DNA of 64,000 bases. Source: Auanema rhodensis (lineage: Eukaryota > Animalia > Nematoda). Shown in pieces: positions 1 through 64,000 of this stretch. Under the pieces are notes generated by a model that was given only the letters and a program-made list of their open reading frames with translations, had not been told where the DNA came from and searched no databases. Positions within the stretch are counted from its first letter, which is position 1, and every line of letters starts with the position of its first letter. Both the position numbers and the translations under genes were made by a program. The stretch spans positions 11,780,001 to 11,844,000 of the forward strand of contig OZ059894.1 in assembly GCA_964057225.1 (NCBI GenBank), in the 5' to 3' direction.

Positions 1-353
1 AAGTGTGGTTTGACAATCTTGACTGTACAGGTCATAAATGGCTCATATAAACTGTGGATTTACTCAACTTTTGGACTTATTTTTTTCTTATTCGAAGCGC
101 TGCACTTTTTTCTATTCTTTTTATTCAAATACTTGTATATAGTTTTATATGTACGGTTGCAAAGTTTCCGAATATTTTATATATTTTTATACAATAATTA
201 GGAGAAGGTTAATACAATGAAATCTCCCAACTTTACAGTGTTTGTATTGCTTACAGTATCTAGAACAACCACTCTTGTAATATTAGAGCACATATCAATC
301 AACAACTTTTTCTAGTTATCAAAGCTTTTTTATTTCTTCAAGATATTTCAAAT

Positions 354-364
354 AAAATATAAAA
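354..364 (-). terminator. Pol III oligo-T terminator after 5S (present after every 5S gene)
   Basis: Minus strand reads GCTTTTATATTTT at the 5S 3' end. Confidence 0.75.
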
Positions 365-482
365 GCTTACGACACCCGGGATTCCCAAGCCGTCTCCGAT
401 CCAAGTACTAACCGGGCCCAACGTTGCTTGACTTGCCAGATCGGACGGGATGGCGTACTTTCAACGTGGTATGGTCGTAAGC
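364..482 (-). rRNA. 5S: 5S rRNA
   Basis: Reverse complement GCTTACGACCATACCACGTTGAAAGTACGCCATCCCGTCCGATCTGGCAAGTCAAGC...GTGTCGTAAGCT, 119 nt, ends pair (helix I), followed by a T-run; closely resembles nematode 5S. Confidence 0.97.
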
Positions 483-723
483 AATGTTATATTCTTCATT
501 ATCAGTTATATCACTCTAAATCTTGTTGTTAATAGTTAGGACCACAAAGAAAACAACAGGAACAGTAACAAATGAAATGCCCAAACTTTACAGTGTTCGA
601 GTTATTTACAGTATCTAAGACTACCTCTGTCGTGTTATTAGAGCAAACATTCGATTAACAACAACTTTTTTTTAGTTATCAAAGCTTTTTTATTTCTTCA
701 AAAAATTTCAAATAAAATATAAA

Positions 724-842
724 AGCTTACGACACCCGGGATTCCCAAGCCGTCTCCGATCCAAGTACTAACCGGGCCCAACGTTGCTTGACTTGCCAGA
801 TCGGACGGGATGGCGTACTTTCAACGTGGTATGGTCGTAAGC
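724..842 (-). rRNA. 5S: 5S rRNA
   Basis: Identical to 364-482, 360 bp away. Confidence 0.97.
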
Positions 843-984
843 AATGTCATATTCTTCATTATCAGTTATATCACTCTAAATCTTGTTGTTAATAGATACG
901 ACCACAAAGAAAACAACAGGAACAGTAACAATAACAAAAAAAATTTTTTTTTCACCTATGTGTCTAAAGGTTAGCCATGTATCC

Positions 985-987
<3 letters not shown>

Positions 988-1030
<43 letters not shown>
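988..1030. repeat. (TA)n microsatellite, one per unit (about 17-32 repeats), absent only from the unit deleted at 13622
   Basis: Pure TA runs, e.g. 988-1030, 18495-18529, 22789-22853, 53877-53915. Confidence 0.98.
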
Positions 1031-1032
<2 letters not shown>

Positions 1033-1857
1033 ACAGTAAAAAGTCCAATCAAGAGAGAAATTTTTTCAACACATAGTTGTTTTTTTTTAAAATATCATTG
1101 TTTTTCCTCATAACTCGGTTTAAACTCGTTCTAACCCGTTGAAATACGTCTAGAAAGTCTTTATAACATGCATATGTATGATAGAACTTCATATTTATTG
1201 TAATAGAAAATTTTATTTTCAGACGTCTTGGTTAACAATGATATGTTTTACCCCCTTATAATTTTTATCATAATGTTCCTTATACGGAACGCTCAATGAA
1301 ACTTGCTTCCAGAAAAATTTCTTTCTATTTTTTCTTCATATGTACGTAGATACTATAGAGAACTATGATAGAAAACTTTAACATTCACGAAATCATCATT
1401 TCTCATTACGCTACGGAGGTTTAAAAAGCTGTGTTTTACCTTATAATAGACCGGAAAACCCTTGTGTTAAAACTGGACCGTTTTTACACATATAAAAATG
1501 TCCCGTATTCGGGACCCTAATGTAACTTTTGATTCCCTATATTTTTTTTCATGAAATTTACAATCTACTGTAGAAAGAAGAATTATTTTTATAAAAACTG
1601 TAAATTTTTGAAAAATGAAAACAAAACGAAAACAAAAACAACTTTTTTTTGAACATTTTCTCACACAAGGGTCCCCCCTTACCTACTTTTTTTCTCATTA
1701 CTCGTTTCAACCTCATCCGATCACTCTGCAAACATGTTTAATCGTTCTAACTTGTTGAAATACGTCTTAAAAGTCTAAACAACATGCATATGCATAATAG
1801 AAACCACCCGAATAGGCCCCCACGCACTAAACGAGATATATACATTACCAGTATAGT

Positions 1858-1897
1858 AATAGAACACATATTGAAGATTAATTCGATAAGAACAATT
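1858..1897 (-). pseudogene. Degenerate U2 fragment (nt 39-78) in the spacer of every unit
   Basis: aatagaacacatattgaagattaattcgataagaacaatt vs U2 aatggaacacatatcgaaggttaattcgataagaacgatt: 36/40 identical. Confidence 0.85.
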
Positions 1898-2212
1898 TAT
1901 TGACGTAGAGAATGTTTGTTCCGAAAAACTACAATATTAAACTATAAAAGTAACAAAAGCGTAGAGGCAGCAAAGACATGAATAAACATAAATGTAAATA
2001 CAGAATTACCAGGTAGTACATAAGTATGACAAAAAATTATAAGAAAGCCATGAAAATAGAAGGTTTGTGAACAAATGAGAGGTACATCTTTGATCGTATA
2101 GTCATTTCTAAACCGTTCGTATGCTGCAGCATCGTCATAAGCGTCACTCAAGTTGAATTTCCATGTGTACTACACGATTTTCATTCTTATTGTTACATTC
2201 TTTCCCTGAGGG

Positions 2213-2398
2213 AATGGGCCGTTCCCGCCAGCAGTGCAAGAGCGGGTCGACCCGTGAGGTGGAGCTAGCAAGCCAGCATCTACCTCAAGTCTCAAAAATC
2301 GGTTAACCTTATTGTGAACCAATGGAACACATATCGAAGGTTAATTCGATAAGAACGATTACTACACTTTGATCTTAGCCAAAAGGCCGAGAAGCGAT
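2213..2398 (-). ncRNA. U2: U2 spliceosomal snRNA
   Basis: Reverse complement starts ATCGCTTCTCGGCCTTTTGGCTAAGATCAAAGTGTAGTA (conserved U2 5' end and branch-point recognition GUAGUA). Stem IIa TATCGAA/TTCGATA, stem IIc TTAACCTT/AAGGTTAA, Sm site GATTTTTGA (nt 99-107), loop IV TTGCACT. 3' end approximate. Confidence 0.96.
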
Positions 2399-2435
2399 AC
2401 AGCATAGCCATGAGTATCAAAGACATCAAGCAAAT

Positions 2436-2466
2436 GTATCGTACTTGTTACGAGTGCACTCTCTCA
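2436..2466 (-). promoter_or_regulatory. Candidate U2 proximal sequence element (PSE) region
   Basis: Position only (about -40 to -68, where snRNA PSEs normally lie); contains the palindrome GAGTGCACTC at 2452-2461; I cannot match it to a known consensus. Confidence 0.3.
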
Positions 2467-2840
2467 TTTGAATATAAAAGTGTGGTTTGACAATCTTGAC
2501 TGTACAGGTCATAAATGGCTCATATAAACTGTGGATTTACTCAACTTTTGGACTTATTTTTTTCTTATTCGAAGCGCTGCACTTTTTTCTATTCTTTTTA
2601 TTCAAATACTTGTATATAGTTTTATATGTACGGTTGCAAAGTTTCCGAATATTTTATATATTTTTATACAATAATTAGGAGAAGGTTAATACAATGAAAT
2701 CTCCCAACTTTACAGTGTTTGTATTGCTTACAGTATCTAGAACAACCACTCTTGTAATATTAGAGCACATATCAATCAACAACTTTTTCTAGTTATCAAA
2801 GCTTTTTTATTTCTTCAAGATATTTCAAATAAAATATAAA

Positions 2841-2959
2841 AGCTTACGACACCCGGGATTCCCAAGCCGTCTCCGATCCAAGTACTAACCGGGCCCAACG
2901 TTGCTTGACTTGCCAGATCGGACGGGATGGCGTACTTTCAACGTGGTATGGTCGTAAGC
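2841..2959 (-). rRNA. 5S: 5S rRNA
   Basis: Copy of 364-482. Confidence 0.97.
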
Positions 2960-3200
2960 AATGTTATATTCTTCATTATCAGTTATATCACTCTAAATCT
3001 TGTTGTTAATAGTTAGGACCACAAAGAAAACAACAGGAACAGTAACAAATGAAATGCCCAAACTTTACAGTGTTCGAGTTATTTACAGTATCTAAGACTA
3101 CCTCTGTCGTGTTATTAGAGCAAACATTCGATTAACAACAACTTTTTTTTAGTTATCAAAGCTTTTTTATTTCTTCAAAAAATTTCAAATAAAATATAAA

Positions 3201-3319
3201 AGCTTACGACACCCGGGATTCCCAAGCCGTCTCCGATCCAAGTACTAACCGGGCCCAACGTTGCTTGACTTGCCAGATCGGACGGGATGGCGTACTTTCA
3301 ACGTGGTATGGTCGTAAGC
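3201..3319 (-). rRNA. 5S: 5S rRNA
   Basis: Copy of 364-482. Confidence 0.97.
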
Positions 3320-3461
3320 AATGTCATATTCTTCATTATCAGTTATATCACTCTAAATCTTGTTGTTAATAGATACGACCACAAAGAAAACAACAGGAAC
3401 AGTAACAATAACAAAAAAAATTTTTTTTTCACCTATGTGTCTAAAGGTTAGCCATGTATCC

Positions 3462-3513
<52 letters not shown>

Positions 3514-4693
3514 ACAGTAAAAAGTCCAATCAAGAGAGAAATTTTTTCAACACATAGTTTTTTTTTTTTTAAATATCATTGTTTTTCCTCATAACTCGGT
3601 TTAAACTCGTTCTAACCCGTTGAAATACGTCTAGAAAGTCTTTATAACATGCATATGTATGATAGAACTTCATATTTATTGTAATAGAAAATTTTATTTT
3701 CAGACGTCTTGGTTAACAATGATATGTTTTACCCCCTTATAATTTTTATCATAATGTTCCTTATACGGAACGCTCAATGAAACTTGCTTCCAGAAAAATT
3801 TCTTTCTATTTTTTCTTCATATGTACGTAGATACTATAGAGAACTATGATAGAAAACTTTAACATTCACGAAATCATCATTTCTCATTACGCTACGGAGG
3901 TTTAAAAAGCTGTGTTTTACCTTATAATAGACCGGAAAACCCTTGTGTTAAAACTGGACCGTTTTTACACATATAAAAATGTCCCGTATTCGGGACCCTA
4001 ATGTAACTTTTGATTCCCTATATTTTTTTTCATGAAATTTACAATCTACTGTAGAAAGAAGAATTATTTTTATAAAAACTGTAAATTTTTGAAAAATGAA
4101 AACAAAACGAAAACAAAAACAACTTTTTTTTGAACATTTTCTCACACAAGGGTCCCCCCTTACCTACTTTTTTTCTCATTACTCGTTTCAACCTCATCCG
4201 ATCACTCTGCAAACATGTTTAATCGTTCTAACTTGTTGAAATACGTCTTAAAAGTCTAAACAACATGCATATGCATAATAGAAACCACCCGAATAGGCCC
4301 CCACGCACTAAACGAGATATATACATTACCAGTATAGTAATAGAACACATATTGAAGATTAATTCGATAAGAACAATTTATTGACGTAGAGAATGTTTGT
4401 TCCGAAAAACTACAATATTAAACTATAAAAGTAACAAAAGCGTAGAGGCAGCAAAGACATGAATAAACATAAATGTAAATACAGAATTACCAGGTAGTAC
4501 ATAAGTATGACAAAAAATTATAAGAAAGCCATGAAAATAGAAGGTTTGTGAACAAATGAGAGGTACATCTTTGATCGTATAGTCATTTCTAAACCGTTCG
4601 TATGCTGCAGCATCGTCATAAGCGTCACTCAAGTTGAATTTCCATGTGTACTACACGATTTTCATTCTTATTGTTACATTCTTTCCCTGAGGG

Positions 4694-4879
4694 AATGGGC
4701 CGTTCCCGCCAGCAGTGCAAGAGCGGGTCGACCCGTGAGGTGGAGCTAGCAAGCCAGCATCTACCTCAAGTCTCAAAAATCGGTTAACCTTATTGTGAAC
4801 CAATGGAACACATATCGAAGGTTAATTCGATAAGAACGATTACTACACTTTGATCTTAGCCAAAAGGCCGAGAAGCGAT
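4694..4879 (-). ncRNA. U2: U2 snRNA
   Basis: Copy of 2213-2398. Confidence 0.96.
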
Positions 4880-5321
4880 ACAGCATAGCCATGAGTATCA
4901 AAGACATCAAGCAAATGTATCGTACTTGTTACGAGTGCACTCTCTCATTTGAATATAAAAGTGTGGTTTGACAATCTTGACTGTACAGGTCATAAATGGC
5001 TCATATAAACTGTGGATTTACTCAACTTTTGGACTTATTTTTTTCTTATTCGAAGCGCTGCACTTTTTTCTATTCTTTTTATTCAAATACTTGTATATAG
5101 TTTTATATGTACGGTTGCAAAGTTTCCGAATATTTTATATATTTTTATACAATAATTAGGAGAAGGTTAATACAATGAAATCTCCCAACTTTACAGTGTT
5201 TGTATTGCTTACAGTATCTAGAACAACCACTCTTGTAATATTAGAGCACATATCAATCAACAACTTTTTCTAGTTATCAAAGCTTTTTTATTTCTTCAAG
5301 ATATTTCAAATAAAATATAAA

Positions 5322-5440
5322 AGCTTACGACACCCGGGATTCCCAAGCCGTCTCCGATCCAAGTACTAACCGGGCCCAACGTTGCTTGACTTGCCAGATC
5401 GGACGGGATGGCGTACTTTCAACGTGGTATGGTCGTAAGC
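5322..5440 (-). rRNA. 5S: 5S rRNA
   Basis: Copy of 364-482. Confidence 0.97.
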
Positions 5441-5681
5441 AATGTTATATTCTTCATTATCAGTTATATCACTCTAAATCTTGTTGTTAATAGTTAGGAC
5501 CACAAAGAAAACAACAGGAACAGTAACAAATGAAATGCCCAAACTTTACAGTGTTCGAGTTATTTACAGTATCTAAGACTACCTCTGTCGTGTTATTAGA
5601 GCAAACATTCGATTAACAACAACTTTTTTTTAGTTATCAAAGCTTTTTTATTTCTTCAAAAAATTTCAAATAAAATATAAA

Positions 5682-5800
5682 AGCTTACGACACCCGGGAT
5701 TCCCAAGCCGTCTCCGATCCAAGTACTAACCGGGCCCAACGTTGCTTGACTTGCCAGATCGGACGGGATGGCGTACTTTCAACGTGGTATGGTCGTAAGC
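5682..5800 (-). rRNA. 5S: 5S rRNA
   Basis: Copy of 364-482. Confidence 0.97.
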
Positions 5801-5942
5801 AATGTCATATTCTTCATTATCAGTTATATCACTCTAAATCTTGTTGTTAATAGATACGACCACAAAGAAAACAACAGGAACAGTAACAATAACAAAAAAA
5901 ATTTTTTTTTCACCTATGTGTCTAAAGGTTAGCCATGTATCC

Positions 5943-6000
<58 letters not shown>

Positions 6001-7180
6001 ACAGTAAAAAGTCCAATCAAGAGAGAAATTTTTTCAACACATAGTTGTTTTTTTTTTAAATATCATTGTTTTTCCTCATAACTCGGTTTAAACTCGTTCT
6101 AACCCGTTGAAATACGTCTAGAAAGTCTTTATAACATGCATATGTATGATAGAACTTCATATTTATTGTAATAGAAAATTTTATTTTCAGACGTCTTGGT
6201 TAACAATGATATGTTTTACCCCCTTATAATTTTTATCATAATGTTCCTTATACGGAACGCTCAATGAAACTTGCTTCCAGAAAAATTTCTTTCTATTTTT
6301 TCTTCATATGTACGTAGATACTATAGAGAACTATGATAGAAAACTTTAACATTCACGAAATCATCATTTCTCATTACGCTACGGAGGTTTAAAAAGCTGT
6401 GTTTTACCTTATAATAGACCGGAAAACCCTTGTGTTAAAACTGGACCGTTTTTACACATATAAAAATGTCCCGTATTCGGGACCCTAATGTAACTTTTGA
6501 TTCCCTATATTTTTTTTCATGAAATTTACAATCTACTGTAGAAAGAAGAATTATTTTTATAAAAACTGTAAATTTTTGAAAAATGAAAACAAAACGAAAA
6601 CAAAAACAACTTTTTTTTGAACATTTTCTCACACAAGGGTCCCCCCTTACCTACTTTTTTTCTCATTACTCGTTTCAACCTCATCCGATCACTCTGCAAA
6701 CATGTTTAATCGTTCTAACTTGTTGAAATACGTCTTAAAAGTCTAAACAACATGCATATGCATAATAGAAACCACCCGAATAGGCCCCCACGCACTAAAC
6801 GAGATATATACATTACCAGTATAGTAATAGAACACATATTGAAGATTAATTCGATAAGAACAATTTATTGACGTAGAGAATGTTTGTTCCGAAAAACTAC
6901 AATATTAAACTATAAAAGTAACAAAAGCGTAGAGGCAGCAAAGACATGAATAAACATAAATGTAAATACAGAATTACCAGGTAGTACATAAGTATGACAA
7001 AAAATTATAAGAAAGCCATGAAAATAGAAGGTTTGTGAACAAATGAGAGGTACATCTTTGATCGTATAGTCATTTCTAAACCGTTCGTATGCTGCAGCAT
7101 CGTCATAAGCGTCACTCAAGTTGAATTTCCATGTGTACTACACGATTTTCATTCTTATTGTTACATTCTTTCCCTGAGGG

Positions 7181-7366
7181 AATGGGCCGTTCCCGCCAGC
7201 AGTGCAAGAGCGGGTCGACCCGTGAGGTGGAGCTAGCAAGCCAGCATCTACCTCAAGTCTCAAAAATCGGTTAACCTTATTGTGAACCAATGGAACACAT
7301 ATCGAAGGTTAATTCGATAAGAACGATTACTACACTTTGATCTTAGCCAAAAGGCCGAGAAGCGAT
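7181..7366 (-). ncRNA. U2: U2 snRNA
   Basis: Copy of 2213-2398. Confidence 0.96.
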
Positions 7367-7808
7367 ACAGCATAGCCATGAGTATCAAAGACATCAAGCA
7401 AATGTATCGTACTTGTTACGAGTGCACTCTCTCATTTGAATATAAAAGTGTGGTTTGACAATCTTGACTGTACAGGTCATAAATGGCTCATATAAACTGT
7501 GGATTTACTCAACTTTTGGACTTATTTTTTTCTTATTCGAAGCGCTGCACTTTTTTCTATTCTTTTTATTCAAATACTTGTATATAGTTTTATATGTACG
7601 GTTGCAAAGTTTCCGAATATTTTATATATTTTTATACAATAATTAGGAGAAGGTTAATACAATGAAATCTCCCAACTTTACAGTGTTTGTATTGCTTACA
7701 GTATCTAGAACAACCACTCTTGTAATATTAGAGCACATATCAATCAACAACTTTTTCTAGTTATCAAAGCTTTTTTATTTCTTCAAGATATTTCAAATAA
7801 AATATAAA

Positions 7809-7927
7809 AGCTTACGACACCCGGGATTCCCAAGCCGTCTCCGATCCAAGTACTAACCGGGCCCAACGTTGCTTGACTTGCCAGATCGGACGGGATGGCG
7901 TACTTTCAACGTGGTATGGTCGTAAGC
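7809..7927 (-). rRNA. 5S: 5S rRNA
   Basis: Copy of 364-482. Confidence 0.97.
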
Positions 7928-8168
7928 AATGTTATATTCTTCATTATCAGTTATATCACTCTAAATCTTGTTGTTAATAGTTAGGACCACAAAGAAAACA
8001 ACAGGAACAGTAACAAATGAAATGCCCAAACTTTACAGTGTTCGAGTTATTTACAGTATCTAAGACTACCTCTGTCGTGTTATTAGAGCAAACATTCGAT
8101 TAACAACAACTTTTTTTTAGTTATCAAAGCTTTTTTATTTCTTCAAAAAATTTCAAATAAAATATAAA

Positions 8169-8287
8169 AGCTTACGACACCCGGGATTCCCAAGCCGTCT
8201 CCGATCCAAGTACTAACCGGGCCCAACGTTGCTTGACTTGCCAGATCGGACGGGATGGCGTACTTTCAACGTGGTATGGTCGTAAGC
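8169..8287 (-). rRNA. 5S: 5S rRNA
   Basis: Copy of 364-482. Confidence 0.97.
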
Positions 8288-8429
8288 AATGTCATATTCT
8301 TCATTATCAGTTATATCACTCTAAATCTTGTTGTTAATAGATACGACCACAAAGAAAACAACAGGAACAGTAACAATAACAAAAAAAATTTTTTTTTCAC
8401 CTATGTGTCTAAAGGTTAGCCATGTATCC

Positions 8430-8489
<60 letters not shown>

Positions 8490-9669
8490 ACAGTAAAAAG
8501 TCCAATCAAGAGAGAAATTTTTTCAACACATAGTTGTTTTTTTTTTAAATATCATTGTTTTTCCTCATAACTCGGTTTAAACTCGTTCTAACCCGTTGAA
8601 ATACGTCTAGAAAGTCTTTATAACATGCATATGTATGATAGAACTTCATATTTATTGTAATAGAAAATTTTATTTTCAGACGTCTTGGTTAACAATGATA
8701 TGTTTTACCCCCTTATAATTTTTATCATAATGTTCCTTATACGGAACGCTCAATGAAACTTGCTTCCAGAAAAATTTCTTTCTATTTTTTCTTCATATGT
8801 ACGTAGATACTATAGAGAACTATGATAGAAAACTTTAACATTCACGAAATCATCATTTCTCATTACGCTACGGAGGTTTAAAAAGCTGTGTTTTACCTTA
8901 TAATAGACCGGAAAACCCTTGTGTTAAAACTGGACCGTTTTTACACATATAAAAATGTCCCGTATTCGGGACCCTAATGTAACTTTTGATTCCCTATATT
9001 TTTTTTCATGAAATTTACAATCTACTGTAGAAAGAAGAATTATTTTTATAAAAACTGTAAATTTTTGAAAAATGAAAACAAAACGAAAACAAAAACAACT
9101 TTTTTTTGAACATTTTCTCACACAAGGGTCCCCCCTTACCTACTTTTTTTCTCATTACTCGTTTCAACCTCATCCGATCACTCTGCAAACATGTTTAATC
9201 GTTCTAACTTGTTGAAATACGTCTTAAAAGTCTAAACAACATGCATATGCATAATAGAAACCACCCGAATAGGCCCCCACGCACTAAACGAGATATATAC
9301 ATTACCAGTATAGTAATAGAACACATATTGAAGATTAATTCGATAAGAACAATTTATTGACGTAGAGAATGTTTGTTCCGAAAAACTACAATATTAAACT
9401 ATAAAAGTAACAAAAGCGTAGAGGCAGCAAAGACATGAATAAACATAAATGTAAATACAGAATTACCAGGTAGTACATAAGTATGACAAAAAATTATAAG
9501 AAAGCCATGAAAATAGAAGGTTTGTGAACAAATGAGAGGTACATCTTTGATCGTATAGTCATTTCTAAACCGTTCGTATGCTGCAGCATCGTCATAAGCG
9601 TCACTCAAGTTGAATTTCCATGTGTACTACACGATTTTCATTCTTATTGTTACATTCTTTCCCTGAGGG

Positions 9670-9818
9670 AATGGGCCGTTCCCGCCAGCAGTGCAAGAGC
9701 GGGTCGACCCGTGAGGTGGAGCTAGCAAGCCAGCATCTACCTCAAGTCTCAAAAATCGGTTAACCTTATTGTGAACCAATGGAACACATATCGAAGGTTA
9801 ATTCGATAAGAACGATTA
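9670..9818 (-). pseudogene. U2: U2 3' part (nt 38-186) downstream of retrotransposon copy 1
   Basis: U2 match stops at aacgatta|atggtttattg. Confidence 0.93.
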
Positions 9819-12800
9819 ATGGTTTATTGAATAACTAATGTTATGATACAATAAATAACCAATAAAAAAGAGCCCAGAATCGGGGAGACGGTATTACCAG
9901 TACAACTTAAAACAGCAAGTAATTAAAAAGTACATAATAAGACACATTGCCAACAGAGGCTAAAACGACTCAAGAGTCGGGGGAGTGGGTTAAAAAAAAT
10001 GAACAAAAAAATGAATATTAAAGCAGAACAATGAGAAATCAAGTGCCGCTATGATCAAACAATTTGAGTGCCTACGGCAATGATGTTAAAAATAAACAAC
10101 AAAATACATGTACCAATGAAGGTCAGAAAGAAAGAAACAAAAGACAAAAATAAGTAATACAAAAAGTAAATACATTACAATCAAATCACAAACAAGTCAA
10201 TTGATAATTTCTTCTTCATATTGCCTTACACCAGAAACATGTTCCACGTAGATATTCCTGGCCCACTTGATGGTATCGGCGACGACGAGCTTCTCCATTA
10301 GCCGGTTGTAGTGGCTGCTGATCTTGAGTGATCGGAGGGCTTGTCCGTTGAGCGGGTCCATAGTTCCAAGCATTCCTACGACATATGCTTCTACACTAGT
10401 CTTATAACCAAGACATTGGTATTGGCTGGCTATGTCAGCATATTTCCTCTCCTTTATCATACGCGCGGCTATCATGGCTTGACGGCGGTTTTCATAGCTC
10501 ACTGTAACATCAACGATACTACAGTGTTTTGCGTCATGATCGACCACTACTATGTCAGGTCGGAGTGTACTATTAATGCCAGGAAGAGGCTGGTTAGTGT
10601 AAACTTCTCCGTTTTTAGGCTCTGGCAGGGCTTTGATAAGACGGTCCACGATGTTGTTGTGGCGGAGTTGGATTGCTCTCGTGTGAGAGTGGCAGTGTCC
10701 AAGAACATGTGCAGCAGTTTCGTTGGAGTAACTACACCTGCGGCACTGTTTGTTTCCTTCTCCGTGTCTTCTACAGCCATTGAGCTGGAGAGTATTGAGT
10801 CGAGCCTTGTGGATGAATCGCCAATCAGCAAACCGTATGAAATCTCCCTTCGCCATAAAGTGATTGGACGCTTTGTTGAGCATTGTGACATCAAAGACTT
10901 TCCCTTGATCCGGTTTTTGAAGAAGGATCCGAAGGTCTTTCAGCCATAATGCACGTCGCAGGCTTCTGTGGCATAGTGAAGGTGTTAACAGTTGGTTGTT
11001 TAGATTGAGTTCTAAACCACTTTCGAGGCATGTCCAGTTAGCGTTGATGAGTTTCTTGAGTTGACGCATCGCTACTCTTACTCTAGTCCAGATGGAGGAA
11101 ACATCAGATGTTTCGGTGTCGAAAATGCCATCAACGGAACCGTTGTAATATGCAGCTGTCTCATCGTTACTGGCTTGACGTTTAATCCTTTTTGATGCTA
11201 CTTTTTTTGAGTCTTGATGCGCAATATCAGCTACTACAAGATCAGATGACTTCAAAAGTTGGTAGGCATGAGTGACTTCACAGACGTCTGACAGGTGTTG
11301 GAGTCGAGAGAGACCAAGTCCGCCGTAGTTAGTTGGCAGGTAGATTGGTTCAGCACTGGCGTTTGGAGGATAGTGCATCCATCTACGGGCACAGCGTTTG
11401 AGTTCTTTGTCAAAGGCGACTAGTTTACTCTTTGGGACGTGGCCATTCGTCATATGAAAATTAAGGCAGGGCATCAGGAAGGTGCGTACTGCGTCAGCTT
11501 TCTGCCATTCAGCAAGTAAGGATTTGTCAATTTTTTCCAAGTGTTGACTCATAATATTCACTGTTGGAACCGCAGACTTATGTAAATGCATTCCAGTAGG
11601 GATTCCCAGGTGGGAGTAGCTGTCGAATTTGCTGAGAGCGGGTAGAGAGGAGCTCTGTAGCATGTATGAGGCTGTTGATATTTTCCCTTTGTCGATCGTC
11701 AAGGTGGCGCATTTCGCTGGTTTGAAGGTCAAGCCTGTGAAATTAGCCGCATTTGATGCTGCGTCCAACATTTTCTGTAGATCTTCTGATGATGAGGAGA
11801 CCAGGGCAAGGTCATCGGCGTACGCTAGCACAGCGATGTTGTGGTTGTGTAGCTTATAGCCAGTAGAGGATTCCAAGATGGTTTTAATTAGAGGTTCAAT
11901 GGCAAGGTTGAACAGGATCGGAGATAGTGGGGATCCTTGTAACACACCTGCATGAACTGGAATGGTCGATGTGAGTCCGGAGCCTGTCTGGATTCTTGTA
12001 GAGGCATCTGTGTATAGAGCTCGTACTCGGGATATTGAGGCTTCAGCCACTCCTGACCATCTTAGAACGTCTAGCAGAGTTTCGTGTGGCAGCGATCCAA
12101 AAGCGTTTGCGAGATCAAGCCAAGCAATTGCAATTTTCTCACGTTTACGTTTAGCGTCCGCAATGGTACTTTGCAACATAAAGTTGTGTTCCATGCATCC
12201 AGCTTTGGCCACAAAGCCCTTTTGGGAGGGAGAAAGTCTTTTTTCTGCTCTTGCCCATGTTAGCAGTCGATGCGTAAGACAAGCTGAGTACGTCTTACCA
12301 ATTGTGCACGAAAGTGCTATTGGTCGCCAGTTGTTAATGTCAGCTTTATCACCTTTCTTATGGATGAGGACGGTGGTCGACTCTTTCCAGGAAAAAGGGA
12401 TGTGTCCTAGCTTGTGTACGGTGTTAAATATCGCTGCTAATATGTGACCTCCTTGGTCAAATTTCTTCCAGTGCGAGTATCGAAGTCCATCAGCTCCTGG
12501 AGCCGTATCGCTGCAACGTCGTATGCGTTCCCAGACTTCCAAAGGGGTGAAAACACCTTCTAATGGGTCGGTACTAGCTGGCAAATCCGGTCTGGTGACT
12601 GTGATGGGGAGGGCTGGGCCTTGACTGCTGTGAACAGAAAGGAAATGTTTTTCAACCTCTGCAGATGGTATGGTGCAGGTTTCACTTTGTTCTCCGAGCA
12701 GTTGTCGAAAGGCTTTCTTCTTGTTGGCCCTCCAGAGCTTCTGGAGCTTCATCGCCTGGGTTTTTTGGTCTTCCTCAGGTTGTGTGTGTGGTCGGCGCCT

Positions 12801-13527
12801 TTGTCGGAAGTTGGGAACTTTGATCATAATGTCAAGAGACTTTCTGATTGCGTCTACCAACTCTTCCAGGACCTGCTCGAGCTCACTTTTGCACACAACC
12901 TTTTTAATTCTATCCACCCAAGTATTTTCAGAGTTTCTATTCGGATCAGGGTCGGCAAAAAATGGTTCTGTACTCGAAACCCTGATCTCGTTGAATATTT
13001 CACTCTCTCGCGGAAGGGGGGAAACTTCGGCCTCTGGGGACAAGTCCAGAATTGGGGCCTCAAACAAGCGTACCGTTGATGGAGATCCTTGTTCCTGTCC
13101 ACTGGATGATGTTTCCTCCATTGTACGCTCCTCCACGGGCGGGGTGGTCGTCCTTGTGCCTGGTGGCCGGGTGTTCCTGATCCTCCGCAATATAGGGCGG
13201 GAACTGGGCTCTCTCGGAGATAGAGGTGAGATCACCACAGTTTCCTCTATGATGCGGAGGCATCCTTCAGCTTTTTTCTGATGGCTTTTAACGGCCTTCA
13301 GATTGCTGGTGAGGCCACAGGCACGGCACTCAAATTCTACTCCGACCTCATGTTCTCTCCGAAGATGGCGGACGAGACCATTGTGGTCTGAGTAGGATCG
13401 CGGAATAGGAGCGCAGATTGAACAAGAAAAAGGGCTCTGAAGAGGCACCTTTAGCTTGTAAAGCCCTTGCTCCATCTCTAGCAGATCTAAAGACTTACGT
13501 AGTACAGTTGCAATATCGATTTAGCCA
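9819..13527 (-). mobile_element. Full-length U2-targeting RLE non-LTR retrotransposon (Utopia-like), copy 1, variant A, 3709 bp
   Basis: Single RT-RLE ORF, 52 nt element-specific 5' UTR, 378 nt 3' UTR ending AATAAACCAT, inserted in U2 before nt 38. Family assigned from target and domain order, not from a database search. Confidence 0.93.
10197..13475 (-). CDS. Non-LTR retrotransposon polyprotein: zinc fingers - reverse transcriptase - CCHC knuckle - restriction-like endonuclease (1092 aa)
   Basis: CSIC...HLRREH and CRAC...H...C zinc fingers; PGADG, WRPIAL, QKGF, LDLANAFGSL, GVLQGSPLSP and YADD RT motifs; CRRC-x8-H-x4-C knuckle; RHN, RPDIV...VDVTV and K..KY endonuclease motifs. Confidence 0.97.
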   Translation of the reverse strand: MEQGLYKLKVPLQSPFSCSICAPIPRSYSDHNGLVRHLRREHEVGVEFECRACGLTSNLKAVKSHQKKAEGCLRIIEETVVISPLSPREPSSRPILRRIRNTRPPGTRTTTPPVEERTMEETSSSGQEQGSPSTVRLFEAPILDLSPEAEVSPLPRESEIFNEIRVSSTEPFFADPDPNRNSENTWVDRIKKVVCKSELEQVLEELVDAIRKSLDIMIKVPNFRQRRRPHTQPEEDQKTQAMKLQKLWRANKKKAFRQLLGEQSETCTIPSAEVEKHFLSVHSSQGPALPITVTRPDLPASTDPLEGVFTPLEVWERIRRCSDTAPGADGLRYSHWKKFDQGGHILAAIFNTVHKLGHIPFSWKESTTVLIHKKGDKADINNWRPIALSCTIGKTYSACLTHRLLTWARAEKRLSPSQKGFVAKAGCMEHNFMLQSTIADAKRKREKIAIAWLDLANAFGSLPHETLLDVLRWSGVAEASISRVRALYTDASTRIQTGSGLTSTIPVHAGVLQGSPLSPILFNLAIEPLIKTILESSTGYKLHNHNIAVLAYADDLALVSSSSEDLQKMLDAASNAANFTGLTFKPAKCATLTIDKGKISTASYMLQSSSLPALSKFDSYSHLGIPTGMHLHKSAVPTVNIMSQHLEKIDKSLLAEWQKADAVRTFLMPCLNFHMTNGHVPKSKLVAFDKELKRCARRWMHYPPNASAEPIYLPTNYGGLGLSRLQHLSDVCEVTHAYQLLKSSDLVVADIAHQDSKKVASKRIKRQASNDETAAYYNGSVDGIFDTETSDVSSIWTRVRVAMRQLKKLINANWTCLESGLELNLNNQLLTPSLCHRSLRRALWLKDLRILLQKPDQGKVFDVTMLNKASNHFMAKGDFIRFADWRFIHKARLNTLQLNGCRRHGEGNKQCRRCSYSNETAAHVLGHCHSHTRAIQLRHNNIVDRLIKALPEPKNGEVYTNQPLPGINSTLRPDIVVVDHDAKHCSIVDVTVSYENRRQAMIAARMIKERKYADIASQYQCLGYKTSVEAYVVGMLGTMDPLNGQALRSLKISSHYNRLMEKLVVADTIKWARNIYVEHVSGVRQYEEEIIN

Positions 13528-13622
13528 TTAACCTTATTGTGAACCAATGGAACACATATCGAAGGTTAATTCGATAAGAACGATTACTACACTTTGATCT
13601 TAGCCAAAAGGCCGAGAAGCGA
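13528..13622 (-). pseudogene. U2: U2 5' part (nt 2-96) upstream of copy 1; promoter deleted
   Basis: ttaaccttattg...gagaagcga, then an abrupt jump to spacer sequence cagtaaaaagtcc. Confidence 0.92.
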
Positions 13623-14801
13623 CAGTAAAAAGTCCAATCAAGAGAGAAATTTTTTCAACACATAGTTGTTTTTTTTTTAAATATCATTGTTTTTCCTCAT
13701 AACTCGGTTTAAACTCGTTCTAACCCGTTGAAATACGTCTAGAAAGTCTTTATAACATGCATATGTATGATAGAACTTCATATTTATTGTAATAGAAAAT
13801 TTTATTTTCAGACGTCTTGGTTAACAATGATATGTTTTACCCCCTTATAATTTTTATCATAATGTTCCTTATACGGAACGCTCAATGAAACTTGCTTCCA
13901 GAAAAATTTCTTTCTATTTTTTCTTCATATGTACGTAGATACTATAGAGAACTATGATAGAAAACTTTAACATTCACGAAATCATCATTTCTCATTACGC
14001 TACGGAGGTTTAAAAAGCTGTGTTTTACCTTATAATAGACCGGAAAACCCTTGTGTTAAAACTGGACCGTTTTTACACATATAAAAATGTCCCGTATTCG
14101 GGACCCTAATGTAACTTTTGATTCCCTATATTTTTTTTCATGAAATTTACAATCTACTGTAGAAAGAAGAATTATTTTTATAAAAACTGTAAATTTTTGA
14201 AAAATGAAAACAAAACGAAAACAAAAACAACTTTTTTTTGAACATTTTCTCACACAAGGGTCCCCCCTTACCTACTTTTTTTCTCATTACTCGTTTCAAC
14301 CTCATCCGATCACTCTGCAAACATGTTTAATCGTTCTAACTTGTTGAAATACGTCTTAAAAGTCTAAACAACATGCATATGCATAATAGAAACCACCCGA
14401 ATAGGCCCCCACGCACTAAACGAGATATATACATTACCAGTATAGTAATAGAACACATATTGAAGATTAATTCGATAAGAACAATTTATTGACGTAGAGA
14501 ATGTTTGTTCCGAAAAACTACAATATTAAACTATAAAAGTAACAAAAGCGTAGAGGCAGCAAAGACATGAATAAACATAAATGTAAATACAGAATTACCA
14601 GGTAGTACATAAGTATGACAAAAAATTATAAGAAAGCCATGAAAATAGAAGGTTTGTGAACAAATGAGAGGTACATCTTTGATCGTATAGTCATTTCTAA
14701 ACCGTTCGTATGCTGCAGCATCGTCATAAGCGTCACTCAAGTTGAATTTCCATGTGTACTACACGATTTTCATTCTTATTGTTACATTCTTTCCCTGAGG
14801 G

Positions 14802-14987
14802 AATGGGCCGTTCCCGCCAGCAGTGCAAGAGCGGGTCGACCCGTGAGGTGGAGCTAGCAAGCCAGCATCTACCTCAAGTCTCAAAAATCGGTTAACCTTA
14901 TTGTGAACCAATGGAACACATATCGAAGGTTAATTCGATAAGAACGATTACTACACTTTGATCTTAGCCAAAAGGCCGAGAAGCGAT
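14802..14987 (-). ncRNA. U2: U2 snRNA
   Basis: Copy of 2213-2398. Confidence 0.96.
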
Positions 14988-15429
14988 ACAGCATAGCCAT
15001 GAGTATCAAAGACATCAAGCAAATGTATCGTACTTGTTACGAGTGCACTCTCTCATTTGAATATAAAAGTGTGGTTTGACAATCTTGACTGTACAGGTCA
15101 TAAATGGCTCATATAAACTGTGGATTTACTCAACTTTTGGACTTATTTTTTTCTTATTCGAAGCGCTGCACTTTTTTCTATTCTTTTTATTCAAATACTT
15201 GTATATAGTTTTATATGTACGGTTGCAAAGTTTCCGAATATTTTATATATTTTTATACAATAATTAGGAGAAGGTTAATACAATGAAATCTCCCAACTTT
15301 ACAGTGTTTGTATTGCTTACAGTATCTAGAACAACCACTCTTGTAATATTAGAGCACATATCAATCAACAACTTTTTCTAGTTATCAAAGCTTTTTTATT
15401 TCTTCAAGATATTTCAAATAAAATATAAA

Positions 15430-15548
15430 AGCTTACGACACCCGGGATTCCCAAGCCGTCTCCGATCCAAGTACTAACCGGGCCCAACGTTGCTTGACTT
15501 GCCAGATCGGACGGGATGGCGTACTTTCAACGTGGTATGGTCGTAAGC
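15430..15548 (-). rRNA. 5S: 5S rRNA
   Basis: Copy of 364-482. Confidence 0.97.
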
Positions 15549-15789
15549 AATGTTATATTCTTCATTATCAGTTATATCACTCTAAATCTTGTTGTTAATA
15601 GTTAGGACCACAAAGAAAACAACAGGAACAGTAACAAATGAAATGCCCAAACTTTACAGTGTTCGAGTTATTTACAGTATCTAAGACTACCTCTGTCGTG
15701 TTATTAGAGCAAACATTCGATTAACAACAACTTTTTTTTAGTTATCAAAGCTTTTTTATTTCTTCAAAAAATTTCAAATAAAATATAAA

Positions 15790-15908
15790 AGCTTACGACA
15801 CCCGGGATTCCCAAGCCGTCTCCGATCCAAGTACTAACCGGGCCCAACGTTGCTTGACTTGCCAGATCGGACGGGATGGCGTACTTTCAACGTGGTATGG
15901 TCGTAAGC
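15790..15908 (-). rRNA. 5S: 5S rRNA
   Basis: Copy of 364-482. Confidence 0.97.
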
Positions 15909-16050
15909 AATGTCATATTCTTCATTATCAGTTATATCACTCTAAATCTTGTTGTTAATAGATACGACCACAAAGAAAACAACAGGAACAGTAACAATAA
16001 CAAAAAAAATTTTTTTTTCACCTATGTGTCTAAAGGTTAGCCATGTATCC

Positions 16051-16102
<52 letters not shown>

Positions 16103-17282
16103 ACAGTAAAAAGTCCAATCAAGAGAGAAATTTTTTCAACACATAGTTGTTTTTTTTTTAAATATCATTGTTTTTCCTCATAACTCGGTTTAAACTCGTT
16201 CTAACCCGTTGAAATACGTCTAGAAAGTCTTTATAACATGCATATGTATGATAGAACTTCATATTTATTGTAATAGAAAATTTTATTTTCAGACGTCTTG
16301 GTTAACAATGATATGTTTTACCCCCTTATAATTTTTATCATAATGTTCCTTATACGGAACGCTCAATGAAACTTGCTTCCAGAAAAATTTCTTTCTATTT
16401 TTTCTTCATATGTACGTAGATACTATAGAGAACTATGATAGAAAACTTTAACATTCACGAAATCATCATTTCTCATTACGCTACGGAGGTTTAAAAAGCT
16501 GTGTTTTACCTTATAATAGACCGGAAAACCCTTGTGTTAAAACTGGACCGTTTTTACACATATAAAAATGTCCCGTATTCGGGACCCTAATGTAACTTTT
16601 GATTCCCTATATTTTTTTTCATGAAATTTACAATCTACTGTAGAAAGAAGAATTATTTTTATAAAAACTGTAAATTTTTGAAAAATGAAAACAAAACGAA
16701 AACAAAAACAACTTTTTTTTGAACATTTTCTCACACAAGGGTCCCCCCTTACCTACTTTTTTTCTCATTACTCGTTTCAACCTCATCCGATCACTCTGCA
16801 AACATGTTTAATCGTTCTAACTTGTTGAAATACGTCTTAAAAGTCTAAACAACATGCATATGCATAATAGAAACCACCCGAATAGGCCCCCACGCACTAA
16901 ACGAGATATATACATTACCAGTATAGTAATAGAACACATATTGAAGATTAATTCGATAAGAACAATTTATTGACGTAGAGAATGTTTGTTCCGAAAAACT
17001 ACAATATTAAACTATAAAAGTAACAAAAGCGTAGAGGCAGCAAAGACATGAATAAACATAAATGTAAATACAGAATTACCAGGTAGTACATAAGTATGAC
17101 AAAAAATTATAAGAAAGCCATGAAAATAGAAGGTTTGTGAACAAATGAGAGGTACATCTTTGATCGTATAGTCATTTCTAAACCGTTCGTATGCTGCAGC
17201 ATCGTCATAAGCGTCACTCAAGTTGAATTTCCATGTGTACTACACGATTTTCATTCTTATTGTTACATTCTTTCCCTGAGGG

Positions 17283-17428
17283 AATAGGCCGTAGCTAGCA
17301 AGCCAGCATCTACCTCAAGTCTCAAAAATCGGTTAACCTTATTGTGAACCAATGGAACACATATCGAAGGTTAATTCGATAAGAACGATTACTACACTTT
17401 GATCTTAGCCAAAAGGCCGAGAAGCGAT
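17283..17428 (-). pseudogene. U2: U2 snRNA pseudogene with a 40 bp deletion (U2 nt 137-176)
   Basis: Reads ggaataggccgt|agctagca; stem-loop IV and the 3' strand of stem III are missing; g>a change at 17286. Confidence 0.92.
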
Positions 17429-17870
17429 ACAGCATAGCCATGAGTATCAAAGACATCAAGCAAATGTATCGTACTTGTTACGAGTGCACTCTCTCATTTG
17501 AATATAAAAGTGTGGTTTGACAATCTTGACTGTACAGGTCATAAATGGCTCATATAAACTGTGGATTTACTCAACTTTTGGACTTATTTTTTTCTTATTC
17601 GAAGCGCTGCACTTTTTTCTATTCTTTTTATTCAAATACTTGTATATAGTTTTATATGTACGGTTGCAAAGTTTCCGAATATTTTATATATTTTTATACA
17701 ATAATTAGGAGAAGGTTAATACAATGAAATCTCCCAACTTTACAGTGTTTGTATTGCTTACAGTATCTAGAACAACCACTCTTGTAATATTAGAGCACAT
17801 ATCAATCAACAACTTTTTCTAGTTATCAAAGCTTTTTTATTTCTTCAAGATATTTCAAATAAAATATAAA

Positions 17871-17989
17871 AGCTTACGACACCCGGGATTCCCAAGCCGT
17901 CTCCGATCCAAGTACTAACCGGGCCCAACGTTGCTTGACTTGCCAGATCGGACGGGATGGCGTACTTTCAACGTGGTATGGTCGTAAGC
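17871..17989 (-). rRNA. 5S: 5S rRNA
   Basis: Copy of 364-482. Confidence 0.97.
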
Positions 17990-18230
17990 AATGTTATATT
18001 CTTCATTATCAGTTATATCACTCTAAATCTTGTTGTTAATAGTTAGGACCACAAAGAAAACAACAGGAACAGTAACAAATGAAATGCCCAAACTTTACAG
18101 TGTTCGAGTTATTTACAGTATCTAAGACTACCTCTGTCGTGTTATTAGAGCAAACATTCGATTAACAACAACTTTTTTTTAGTTATCAAAGCTTTTTTAT
18201 TTCTTCAAAAAATTTCAAATAAAATATAAA

Positions 18231-18349
18231 AGCTTACGACACCCGGGATTCCCAAGCCGTCTCCGATCCAAGTACTAACCGGGCCCAACGTTGCTTGACT
18301 TGCCAGATCGGACGGGATGGCGTACTTTCAACGTGGTATGGTCGTAAGC
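18231..18349 (-). rRNA. 5S: 5S rRNA
   Basis: Copy of 364-482. Confidence 0.97.
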
Positions 18350-18491
18350 AATGTCATATTCTTCATTATCAGTTATATCACTCTAAATCTTGTTGTTAAT
18401 AGATACGACCACAAAGAAAACAACAGGAACAGTAACAATAACAAAAAAAATTTTTTTTTCACCTATGTGTCTAAAGGTTAGCCATGTATCC

Positions 18492-18531
<40 letters not shown>

Positions 18532-19711
18532 ACAGTAAAAAGTCCAATCAAGAGAGAAATTTTTTCAACACATAGTTGTTTTTTTTTAAAATATCATTGT
18601 TTTTCCTCATAACTCGGTTTAAACTCGTTCTAACCCGTTGAAATACGTCTAGAAAGTCTTTATAACATGCATATGTATGATAGAACTTCATATTTATTGT
18701 AATAGAAAATTTTATTTTCAGACGTCTTGGTTAACAATGATATGTTTTACCCCCTTATAATTTTTATCATAATGTTCCTTATACGGAACGCTCAATGAAA
18801 CTTGCTTCCAGAAAAATTTCTTTCTATTTTTTCTTCATATGTACGTAGATACTATAGAGAACTATGATAGAAAACTTTAACATTCACGAAATCATCATTT
18901 CTCATTACGCTACGGAGGTTTAAAAAGCTGTGTTTTACCTTATAATAGACCGGAAAACCCTTGTGTTAAAACTGGACCGTTTTTACACATATAAAAATGT
19001 CCCGTATTCGGGACCCTAATGTAACTTTTGATTCCCTATATTTTTTTTCATGAAATTTACAATCTACTGTAGAAAGAAGAATTATTTTTATAAAAACTGT
19101 AAATTTTTGAAAAATGAAAACAAAACGAAAACAAAAACAACTTTTTTTTGAACATTTTCTCACACAAGGGTCCCCCCTTACCTACTTTTTTTCTCATTAC
19201 TCGTTTCAACCTCATCCGATCACTCTGCAAACATGTTTAATCGTTCTAACTTGTTGAAATACGTCTTAAAAGTCTAAACAACATGCATATGCATAATAGA
19301 AACCACCCGAATAGGCCCCCACGCACTAAACGAGATATATACATTACCAGTATAGTAATAGAACACATATTGAAGATTAATTCGATAAGAACAATTTATT
19401 GACGTAGAGAATGTTTGTTCCGAAAAACTACAATATTAAACTATAAAAGTAACAAAAGCGTAGAGGCAGCAAAGACATGAATAAACATAAATGTAAATAC
19501 AGAATTACCAGGTAGTACATAAGTATGACAAAAAATTATAAGAAAGCCATGAAAATAGAAGGTTTGTGAACAAATGAGAGGTACATCTTTGATCGTATAG
19601 TCATTTCTAAACCGTTCGTATGCTGCAGCATCGTCATAAGCGTCACTCAAGTTGAATTTCCATGTGTACTACACGATTTTCATTCTTATTGTTACATTCT
19701 TTCCCTGAGGG

Positions 19712-19860
19712 AATGGGCCGTTCCCGCCAGCAGTGCAAGAGCGGGTCGACCCGTGAGGTGGAGCTAGCAAGCCAGCATCTACCTCAAGTCTCAAAAATCG
19801 GTTAACCTTATTGTGAACCAATGGAACACATATCGAAGGTTAATTCGATAAGAACGATTA
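19712..19860 (-). pseudogene. U2: U2 3' part (nt 38-186) downstream of copy 2
   Basis: Same junction aacgatta|atggttt. Confidence 0.93.
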
Positions 19861-21612
19861 ATGGTTTATTGGATAACTAATGTTATGAAACAATAAATAA
19901 CCAATAAAAAAGAGCCCAGAATCGGGGAGACGGTATTACCAGTACAACTTAAAACAACAAGTGATTAAAAAGTACAAAATAAAACACATTACCAACAGAG
20001 GCTAAAACGACTCAAGAGTCGGGGGAGTGGGTTAAAAAAAGTAATGAATAACAAAAAAAATGAATAATAAAGCAGAACAGTGAAAAGTAAATATCAAGTG
20101 CCGCTATGATCAAACAATTTGAGTGCCTACGGCAATGGTGTTAAAAATAAACAACAAAATACATGTACCAATGAAGGTCAGAAAGAGAGAAAGAAAAAAG
20201 ACAAAAATAAGTAATACAAAAAGTAAAAAATATATTACAATCAAATCACAAACAAGTCAATGGATAATTTCTTCTTCATACTGCCTTACACCAGAAACAT
20301 GTTCCACGTAGATATTCCTGGCCCACTTGATGGTATCGGCGACGACGAGCTTCTCCATTAGCCGGTTGTAGTGGCTGCTGATCTTGAGTGATCGGAGGGC
20401 TTGTACGTTGAGCGGGTCCATAGTTCCAAGCATTCCTACAACATACGCTTCTACACTAGTCTTATAACCAAGACATTGGTATTGGCTGGCTATGTCAGCA
20501 TATTTCCTCTCCTTTATCATACGCGCGGCTATCATGGCTTGTCGGCGGTTTTCATAGCTCACTGTAACATCAACGATACTACAGTGTTTTGCGTCATGAT
20601 CGACCACTACTATGTCAGGTCGGAGTGTACTATTAATGCCAGGAAGAGGCTGGTTAGTGTAAACTTCTCCGTTTTTAGGCTCTGGCAGGGCTTTGATAAG
20701 ACGGTCCACGATGTTGTTGTGGCGGAGTTGGATTGCTCTCGTGTGAAAGTGGCAGTGTCCAAGAACATGTGCAGCAGTTTCGTTGGGGTAACTACACCTG
20801 CGGCACTGTTTGTTTCCTTCTCCGTGTCTTCTACAGCCATTGAGCTGGAGAGTATTAAGTCGAGCCTTGTGGATGAATCGCCAATCAGCAAACCGTATGA
20901 AATCTCCCTTCGCCATAAAGTGATTGGACGCTTTGTTGAGCATTGTGACATCAAAGACTTTCCCTTGATCCGGTTTTTGAAGAAGGATCCGAAGGTCTTT
21001 CAGCCATAATGCACGTCGCAGGCTTCTGTGGCATAGTGAAGGTGTTAACAGTTGGTTGTTTAGATTGAGTTCTAAACCACTTTCGAGGCATGTCCAGTTA
21101 GCGTTGATGAGTTTCTTGAGTTGACGCATCGCTACTCTTACTCTAGTCCAGATGGAGGAAACATCAGATGTTTCGGTGTCGAAAATGCCATCAACGGAAC
21201 CGTTGTAATATGCAGCTGTCTCATCGTTACTGGCTTGACGTTTAATCCTTTTTGATGCTACTTTTATTGAGTCTTGATGCGCAATATCAGCTACTACAAG
21301 ATCAGATGACTTCAAAAGTTGGTAGGCATGAGTGACTTCACAGACGTCTGACAGGTGTTGGAGTCGAGAGAGACCAAGTCCGCCGTAGTTAGTTGGCAGG
21401 TAGATTGGTTCAGCACTGGCGTTTGGAGGATAGTGCATCCATCTACGGGCACAGCGTTTGAGTTCTTTGTCAAAGGCGACTAGTTTACTCTTTGGGACGT
21501 GGCCATTCGTCATATGAAAATTAAGGCAGGGCATCAGGAAGGTGCGTACTGCGTCAGCTTTCTGCCATTCAGCCAGTAAGGATTTGTCAATTTTTTCCAA
21601 GTGTTGACTCAT
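19861..21612 (-). mobile_element. 5'-truncated copy 2 of the same element (variant B), 1752 bp
   Basis: Matches the 3' 1.75 kb of copy 3 with a few SNPs; same 3' junction; 73 bp U2 duplication. Confidence 0.94.
20257..21612 (-). CDS. C-terminal 451 aa fragment of the retrotransposon ORF (post-RT region, zinc knuckle, RLE endonuclease); lacks the RT core
   Basis: Matches the last 451 aa of the copy 3 ORF; begins at an internal Met exactly at the truncation point; expression unknown. Confidence 0.7.
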   Translation of the reverse strand: MSQHLEKIDKSLLAEWQKADAVRTFLMPCLNFHMTNGHVPKSKLVAFDKELKRCARRWMHYPPNASAEPIYLPTNYGGLGLSRLQHLSDVCEVTHAYQLLKSSDLVVADIAHQDSIKVASKRIKRQASNDETAAYYNGSVDGIFDTETSDVSSIWTRVRVAMRQLKKLINANWTCLESGLELNLNNQLLTPSLCHRSLRRALWLKDLRILLQKPDQGKVFDVTMLNKASNHFMAKGDFIRFADWRFIHKARLNTLQLNGCRRHGEGNKQCRRCSYPNETAAHVLGHCHFHTRAIQLRHNNIVDRLIKALPEPKNGEVYTNQPLPGINSTLRPDIVVVDHDAKHCSIVDVTVSYENRRQAMIAARMIKERKYADIASQYQCLGYKTSVEAYVVGMLGTMDPLNVQALRSLKISSHYNRLMEKLVVADTIKWARNIYVEHVSGVRQYEEEIIH

Positions 21613-21722
21613 GTCTCAAAAATCGGTTAACCTTATTGTGAACCAATGGAACACATATCGAAGGTTAATTCGATAAGAACGATTACTACACTTTGATCTT
21701 AGCCAAAAGGCCGAGAAGCGAT
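21613..21722 (-). pseudogene. U2: U2 5' part (nt 1-110) upstream of copy 2
   Basis: gtctcaaaaatcgg...gaagcgat; normal upstream flank. Confidence 0.92.
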
Positions 21723-22164
21723 ACAGCATAGCCATGAGTATCAAAGACATCAAGCAAATGTATCGTACTTGTTACGAGTGCACTCTCTCATTTGAATATA
21801 AAAGTGTGGTTTGACAATCTTGACTGTACAGGTCATAAATGGCTCATATAAACTGTGGATTTACTCAACTTTTGGACTTATTTTTTTCTTATTCGAAGCG
21901 CTGCACTTTTTTCTATTCTTTTTATTCAAATACTTGTATATAGTTTTATATGTACGGTTGCAAAGTTTCCGAATATTTTATATATTTTTATACAATAATT
22001 AGGAGAAGGTTAATACAATGAAATCTCCCAACTTTACAGTGTTTGTATTGCTTACAGTATCTAGAACAACCACTCTTGTAATATTAGAGCACATATCAAT
22101 CAACAACTTTTTCTAGTTATCAAAGCTTTTTTATTTCTTCAAGATATTTCAAATAAAATATAAA

Positions 22165-22283
22165 AGCTTACGACACCCGGGATTCCCAAGCCGTCTCCGA
22201 TCCAAGTACTAACCGGGCCCAACGTTGCTTGACTTGCCAGATCGGACGGGATGGCGTACTTTCAACGTGGTATGGTCGTAAGC
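22165..22283 (-). rRNA. 5S: 5S rRNA
   Basis: Copy of 364-482. Confidence 0.97.
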
Positions 22284-22524
22284 AATGTTATATTCTTCAT
22301 TATCAGTTATATCACTCTAAATCTTGTTGTTAATAGTTAGGACCACAAAGAAAACAACAGGAACAGTAACAAATGAAATGCCCAAACTTTACAGTGTTCG
22401 AGTTATTTACAGTATCTAAGACTACCTCTGTCGTGTTATTAGAGCAAACATTCGATTAACAACAACTTTTTTTTAGTTATCAAAGCTTTTTTATTTCTTC
22501 AAAAAATTTCAAATAAAATATAAA

Positions 22525-22643
22525 AGCTTACGACACCCGGGATTCCCAAGCCGTCTCCGATCCAAGTACTAACCGGGCCCAACGTTGCTTGACTTGCCAG
22601 ATCGGACGGGATGGCGTACTTTCAACGTGGTATGGTCGTAAGC
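22525..22643 (-). rRNA. 5S: 5S rRNA
   Basis: Copy of 364-482. Confidence 0.97.
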
Positions 22644-22785
22644 AATGTCATATTCTTCATTATCAGTTATATCACTCTAAATCTTGTTGTTAATAGATAC
22701 GACCACAAAGAAAACAACAGGAACAGTAACAATAACAAAAAAAATTTTTTTTTCACCTATGTGTCTAAAGGTTAGCCATGTATCC

Positions 22786-22855
<70 letters not shown>

Positions 22856-24035
22856 ACAGTAAAAAGTCCAATCAAGAGAGAAATTTTTTCAACACATAGT
22901 TGTTTTTTTTTTAAATATCATTGTTTTTCCTCATAACTCGGTTTAAACTCGTTCTAACCCGTTGAAATACGTCTAGAAAGTCTTTATAACATGCATATGT
23001 ATGATAGAACTTCATATTTATTGTAATAGAAAATTTTATTTTCAGACGTCTTGGTTAACAATGATATGTTTTACCCCCTTATAATTTTTATCATAATGTT
23101 CCTTATACGAAACGCTCAATGAAACTTGCTTCCAGAAAAATTTCTTTCTATTTTTTCTTCATATGTACGTAGATACTATAGAGAACTATGATAGAAAACT
23201 TTAACATTCACGAAATCATCATTTCTCATTACGCTACGGAGGTTTAAAAAGCTGTGTTTTACCTTATAATAGACCGGAAAACCCTTGTGTTAAAACTGGA
23301 CCGTTTTTACACATATAAAAATGTCCCGTATTCGGGACCCTAATGTAACTTTTGATTCCCTATATTTTTTTTCATGAAATTTACAATCTACTGTAGAAAG
23401 AAGAATTATTTTTATAAAAACTGTAAATTTTTGAAAAATGAAAACAAAACGAAAACAAAAACAACTTTTTTTTGAACATTTTCTCACACAAGGGTCCCCC
23501 CTTACCTACTTTTTTTCTCATTACTCGTTTCAACCTCATCCGATCACTCTGCAAACATGTTTAATCGTTCTAACTTGTTGAAATACGTCTTAAAAGTCTA
23601 AACAACATGCATATGCATAATAGAAACCACCCGAATAGGCCCCCACGCACTAAACGAGATATATACATTACCAGTATAGTAATAGAACACATATTGAAGA
23701 TTAATTCGATAAGAACAATTTATTGACGTAGAGAATGTTTGTTCCGAAAAACTACAATATTAAACTATAAAAGTAACAAAAGCGTAGAGGCAGCAAAGAC
23801 ATGAATAAACATAAATGTAAATACAGAATTACCAGGTAGTACATAAGTATGACAAAAAATTATAAGAAAGCCATGAAAATAGAAGGTTTGTGAACAAATG
23901 AGAGGTACATCTTTGATCGTATAGTCATTTCTAAACCGTTCGTATGCTGCAGCATCGTCATAAGCGTCACTCAAGTTGAATTTCCATGTGTACTACACGA
24001 TTTTCATTCTTATTGTTACATTCTTTCCCTGAGGG

Positions 24036-24221
24036 AATGGGCCGTTCCCGCCAGCAGTGCAAGAGCGGGTCGACCCGTGAGGTGGAGCTAGCAAGCCAGC
24101 ATCTACCTCAAGTCTCAAAAATCGGTTAACCTTATTGTGAACCAATGGAACACATATCGAAGGTTAATTCGATAAGAACGATTACTACACTTTGATCTTA
24201 GCCAAAAGGCCGAGAAGCGAT
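24036..24221 (-). ncRNA. U2: U2 snRNA
   Basis: Copy of 2213-2398. Confidence 0.96.
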
Positions 24222-24663
24222 ACAGCATAGCCATGAGTATCAAAGACATCAAGCAAATGTATCGTACTTGTTACGAGTGCACTCTCTCATTTGAATATAA
24301 AAGTGTGGTTTGACAATCTTGACTGTACAGGTCATAAATGGCTCATATAAACTGTGGATTTACTCAACTTTTGGACTTATTTTTTTCTTATTCGAAGCGC
24401 TGCACTTTTTTCTATTCTTTTTATTCAAATACTTGTATATAGTTTTATATGTACGGTTGCAAAGTTTCCGAATATTTTATATATTTTTATACAATAATTA
24501 GGAGAAGGTTAATACAATGAAATCTCCCAACTTTACAGTGTTTGTATTGCTTACAGTATCTAGAACAACCACTCTTGTAATATTAGAGCACATATCAATC
24601 AACAACTTTTTCTAGTTATCAAAGCTTTTTTATTTCTTCAAGATATTTCAAATAAAATATAAA

Positions 24664-24782
24664 AGCTTACGACACCCGGGATTCCCAAGCCGTCTCCGAT
24701 CCAAGTACTAACCGGGCCCAACGTTGCTTGACTTGCCAGATCGGACGGGATGGCGTACTTTCAACGTGGTATGGTCGTAAGC
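24664..24782 (-). rRNA. 5S: 5S rRNA
   Basis: Copy of 364-482. Confidence 0.97.
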
Positions 24783-25023
24783 AATGTTATATTCTTCATT
24801 ATCAGTTATATCACTCTAAATCTTGTTGTTAATAGTTAGGACCACAAAGAAAACAACAGGAACAGTAACAAATGAAATGCCCAAACTTTACAGTGTTCGA
24901 GTTATTTACAGTATCTAAGACTACCTCTGTCGTGTTATTAGAGCAAACATTCGATTAACAACAACTTTTTTTTAGTTATCAAAGCTTTTTTATTTCTTCA
25001 AAAAATTTCAAATAAAATATAAA

Positions 25024-25142
25024 AGCTTACGACACCCGGGATTCCCAAGCCGTCTCCGATCCAAGTACTAACCGGGCCCAACGTTGCTTGACTTGCCAGA
25101 TCGGACGGGATGGCGTACTTTCAACGTGGTATGGTCGTAAGC
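25024..25142 (-). rRNA. 5S: 5S rRNA
   Basis: Copy of 364-482. Confidence 0.97.
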
Positions 25143-25284
25143 AATGTCATATTCTTCATTATCAGTTATATCACTCTAAATCTTGTTGTTAATAGATACG
25201 ACCACAAAGAAAACAACAGGAACAGTAACAATAACAAAAAAAATTTTTTTTTCACCTATGTGTCTAAAGGTTAGCCATGTATCC

Positions 25285-25334
<50 letters not shown>

Positions 25335-26514
25335 ACAGTAAAAAGTCCAATCAAGAGAGAAATTTTTTCAACACATAGTTGTTTTTTTTTTAAATATCAT
25401 TGTTTTTCCTCATAACTCGGTTTAAACTCGTTCTAACCCGTTGAAATACGTCTAGAAAGTCTTTATAACATGCATATGTATGATAGAACTTCATATTTAT
25501 TGTAATAGAAAATTTTATTTTCAGACGTCTTGGTTAACAATGATATGTTTTACCCCCTTATAATTTTTATCATAATGTTCCTTATACGGAACGCTCAATG
25601 AAACTTGCTTCCAGAAAAATTTCTTTCTATTTTTTCTTCATATGTACGTAGATACTATAGAGAACTATGATAGAAAACTTTAACATTCACGAAATCATCA
25701 TTTCTCATTACGCTACGGAGGTTTAAAAAGCTGTGTTTTACCTTATAATAGACCGGAAAACCCTTGTGTTAAAACTGGACCGTTTTTACACATATAAAAA
25801 TGTCCCGTATTCGGGACCCTAATGTAACTTTTGATTCCCTATATTTTTTTTCATGAAATTTACAATCTACTGTAGAAAGAAGAATTATTTTTATAAAAAC
25901 TGTAAATTTTTGAAAAATGAAAACAAAACGAAAACAAAAACAACTTTTTTTTGAACATTTTCTCACACAAGGGTCCCCCCTTACCTACTTTTTTTCTCAT
26001 TACTCGTTTCAACCTCATCCGATCACTCTGCAAACATGTTTAATCGTTCTAACTTGTTGAAATACGTCTTAAAAGTCTAAACAACATGCATATGCATAAT
26101 AGAAACCACCCGAATAGGCCCCCACGCACTAAACGAGATATATACATTACCAGTATAGTAATAGAACACATATTGAAGATTAATTCGATAAGAACAATTT
26201 ATTGACGTAGAGAATGTTTGTTCCGAAAAACTACAATATTAAACTATAAAAGTAACAAAAGCGTAGAGGCAGCAAAGACATGAATAAACATAAATGTAAA
26301 TACAGAATTACCAGGTAGTACATAAGTATGACAAAAAATTATAAGAAAGCCATGAAAATAGAAGGTTTGTGAACAAATGAGAGGTACATCTTTGATCGTA
26401 TAGTCATTTCTAAACCGTTCGTATGCTGCAGCATCGTCATAAGCGTCACTCAAGTTGAATTTCCATGTGTACTACACGATTTTCATTCTTATTGTTACAT
26501 TCTTTCCCTGAGGG

Positions 26515-26700
26515 AATGGGCCGTTCCCGCCAGCAGTGCAAGAGCGGGTCGACCCGTGAGGTGGAGCTAGCAAGCCAGCATCTACCTCAAGTCTCAAAAA
26601 TCGGTTAACCTTATTGTGAACCAATGGAACACATATCGAAGGTTAATTCGATAAGAACGATTACTACACTTTGATCTTAGCCAAAAGGCCGAGAAGCGAT
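26515..26700 (-). ncRNA. U2: U2 snRNA
   Basis: Copy of 2213-2398. Confidence 0.96.
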
Positions 26701-27142
26701 ACAGCATAGCCATGAGTATCAAAGACATCAAGCAAATGTATCGTACTTGTTACGAGTGCACTCTCTCATTTGAATATAAAAGTGTGGTTTGACAATCTTG
26801 ACTGTACAGGTCATAAATGGCTCATATAAACTGTGGATTTACTCAACTTTTGGACTTATTTTTTTCTTATTCGAAGCGCTGCACTTTTTTCTATTCTTTT
26901 TATTCAAATACTTGTATATAGTTTTATATGTACGGTTGCAAAGTTTCCGAATATTTTATATATTTTTATACAATAATTAGGAGAAGGTTAATACAATGAA
27001 ATCTCCCAACTTTACAGTGTTTGTATTGCTTACAGTATCTAGAACAACCACTCTTGTAATATTAGAGCACATATCAATCAACAACTTTTTCTAGTTATCA
27101 AAGCTTTTTTATTTCTTCAAGATATTTCAAATAAAATATAAA

Positions 27143-27261
27143 AGCTTACGACACCCGGGATTCCCAAGCCGTCTCCGATCCAAGTACTAACCGGGCCCAA
27201 CGTTGCTTGACTTGCCAGATCGGACGGGATGGCGTACTTTCAACGTGGTATGGTCGTAAGC
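27143..27261 (-). rRNA. 5S: 5S rRNA
   Basis: Copy of 364-482. Confidence 0.97.
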
Positions 27262-27502
27262 AATGTTATATTCTTCATTATCAGTTATATCACTCTAAAT
27301 CTTGTTGTTAATAGTTAGGACCACAAAGAAAACAACAGGAACAGTAACAAATGAAATGCCCAAACTTTACAGTGTTCGAGTTATTTACAGTATCTAAGAC
27401 TACCTCTGTCGTGTTATTAGAGCAAACATTCGATTAACAACAACTTTTTTTTAGTTATCAAAGCTTTTTTATTTCTTCAAAAAATTTCAAATAAAATATA
27501 AA

Positions 27503-27621
27503 AGCTTACGACACCCGGGATTCCCAAGCCGTCTCCGATCCAAGTACTAACCGGGCCCAACGTTGCTTGACTTGCCAGATCGGACGGGATGGCGTACTTT
27601 CAACGTGGTATGGTCGTAAGC
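27503..27621 (-). rRNA. 5S: 5S rRNA
   Basis: Copy of 364-482. Confidence 0.97.
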
Positions 27622-27763
27622 AATGTCATATTCTTCATTATCAGTTATATCACTCTAAATCTTGTTGTTAATAGATACGACCACAAAGAAAACAACAGGA
27701 ACAGTAACAATAACAAAAAAAATTTTTTTTTCACCTATGTGTCTAAAGGTTAGCCATGTATCC

Positions 27764-27813
<50 letters not shown>

Positions 27814-28993
27814 ACAGTAAAAAGTCCAATCAAGAGAGAAATTTTTTCAACACATAGTTGTTTTTTTTTTAAATATCATTGTTTTTCCTCATAACTCGGT
27901 TTAAACTCGTTCTAACCCGTTGAAATACGTCTAGAAAGTCTTTATAACATGCATATGTATGATAGAACTTCATATTTATTGTAATAGAAAATTTTATTTT
28001 CAGACGTCTTGGTTAACAATGATATGTTTTACCCCCTTATAATTTTTATCATAATGTTCCTTATACGGAACGCTCAATGAAACTTGCTTCCAGAAAAATT
28101 TCTTTCTATTTTTTCTTCATATGTACGTAGATACTATAGAGAACTATGATAGAAAACTTTAACATTCACGAAATCATCATTTCTCATTACGCTACGGAGG
28201 TTTAAAAAGCTGTGTTTTACCTTATAATAGACCGGAAAACCCTTGTGTTAAAACTGGACCGTTTTTACACATATAAAAATGTCCCGTATTCGGGACCCTA
28301 ATGTAACTTTTGATTCCCTATATTTTTTTTCATGAAATTTACAATCTACTGTAGAAAGAAGAATTATTTTTATAAAAACTGTAAATTTTTGAAAAATGAA
28401 AACAAAACGAAAACAAAAACAACTTTTTTTTGAACATTTTCTCACACAAGGGTCCCCCCTTACCTACTTTTTTTCTCATTACTCGTTTCAACCTCATCCG
28501 ATCACTCTGCAAACATGTTTAATCGTTCTAACTTGTTGAAATACGTCTTAAAAGTCTAAACAACATGCATATGCATAATAGAAACCACCCGAATAGGCCC
28601 CCACGCACTAAACGAGATATATACATTACCAGTATAGTAATAGAACACATATTGAAGATTAATTCGATAAGAACAATTTATTGACGTAGAGAATGTTTGT
28701 TCCGAAAAACTACAATATTAAACTATAAAAGTAACAAAAGCGTAGAGGCAGCAAAGACATGAATAAACATAAATGTAAATACAGAATTACCAGGTAGTAC
28801 ATAAGTATGACAAAAAATTATAAGAAAGCCATGAAAATAGAAGGTTTGTGAACAAATGAGAGGTACATCTTTGATCGTATAGTCATTTCTAAACCGTTCG
28901 TATGCTGCAGCATCGTCATAAGCGTCACTCAAGTTGAATTTCCATGTGTACTACACGATTTTCATTCTTATTGTTACATTCTTTCCCTGAGGG

Positions 28994-29179
28994 AATGGGC
29001 CGTTCCCGCCAGCAGTGCAAGAGCGGGTCGACCCGTGAGGTGGAGCTAGCAAGCCAGCATCTACCTCAAGTCTCAAAAATCGGTTAACCTTATTGTGAAC
29101 CAATGGAACACATATCGAAGGTTAATTCGATAAGAACGATTACTACACTTTGATCTTAGCCAAAAGGCCGAGAAGCGAT
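28994..29179 (-). ncRNA. U2: U2 snRNA
   Basis: Copy of 2213-2398. Confidence 0.96.
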
Positions 29180-29621
29180 ACAGCATAGCCATGAGTATCA
29201 AAGACATCAAGCAAATGTATCGTACTTGTTACGAGTGCACTCTCTCATTTGAATATAAAAGTGTGGTTTGACAATCTTGACTGTACAGGTCATAAATGGC
29301 TCATATAAACTGTGGATTTACTCAACTTTTGGACTTATTTTTTTCTTATTCGAAGCGCTGCACTTTTTTCTATTCTTTTTATTCAAATACTTGTATATAG
29401 TTTTATATGTACGGTTGCAAAGTTTCCGAATATTTTATATATTTTTATACAATAATTAGGAGAAGGTTAATACAATGAAATCTCCCAACTTTACAGTGTT
29501 TGTATTGCTTACAGTATCTAGAACAACCACTCTTGTAATATTAGAGCACATATCAATCAACAACTTTTTCTAGTTATCAAAGCTTTTTTATTTCTTCAAG
29601 ATATTTCAAATAAAATATAAA

Positions 29622-29740
29622 AGCTTACGACACCCGGGATTCCCAAGCCGTCTCCGATCCAAGTACTAACCGGGCCCAACGTTGCTTGACTTGCCAGATC
29701 GGACGGGATGGCGTACTTTCAACGTGGTATGGTCGTAAGC
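29622..29740 (-). rRNA. 5S: 5S rRNA
   Basis: Copy of 364-482. Confidence 0.97.
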
Positions 29741-29981
29741 AATGTTATATTCTTCATTATCAGTTATATCACTCTAAATCTTGTTGTTAATAGTTAGGAC
29801 CACAAAGAAAACAACAGGAACAGTAACAAATGAAATGCCCAAACTTTACAGTGTTCGAGTTATTTACAGTATCTAAGACTACCTCTGTCGTGTTATTAGA
29901 GCAAACATTCGATTAACAACAACTTTTTTTTAGTTATCAAAGCTTTTTTATTTCTTCAAAAAATTTCAAATAAAATATAAA

Positions 29982-30100
29982 AGCTTACGACACCCGGGAT
30001 TCCCAAGCCGTCTCCGATCCAAGTACTAACCGGGCCCAACGTTGCTTGACTTGCCAGATCGGACGGGATGGCGTACTTTCAACGTGGTATGGTCGTAAGC
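29982..30100 (-). rRNA. 5S: 5S rRNA
   Basis: Copy of 364-482. Confidence 0.97.
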
Positions 30101-30242
30101 AATGTCATATTCTTCATTATCAGTTATATCACTCTAAATCTTGTTGTTAATAGATACGACCACAAAGAAAACAACAGGAACAGTAACAATAACAAAAAAA
30201 ATTTTTTTTTCACCTATGTGTCTAAAGGTTAGCCATGTATCC

Positions 30243-30294
<52 letters not shown>

Positions 30295-31474
30295 ACAGTA
30301 AAAAGTCCAATCAAGAGAGAAATTTTTTCAACACATAGTTGTTTTTTTTTTAAATATCATTGTTTTTCCTCATAACTCGGTTTAAACTCGTTCTAACCCG
30401 TTGAAATACGTCTAGAAAGTCTTTATAACATGCATATGTATGATAGAACTTCATATTTATTGTAATAGAAAATTTTATTTTCAGACGTCTTGGTTAACAA
30501 TGATATGTTTTACCCCCTTATAATTTTTATCATAATGTTCCTTATACGGAACGCTCAATGAAACTTGCTTCCAGAAAAATTTCTTTCTATTTTTTCTTCA
30601 TATGTACGTAGATACTATAGAGAACTATGATAGAAAACTTTAACATTCACGAAATCATCATTTCTCATTACGCTACGGAGGTTTAAAAAGCTGTGTTTTA
30701 CCTTATAATAGACCGGAAAACCCTTGTGTTAAAACTGGACCGTTTTTACACATATAAAAATGTCCCGTATTCGGGACCCTAATGTAACTTTTGATTCCCT
30801 ATATTTTTTTTCATGAAATTTACAATCTACTGTAGAAAGAAGAATTATTTTTATAAAAACTGTAAATTTTTGAAAAATGAAAACAAAACGAAAACAAAAA
30901 CAACTTTTTTTTGAACATTTTCTCACACAAGGGTCCCCCCTTACCTACTTTTTTTCTCATTACTCGTTTCAACCTCATCCGATCACTCTGCAAACATGTT
31001 TAATCGTTCTAACTTGTTGAAATACGTCTTAAAAGTCTAAACAACATGCATATGCATAATAGAAACCACCCGAATAGGCCCCCACGCACTAAACGAGATA
31101 TATACATTACCAGTATAGTAATAGAACACATATTGAAGATTAATTCGATAAGAACAATTTATTGACGTAGAGAATGTTTGTTCCGAAAAACTACAATATT
31201 AAACTATAAAAGTAACAAAAGCGTAGAGGCAGCAAAGACATGAATAAACATAAATGTAAATACAGAATTACCAGGTAGTACATAAGTATGACAAAAAATT
31301 ATAAGAAAGCCATGAAAATAGAAGGTTTGTGAACAAATGAGAGGTACATCTTTGATCGTATAGTCATTTCTAAACCGTTCGTATGCTGCAGCATCGTCAT
31401 AAGCGTCACTCAAGTTGAATTTCCATGTGTACTACACGATTTTCATTCTTATTGTTACATTCTTTCCCTGAGGG

Positions 31475-31623
31475 AATGGGCCGTTCCCGCCAGCAGTGCA
31501 AGAGCGGGTCGACCCGTGAGGTGGAGCTAGCAAGCCAGCATCTACCTCAAGTCTCAAAAATCGGTTAACCTTATTGTGAACCAATGGAACACATATCGAA
31601 GGTTAATTCGATAAGAACGATTA
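31475..31623 (-). pseudogene. U2: U2 3' part (nt 38-186) downstream of copy 3
   Basis: Same junction aacgatta|atggttt. Confidence 0.93.
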
Positions 31624-34600
31624 ATGGTTTATTGAATAACTAATGTTATGAAACAATAAATAACCAATAAAAAAGAGCCCAGAATCGGGGAGACGGTATT
31701 ACCAGTACAACTTAAAACAGCAAGTGATTAAAAAGTACAAAATAAAACACATTACCAACAGAGGCTAAAACGACTCAAGAGTCGGGGGAGTGGGTTAAAA
31801 AAAGTAATGAATAACAAAAAAAATGAATAATAAAGCAGAACAGTGAAAAGTAAATATCAAGTGCCGCTATGATCAAACAATTTGAGTGCCTACGGCAATG
31901 GTGTTAAAAATAAACAACAAAATACATGTACCAATGAAGGTCAGAAAGAGAGAAAGAAAAAAGACAAAAATAAGTAATACAAAAAGTAAAAAATATATTA
32001 CAATCAAATCACAAACAAGTCAATGGATAATTTCTTCTTCATACTGCCTTACACCAGAAACATGTTCCACGTAGATATTCCTGGCCCACTTGATGGTATC
32101 GGCGACGACGAGCTTCTCCATTAGCCGGTTGTAGTGGCTGCTGATCTTGAGTGATCGGAGGGCTTGTACGTTGAGCGGGTCCATAGTTCCAAGCATTCCT
32201 ACGACATACGCTTCTACACTAGTCTTATAACCAAGACATTGGTATTGGCTGGCTATGTCAGCATATTTCCTCTCCTTTATCATACGCGCGGCTATCATGG
32301 CTTGTCGGCGGTTTTCATAGCTCACTGTAACATCAACGATACTACAGTGTTTTGCGTCATGATCGACCACTACTATGTCAGGTCGGAGTGTACTATTAAT
32401 GCCAGGAAGAGGCTGGTTAGTGTAAACTTCTCCGTTTTTAGGCTCTGGCAGGGCTTTGATAAGACGGTCCACGATGTTGTTGTGGCGGAGTTGGATTGCT
32501 CTCGTGTGAAAGTGGCAGTGTCCAAGAACATGTGCAGCAGTTTCGTTGGGGTAACTACACCTGCGGCACTGTTTGTTTCCTTCTCCGTGTCTTCTACAGC
32601 CATTGAGCTGGAGAGTATTAAGTCGAGCCTTGTGGATGAATCGCCAATCAGCAAACCGTATGAAATCTCCCTTCGCCATAAAGTGATTGGACGCTTTGTT
32701 GAGCATTGTGACATCAAAGACTTTCCCTTGATCCGGTTTTTGAAGAAGGATCCGAAGGTCTTTCAGCCATAATGCACGTCGCAGGCTTCTGTGGCATAGT
32801 GAAGGTGTTAACAGTTGGTTGTTTAGATTGAGTTCTAAACCACTTTCGAGGCATGTCCAGTTAGCGTTGATGAGTTTCTTGAGTTGACGCATCGCTACTC
32901 TTACTCTAGTCCAGATGGAGGAAACATCAGATGTTTCGGTGTCGAAAATGCCATCAACGGAACCGTTGTAATATGCAGCTGTCTCATCGTTACTGGCTTG
33001 ACGTTTAATCCTTTTTGATGCTACTTTTATTGAGTCTTGATGCGCAATATCAGCTACTACAAGATCAGATGACTTCAAAAGTTGGTAGGCATGAGTGACT
33101 TCACAGACGTCTGACAGGTGTTGGAGTCGAGAGAGACCAAGTCCGCCGTAGTTGGTTGGCAGGTAGATTGGTTCAGCACTGGCGTTTGGAGGATAGTGCA
33201 TCCATCTACGGGCACAGCGTTTGAGTTCTTTGTCAAAGGCGACTAGTTTACTCTTTGGGACGTGGCCATTCGTCATATGAAAATTAAGGCAGGGCATCAG
33301 GAAGGTGCGTACTGCGTCAGCTTTCTGCCATTCAGCCAGTAAGGATTTGTCAATTTTTTCCAAGTGTTGACTCATGATATTCACTGTTGGAACCGCAGAC
33401 TTATGTAAATGCATTCCAGTAGGGATTCCCAGGTGGGAGTAGCTGTCAAATTTGCTGAGAGCGGGTAGAAAGCAGCTCTGAAGCATGTATGAGGCTGTTG
33501 ATATTTTCCCTTTGTCGATCGTCAAAGTGGCGCATTTCGCTGGTTTGAAGGTCAAGCCTGTGAAATTAGCCGCATTTGATGCTGCGTCCAACATTTTCTG
33601 TAGATCTTCTGATGATGAGGAGACCAGGGCAAGGTCATCGGCGTACGCTAGCACAGCGATGTTGTGATTGTGTAGCTTATAGCCTGTAGAGGTTTCCAAG
33701 ATGGTTTTAATTAGAGGTTCAATGGCAAGGTTGAACAGGATCGGAGATAGTGGGGATCCTTGTAACACACCTGCGTGAACTGGAATGGTCGAAGTGAGTC
33801 CGGAGCCTGTCTGGATTCTTGTAGAGGCATCTGTGTATAGAGCTCGTACTCGGGATATTGAGGCTTCAGCCATTCCTGACCATCTTAGAACGTCTAGCAG
33901 AGTTTCGTGTGGCAGCGATCCAAAAGCGTTTGCGAGATCAAGCCAAGCAATTGCAATTTTCTCACGTTTACGTTTAGCGTCTGCAATGGTACTTTGCAAC
34001 AAAAAGTTGTGTTCCATGCATCCAGCTTTGGCCACAAAGCCCTTTTGGGAGGGAGAAAGTCTTTTTTCTGCTCTTGCCCATGTTAGCAGTCGATGCGTAA
34101 GACAAGCTGAGTACGTCTTACCAATTGTGCACGAAAGTGCTATTGGTCGCCAGTTGTTAATGTCAGCTTTATCACCTTTCTTATGGATGAGGACGGTGGT
34201 CGACTCTTTCCAGGAAAAAGGGATGTGTCCTAGCTTGTGTACGGTGTTAAATATCGCTGCTAATATGTGACCTCCTTGGTCAAATTTCTTCCAGTGCGAG
34301 TATCGAAGTCCATCAGCTCCTGGAGCCGTATCGCTGCAACGTCGTATGCGTTCCCAGACTTCCAAAGGGGTGAAAACACCTTCTAATGGGTCGGTACTAG
34401 TTGGCAAATCCGGTCTGGTGACTGTGATGGGGAGGGCTGGGCCTTGACTGCTGTGAACAGAAAGGAAGTGTTTTTCAACATCTGCAGATGGTATGGTGCA
34501 GGTTTCACTTTGTTCTCCGAGCAGTTGTCGAAAGGCTTTCTTCTTGTTGGCCCTCCAAAGCTTCTGGATCTTCATCGCCTGGGTTTTTTGGTCTTCCTCA

Positions 34601-35350
34601 GGTTGTGTGTGTGGTCGGCGCCTTTGTCGGAAGTTGGGAACTTTGATCATAATGTCAAGAGACTTTCTGATTGTGTCTATCAACTCTTCCAGGACCTGCT
34701 CGAGCTCACTTTTGCACACTACCTTTTTAATTCTATCCACCCAAATATTTTCAGAGTTTCTATTCGGATCAGGGTCGGCAAAAGATGGTTCTGTACTCGG
34801 AACCCTGATCTCGTTGAATATTTCACTCTCTCGCGGAAGGGGGGAAACTTCGGCCTCTGGGGACAAGTCCAGAATTGGGGCCTCAAACAAGCGTACCGTT
34901 GATGGAGATCCTTGTTCCTGTCCACTGGATGATGTTTCCTCCATTGTACGCTCCTCCACGGGCGGGGTGGTCGTCCTTGTGCCTGGTGGGCGGGTGTTCC
35001 TGATCCTCCGCAATATAGGGCGGGAACTGGGCTCTCTCGGAGATAGAGGTGAGATCACCACAGTTTCCTCTATGATGCGGAGGCATCCTTCAGCTTTTTT
35101 CTGATGGCTTTTAACGGCCTTCAGATTGCTGGTGAGGCCACAGGCACGGCACTCAAATTCTACTCCGACCTCATGTTCTCTCCGAAGATGGCGGACGAGA
35201 CCATTGTGGTCTGAGTAGGATCGCGGAATAGGAGCGCAGATTGAACAAGAAAAAGGGCTCTGAAGAGGCACCTTTAGCTTGTAAAGCCCTTGCTCCATCT
35301 CTAGCAGATCTAAAGACTTACGTAGTACAGTTGCAATATCGATTTAGCCA
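31624..35350 (-). mobile_element. Full-length U2-targeting RLE non-LTR retrotransposon (Utopia-like), copy 3, variant B, 3727 bp
   Basis: Intact ORF, 52 nt 5' UTR, 396 nt 3' UTR, same two junctions as copy 1, upstream U2 flank intact. Confidence 0.93.
32020..35298 (-). CDS. Non-LTR retrotransposon polyprotein ZnF-RT-CCHC-RLE (1092 aa)
   Basis: Same motifs as 10197-13475; about 18 aa differences counted by eye. Confidence 0.97.
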   Translation of the reverse strand: MEQGLYKLKVPLQSPFSCSICAPIPRSYSDHNGLVRHLRREHEVGVEFECRACGLTSNLKAVKSHQKKAEGCLRIIEETVVISPLSPREPSSRPILRRIRNTRPPGTRTTTPPVEERTMEETSSSGQEQGSPSTVRLFEAPILDLSPEAEVSPLPRESEIFNEIRVPSTEPSFADPDPNRNSENIWVDRIKKVVCKSELEQVLEELIDTIRKSLDIMIKVPNFRQRRRPHTQPEEDQKTQAMKIQKLWRANKKKAFRQLLGEQSETCTIPSADVEKHFLSVHSSQGPALPITVTRPDLPTSTDPLEGVFTPLEVWERIRRCSDTAPGADGLRYSHWKKFDQGGHILAAIFNTVHKLGHIPFSWKESTTVLIHKKGDKADINNWRPIALSCTIGKTYSACLTHRLLTWARAEKRLSPSQKGFVAKAGCMEHNFLLQSTIADAKRKREKIAIAWLDLANAFGSLPHETLLDVLRWSGMAEASISRVRALYTDASTRIQTGSGLTSTIPVHAGVLQGSPLSPILFNLAIEPLIKTILETSTGYKLHNHNIAVLAYADDLALVSSSSEDLQKMLDAASNAANFTGLTFKPAKCATLTIDKGKISTASYMLQSCFLPALSKFDSYSHLGIPTGMHLHKSAVPTVNIMSQHLEKIDKSLLAEWQKADAVRTFLMPCLNFHMTNGHVPKSKLVAFDKELKRCARRWMHYPPNASAEPIYLPTNYGGLGLSRLQHLSDVCEVTHAYQLLKSSDLVVADIAHQDSIKVASKRIKRQASNDETAAYYNGSVDGIFDTETSDVSSIWTRVRVAMRQLKKLINANWTCLESGLELNLNNQLLTPSLCHRSLRRALWLKDLRILLQKPDQGKVFDVTMLNKASNHFMAKGDFIRFADWRFIHKARLNTLQLNGCRRHGEGNKQCRRCSYPNETAAHVLGHCHFHTRAIQLRHNNIVDRLIKALPEPKNGEVYTNQPLPGINSTLRPDIVVVDHDAKHCSIVDVTVSYENRRQAMIAARMIKERKYADIASQYQCLGYKTSVEAYVVGMLGTMDPLNVQALRSLKISSHYNRLMEKLVVADTIKWARNIYVEHVSGVRQYEEEIIH

Positions 35351-35446
35351 TTAACCTTATTGTGAACCAATGGAACACATATCGAAGGTTAATTCGATAA
35401 GAACGATTACTACACTTTGATCTTAGCCAAAAGGCCGAGAAGCGAT
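35351..35446 (-). pseudogene. U2: U2 5' part (nt 1-96) fused to copy 3; upstream flank intact
   Basis: gatttagcca|ttaaccttattg...gaagcgat. Confidence 0.92.
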
Positions 35447-35888
35447 ACAGCATAGCCATGAGTATCAAAGACATCAAGCAAATGTATCGTACTTGTTACG
35501 AGTGCACTCTCTCATTTGAATATAAAAGTGTGGTTTGACAATCTTGACTGTACAGGTCATAAATGGCTCATATAAACTGTGGATTTACTCAACTTTTGGA
35601 CTTATTTTTTTCTTATTCGAAGCGCTGCACTTTTTTCTATTCTTTTTATTCAAATACTTGTATATAGTTTTATATGTACGGTTGCAAAGTTTCCGAATAT
35701 TTTATATATTTTTATACAATAATTAGGAGAAGGTTAATACAATGAAATCTCCCAACTTTACAGTGTTTGTATTGCTTACAGTATCTAGAACAACCACTCT
35801 TGTAATATTAGAGCACATATCAATCAACAACTTTTTCTAGTTATCAAAGCTTTTTTATTTCTTCAAGATATTTCAAATAAAATATAAA

Positions 35889-36007
35889 AGCTTACGACAC
35901 CCGGGATTCCCAAGCCGTCTCCGATCCAAGTACTAACCGGGCCCAACGTTGCTTGACTTGCCAGATCGGACGGGATGGCGTACTTTCAACGTGGTATGGT
36001 CGTAAGC
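35889..36007 (-). rRNA. 5S: 5S rRNA
   Basis: Copy of 364-482. Confidence 0.97.
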
Positions 36008-36248
36008 AATGTTATATTCTTCATTATCAGTTATATCACTCTAAATCTTGTTGTTAATAGTTAGGACCACAAAGAAAACAACAGGAACAGTAACAAATGA
36101 AATGCCCAAACTTTACAGTGTTCGAGTTATTTACAGTATCTAAGACTACCTCTGTCGTGTTATTAGAGCAAACATTCGATTAACAACAACTTTTTTTTAG
36201 TTATCAAAGCTTTTTTATTTCTTCAAAAAATTTCAAATAAAATATAAA

Positions 36249-36367
36249 AGCTTACGACACCCGGGATTCCCAAGCCGTCTCCGATCCAAGTACTAACCGG
36301 GCCCAACGTTGCTTGACTTGCCAGATCGGACGGGATGGCGTACTTTCAACGTGGTATGGTCGTAAGC
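36249..36367 (-). rRNA. 5S: 5S rRNA
   Basis: Copy of 364-482. Confidence 0.97.
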
Positions 36368-36509
36368 AATGTCATATTCTTCATTATCAGTTATATCACT
36401 CTAAATCTTGTTGTTAATAGATACGACCACAAAGAAAACAACAGGAACAGTAACAATAACAAAAAAAATTTTTTTTTCACCTATGTGTCTAAAGGTTAGC
36501 CATGTATCC

Positions 36510-36567
<58 letters not shown>

Positions 36568-37747
36568 ACAGTAAAAAGTCCAATCAAGAGAGAAATTTTT
36601 TCAACACATAGTTGTTTTTTTTTTAAATATCATTGTTTTTCCTCATAACTCGGTTTAAACTCGTTCTAACCCGTTGAAATACGTCTAGAAAGTCTTTATA
36701 ACATGCATATGTATGATAGAACTTCATATTTATTGTAATAGAAAATTTTATTTTCAGACGTCTTGGTTAACAATGATATGTTTTACCCCCTTATAATTTT
36801 TATCATAATGTTCCTTATACGGAACGCTCAATGAAACTTGCTTCCAGAAAAATTTCTTTCTATTTTTTCTTCATATGTACGTAGATACTATAGAGAACTA
36901 TGATAGAAAACTTTAACATTCACGAAATCATCATTTCTCATTACGCTACGGAGGTTTAAAAAGCTGTGTTTTACCTTATAATAGACCGGAAAACCCTTGT
37001 GTTAAAACTGGACCGTTTTTACACATATAAAAATGTCCCGTATTCGGGACCCTAATGTAACTTTTGATTCCCTATATTTTTTTTCATGAAATTTACAATC
37101 TACTGTAGAAAGAAGAATTATTTTTATAAAAACTGTAAATTTTTGAAAAATGAAAACAAAACGAAAACAAAAACAACTTTTTTTTGAACATTTTCTCACA
37201 CAAGGGTCCCCCCTTACCTACTTTTTTTCTCATTACTCGTTTCAACCTCATCCGATCACTCTGCAAACATGTTTAATCGTTCTAACTTGTTGAAATACGT
37301 CTTAAAAGTCTAAACAACATGCATATGCATAATAGAAACCACCCGAATAGGCCCCCACGCACTAAACGAGATATATACATTACCAGTATAGTAATAGAAC
37401 ACATATTGAAGATTAATTCGATAAGAACAATTTATTGACGTAGAGAATGTTTGTTCCGAAAAACTACAATATTAAACTATAAAAGTAACAAAAGCGTAGA
37501 GGCAGCAAAGACATGAATAAACATAAATGTAAATACAGAATTACCAGGTAGTACATAAGTATGACAAAAAATTATAAGAAAGCCATGAAAATAGAAGGTT
37601 TGTGAACAAATGAGAGGTACATCTTTGATCGTATAGTCATTTCTAAACCGTTCGTATGCTGCAGCATCGTCATAAGCGTCACTCAAGTTGAATTTCCATG
37701 TGTACTACACGATTTTCATTCTTATTGTTACATTCTTTCCCTGAGGG

Positions 37748-37933
37748 AATGGGCCGTTCCCGCCAGCAGTGCAAGAGCGGGTCGACCCGTGAGGTGGAGC
37801 TAGCAAGCCAGCATCTACCTCAAGTCTCAAAAATCGGTTAACCTTATTGTGAACCAATGGAACACATATCGAAGGTTAATTCGATAAGAACGATTACTAC
37901 ACTTTGATCTTAGCCAAAAGGCCGAGAAGCGAT
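37748..37933 (-). ncRNA. U2: U2 snRNA
   Basis: Copy of 2213-2398. Confidence 0.96.
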
Positions 37934-38375
37934 ACAGCATAGCCATGAGTATCAAAGACATCAAGCAAATGTATCGTACTTGTTACGAGTGCACTCTCTC
38001 ATTTGAATATAAAAGTGTGGTTTGACAATCTTGACTGTACAGGTCATAAATGGCTCATATAAACTGTGGATTTACTCAACTTTTGGACTTATTTTTTTCT
38101 TATTCGAAGCGCTGCACTTTTTTCTATTCTTTTTATTCAAATACTTGTATATAGTTTTATATGTACGGTTGCAAAGTTTCCGAATATTTTATATATTTTT
38201 ATACAATAATTAGGAGAAGGTTAATACAATGAAATCTCCCAACTTTACAGTGTTTGTATTGCTTACAGTATCTAGAACAACCACTCTTGTAATATTAGAG
38301 CACATATCAATCAACAACTTTTTCTAGTTATCAAAGCTTTTTTATTTCTTCAAGATATTTCAAATAAAATATAAA

Positions 38376-38494
38376 AGCTTACGACACCCGGGATTCCCAA
38401 GCCGTCTCCGATCCAAGTACTAACCGGGCCCAACGTTGCTTGACTTGCCAGATCGGACGGGATGGCGTACTTTCAACGTGGTATGGTCGTAAGC
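38376..38494 (-). rRNA. 5S: 5S rRNA
   Basis: Copy of 364-482. Confidence 0.97.
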
Positions 38495-38735
38495 AATGTT
38501 ATATTCTTCATTATCAGTTATATCACTCTAAATCTTGTTGTTAATAGTTAGGACCACAAAGAAAACAACAGGAACAGTAACAAATGAAATGCCCAAACTT
38601 TACAGTGTTCGAGTTATTTACAGTATCTAAGACTACCTCTGTCGTGTTATTAGAGCAAACATTCGATTAACAACAACTTTTTTTTAGTTATCAAAGCTTT
38701 TTTATTTCTTCAAAAAATTTCAAATAAAATATAAA

Positions 38736-38854
38736 AGCTTACGACACCCGGGATTCCCAAGCCGTCTCCGATCCAAGTACTAACCGGGCCCAACGTTGCT
38801 TGACTTGCCAGATCGGACGGGATGGCGTACTTTCAACGTGGTATGGTCGTAAGC
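38736..38854 (-). rRNA. 5S: 5S rRNA
   Basis: Copy of 364-482. Confidence 0.97.
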
Positions 38855-38996
38855 AATGTCATATTCTTCATTATCAGTTATATCACTCTAAATCTTGTTG
38901 TTAATAGATACGACCACAAAGAAAACAACAGGAACAGTAACAATAACAAAAAAAATTTTTTTTTCACCTATGTGTCTAAAGGTTAGCCATGTATCC

Positions 38997-39050
<54 letters not shown>

Positions 39051-40230
39051 ACAGTAAAAAGTCCAATCAAGAGAGAAATTTTTTCAACACATAGTTGTTT
39101 TTTTTTTAAATATCATTGTTTTTCCTCATAACTCGGTTTAAACTCGTTCTAACCCGTTGAAATACGTCTAGAAAGTCTTTATAACATGCATATGTATGAT
39201 AGAACTTCATATTTATTGTAATAGAAAATTTTATTTTCAGACGTCTTGGTTAACAATGATATGTTTTACCCCCTTATAATTTTTATCATAATGTTCCTTA
39301 TACGGAACGCTCAATGAAACTTGCTTCCAGAAAAATTTCTTTCTATTTTTTCTTCATATGTACGTAGATACTATAGAGAACTATGATAGAAAACTTTAAC
39401 ATTTACGAAATCATCATTTCTCATTACGCTACGGAGGTTTAAAAAGCTGTGTTTTACCTTATAATAGACCGGAAAACCCTTGTGTTAAAACTGGACCGTT
39501 TTTACACATATAAAAATGTCCCGTATTCGGGACCCTAATGTAACTTTTGATTCCCTATATTTTTTTTCATGAAATTTACAATCTACTGTAGAAAGAAGAA
39601 TTATTTTTATAAAAACTGTAAATTTTTGAAAAATGAAAACAAAACGAAAACAAAAACAACTTTTTTTTGAACATTTTCTCACACAAGGGTCCCCCCTTAC
39701 CTACTTTTTTTCTCATTACTCGTTTCAACCTCATCCGATCACTCTGCAAACATGTTTAATCGTTCTAACTTGTTGAAATACGTCTTAAAAGTCTAAACAA
39801 CATGCATATGCATAATAGAAACCACCCGAATAGGCCCCCACGCACTAAACGAGATATATACATTACCAGTATAGTAATAGAACACATATTGAAGATTAAT
39901 TCGATAAGAACAATTTATTGACGTAGAGAATGTTTGTTCCGAAAAACTACAATATTAAACTATAAAAGTAACAAAAGCGTAGAGGCAGCAAAGACATGAA
40001 TAAACATAAATGTAAATACAGAATTACCAGGTAGTACATAAGTATGACAAAAAATTATAAGAAAGCCATGAAAATAGAAGGTTTGTGAACAAATGAGAGG
40101 TACATCTTTGATCGTATAGTCATTTCTAAACCGTTCGTATGCTGCAGCATCGTCATAAGCGTCACTCAAGTTGAATTTCCATGTGTACTACACGATTTTC
40201 ATTCTTATTGTTACATTCTTTCCCTGAGGG

Positions 40231-40416
40231 AATGGGCCGTTCCCGCCAGCAGTGCAAGAGCGGGTCGACCCGTGAGGTGGAGCTAGCAAGCCAGCATCTA
40301 CCTCAAGTCTCAAAAATCGGTTAACCTTATTGTGAACCAATGGAACACATATCGAAGGTTAATTCGATAAGAACGATTACTACACTTTGATCTTAGCCAA
40401 AAGGCCGAGAAGCGAT
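40231..40416 (-). ncRNA. U2: U2 snRNA
   Basis: Copy of 2213-2398. Confidence 0.96.
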
Positions 40417-40858
40417 ACAGCATAGCCATGAGTATCAAAGACATCAAGCAAATGTATCGTACTTGTTACGAGTGCACTCTCTCATTTGAATATAAAAGTG
40501 TGGTTTGACAATCTTGACTGTACAGGTCATAAATGGCTCATATAAACTGTGGATTTACTCAACTTTTGGACTTATTTTTTTCTTATTCGAAGCGCTGCAC
40601 TTTTTTCTATTCTTTTTATTCAAATACTTGTATATAGTTTTATATGTACGGTTGCAAAGTTTCCGAATATTTTATATATTTTTATACAATAATTAGGAGA
40701 AGGTTAATACAATGAAATCTCCCAACTTTACAGTGTTTGTATTGCTTACAGTATCTAGAACAACCACTCTTGTAATATTAGAGCACATATCAATCAACAA
40801 CTTTTTCTAGTTATCAAAGCTTTTTTATTTCTTCAAGATATTTCAAATAAAATATAAA

Positions 40859-40977
40859 AGCTTACGACACCCGGGATTCCCAAGCCGTCTCCGATCCAAG
40901 TACTAACCGGGCCCAACGTTGCTTGACTTGCCAGATCGGACGGGATGGCGTACTTTCAACGTGGTATGGTCGTAAGC
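40859..40977 (-). rRNA. 5S: 5S rRNA
   Basis: Copy of 364-482. Confidence 0.97.
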
Positions 40978-41218
40978 AATGTTATATTCTTCATTATCAG
41001 TTATATCACTCTAAATCTTGTTGTTAATAGTTAGGACCACAAAGAAAACAACAGGAACAGTAACAAATGAAATGCCCAAACTTTACAGTGTTCGAGTTAT
41101 TTACAGTATCTAAGACTACCTCTGTCGTGTTATTAGAGCAAACATTCGATTAACAACAACTTTTTTTTAGTTATCAAAGCTTTTTTATTTCTTCAAAAAA
41201 TTTCAAATAAAATATAAA

Positions 41219-41337
41219 AGCTTACGACACCCGGGATTCCCAAGCCGTCTCCGATCCAAGTACTAACCGGGCCCAACGTTGCTTGACTTGCCAGATCGGA
41301 CGGGATGGCGTACTTTCAACGTGGTATGGTCGTAAGC
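41219..41337 (-). rRNA. 5S: 5S rRNA
   Basis: Copy of 364-482. Confidence 0.97.
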
Positions 41338-41479
41338 AATGTCATATTCTTCATTATCAGTTATATCACTCTAAATCTTGTTGTTAATAGATACGACCAC
41401 AAAGAAAACAACAGGAACAGTAACAATAACAAAAAAAATTTTTTTTTCACCTATGTGTCTAAAGGTTAGCCATGTATCC

Positions 41480-41533
<54 letters not shown>

Positions 41534-42713
41534 ACAGTAAAAAGTCCAATCAAGAGAGAAATTTTTTCAACACATAGTTGTTTTTTTTTTAAATATCATT
41601 GTTTTTCCTCATAACTCGGTTTAAACTCGTTCTAACCCGTTGAAATACGTCTAGAAAGTCTTTATAACATGCATATGTATGATAGAACTTCATATTTATT
41701 GTAATAGAAAATTTTATTTTCAGACGTCTTGGTTAACAATGATATGTTTTACCCCCTTATAATTTTTATCATAATGTTCCTTATACGGAACGCTCAATGA
41801 AACTTGCTTCCAGAAAAATTTCTTTCTATTTTTTCTTCATATGTACGTAGATACTATAGAGAACTATGATAGAAAACTTTAACATTTACGAAATCATCAT
41901 TTCTCATTACGCTACGGAGGTTTAAAAAGCTGTGTTTTACCTTATAATAGACCGGAAAACCCTTGTGTTAAAACTGGACCGTTTTTACACATATAAAAAT
42001 GTCCCGTATTCGGGACCCTAATGTAACTTTTGATTCCCTATATTTTTTTTCATGAAATTTACAATCTACTGTAGAAAGAAGAATTATTTTTATAAAAACT
42101 GTAAATTTTTGAAAAATGAAAACAAAACGAAAACAAAAACAACTTTTTTTTGAACATTTTCTCACACAAGGGTCCCCCCTTACCTACTTTTTTTCTCATT
42201 ACTCGTTTCAACCTCATCCGATCACTCTGCAAACATGTTTAATCGTTCTAACTTGTTGAAATACGTCTTAAAAGTCTAAACAACATGCATATGCATAATA
42301 GAAACCACCCGAATAGGCCCCCACGCACTAAACGAGATATATACATTACCAGTATAGTAATAGAACACATATTGAAGATTAATTCGATAAGAACAATTTA
42401 TTGACGTAGAGAATGTTTGTTCCGAAAAACTACAATATTAAACTATAAAAGTAACAAAAGCGTAGAGGCAGCAAAGACATGAATAAACATAAATGTAAAT
42501 ACAGAATTACCAGGTAGTACATAAGTATGACAAAAAATTATAAGAAAGCCATGAAAATAGAAGGTTTGTGAACAAATGAGAGGTACATCTTTGATCGTAT
42601 AGTCATTTCTAAACCGTTCGTATGCTGCAGCATCGTCATAAGCGTCACTCAAGTTGAATTTCCATGTGTACTACACGATTTTCATTCTTATTGTTACATT
42701 CTTTCCCTGAGGG

Positions 42714-42899
42714 AATGGGCCGTTCCCGCCAGCAGTGCAAGAGCGGGTCGACCCGTGAGGTGGAGCTAGCAAGCCAGCATCTACCTCAAGTCTCAAAAAT
42801 CGGTTAACCTTATTGTGAACCAATGGAACACATATCGAAGGTTAATTCGATAAGAACGATTACTACACTTTGATCTTAGCCAAAAGGCCGAGAAGCGAT
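42714..42899 (-). ncRNA. U2: U2 snRNA
   Basis: Copy of 2213-2398. Confidence 0.96.
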
Positions 42900-43341
42900 A
42901 CAGCATAGCCATGAGTATCAAAGACATCAAGCAAATGTATCGTACTTGTTACGAGTGCACTCTCTCATTTGAATATAAAAGTGTGGTTTGACAATCTTGA
43001 CTGTACAGGTCATAAATGGCTCATATAAACTGTGGATTTACTCAACTTTTGGACTTATTTTTTTCTTATTCGAAGCGCTGCACTTTTTTCTATTCTTTTT
43101 ATTCAAATACTTGTATATAGTTTTATATGTACGGTTGCAAAGTTTCCGAATATTTTATATATTTTTATACAATAATTAGGAGAAGGTTAATACAATGAAA
43201 TCTCCCAACTTTACAGTGTTTGTATTGCTTACAGTATCTAGAACAACCACTCTTGTAATATTAGAGCACATATCAATCAACAACTTTTTCTAGTTATCAA
43301 AGCTTTTTTATTTCTTCAAGATATTTCAAATAAAATATAAA

Positions 43342-43460
43342 AGCTTACGACACCCGGGATTCCCAAGCCGTCTCCGATCCAAGTACTAACCGGGCCCAAC
43401 GTTGCTTGACTTGCCAGATCGGACGGGATGGCGTACTTTCAACGTGGTATGGTCGTAAGC
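43342..43460 (-). rRNA. 5S: 5S rRNA
   Basis: Copy of 364-482. Confidence 0.97.
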
Positions 43461-43701
43461 AATGTTATATTCTTCATTATCAGTTATATCACTCTAAATC
43501 TTGTTGTTAATAGTTAGGACCACAAAGAAAACAACAGGAACAGTAACAAATGAAATGCCCAAACTTTACAGTGTTCGAGTTATTTACAGTATCTAAGACT
43601 ACCTCTGTCGTGTTATTAGAGCAAACATTCGATTAACAACAACTTTTTTTTAGTTATCAAAGCTTTTTTATTTCTTCAAAAAATTTCAAATAAAATATAA
43701 A

Positions 43702-43820
43702 AGCTTACGACACCCGGGATTCCCAAGCCGTCTCCGATCCAAGTACTAACCGGGCCCAACGTTGCTTGACTTGCCAGATCGGACGGGATGGCGTACTTTC
43801 AACGTGGTATGGTCGTAAGC
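43702..43820 (-). rRNA. 5S: 5S rRNA
   Basis: Copy of 364-482. Confidence 0.97.
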
Positions 43821-43962
43821 AATGTCATATTCTTCATTATCAGTTATATCACTCTAAATCTTGTTGTTAATAGATACGACCACAAAGAAAACAACAGGAA
43901 CAGTAACAATAACAAAAAAAAATTTTTTTTCACCTATGTGTCTAAAGGTTAGCCATGTATCC

Positions 43963-44020
<58 letters not shown>

Positions 44021-45200
44021 ACAGTAAAAAGTCCAATCAAGAGAGAAATTTTTTCAACACATAGTTGTTTTTTTTTTAAATATCATTGTTTTTCCTCATA
44101 ACTCGGTTTAAACTCGTTCTAACCCGTTGAAATACGTCTAGAAAGTCTTTATAACATGCATATGTATGATAGAACTTCATATTTATTGTAATAGAAAATT
44201 TTATTTTCAGACGTCTTGGTTAACAATGATATGTTTTACCCCCTTATAATTTTTATCATAATGTTCCTTATACGGAACGCTCAATGAAACTTGCTTCCAG
44301 AAAAATTTCTTTCTATTTTTTCTTCATATGTACGTAGATACTATAGAGAACTATGATAGAAAACTTTAACATTCACGAAATCATCATTTCTCATTACGCT
44401 ACGGAGGTTTAAAAAGCTGTGTTTTACCTTATAATAGACCGGAAAACCCTTGTGTTAAAACTGGACCGTTTTTACACATATAAAAATGTCCCGTATTCGG
44501 GACCCTAATGTAACTTTTGATTCCCTATATTTTTTTTCATGAAATTTACAATCTACTGTAGAAAGAAGAATTATTTTTATAAAAACTGTAAATTTTTGAA
44601 AAATGAAAACAAAACGAAAACAAAAACAACTTTTTTTTGAACATTTTCTCACACAAGGGTCCCCCCTTACCTACTTTTTTTCTCATTACTCGTTTCAACC
44701 TCATCCGATCACTCTGCAAACATGTTTAATCGTTCTAACTTGTTGAAATACGTCTTAAAAGTCTAAACAACATGCATATGCATAATAGAAACCACCCGAA
44801 TAGGCCCCCACGCACTAAACGAGATATATACATTACCAGTATAGTAATAGAACACATATTGAAGATTAATTCGATAAGAACAATTTATTGACGTAGAGAA
44901 TGTTTGTTCCGAAAAACTACAATATTAAACTATAAAAGTAACAAAAGCGTAGAGGCAGCAAAGACATGAATAAACATAAATGTAAATACAGAATTACCAG
45001 GTAGTACATAAGTATGACAAAAAATTATAAGAAAGCCATGAAAATAGAAGGTTTGTGAACAAATGAGAGGTACATCTTTGATCGTATAGTCATTTCTAAA
45101 CCGTTCGTATGCTGCAGCATCGTCATAAGCGTCACTCAAGTTGAATTTCCATGTGTACTACACGATTTTCATTCTTATTGTTACATTCTTTCCCTGAGGG

Positions 45201-45386
45201 AATGGGCCGTTCCCGCCAGCAGTGCAAGAGCGGGTCGACCCGTGAGGTGGAGCTAGCAAGCCAGCATCTACCTCAAGTCTCAAAAATCGGTTAACCTTAT
45301 TGTGAACCAATGGAACACATATCGAAGGTTAATTCGATAAGAACGATTACTACACTTTGATCTTAGCCAAAAGGCCGAGAAGCGAT
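45201..45386 (-). ncRNA. U2: U2 snRNA
   Basis: Copy of 2213-2398. Confidence 0.96.
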
Positions 45387-45828
45387 ACAGCATAGCCATG
45401 AGTATCAAAGACATCAAGCAAATGTATCGTACTTGTTACGAGTGCACTCTCTCATTTGAATATAAAAGTGTGGTTTGACAATCTTGACTGTACAGGTCAT
45501 AAATGGCTCATATAAACTGTGGATTTACTCAACTTTTGGACTTATTTTTTTCTTATTCGAAGCGCTGCACTTTTTTCTATTCTTTTTATTCAAATACTTG
45601 TATATAGTTTTATATGTACGGTTGCAAAGTTTCCGAATATTTTATATATTTTTATACAATAATTAGGAGAAGGTTAATACAATGAAATCTCCCAACTTTA
45701 CAGTGTTTGTATTGCTTACAGTATCTAGAACAACCACTCTTGTAATATTAGAGCACATATCAATCAACAACTTTTTCTAGTTATCAAAGCTTTTTTATTT
45801 CTTCAAGATATTTCAAATAAAATATAAA

Positions 45829-45947
45829 AGCTTACGACACCCGGGATTCCCAAGCCGTCTCCGATCCAAGTACTAACCGGGCCCAACGTTGCTTGACTTG
45901 CCAGATCGGACGGGATGGCGTACTTTCAACGTGGTATGGTCGTAAGC
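45829..45947 (-). rRNA. 5S: 5S rRNA
   Basis: Copy of 364-482. Confidence 0.97.
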
Positions 45948-46188
45948 AATGTTATATTCTTCATTATCAGTTATATCACTCTAAATCTTGTTGTTAATAG
46001 TTAGGACCACAAAGAAAACAACAGGAACAGTAACAAATGAAATGCCCAAACTTTACAGTGTTCGAGTTATTTACAGTATCTAAGACTACCTCTGTCGTGT
46101 TATTAGAGCAAACATTCGATTAACAACAACTTTTTTTTAGTTATCAAAGCTTTTTTATTTCTTCAAAAAATTTCAAATAAAATATAAA

Positions 46189-46307
46189 AGCTTACGACAC
46201 CCGGGATTCCCAAGCCGTCTCCGATCCAAGTACTAACCGGGCCCAACGTTGCTTGACTTGCCAGATCGGACGGGATGGCGTACTTTCAACGTGGTATGGT
46301 CGTAAGC
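46189..46307 (-). rRNA. 5S: 5S rRNA
   Basis: Copy of 364-482. Confidence 0.97.
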
Positions 46308-46449
46308 AATGTCATATTCTTCATTATCAGTTATATCACTCTAAATCTTGTTGTTAATAGATACGACCACAAAGAAAACAACAGGAACAGTAACAATAAC
46401 AAAAAAATTTTTTTTTTCACCTATGTGTCTAAAGGTTAGCCATGTATCC

Positions 46450-46499
<50 letters not shown>

Positions 46500-47679
46500 A
46501 CAGTAAAAAGTCCAATCAAGAGAGAAATTTTTTCAACACATAGTTGTTTTTTTTTTAAATATCATTGTTTTTCCTCATAACTCGGTTTAAACTCGTTCTA
46601 ACCCGTTGAAATACGTCTAGAAAGTCTTTATAACATGCATATGTATGATAGAACTTCATATTTATTGTAATAGAAAATTTTATTTTCAGACGTCTTGGTT
46701 AACAATGATATGTTTTACCCCCTTATAATTTTTATCATAATGTTCCTTATACGGAACGCTCAATGAAACTTGCTTCCAGAAAAATTTCTTTCTATTTTTT
46801 CTTCATATGTACGTAGATACTATAGAGAACTATGATAGAAAACTTTAACATTCACGAAATCATCATTTCTCATTACGCTACGGAGGTTTAAAAAGCTGTG
46901 TTTTACCTTATAATAGACCGGAAAACCCTTGTGTTAAAACTGGACCGTTTTTACACATATAAAAATGTCCCGTATTCGGGACCCTAATGTAACTTTTGAT
47001 TCCCTATATTTTTTTTCATGAAATTTACAATCTACTGTAGAAAGAAGAATTATTTTTATAAAAACTGTAAATTTTTGAAAAATGAAAACAAAACGAAAAC
47101 AAAAACAACTTTTTTTTGAACATTTTCTCACACAAGGGTCCCCCCTTACCTACTTTTTTTCTCATTACTCGTTTCAACCTCATCCGATCACTCTGCAAAC
47201 ATGTTTAATCGTTCTAACTTGTTGAAATACGTCTTAAAAGTCTAAACAACATGCATATGCATAATAGAAACCACCCGAATAGGCCCCCACGCACTAAACG
47301 AGATATATACATTACCAGTATAGTAATAGAACACATATTGAAGATTAATTCGATAAGAACAATTTATTGACGTAGAGAATGTTTGTTCCGAAAAACTACA
47401 ATATTAAACTATAAAAGTAACAAAAGCGTAGAGGCAGCAAAGACATGAATAAACATAAATGTAAATACAGAATTACCAGGTAGTACATAAGTATGACAAA
47501 AAATTATAAGAAAGCCATGAAAATAGAAGGTTTGTGAACAAATGAGAGGTACATCTTTGATCGTATAGTCATTTCTAAACCGTTCGTATGCTGCAGCATC
47601 GTCATAAGCGTCACTCAAGTTGAATTTCCATGTGTACTACACGATTTTCATTCTTATTGTTACATTCTTTCCCTGAGGG

Positions 47680-47865
47680 AATGGGCCGTTCCCGCCAGCA
47701 GTGCAAGAGCGGGTCGACCCGTGAGGTGGAGCTAGCAAGCCAGCATCTACCTCAAGTCTCAAAAATCGGTTAACCTTATTGTGAACCAATGGAACACATA
47801 TCGAAGGTTAATTCGATAAGAACGATTACTACACTTTGATCTTAGCCAAAAGGCCGAGAAGCGAT
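47680..47865 (-). ncRNA. U2: U2 snRNA
   Basis: Copy of 2213-2398. Confidence 0.96.
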
Positions 47866-48307
47866 ACAGCATAGCCATGAGTATCAAAGACATCAAGCAA
47901 ATGTATCGTACTTGTTACGAGTGCACTCTCTCATTTGAATATAAAAGTGTGGTTTGACAATCTTGACTGTACAGGTCATAAATGGCTCATATAAACTGTG
48001 GATTTACTCAACTTTTGGACTTATTTTTTTCTTATTCGAAGCGCTGCACTTTTTTCTATTCTTTTTATTCAAATACTTGTATATAGTTTTATATGTACGG
48101 TTGCAAAGTTTCCGAATATTTTATATATTTTTATACAATAATTAGGAGAAGGTTAATACAATGAAATCTCCCAACTTTACAGTGTTTGTATTGCTTACAG
48201 TATCTAGAACAACCACTCTTGTAATATTAGAGCACATATCAATCAACAACTTTTTCTAGTTATCAAAGCTTTTTTATTTCTTCAAGATATTTCAAATAAA
48301 ATATAAA

Positions 48308-48426
48308 AGCTTACGACACCCGGGATTCCCAAGCCGTCTCCGATCCAAGTACTAACCGGGCCCAACGTTGCTTGACTTGCCAGATCGGACGGGATGGCGT
48401 ACTTTCAACGTGGTATGGTCGTAAGC
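48308..48426 (-). rRNA. 5S: 5S rRNA
   Basis: Copy of 364-482. Confidence 0.97.
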
Positions 48427-48667
48427 AATGTTATATTCTTCATTATCAGTTATATCACTCTAAATCTTGTTGTTAATAGTTAGGACCACAAAGAAAACAA
48501 CAGGAACAGTAACAAATGAAATGCCCAAACTTTACAGTGTTCGAGTTATTTACAGTATCTAAGACTACCTCTGTCGTGTTATTAGAGCAAACATTCGATT
48601 AACAACAACTTTTTTTTAGTTATCAAAGCTTTTTTATTTCTTCAAAAAATTTCAAATAAAATATAAA

Positions 48668-48786
48668 AGCTTACGACACCCGGGATTCCCAAGCCGTCTC
48701 CGATCCAAGTACTAACCGGGCCCAACGTTGCTTGACTTGCCAGATCGGACGGGATGGCGTACTTTCAACGTGGTATGGTCGTAAGC
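48668..48786 (-). rRNA. 5S: 5S rRNA
   Basis: Copy of 364-482. Confidence 0.97.
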
Positions 48787-48928
48787 AATGTCATATTCTT
48801 CATTATCAGTTATATCACTCTAAATCTTGTTGTTAATAGATACGACCACAAAGAAAACAACAGGAACAGTAACAATAACAAAAAAAATTTTTTTTTCACC
48901 TATGTGTCTAAAGGTTAGCCATGTATCC

Positions 48929-48980
<52 letters not shown>

Positions 48981-50160
48981 ACAGTAAAAAGTCCAATCAA
49001 GAGAGAAATTTTTTCAACACATAGTTGTTTTTTTTTTAAATATCATTGTTTTTCCTCATAACTCGGTTTAAACTCGTTCTAACCCGTTGAAATACGTCTA
49101 GAAAGTCTTTATAACATGCATATGTATGATAGAACTTCATATTTATTGTAATAGAAAATTTTATTTTCAGACGTCTTGGTTAACAATGATATGTTTTACC
49201 CCCTTATAATTTTTATCATAATGTTCCTTATACGGAACGCTCAATGAAACTTGCTTCCAGAAAAATTTCTTTCTATTTTTTCTTCATATGTACGTAGATA
49301 CTATAGAGAACTATGATAGAAAACTTTAACATTCACGAAATCATCATTTCTCATTACGCTACGGAGGTTTAAAAAGCTGTGTTTTACCTTATAATAGACC
49401 GGAAAACCCTTGTGTTAAAACTGGACCGTTTTTACACATATAAAAATGTCCCGTATTCGGGACCCTAATGTAACTTTTGATTCCCTATATTTTTTTTCAT
49501 GAAATTTACAATCTACTGTAGAAAGAAGAATTATTTTTATAAAAACTGTAAATTTTTGAAAAATGAAAACAAAACGAAAACAAAAACAACTTTTTTTTGA
49601 ACATTTTCTCACACAAGGGTCCCCCCTTACCTACTTTTTTTCTCATTACTCGTTTCAACCTCATCCGATCACTCTGCAAACATGTTTAATCGTTCTAACT
49701 TGTTGAAATACGTCTTAAAAGTCTAAACAACATGCATATGCATAATAGAAACCACCCGAATAGGCCCCCACGCACTAAACGAGATATATACATTACCAGT
49801 ATAGTAATAGAACACATATTGAAGATTAATTCGATAAGAACAATTTATTGACGTAGAGAATGTTTGTTCCGAAAAACTACAATATTAAACTATAAAAGTA
49901 ACAAAAGCGTAGAGGCAGCAAAGACATGAATAAACATAAATGTAAATACAGAATTACCAGGTAGTACATAAGTATGACAAAAAATTATAAGAAAGCCATG
50001 AAAATAGAAGGTTTGTGAACAAATGAGAGGTACATCTTTGATCGTATAGTCATTTCTAAACCGTTCGTATGCTGCAGCATCGTCATAAGCGTCACTCAAG
50101 TTGAATTTCCATGTGTACTACACGATTTTCATTCTTATTGTTACATTCTTTCCCTGAGGG

Positions 50161-50346
50161 AATGGGCCGTTCCCGCCAGCAGTGCAAGAGCGGGTCGACC
50201 CGTGAGGTGGAGCTAGCAAGCCAGCATCTACCTCAAGTCTCAAAAATCGGTTAACCTTATTGTGAACCAATGGAACACATATCGAAGGTTAATTCGATAA
50301 GAACGATTACTACACTTTGATCTTAGCCAAAAGGCCGAGAAGCGAT
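50161..50346 (-). ncRNA. U2: U2 snRNA
   Basis: Copy of 2213-2398. Confidence 0.96.
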
Positions 50347-50788
50347 ACAGCATAGCCATGAGTATCAAAGACATCAAGCAAATGTATCGTACTTGTTACG
50401 AGTGCACTCTCTCATTTGAATATAAAAGTGTGGTTTGACAATCTTGACTGTACAGGTCATAAATGGCTCATATAAACTGTGGATTTACTCAACTTTTGGA
50501 CTTATTTTTTTCTTATTCGAAGCGCTGCACTTTTTTCTATTCTTTTTATTCAAATACTTGTATATAGTTTTATATGTACGGTTGCAAAGTTTCCGAATAT
50601 TTTATATATTTTTATACAATAATTAGGAGAAGGTTAATACAATGAAATCTCCCAACTTTACAGTGTTTGTATTGCTTACAGTATCTAGAACAACCACTCT
50701 TGTAATATTAGAGCACATATCAATCAACAACTTTTTCTAGTTATCAAAGCTTTTTTATTTCTTCAAGATATTTCAAATAAAATATAAA

Positions 50789-50888
50789 AGCTTACGACAC
50801 CCGGGATTCCCAAGCCGTCTCCGATCCAAGTACTAACCGGGCCCAACGTTGCTTGACTGCGTACTTTCAACGTGGTATGGTCGTAAGC
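50789..50888 (-). pseudogene. 5S: 5S rRNA pseudogene with a 19 bp internal deletion (5S nt 31-49)
   Basis: Reads gcttgact|gcgtactt; tgccagatcggacgggatg is missing; 100 nt long. Confidence 0.92.
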
Positions 50889-51129
50889 AATGTTATATTC
50901 TTCATTATCAGTTATATCACTCTAAATCTTGTTGTTAATAGTTAGGACCACAAAGAAAACAACAGGAACAGTAACAAATGAAATGCCCAAACTTTACAGT
51001 GTTCGAGTTATTTACAGTATCTAAGACTACCTCTGTCGTGTTATTAGAGCAAACATTCGATTAACAACAACTTTTTTTTAGTTATCAAAGCTTTTTTATT
51101 TCTTCAAAAAATTTCAAATAAAATATAAA

Positions 51130-51248
51130 AGCTTACGACACCCGGGATTCCCAAGCCGTCTCCGATCCAAGTACTAACCGGGCCCAACGTTGCTTGACTT
51201 GCCAGATCGGACGGGATGGCGTACTTTCAACGTGGTATGGTCGTAAGC
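51130..51248 (-). rRNA. 5S: 5S rRNA
   Basis: Copy of 364-482. Confidence 0.97.
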
Positions 51249-51390
51249 AATGTCATATTCTTCATTATCAGTTATATCACTCTAAATCTTGTTGTTAATA
51301 GATACGACCACAAAGAAAACAACAGGAACAGTAACAATAACAAAAAAAATTTTTTTTTCACCTATGTGTCTAAAGGTTAGCCATGTATCC

Positions 51391-51444
<54 letters not shown>

Positions 51445-52624
51445 ACAGTAAAAAGTCCAATCAAGAGAGAAATTTTTTCAACACATAGTTGTTTTTTTTT
51501 TAAATATCATTGTTTTTCCTCATAACTCGGTTTAAACTCGTTCTAACCCGTTGAAATACGTCTAGAAAGTCTTTATAACATGCATATGTATGATAGAACT
51601 TCATATTTATTGTAATAGAAAATTTTATTTTCAGACGTCTTGGTTAACAATGATATGTTTTACCCCCTTATAATTTTTATCATAATGTTCCTTATACGGA
51701 ACGCTCAATGAAACTTGCTTCCAGAAAAATTTCTTTCTATTTTTTCTTCATATGTACGTAGATACTATAGAGAACTATGATAGAAAACTTTAACATTCAC
51801 GAAATCATCATTTCTCATTACGCTACGGAGGTTTAAAAAGCTGTGTTTTACCTTATAATAGACCGGAAAACCCTTGTGTTAAAACTGGACCGTTTTTACA
51901 CATATAAAAATGTCCCGTATTCGGGACCCTAATGTAACTTTTGATTCCCTATATTTTTTTTCATGAAATTTACAATCTACTGTAGAAAGAAGAATTATTT
52001 TTATAAAAACTGTAAATTTTTGAAAAATGAAAACAAAACGAAAACAAAAACAACTTTTTTTTGAACATTTTCTCACACAAGGGTCCCCCCTTACCTACTT
52101 TTTTTCTCATTACTCGTTTCAACCTCATCCGATCACTCTGCAAACATGTTTAATCGTTCTAACTTGTTGAAATACGTCTTAAAAGTCTAAACAACATGCA
52201 TATGCATAATAGAAACCACCCGAATAGGCCCCCACGCACTAAACGAGATATATACATTACCAGTATAGTAATAGAACACATATTGAAGATTAATTCGATA
52301 AGAACAATTTATTGACGTAGAGAATGTTTGTTCCGAAAAACTACAATATTAAACTATAAAAGTAACAAAAGCGTAGAGGCAGCAAAGACATGAATAAACA
52401 TAAATGTAAATACAGAATTACCAGGTAGTACATAAGTATGACAAAAAATTATAAGAAAGCCATGAAAATAGAAGGTTTGTGAACAAATGAGAGGTACATC
52501 TTTGATCGTATAGTCATTTCTAAACCGTTCGTATGCTGCAGCATCGTCATAAGCGTCACTCAAGTTGAATTTCCATGTGTACTACACGATTTTCATTCTT
52601 ATTGTTACATTCTTTCCCTGAGGG

Positions 52625-52810
52625 AATGGGCCGTTCCCGCCAGCAGTGCAAGAGCGGGTCGACCCGTGAGGTGGAGCTAGCAAGCCAGCATCTACCTCAA
52701 GTCTCAAAAATCGGTTAACCTTATTGTGAACCAATGGAACACATATCGAAGGTTAATTCGATAAGAACGATTACTACACTTTGATCTTAGCCAAAAGGCC
52801 GAGAAGCGAT
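52625..52810 (-). ncRNA. U2: U2 snRNA
   Basis: Copy of 2213-2398. Confidence 0.96.
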
Positions 52811-53252
52811 ACAGCATAGCCATGAGTATCAAAGACATCAAGCAAATGTATCGTACTTGTTACGAGTGCACTCTCTCATTTGAATATAAAAGTGTGGTTT
52901 GACAATCTTGACTGTACAGGTCATAAATGGCTCATATAAACTGTGGATTTACTCAACTTTTGGACTTATTTTTTTCTTATTCGAAGCGCTGCACTTTTTT
53001 CTATTCTTTTTATTCAAATACTTGTATATAGTTTTATATGTACGGTTGCAAAGTTTCCGAATATTTTATATATTTTTATACAATAATTAGGAGAAGGTTA
53101 ATACAATGAAATCTCCCAACTTTACAGTGTTTGTATTGCTTACAGTATCTAGAACAACCACTCTTGTAATATTAGAGCACATATCAATCAACAACTTTTT
53201 CTAGTTATCAAAGCTTTTTTATTTCTTCAAGATATTTCAAATAAAATATAAA

Positions 53253-53371
53253 AGCTTACGACACCCGGGATTCCCAAGCCGTCTCCGATCCAAGTACTAA
53301 CCGGGCCCAACGTTGCTTGACTTGCCAGATCGGACGGGATGGCGTACTTTCAACGTGGTATGGTCGTAAGC
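53253..53371 (-). rRNA. 5S: 5S rRNA
   Basis: Copy of 364-482. Confidence 0.97.
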
Positions 53372-53612
53372 AATGTTATATTCTTCATTATCAGTTATAT
53401 CACTCTAAATCTTGTTGTTAATAGTTAGGACCACAAAGAAAACAACAGGAACAGTAACAAATGAAATGCCCAAACTTTACAGTGTTCGAGTTATTTACAG
53501 TATCTAAGACTACCTCTGTCGTGTTATTAGAGCAAACATTCGATTAACAACAACTTTTTTTTAGTTATCAAAGCTTTTTTATTTCTTCAAAAAATTTCAA
53601 ATAAAATATAAA

Positions 53613-53731
53613 AGCTTACGACACCCGGGATTCCCAAGCCGTCTCCGATCCAAGTACTAACCGGGCCCAACGTTGCTTGACTTGCCAGATCGGACGGGAT
53701 GGCGTACTTTCAACGTGGTATGGTCGTAAGC
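53613..53731 (-). rRNA. 5S: 5S rRNA
   Basis: Copy of 364-482. Confidence 0.97.
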
Positions 53732-53873
53732 AATGTCATATTCTTCATTATCAGTTATATCACTCTAAATCTTGTTGTTAATAGATACGACCACAAAGAA
53801 AACAACAGGAACAGTAACAATAACAAAAAAAATTTTTTTTTCACCTATGTGTCTAAAGGTTAGCCATGTATCC

Positions 53874-53917
<44 letters not shown>

Positions 53918-55096
53918 ACAGTAAAAAGTCCAATCAAGAGAGAAATTTTTTCAACACATAGTTGTTTTTTTTTAAATATCATTGTTTTTCCTCATAACTC
54001 GGTTTAAACTCGTTCTAACCCGTTGAAATACGTCTAGAAAGTCTTTATAACATGCATATGTATGATAGAACTTCATATTTATTGTAATAGAAAATTTTAT
54101 TTTCAGACGTCTTGGTTAACAATGATATGTTTTACCCCCTTATAATTTTTATCATAATGTTCCTTATACGGAACGCTCAATGAAACTTGCTTCCAGAAAA
54201 ATTTCTTTCTATTTTTTCTTCATATGTACGTAGATACTATAGAGAACTATGATAGAAAACTTTAACATTCACGAAATCATCATTTCTCATTACGCTACGG
54301 AGGTTTAAAAAGCTGTGTTTTACCTTATAATAGACCGGAAAACCCTTGTGTTAAAACTGGACCGTTTTTACACATATAAAAATGTCCCGTATTCGGGACC
54401 CTAATGTAACTTTTGATTCCCTATATTTTTTTTCATGAAATTTACAATCTACTGTAGAAAGAAGAATTATTTTTATAAAAACTGTAAATTTTTGAAAAAT
54501 GAAAACAAAACGAAAACAAAAACAACTTTTTTTTGAACATTTTCTCACACAAGGGTCCCCCCTTACCTACTTTTTTTCTCATTACTCGTTTCAACCTCAT
54601 CCGATCACTCTGCAAACATGTTTAATCGTTCTAACTTGTTGAAATACGTCTTAAAAGTCTAAACAACATGCATATGCATAATAGAAACCACCCGAATAGG
54701 CCCCCACGCACTAAACGAGATATATACATTACCAGTATAGTAATAGAACACATATTGAAGATTAATTCGATAAGAACAATTTATTGACGTAGAGAATGTT
54801 TGTTCCGAAAAACTACAATATTAAACTATAAAAGTAACAAAAGCGTAGAGGCAGCAAAGACATGAATAAACATAAATGTAAATACAGAATTACCAGGTAG
54901 TACATAAGTATGACAAAAAATTATAAGAAAGCCATGAAAATAGAAGGTTTGTGAACAAATGAGAGGTACATCTTTGATCGTATAGTCATTTCTAAACCGT
55001 TCGTATGCTGCAGCATCGTCATAAGCGTCACTCAAGTTGAATTTCCATGTGTACTACACGATTTTCATTCTTATTGTTACATTCTTTCCCTGAGGG

Positions 55097-55282
55097 AATG
55101 GGCCGTTCCCGCCAGCAGTGCAAGAGCGGGTCGACCCGTGAGGTGGAGCTAGCAAGCCAGCATCTACCTCAAGTCTCAAAAATCGGTTAACCTTATTGTG
55201 AACCAATGGAACACATATCGAAGGTTAATTCGATAAGAACGATTACTACACTTTGATCTTAGCCAAAAGGCCGAGAAGCGAT
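55097..55282 (-). ncRNA. U2: U2 snRNA
   Basis: Copy of 2213-2398. Confidence 0.96.
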
Positions 55283-55724
55283 ACAGCATAGCCATGAGTA
55301 TCAAAGACATCAAGCAAATGTATCGTACTTGTTACGAGTGCACTCTCTCATTTGAATATAAAAGTGTGGTTTGACAATCTTGACTGTACAGGTCATAAAT
55401 GGCTCATATAAACTGTGGATTTACTCAACTTTTGGACTTATTTTTTTCTTATTCGAAGCGCTGCACTTTTTTCTATTCTTTTTATTCAAATACTTGTATA
55501 TAGTTTTATATGTACGGTTGCAAAGTTTCCGAATATTTTATATATTTTTATACAATAATTAGGAGAAGGTTAATACAATGAAATCTCCCAACTTTACAGT
55601 GTTTGTATTGCTTACAGTATCTAGAACAACCACTCTTGTAATATTAGAGCACATATCAATCAACAACTTTTTCTAGTTATCAAAGCTTTTTTATTTCTTC
55701 AAGATATTTCAAATAAAATATAAA

Positions 55725-55843
55725 AGCTTACGACACCCGGGATTCCCAAGCCGTCTCCGATCCAAGTACTAACCGGGCCCAACGTTGCTTGACTTGCCAG
55801 ATCGGACGGGATGGCGTACTTTCAACGTGGTATGGTCGTAAGC
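55725..55843 (-). rRNA. 5S: 5S rRNA
   Basis: Copy of 364-482; first of three in this unit. Confidence 0.97.
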
Positions 55844-56084
55844 AATGTTATATTCTTCATTATCAGTTATATCACTCTAAATCTTGTTGTTAATAGTTAG
55901 GACCACAAAGAAAACAACAGGAACAGTAACAAATGAAATGCCCAAACTTTACAGTGTTCGAGTTATTTACAGTATCTAAGACTACCTCTGTCGTGTTATT
56001 AGAGCAAACATTCGATTAACAAAAACTTTTTTTTAGTTATCAAAGCTTTTTTATTTCTTCAAAAAATTTCAAATAAAATATAAA

Positions 56085-56203
56085 AGCTTACGACACCCGG
56101 GATTCCCAAGCCGTCTCCGATCCAAGTACTAACCGGGCCCAACGTTGCTTGACTTGCCAGATCGGACGGGATGGCGTACTTTCAACGTGGTATGGTCGTA
56201 AGC
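56085..56203 (-). rRNA. 5S: 5S rRNA (extra copy in a three-gene unit)
   Basis: Copy of 364-482 with hybrid flanks. Confidence 0.97.
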
Positions 56204-56444
56204 AATGTTATATTCTTCATTATCAGTTATATCACTCTAAATCTTGTTGTTAATAGTTAGGACCACAAAGAAAACAACAGGAACAGTAACAAATGAAATG
56301 CCCAAACTTTACAGTGTTCGAGTTATTTACAGTATCTAAGACTACCTCTGTCGTGTTATTAGAGCAAACATTCGATTAACAACAACTTTTTTTTAGTTAT
56401 CAAAGCTTTTTTATTTCTTCAAAAAATTTCAAATAAAATATAAA

Positions 56445-56563
56445 AGCTTACGACACCCGGGATTCCCAAGCCGTCTCCGATCCAAGTACTAACCGGGCCC
56501 AACGTTGCTTGACTTGCCAGATCGGACGGGATGGCGTACTTTCAACGTGGTATGGTCGTAAGC
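56445..56563 (-). rRNA. 5S: 5S rRNA
   Basis: Copy of 364-482. Confidence 0.97.
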
Positions 56564-56705
56564 AATGTCATATTCTTCATTATCAGTTATATCACTCTAA
56601 ATCTTGTTGTTAATAGATACGACCACAAAGAAAACAACAGGAACAGTAACAATAACAAAAAAAATTTTTTTTTCACCTATGTGTCTAAAGGTTAGCCATG
56701 TATCC

Positions 56706-56755
<50 letters not shown>

Positions 56756-57935
56756 ACAGTAAAAAGTCCAATCAAGAGAGAAATTTTTTCAACACATAGT
56801 TGTTTTTTTTTTAAATATCATTGTTTTTCCTCATAACTCGGTTTAAACTCGTTCTAACCCGTTGAAATACGTCTAGAAAGTCTTTATAACATGCATATGT
56901 ATGATAGAACTTCATATTTATTGTAATAGAAAATTTTATTTTCAGACGTCTTGGTTAACAATGATATGTTTTACCCCCTTATAATTTTTATCATAATGTT
57001 CCTTATACGGAACGCTCAATGAAACTTGCTTCCAGAAAAATTTCTTTCTATTTTTTCTTCATATGTACGTAGATACTATAGAGAACTATGATAGAAAACT
57101 TTAACATTCACGAAATCATCATTTCTCATTACGCTACGGAGGTTTAAAAAGCTGTGTTTTACCTTATAATAGACCGGAAAACCCTTGTGTTAAAACTGGA
57201 CCGTTTTTACACATATAAAAATGTCCCGTATTCGGGACCCTAATGTAACTTTTGATTCCCTATATTTTTTTTCATGAAATTTACAATCTACTGTAGAAAG
57301 AAGAATTATTTTTATAAAAACTGTAAATTTTTGAAAAATGAAAACAAAACGAAAACAAAAACAACTTTTTTTTGAACATTTTCTCACACAAGGGTCCCCC
57401 CTTACCTACTTTTTTTCTCATTACTCGTTTCAACCTCATCCGATCACTCTGCAAACATGTTTAATCGTTCTAACTTGTTGAAATACGTCTTAAAAGTCTA
57501 AACAACATGCATATGCATAATAGAAACCACCCGAATAGGCCCCCACGCACTAAACGAGATATATACATTACCAGTATAGTAATAGAACACATATTGAAGA
57601 TTAATTCGATAAGAACAATTTATTGACGTAGAGAATGTTTGTTCCGAAAAACTACAATATTAAACTATAAAAGTAACAAAAGCGTAGAGGCAGCAAAGAC
57701 ATGAATAAACATAAATGTAAATACAGAATTACCAGGTAGTACATAAGTATGACAAAAAATTATAAGAAAGCCATGAAAATAGAAGGTTTGTGAACAAATG
57801 AGAGGTACATCTTTGATCGTATAGTCATTTCTAAACCGTTCGTATGCTGCAGCATCGTCATAAGCGTCACTCAAGTTGAATTTCCATGTGTACTACACGA
57901 TTTTCATTCTTATTGTTACATTCTTTCCCTGAGGG

Positions 57936-58084
57936 AATGGGCCGTTCCCGCCAGCAGTGCAAGAGCGGGTCGACCCGTGAGGTGGAGCTAGCAAGCCAGC
58001 ATCTACCTCAAGTCTCAAAAATCGGTTAACCTTATTGTGAACCAATGGAACACATATCGAAGGTTAATTCGATAAGAACGATTA
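57936..58084 (-). pseudogene. U2: U2 3' part (nt 38-186) downstream of copy 4
   Basis: Same junction aacgatta|atggttt. Confidence 0.93.
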
Positions 58085-58285
58085 ATGGTTTATTGAATAA
58101 CTAATGTTATGAAACAATAAATAACCAATAAAAAAGAGCCCAGAATCGGGGAGACGGTATTACCAGTACAACTTAAAACAGCAAGTGATTAAAAAGTACA
58201 AAATAAAACACATTACCAACAGAGGCTAAAACGACTCAAGAGTCGGGGGAGTGGGTTAAAAAAAGTCGGGGGAGTGGGTTAAAAA
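58085..58285 (-). mobile_element. Extremely 5'-truncated copy 4 (3' UTR only, 201 bp including a ~23 bp internal duplication)
   Basis: Matches the terminal 3' UTR of copy 3; same 3' junction; 84 bp U2 duplication. Confidence 0.93.
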
Positions 58286-58406
58286 ATCTACCTCAAGTCT
58301 CAAAAATCGGTTAACCTTATTGTGAACCAATGGAACACATATCGAAGGTTAATTCGATAAGAACGATTACTACACTTTGATCTTAGCCAAAAGGCCGAGA
58401 AGCGAT
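58286..58406 (-). pseudogene. U2: U2 5' part (nt 1-121) upstream of copy 4
   Basis: atctacctcaagtctc...gaagcgat. Confidence 0.92.
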
Positions 58407-58848
58407 ACAGCATAGCCATGAGTATCAAAGACATCAAGCAAATGTATCGTACTTGTTACGAGTGCACTCTCTCATTTGAATATAAAAGTGTGGTTTGACA
58501 ATCTTGACTGTACAGGTCATAAATGGCTCATATAAACTGTGGATTTACTCAACTTTTGGACTTATTTTTTTCTTATTCGAAGCGCTGCACTTTTTTCTAT
58601 TCTTTTTATTCAAATACTTGTATATAGTTTTATATGTACGGTTGCAAAGTTTCCGAATATTTTATATATTTTTATACAATAATTAGGAGAAGGTTAATAC
58701 AATGAAATCTCCCAACTTTACAGTGTTTGTATTGCTTACAGTATCTAGAACAACCACTCTTGTAATATTAGAGCACATATCAATCAACAACTTTTTCTAG
58801 TTATCAAAGCTTTTTTATTTCTTCAAGATATTTCAAATAAAATATAAA

Positions 58849-58967
58849 AGCTTACGACACCCGGGATTCCCAAGCCGTCTCCGATCCAAGTACTAACCGG
58901 GCCCAACGTTGCTTGACTTGCCAGATCGGACGGGATGGCGTACTTTCAACGTGGTATGGTCGTAAGC
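58849..58967 (-). rRNA. 5S: 5S rRNA
   Basis: Copy of 364-482. Confidence 0.97.
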
Positions 58968-59208
58968 AATGTTATATTCTTCATTATCAGTTATATCACT
59001 CTAAATCTTGTTGTTAATAGTTAGGACCACAAAGAAAACAACAGGAACAGTAACAAATGAAATGCCCAAACTTTACAGTGTTCGAGTTATTTACAGTATC
59101 TAAGACTACCTCTGTCGTGTTATTAGAGCAAACATTCGATTAACAACAACTTTTTTTTAGTTATCAAAGCTTTTTTATTTCTTCAAAAAATTTCAAATAA
59201 AATATAAA

Positions 59209-59327
59209 AGCTTACGACACCCGGGATTCCCAAGCCGTCTCCGATCCAAGTACTAACCGGGCCCAACGTTGCTTGACTTGCCAGATCGGACGGGATGGCG
59301 TACTTTCAACGTGGTATGGTCGTAAGC
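59209..59327 (-). rRNA. 5S: 5S rRNA
   Basis: Copy of 364-482. Confidence 0.97.
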
Positions 59328-59469
59328 AATGTCATATTCTTCATTATCAGTTATATCACTCTAAATCTTGTTGTTAATAGATACGACCACAAAGAAAACA
59401 ACAGGAACAGTAACAATAACAAAAAAAATTTTTTTTTCACCTATGTGTCTAAAGGTTAGCCATGTATCC

Positions 59470-59517
<48 letters not shown>

Positions 59518-60697
59518 ACAGTAAAAAGTCCAATCAAGAGAGAAATTTTTTCAACACATAGTTGTTTTTTTTTTAAATATCATTGTTTTTCCTCATAACT
59601 CGGTTTAAACTCGTTCTAACCCGTTGAAATACGTCTAGAAAGTCTTTATAACATGCATATGTATGATAGAACTTCATATTTATTGTAATAGAAAATTTTA
59701 TTTTCAGACGTCTTGGTTAACAATGATATGTTTTACCCCCTTATAATTTTTATCATAATGTTCCTTATACGGAACGCTCAATGAAACTTGCTTCCAGAAA
59801 AATTTCTTTCTATTTTTTCTTCATATGTACGTAGATACTATAGAGAACTATGATAGAAAACTTTAACATTCACGAAATCATCATTTCTCATTACGCTACG
59901 GAGGTTTAAAAAGCTGTGTTTTACCTTATAATAGACCGGAAAACCCTTGTGTTAAAACTGGACCGTTTTTACACATATAAAAATGTCCCGTATTCGGGAC
60001 CCTAATGTAACTTTTGATTCCCTATATTTTTTTTCATGAAATTTACAATCTACTGTAGAAAGAAGAATTATTTTTATAAAAACTGTAAATTTTTGAAAAA
60101 TGAAAACAAAACGAAAACAAAAACAACTTTTTTTTGAACATTTTCTCACACAAGGGTCCCCCCTTACCTACTTTTTTTCTCATTACTCGTTTCAACCTCA
60201 TCCGATCACTCTGCAAACATGTTTAATCGTTCTAACTTGTTGAAATACGTCTTAAAAGTCTAAACAACATGCATATGCATAATAGAAACCACCCGAATAG
60301 GCCCCCACGCACTAAACGAGATATATACATTACCAGTATAGTAATAGAACACATATTGAAGATTAATTCGATAAGAACAATTTATTGACGTAGAGAATGT
60401 TTGTTCCGAAAAACTACAATATTAAACTATAAAAGTAACAAAAGCGTAGAGGCAGCAAAGACATGAATAAACATAAATGTAAATACAGAATTACCAGGTA
60501 GTACATAAGTATGACAAAAAATTATAAGAAAGCCATGAAAATAGAAGGTTTGTGAACAAATGAGAGGTACATCTTTGATCGTATAGTCATTTCTAAACCG
60601 TTCGTATGCTGCAGCATCGTCATAAGCGTCACTCAAGTTGAATTTCCATGTGTACTACACGATTTTCATTCTTATTGTTACATTCTTTCCCTGAGGG

Positions 60698-60883
60698 AAT
60701 GGGCCGTTCCCGCCAGCAGTGCAAGAGCGGGTCGACCCGTGAGGTGGAGCTAGCAAGCCAGCATCTACCTCAAGTCTCAAAAATCGGTTAACCTTATTGT
60801 GAACCAATGGAACACATATCGAAGGTTAATTCGATAAGAACGATTACTACACTTTGATCTTAGCCAAAAGGCCGAGAAGCGAT
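60698..60883 (-). ncRNA. U2: U2 snRNA
   Basis: Copy of 2213-2398. Confidence 0.96.
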
Positions 60884-61325
60884 ACAGCATAGCCATGAGT
60901 ATCAAAGACATCAAGCAAATGTATCGTACTTGTTACGAGTGCACTCTCTCATTTGAATATAAAAGTGTGGTTTGACAATCTTGACTGTACAGGTCATAAA
61001 TGGCTCATATAAACTGTGGATTTACTCAACTTTTGGACTTATTTTTTTCTTATTCGAAGCGCTGCACTTTTTTCTATTCTTTTTATTCAAATACTTGTAT
61101 ATAGTTTTATATGTACGGTTGCAAAGTTTCCGAATATTTTATATATTTTTATACAATAATTAGGAGAAGGTTAATACAATGAAATCTCCCAACTTTACAG
61201 TGTTTGTATTGCTTACAGTATCTAGAACAACCACTCTTGTAATATTAGAGCACATATCAATCAACAACTTTTTCTAGTTATCAAAGCTTTTTTATTTCTT
61301 CAAGATATTTCAAATAAAATATAAA

Positions 61326-61444
61326 AGCTTACGACACCCGGGATTCCCAAGCCGTCTCCGATCCAAGTACTAACCGGGCCCAACGTTGCTTGACTTGCCA
61401 GATCGGACGGGATGGCGTACTTTCAACGTGGTATGGTCGTAAGC
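61326..61444 (-). rRNA. 5S: 5S rRNA
   Basis: Copy of 364-482. Confidence 0.97.
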
Positions 61445-61685
61445 AATGTTATATTCTTCATTATCAGTTATATCACTCTAAATCTTGTTGTTAATAGTTA
61501 GGACCACAAAGAAAACAACAGGAACAGTAACAAATGAAATGCCCAAACTTTACAGTGTTCGAGTTATTTACAGTATCTAAGACTACCTCTGTCGTGTTAT
61601 TAGAGCAAACATTCGATTAACAACAACTTTTTTTTAGTTATCAAAGCTTTTTTATTTCTTCAAAAAATTTCAAATAAAATATAAA

Positions 61686-61804
61686 AGCTTACGACACCCG
61701 GGATTCCCAAGCCGTCTCCGATCCAAGTACTAACCGGGCCCAACGTTGCTTGACTTGCCAGATCGGACGGGATGGCGTACTTTCAACGTGGTATGGTCGT
61801 AAGC
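61686..61804 (-). rRNA. 5S: 5S rRNA
   Basis: Copy of 364-482. Confidence 0.97.
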
Positions 61805-61946
61805 AATGTCATATTCTTCATTATCAGTTATATCACTCTAAATCTTGTTGTTAATAGATACGACCACAAAGAAAACAACAGGAACAGTAACAATAACAAA
61901 AAAAATTTTTTTTTCACCTATGTGTCTAAAGGTTAGCCATGTATCC

Positions 61947-61996
<50 letters not shown>

Positions 61997-63176
61997 ACAG
62001 TAAAAAGTCCAATCAAGAGAGAAATTTTTTCAACACATAGTTGTTTTTTTTTTAAATATCATTGTTTTTCCTCATAACTCGGTTTAAACTCGTTCTAACC
62101 CGTTGAAATACGTCTAGAAAGTCTTTATAACATGCATATGTATGATAGAACTTCATATTTATTGTAATAGAAAATTTTATTTTCAGACGTCTTGGTTAAC
62201 AATGATATGTTTTACCCCCTTATAATTTTTATCATAATGTTCCTTATACGGAACGCTCAATGAAACTTGCTTCCAGAAAAATTTCTTTCTATTTTTTCTT
62301 CATATGTACGTAGATACTATAGAGAACTATGATAGAAAACTTTAACATTCACGAAATCATCATTTCTCATTACGCTACGGAGGTTTAAAAAGCTGTGTTT
62401 TACCTTATAATAGACCGGAAAACCCTTGTGTTAAAACTGGACCGTTTTTACACATATAAAAATGTCCCGTATTCGGGACCCTAATGTAACTTTTGATTCC
62501 CTATATTTTTTTTCATGAAATTTACAATCTACTGTAGAAAGAAGAATTATTTTTATAAAAACTGTAAATTTTTGAAAAATGAAAACAAAACGAAAACAAA
62601 AACAACTTTTTTTTGAACATTTTCTCACACAAGGGTCCCCCCTTACCTACTTTTTTTCTCATTACTCGTTTCAACCTCATCCGATCACTCTGCAAACATG
62701 TTTAATCGTTCTAACTTGTTGAAATACGTCTTAAAAGTCTAAACAACATGCATATGCATAATAGAAACCACCCGAATAGGCCCCCACGCACTAAACGAGA
62801 TATATACATTACCAGTATAGTAATAGAACACATATTGAAGATTAATTCGATAAGAACAATTTATTGACGTAGAGAATGTTTGTTCCGAAAAACTACAATA
62901 TTAAACTATAAAAGTAACAAAAGCGTAGAGGCAGCAAAGACATGAATAAACATAAATGTAAATACAGAATTACCAGGTAGTACATAAGTATGACAAAAAA
63001 TTATAAGAAAGCCATGAAAATAGAAGGTTTGTGAACAAATGAGAGGTACATCTTTGATCGTATAGTCATTTCTAAACCGTTCGTATGCTGCAGCATCGTC
63101 ATAAGCGTCACTCAAGTTGAATTTCCATGTGTACTACACGATTTTCATTCTTATTGTTACATTCTTTCCCTGAGGG

Positions 63177-63362
63177 AATGGGCCGTTCCCGCCAGCAGTG
63201 CAAGAGCGGGTCGACCCGTGAGGTGGAGCTAGCAAGCCAGCATCTACCTCAAGTCTCAAAAATCGGTTAACCTTATTGTGAACCAATGGAACACATATCG
63301 AAGGTTAATTCGATAAGAACGATTACTACACTTTGATCTTAGCCAAAAGGCCGAGAAGCGAT
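63177..63362 (-). ncRNA. U2: U2 snRNA
   Basis: Copy of 2213-2398. Confidence 0.96.
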
Positions 63363-63804
63363 ACAGCATAGCCATGAGTATCAAAGACATCAAGCAAATG
63401 TATCGTACTTGTTACGAGTGCACTCTCTCATTTGAATATAAAAGTGTGGTTTGACAATCTTGACTGTACAGGTCATAAATGGCTCATATAAACTGTGGAT
63501 TTACTCAACTTTTGGACTTATTTTTTTCTTATTCGAAGCGCTGCACTTTTTTCTATTCTTTTTATTCAAATACTTGTATATAGTTTTATATGTACGGTTG
63601 CAAAGTTTCCGAATATTTTATATATTTTTATACAATAATTAGGAGAAGGTTAATACAATGAAATCTCCCAACTTTACAGTGTTTGTATTGCTTACAGTAT
63701 CTAGAACAACCACTCTTGTAATATTAGAGCACATATCAATCAACAACTTTTTCTAGTTATCAAAGCTTTTTTATTTCTTCAAGATATTTCAAATAAAATA
63801 TAAA

Positions 63805-63923
63805 AGCTTACGACACCCGGGATTCCCAAGCCGTCTCCGATCCAAGTACTAACCGGGCCCAACGTTGCTTGACTTGCCAGATCGGACGGGATGGCGTACT
63901 TTCAACGTGGTATGGTCGTAAGC
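63805..63923 (-). rRNA. 5S: 5S rRNA
   Basis: Copy of 364-482. Confidence 0.97.
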
Positions 63924-64000
63924 AATGTTATATTCTTCATTATCAGTTATATCACTCTAAATCTTGTTGTTAATAGTTAGGACCACAAAGAAAACAACAG

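What the first reader, a model, noticed from the sequence alone, without database searches (positions are those of the whole stretch)
31475..35446. Retrotransposon that appears to wear the U2 snRNA 5' domain as its own leader: fixed U2(1-96) fusion ending at stem IIc, just before the Sm site
Seen: both full-length copies (variants A and B, ~98% identical in protein) have the same 5' junction, U2 ...AATAAGGTTAA(96)|TGGCTAAATCG, although the insertion site is before U2 nt 38. U2 nt 38-96 (59 bp) is therefore present on both sides. Nt 96 is the last base of stem IIc (TTAACCTT 55-62 pairs with AAGGTTAA 89-96; the element's first T would extend it with A54), and the Sm site (nt 99-107) is excluded. 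The element-specific 5' UTR is only 52 nt, leaving little room for an internal promoter or an R2-type HDV-like ribozyme. Known: R2 is co-transcribed with its rDNA host; Sm-ring assembly drives snRNA cap hypermethylation and nuclear re-import. Inference: the element is transcribed from the host U2 promoter as a U2(1-96)-element chimera that keeps the folded U2 5' domain but lacks the 5' Sm site, and this leader is re-copied at each full-length insertion, giving homology for 5' joining. I cannot tell whether this has already been described for other Utopia families.
Basis: partly seen in the sequence, partly recalled or inferred. Interest (0 to 1): 0.82.

Follow-up and report, generated by a model that had tools for sequence, protein, structure and literature searches.

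The report
U2-headed retrotransposon inside U2 genes
A jumping gene that lives inside a roundworm's U2 snRNA genes always carries the first 96 bases of U2 at its head, and its irregular junctions show that this head travels on the element's own RNA, so it very probably borrows the host gene's promoter: a new twist on a trick already known from the ribosomal-gene element R2.

Summary
The window is a U2 + 2x5S tandem array in a nematode. A Utopia-type retrotransposon (zinc fingers, RT, CCHC, restriction-like endonuclease; 1092 aa) sits in it after U2 nt 37. All 47 full-length 5' ends in the 181-Mb genome are fused to U2 nt 96. None of at least 21 truncated copies is. The eight truncated junctions I could read end at U2 nt 2, 20, 38, 39, 110 or 121, or in spacer.

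Four independent full-length copies, from both sublineages, have a head that begins at U2 nt 1-3. It abuts unrelated upstream spacer after deletions of 38, 1115, 1580 and 2006 bp, once with a run of extra T. The mobile unit is therefore U2(1-96)+element, with an RNA 5' end at the U2 start site. The 59-bp repeat is inherited, not made afresh as a target duplication.

Sister families carry their own fixed heads (nt 79, 89; nt 58 in a distant relative), so nt 96/stem IIc is probably not special in itself. No transcript was seen: the public runs were uninformative. The Sm-site rationale is untested. The scan reached this reading before on other windows of the same array. It is a new variant of the R2/SLACS strategy.

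The parts
35351..35446 (-). Copy 3: U2 nt 1-96 head (leader), preceded at 35447+ by the normal U2 upstream/promoter flank
   Evidence: L006
35299..35350 (-). Copy 3: element-specific 52-nt 5' UTR. In the predicted fold, UACUAC pairs with the U2 GUAGUA (nt 34-39) and UCGAUA pairs with U2 nt 48-53
32020..35298 (-). Copy 3: single ORF of 1092 aa. N-terminal zinc fingers (about 18-72), RT 371-593 (YADD at 552), CCHC 911-928, RPD...D...K restriction-like endonuclease from 972
31624..32019 (-). Copy 3: 3' UTR ending ...CAATAAACCAT (AATAAA lies 4 nt from the end)
31471..31623 (-). Copy 3: downstream remainder of the target gene, U2 nt 38-190. Positions 31565-31623 repeat the 59 bp (U2 38-96) also present at 35351-35409
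9666..13622 (-). Copy 1 (other sublineage): U2 38-190 (9666-9818), element (9819-13527), head U2 nt 2/3-96 (13528-13622). The head abuts spacer DNA directly: 1115 bp is missing, comprising (TA)n, both 5S genes, the U2 promoter and U2 nt 1
   Evidence: (L007)
19708..21722 (-). Copy 2: 5'-truncated element (19861-21612) between U2 1-110 (21613-21722) and U2 38-190 (19708-19860); 73-bp duplication
57932..58406 (-). Copy 4: about 200 nt of 3' UTR with an internal 23-nt repeat (58085-58285), between U2 1-121 (58286-58406) and U2 38-190 (57932-58084); 84-bp duplication

Best explanation
This is a Utopia-type, restriction-like-endonuclease non-LTR retrotransposon that lives in the U2 snRNA genes of a nematode. 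Its mobile RNA is a chimera that begins at the U2 transcription start and runs through U2 nt 1-96 into the element.

Proposed cycle:
1. The upstream U2 promoter of the occupied gene drives transcription from U2 +1 (inferred).
2. The protein nicks the bottom strand of another U2 gene between nt 37 and 38 and reverse-transcribes from the element's 3' end. The precise 3' junction is shown; the mechanism is inferred by analogy to R2.
3. A full-length cDNA ends with the complement of U2 1-96. This anneals to the upstream half of the target and primes second-strand synthesis. Every full-length copy therefore gets the same U2-96|element junction and an inherited 59-bp pseudo target-site duplication (U2 38-96).
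4. If annealing fails, the cDNA end is joined to DNA further upstream. This leaves a head that starts at U2 nt 1-3 next to unrelated spacer.
5. If reverse transcription aborts, the truncated cDNA is joined by chance. The result ranges from deletions of target U2 sequence to duplications of up to 84 bp.

Because the head contains the nick site, each full-length insertion rebuilds a target. This explains the nested and tandem copies.
For: - 47/47 full-length 5' ends genome-wide are fused at U2 nt 96. I read 32 of them with flanks: 10 haplotypes in two sublineages.
- There are 68 exact 3' junctions against 47 5' starts, so at least 21 copies are truncated. No truncated copy is joined at nt 96.
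- The eight truncated junctions I read end at U2 nt 2, 20, 38, 39, 110 or 121, in spacer with AT filler, or in the 3' flank of the upstream unit's U2.
- Four independent, collinear upstream deletions of 38, 1115, 1580 and 2006 bp all end at U2 nt 1-3 of the head (L030, L007, L023/25, L022/26). One carries about 9 extra T. They come from both sublineages. A rough chance estimate for four end points falling in a 3-nt window of the 96-nt head is about 1e-6 (my own arithmetic).
- The non-autonomous X/X' elements (no ORF above 71 aa) always have a head ending at nt 79 (6/6). Their 3' tail matches fam2, whose head ends at nt 89.
- Tandem and nested copies are separated by U2 38-96.
- The UTR is only 52 nt, and no Rfam ribozyme was found.
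- Precedent: R2 elements whose RNA keeps upstream 28S sequence have uniform 5' junctions, while the others vary (PMC3774820; PMC13580325).
Against: - No RNA evidence. The only public runs holding the element are three 20-Mb libraries not on record as RNA, with sparse low-depth contigs.
- An unknown share of the 16 'canonical' copies I read may be array duplicates rather than separate insertions. The inverted duplicate pairs L021/27, L022/26 and L023/25 show that such copying happens.
- All U2 copies are identical, so no marker SNP shows transfer of the head.
- snRNA-type Pol II promoters normally give short transcripts; a 3.8-kb product is an assumption.
- X and X' share the nt-79 end point although their first 11 nt differ. 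A fixed top-strand cut would also explain that.
Confidence: 0.8

Rival explanations
1. True long target-site duplication. The element RNA has no U2 head. At each full-length insertion the endonuclease cuts the top strand at U2 96/97, which is 59 bp downstream of the bottom-strand nick.
For: - Truncated copies with 73- and 84-bp duplications show that the top strand can be broken or copied downstream of the nick.
- Reptile Utopia families are reported with 20-bp TSDs (PMC4640811).
- The distant relative L055 has a 21-bp duplication.
- X and X' share an nt-79 end point despite different first bases.
- Long duplications are known for other RLE elements (R9, SLACS; from my own memory, not checked here).
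Against: - A fixed staggered cut should give the same duplication to truncated copies. None of at least 21 has it, and the eight I read vary from a deletion of 35 bp or more to a duplication of 84 bp.
- It cannot explain four heads that start at U2 nt 1-3 next to unrelated DNA.
- X and fam2 share a tail type but differ in end point.
Confidence: 0.08
2. One ancestral insertion was multiplied by unequal crossing-over and segmental duplication of the array. The identical junction would then be identity by descent, not repeated retrotransposition.
For: The setting is a tandem array. Inverted duplicate pairs exist (L021/27, L022/26, L023/25), and many copies share a haplotype.
Against: - There are ten haplotypes in two sublineages.
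- The upstream contexts are distinct: canonical, tandem, nested behind X/fam2, and four different deletions.
- At least 21 truncated copies with different junctions show ongoing retrotransposition.
- This reading does not explain the nt 1-3 boundaries.
Confidence: 0.04
3. The head acts as an internal promoter or was captured by template switching. Either U2 1-96 was picked up once when the RT jumped onto a U2 RNA and now drives its own transcription from +1, or the upstream host promoter is not needed.
For: The mobile unit starts at U2 +1, which a self-contained promoter would also give. SINEs with snRNA-derived heads exist (PMC4494074, abstract only).
Against: - Known U2 promoters are upstream elements (general knowledge).
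- A jump onto mature U2 RNA should join at its 3' end, not at nt 96.
- 16 of the 30 copies read keep the host promoter.
Confidence: 0.05

Closest known systems
Utopia (U2 snRNA gene-targeting RLE non-LTR retrotransposons; Kojima & Jurka 2015, PMC4640811)
   Same: Single ORF with zinc fingers, RT, CCHC and a restriction-like endonuclease. Precise 3' junction at the same conserved U2 site (downstream U2 starts at nt 38/39). Occasional tandem copies, and several families co-resident in one U2 array.
   Different: The paper reports no TSD for arthropod families, 20 bp for reptile families and apparent loss of U2 1-38 in oomycetes. It does not use the words 'promoter' or 'read-through', so it does not discuss promoter use. 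Here there is a fixed 96-nt U2 head with a 59-bp inherited repeat, and footprints show the head is part of the RNA.
R2 elements whose ribozyme cuts upstream in 28S rRNA (Eickbush et al. 2013, PMC3774820)
   Same: Co-transcription with the host gene. Host sequence retained on the RNA 5' end gives uniform full-length 5' junctions, because the cDNA anneals to the upstream target. Junctions vary when that homology is absent.
   Different: R2 uses Pol I read-through plus an HDV-like self-cleaving ribozyme, and keeps at most 36 nt lying only upstream of the insertion site, so nothing is duplicated. Here the RNA 5' end is the host gene's own start site and no ribozyme was detected. The head also spans the nick site (37 nt upstream plus 59 nt downstream), which creates a pseudo-TSD and rebuilds the target.
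SLACS/CZAR/CRE elements in trypanosomatid spliced-leader RNA genes
   Same: RLE non-LTR elements inserted at a fixed position near the 5' end of a small Pol II-transcribed RNA gene in a tandem array (PMC12278014). From my memory, not checked here: they are flanked by a 49-bp duplication and are transcribed from the SL gene start.
   Different: Different clade and host. They have a poly(A) tail and only about 11 nt of host RNA ahead of the insertion site. Whether their duplication is inherited on the RNA has not, to my knowledge, been framed this way.
R9 of bdelloid rotifers (126-bp TSD; from memory)
   Same: An RLE element with an unusually long repeat of target sequence on both sides.
   Different: R9's repeat is interpreted as a true duplication made at insertion. 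Here truncated copies lack the 59-bp repeat, so it is not made by a fixed staggered cut.

Membership tests
Utopia | Non-LTR retrotransposon with one ORF: N-terminal zinc finger(s), RT, C-terminal zinc finger and a PD..D/ExK restriction-like endonuclease | tested here: met
   Pfam RVT_1 at E 5e-28, residues 371-593. C2H2-like motifs at 18-42 and 50-72, YADD at 552, CCHC at 911-928, RPD(972)...D...K.
Utopia | 3' end joined to U2 at the conserved site (downstream U2 starts at about nt 39) | tested here: met
   All four window copies end ...AATAAACCAT|TAATCG, with U2 from nt 38. The genome holds 68 exact 3' junctions, all in the U2 array.
Utopia | RT groups with Utopia in a phylogeny, apart from R2, NeSL and others | not tested
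   No curated Utopia reference proteins were available. The best homologues are 55-56% identical metagenome proteins and 38-44% identical unnamed proteins of nematodes, a scorpion, turtles and Daphnia. That fits the published host range but is not a tree.
Utopia | Published 5' junction behaviour (none or 20-bp TSD) | tested here: not met
   Fixed U2 1-96 head with a 59-bp repeat. The distant relative L055 shows a 21-bp repeat.
R2 | Insertion in 28S rDNA | tested here: not met
   All copies lie in U2 genes of the U2/5S array.
R2 | HDV-like self-cleaving ribozyme at the 5' end | tested here: inconclusive
   No Rfam family other than U2 at E<=1 across 31600-35460. The UTR is only 52 nt. Divergent ribozymes can escape Rfam.
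Elements with a true long TSD (R9-like) | The same duplication is made from the target at every insertion, truncated copies included | tested here: not met
   Truncated copies end at U2 nt 2, 20, 38, 39, 110, 121 or in spacer. None of at least 21 ends at nt 96.
Host-promoter co-transcribed site-specific elements (working like R2/SLACS) | The 5' end of the mobile RNA lies in host gene sequence | tested here: met
   Four independent heads begin at U2 nt 1-3 beside unrelated DNA. This is a genomic footprint only; the RNA itself was not observed.

The most novel reading that the evidence does not exclude
The U2 head is a selected functional RNA module, not just a hitch-hiked promoter footprint.

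- All lineages stop before the Sm site (nt 58, 79, 89, 96). The capped Pol II transcript would therefore avoid the snRNP import pathway.
- The short UTR masks the branch-point-binding GUAGUA and locks the stem IIc form.
- In this trans-splicing host, a UCUUUAG|A 12 nt before the ATG may let SL1 trans-splicing remove the head to make the mRNA, while unspliced RNA serves as the template.

By extension, the '20-bp TSD' of reptile Utopia and the long repeats of other elements in small Pol II RNA genes may be inherited RNA heads too.
Probability: 0.3. Interest if true: 0.72.

Novelty: new variant of a known kind. Interest (0 to 1): 0.55.

Why it matters
- It would show that a site-specific retrotransposon can use a Pol II snRNA gene as R2 uses rDNA, taking both its promoter and its 5' homology arm from the host gene, and doing so without a ribozyme.
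- It shows that an apparent long target-site duplication can be carried on the RNA. This changes how top-strand cleavage sites are inferred from flanks in Utopia and similar elements.
- The head rebuilds the target site, which explains how several families persist in a limited array.
- For retrotransposon-based gene-insertion tools, it is a natural example of a template with a long 5' homology arm spanning the nick.

Tried and rejected
- RNA evidence: the look-up of sequencing runs returned only three 20-Mb runs not on record as RNA. Read laying on window 31540-35409 gave a few low-depth contigs, plus one contig that is the X element with its nt-79 junction. This says nothing on transcription. 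By design I left U2 nt 1-37 out of that stretch because it is almost identical to human U2.
I therefore read flanks of only 32 of the 47 full-length copies and 8 of at least 21 truncated ones. Exact-pattern counts covered the rest.
- Relatives: contigs of P0001 (L051), P0009 (L052, scorpion), P0034 (L053) and P0017 (L054) show no flanking U2. P0002 and P0011 gave no DNA. Only L055 was informative.
- Wasted or failed calls: one search used too loose a pattern; some searches were syntax or size errors.
- Considered and rejected: a fixed 59-bp TSD, pure array amplification, and a template switch onto mature U2 (see the rival explanations).
It hit about 3450 tandem sites against 0 in the controls.
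Full report
**Setting.** The window is a tandem array with a unit of about 2.48 kb. Each unit holds one U2 snRNA gene and two 5S rRNA genes, all on the minus strand. There are 17 intact U2 genes plus interrupted ones. The window lies at C1:11,780,001-11,844,000 of a 181-Mb assembly.

**The observation.** With the 190-nt U2 of window 2209-2398 as reference, four insertions share one 3' junction: the element ends ...AATAAACCAT and is joined to U2 nt 38.
- Copy 3, the finding, reads U2(1-96), element (3727 nt), U2(38-190) over 31471-35446.
- Copy 1 (9666-13622) has the same nt-96 junction.
- U2 38-96 is therefore present on both sides of each.
- The ORF starts at element nt 53 and is 1092 aa, intact in both copies, with 18 differences.
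- The ORF carries N-terminal zinc fingers, RT (Pfam RVT_1, E 5e-28), CCHC and an RPD...D...K restriction-like endonuclease.
- TTAACCTT (55-62) and AAGGTTAA (89-96) are exact complements. In the predicted fold this stem IIc helix forms and is extended by A54:U97.
- The Sm-type AUUUUUG (100-106) lies outside the head.
- Rfam finds nothing but U2 in the region at E<=1.

**Genome-wide junctions.**
- The element's first 26 nt occur 47 times, all in the C1 array between 10.94 and 12.22 Mb. All 47 are preceded by U2 nt 83-96.
- U2(73-96) followed by anything other than U2 nt 97-98 occurs nowhere else. The three extra hits are variant U2 genes on C8.
- There are 68 exact 3' junctions, so at least 21 copies are 5'-truncated, and none of them is joined at nt 96.
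- The eight truncated junctions I could read vary widely:
  - U2 nt 2 plus a T run;
  - nt 20;
  - nt 38;
  - nt 39;
  - nt 110 (a 73-bp repeat);
  - nt 121 (an 84-bp repeat);
  - spacer with an AT-rich filler;
  - the 3' flank of the upstream unit's U2.
- A fixed staggered cut would give truncated copies the same 59-bp repeat. It does not. The nt-96 boundary therefore belongs to the full-length RNA, not to target cleavage.

**The 5' edge of the head.** I read 30 full-length copies with 1.5-kb flanks.
- Sixteen have the normal promoter flank plus U2 1-96.
- Several are tandem or nested: the 3' end of this or another family, then U2 38/39-96, then the element. This is expected, because the head contains the nick site.
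- Four independent copies have a head beginning at U2 nt 1-3, directly abutting spacer of the preceding unit. These are L007 (window copy 1), L022/26, L023/25 and L030.
- In all four the flank is collinear with the preceding unit. The missing stretches are 1115, 2006, 1580 and 38 bp.
- L022/26 carries about 9 extra T at the joint, as reverse-transcriptase-made 5' junctions often do.
- The four belong to both sublineages.
- Four end points in a 3-nt window of a 96-nt head have a chance of roughly 1e-6 (my arithmetic).
- The simplest reading is that the retrotransposed unit begins at the U2 transcription start.

**Independence of the copies.** Over the first 1700 nt, the 32 copies I read fall into 10 haplotypes in two groups about 1.1% apart. 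Some pairs are inverted segmental duplicates. The variety of contexts, and the many truncated copies, rule out simple array amplification as the whole story.

**Sister families in the same array.**
- X and X' are non-autonomous (865 and 787 bp, no ORF above 71 aa). Their head ends at nt 79 in 6 of 6 cases.
- fam2 is an autonomous family, 62-67% identical to this element at the nucleotide level. Its ORF here is broken by one stop. Its head ends at nt 89, seen once.
- The last 75 nt of X' match the fam2 tail at 82%. The end point thus follows the RNA lineage rather than the protein.
- A distant relative (L055, 42% amino-acid identity, a Logan contig) has U2 of about nt 38-58 on both sides. That matches the '20-bp TSD' reported for reptile Utopia.
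- All the heads stop before the Sm site. Since they end at different places, nt 96/stem IIc is probably not special in itself.

**Mechanism.** The pattern matches R2. Where host rRNA sequence stays on the RNA 5' end, 5' junctions are uniform because the cDNA anneals to the upstream target; otherwise they vary (PMC3774820; PMC13580325). Two things differ here. The RNA 5' end is the host gene's own start site, so no ribozyme is needed. And the head spans the nick (37 nt upstream plus 59 nt downstream), so it is inherited as a pseudo-TSD and rebuilds a target. Transcription from the U2 promoter, the annealing step and the fate of the RNA are all inferred.

**What is missing.** No RNA was observed; the public runs were tiny and not on record as RNA. 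All U2 copies are identical, so there is no marker in the head. I did not run an RT phylogeny against curated Utopia references.

**Literature.** The Utopia paper reports no TSD in arthropods and 20 bp in reptiles. It never uses the words 'promoter' or 'read-through'. Two further full-text searches found no description of a U2-headed Utopia.

**Earlier scan notes.** Notes on other windows of the same array reached the same reading. I reached mine before reading them and tested the claims myself.

**Verdict.** It is a new variant of a known strategy, and of moderate interest.

Noticed in passing
window 1858-1910 and the same place in every unit (e.g. 4359-4374, 6846-6861): Every array unit holds a fossil junction: a fam2/X-like 3' tail (...CTACGTCAATAA), then a 90%-identical U2 39-78 piece, then an X'-like head (CTATACTGG...). 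An old tandem insertion has therefore been fixed across the whole array.
   Followed up: partly
window 35299-35350; L052:5984-6001: The 52-nt UTR holds UACUAC and UCGAUA. In the predicted fold these pair with the U2 GUAGUA (nt 34-39) and with nt 48-53 of the head (MFE -38.1 kcal/mol, z -2.66). The heads of X (ACTACAC), fam2 (ACTACGTA) and L055 (CTACAC) have similar tracts. A scorpion relative has an exact 18-nt antisense copy of U2 18-35 right before its ORF.
   Followed up: partly
window 31624-31640, 9819-9835; L055 3' end; fam2/X 3' ends in L037/L032: All families, including the distant relative, have AATAAA within about 10 nt of the 3' junction. This could be a poly(A) signal that would place the RNA 3' end a few bases into the downstream U2.
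   Followed up: no
window 35311-35317 (minus strand): UCUUUAG|A lies 12 nt upstream of the ATG and resembles a nematode 3' splice/trans-splice acceptor. In this SL1-using host it could separate an mRNA form from the template form.
   Followed up: no
window 17266-17428: A U2 gene with an internal 27-nt deletion in its 3' domain (it matches nt 1-136, then resumes near nt 164). No element is attached.
   Followed up: no
window 58190-58285: The 5' junction of truncated copy 4 has a direct 23-nt repeat of element sequence (TTTTTTTAACCCACTCCCCCGAC). This suggests template slippage or a template jump during junction formation.
   Followed up: no
G000:C1 about 11.22-11.30 Mb (L021-L028): Part of the array is an inverted segmental duplication; the pairs L021/27, L022/26 and L023/25 are mirror copies. 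L021/27 also have an inverted element piece (nt 998-2447) joined to head nt 34.
   Followed up: partly
G000:C8:5695088-5695129, C8:10318807 and C8:10330261 (L056): Dispersed variant U2 genes lie outside the array (nt 97-98 TT, or nt 98 G). None carries an element junction.
   Followed up: partly
L037:1685-5622 (C1:10961685-10965622): This fam2 copy has its ORF split by a single in-frame stop (820 + 273 aa). A truncated copy of the main family is inserted in its head with no duplication (U2 1-38 | element | U2 38-89).
   Followed up: partly
window 50789-50888; 55725-56563: Irregular 5S content: one truncated 5S (100 nt) and one unit with three 5S genes. L001's upstream unit lacks both 5S genes.
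   Followed up: no
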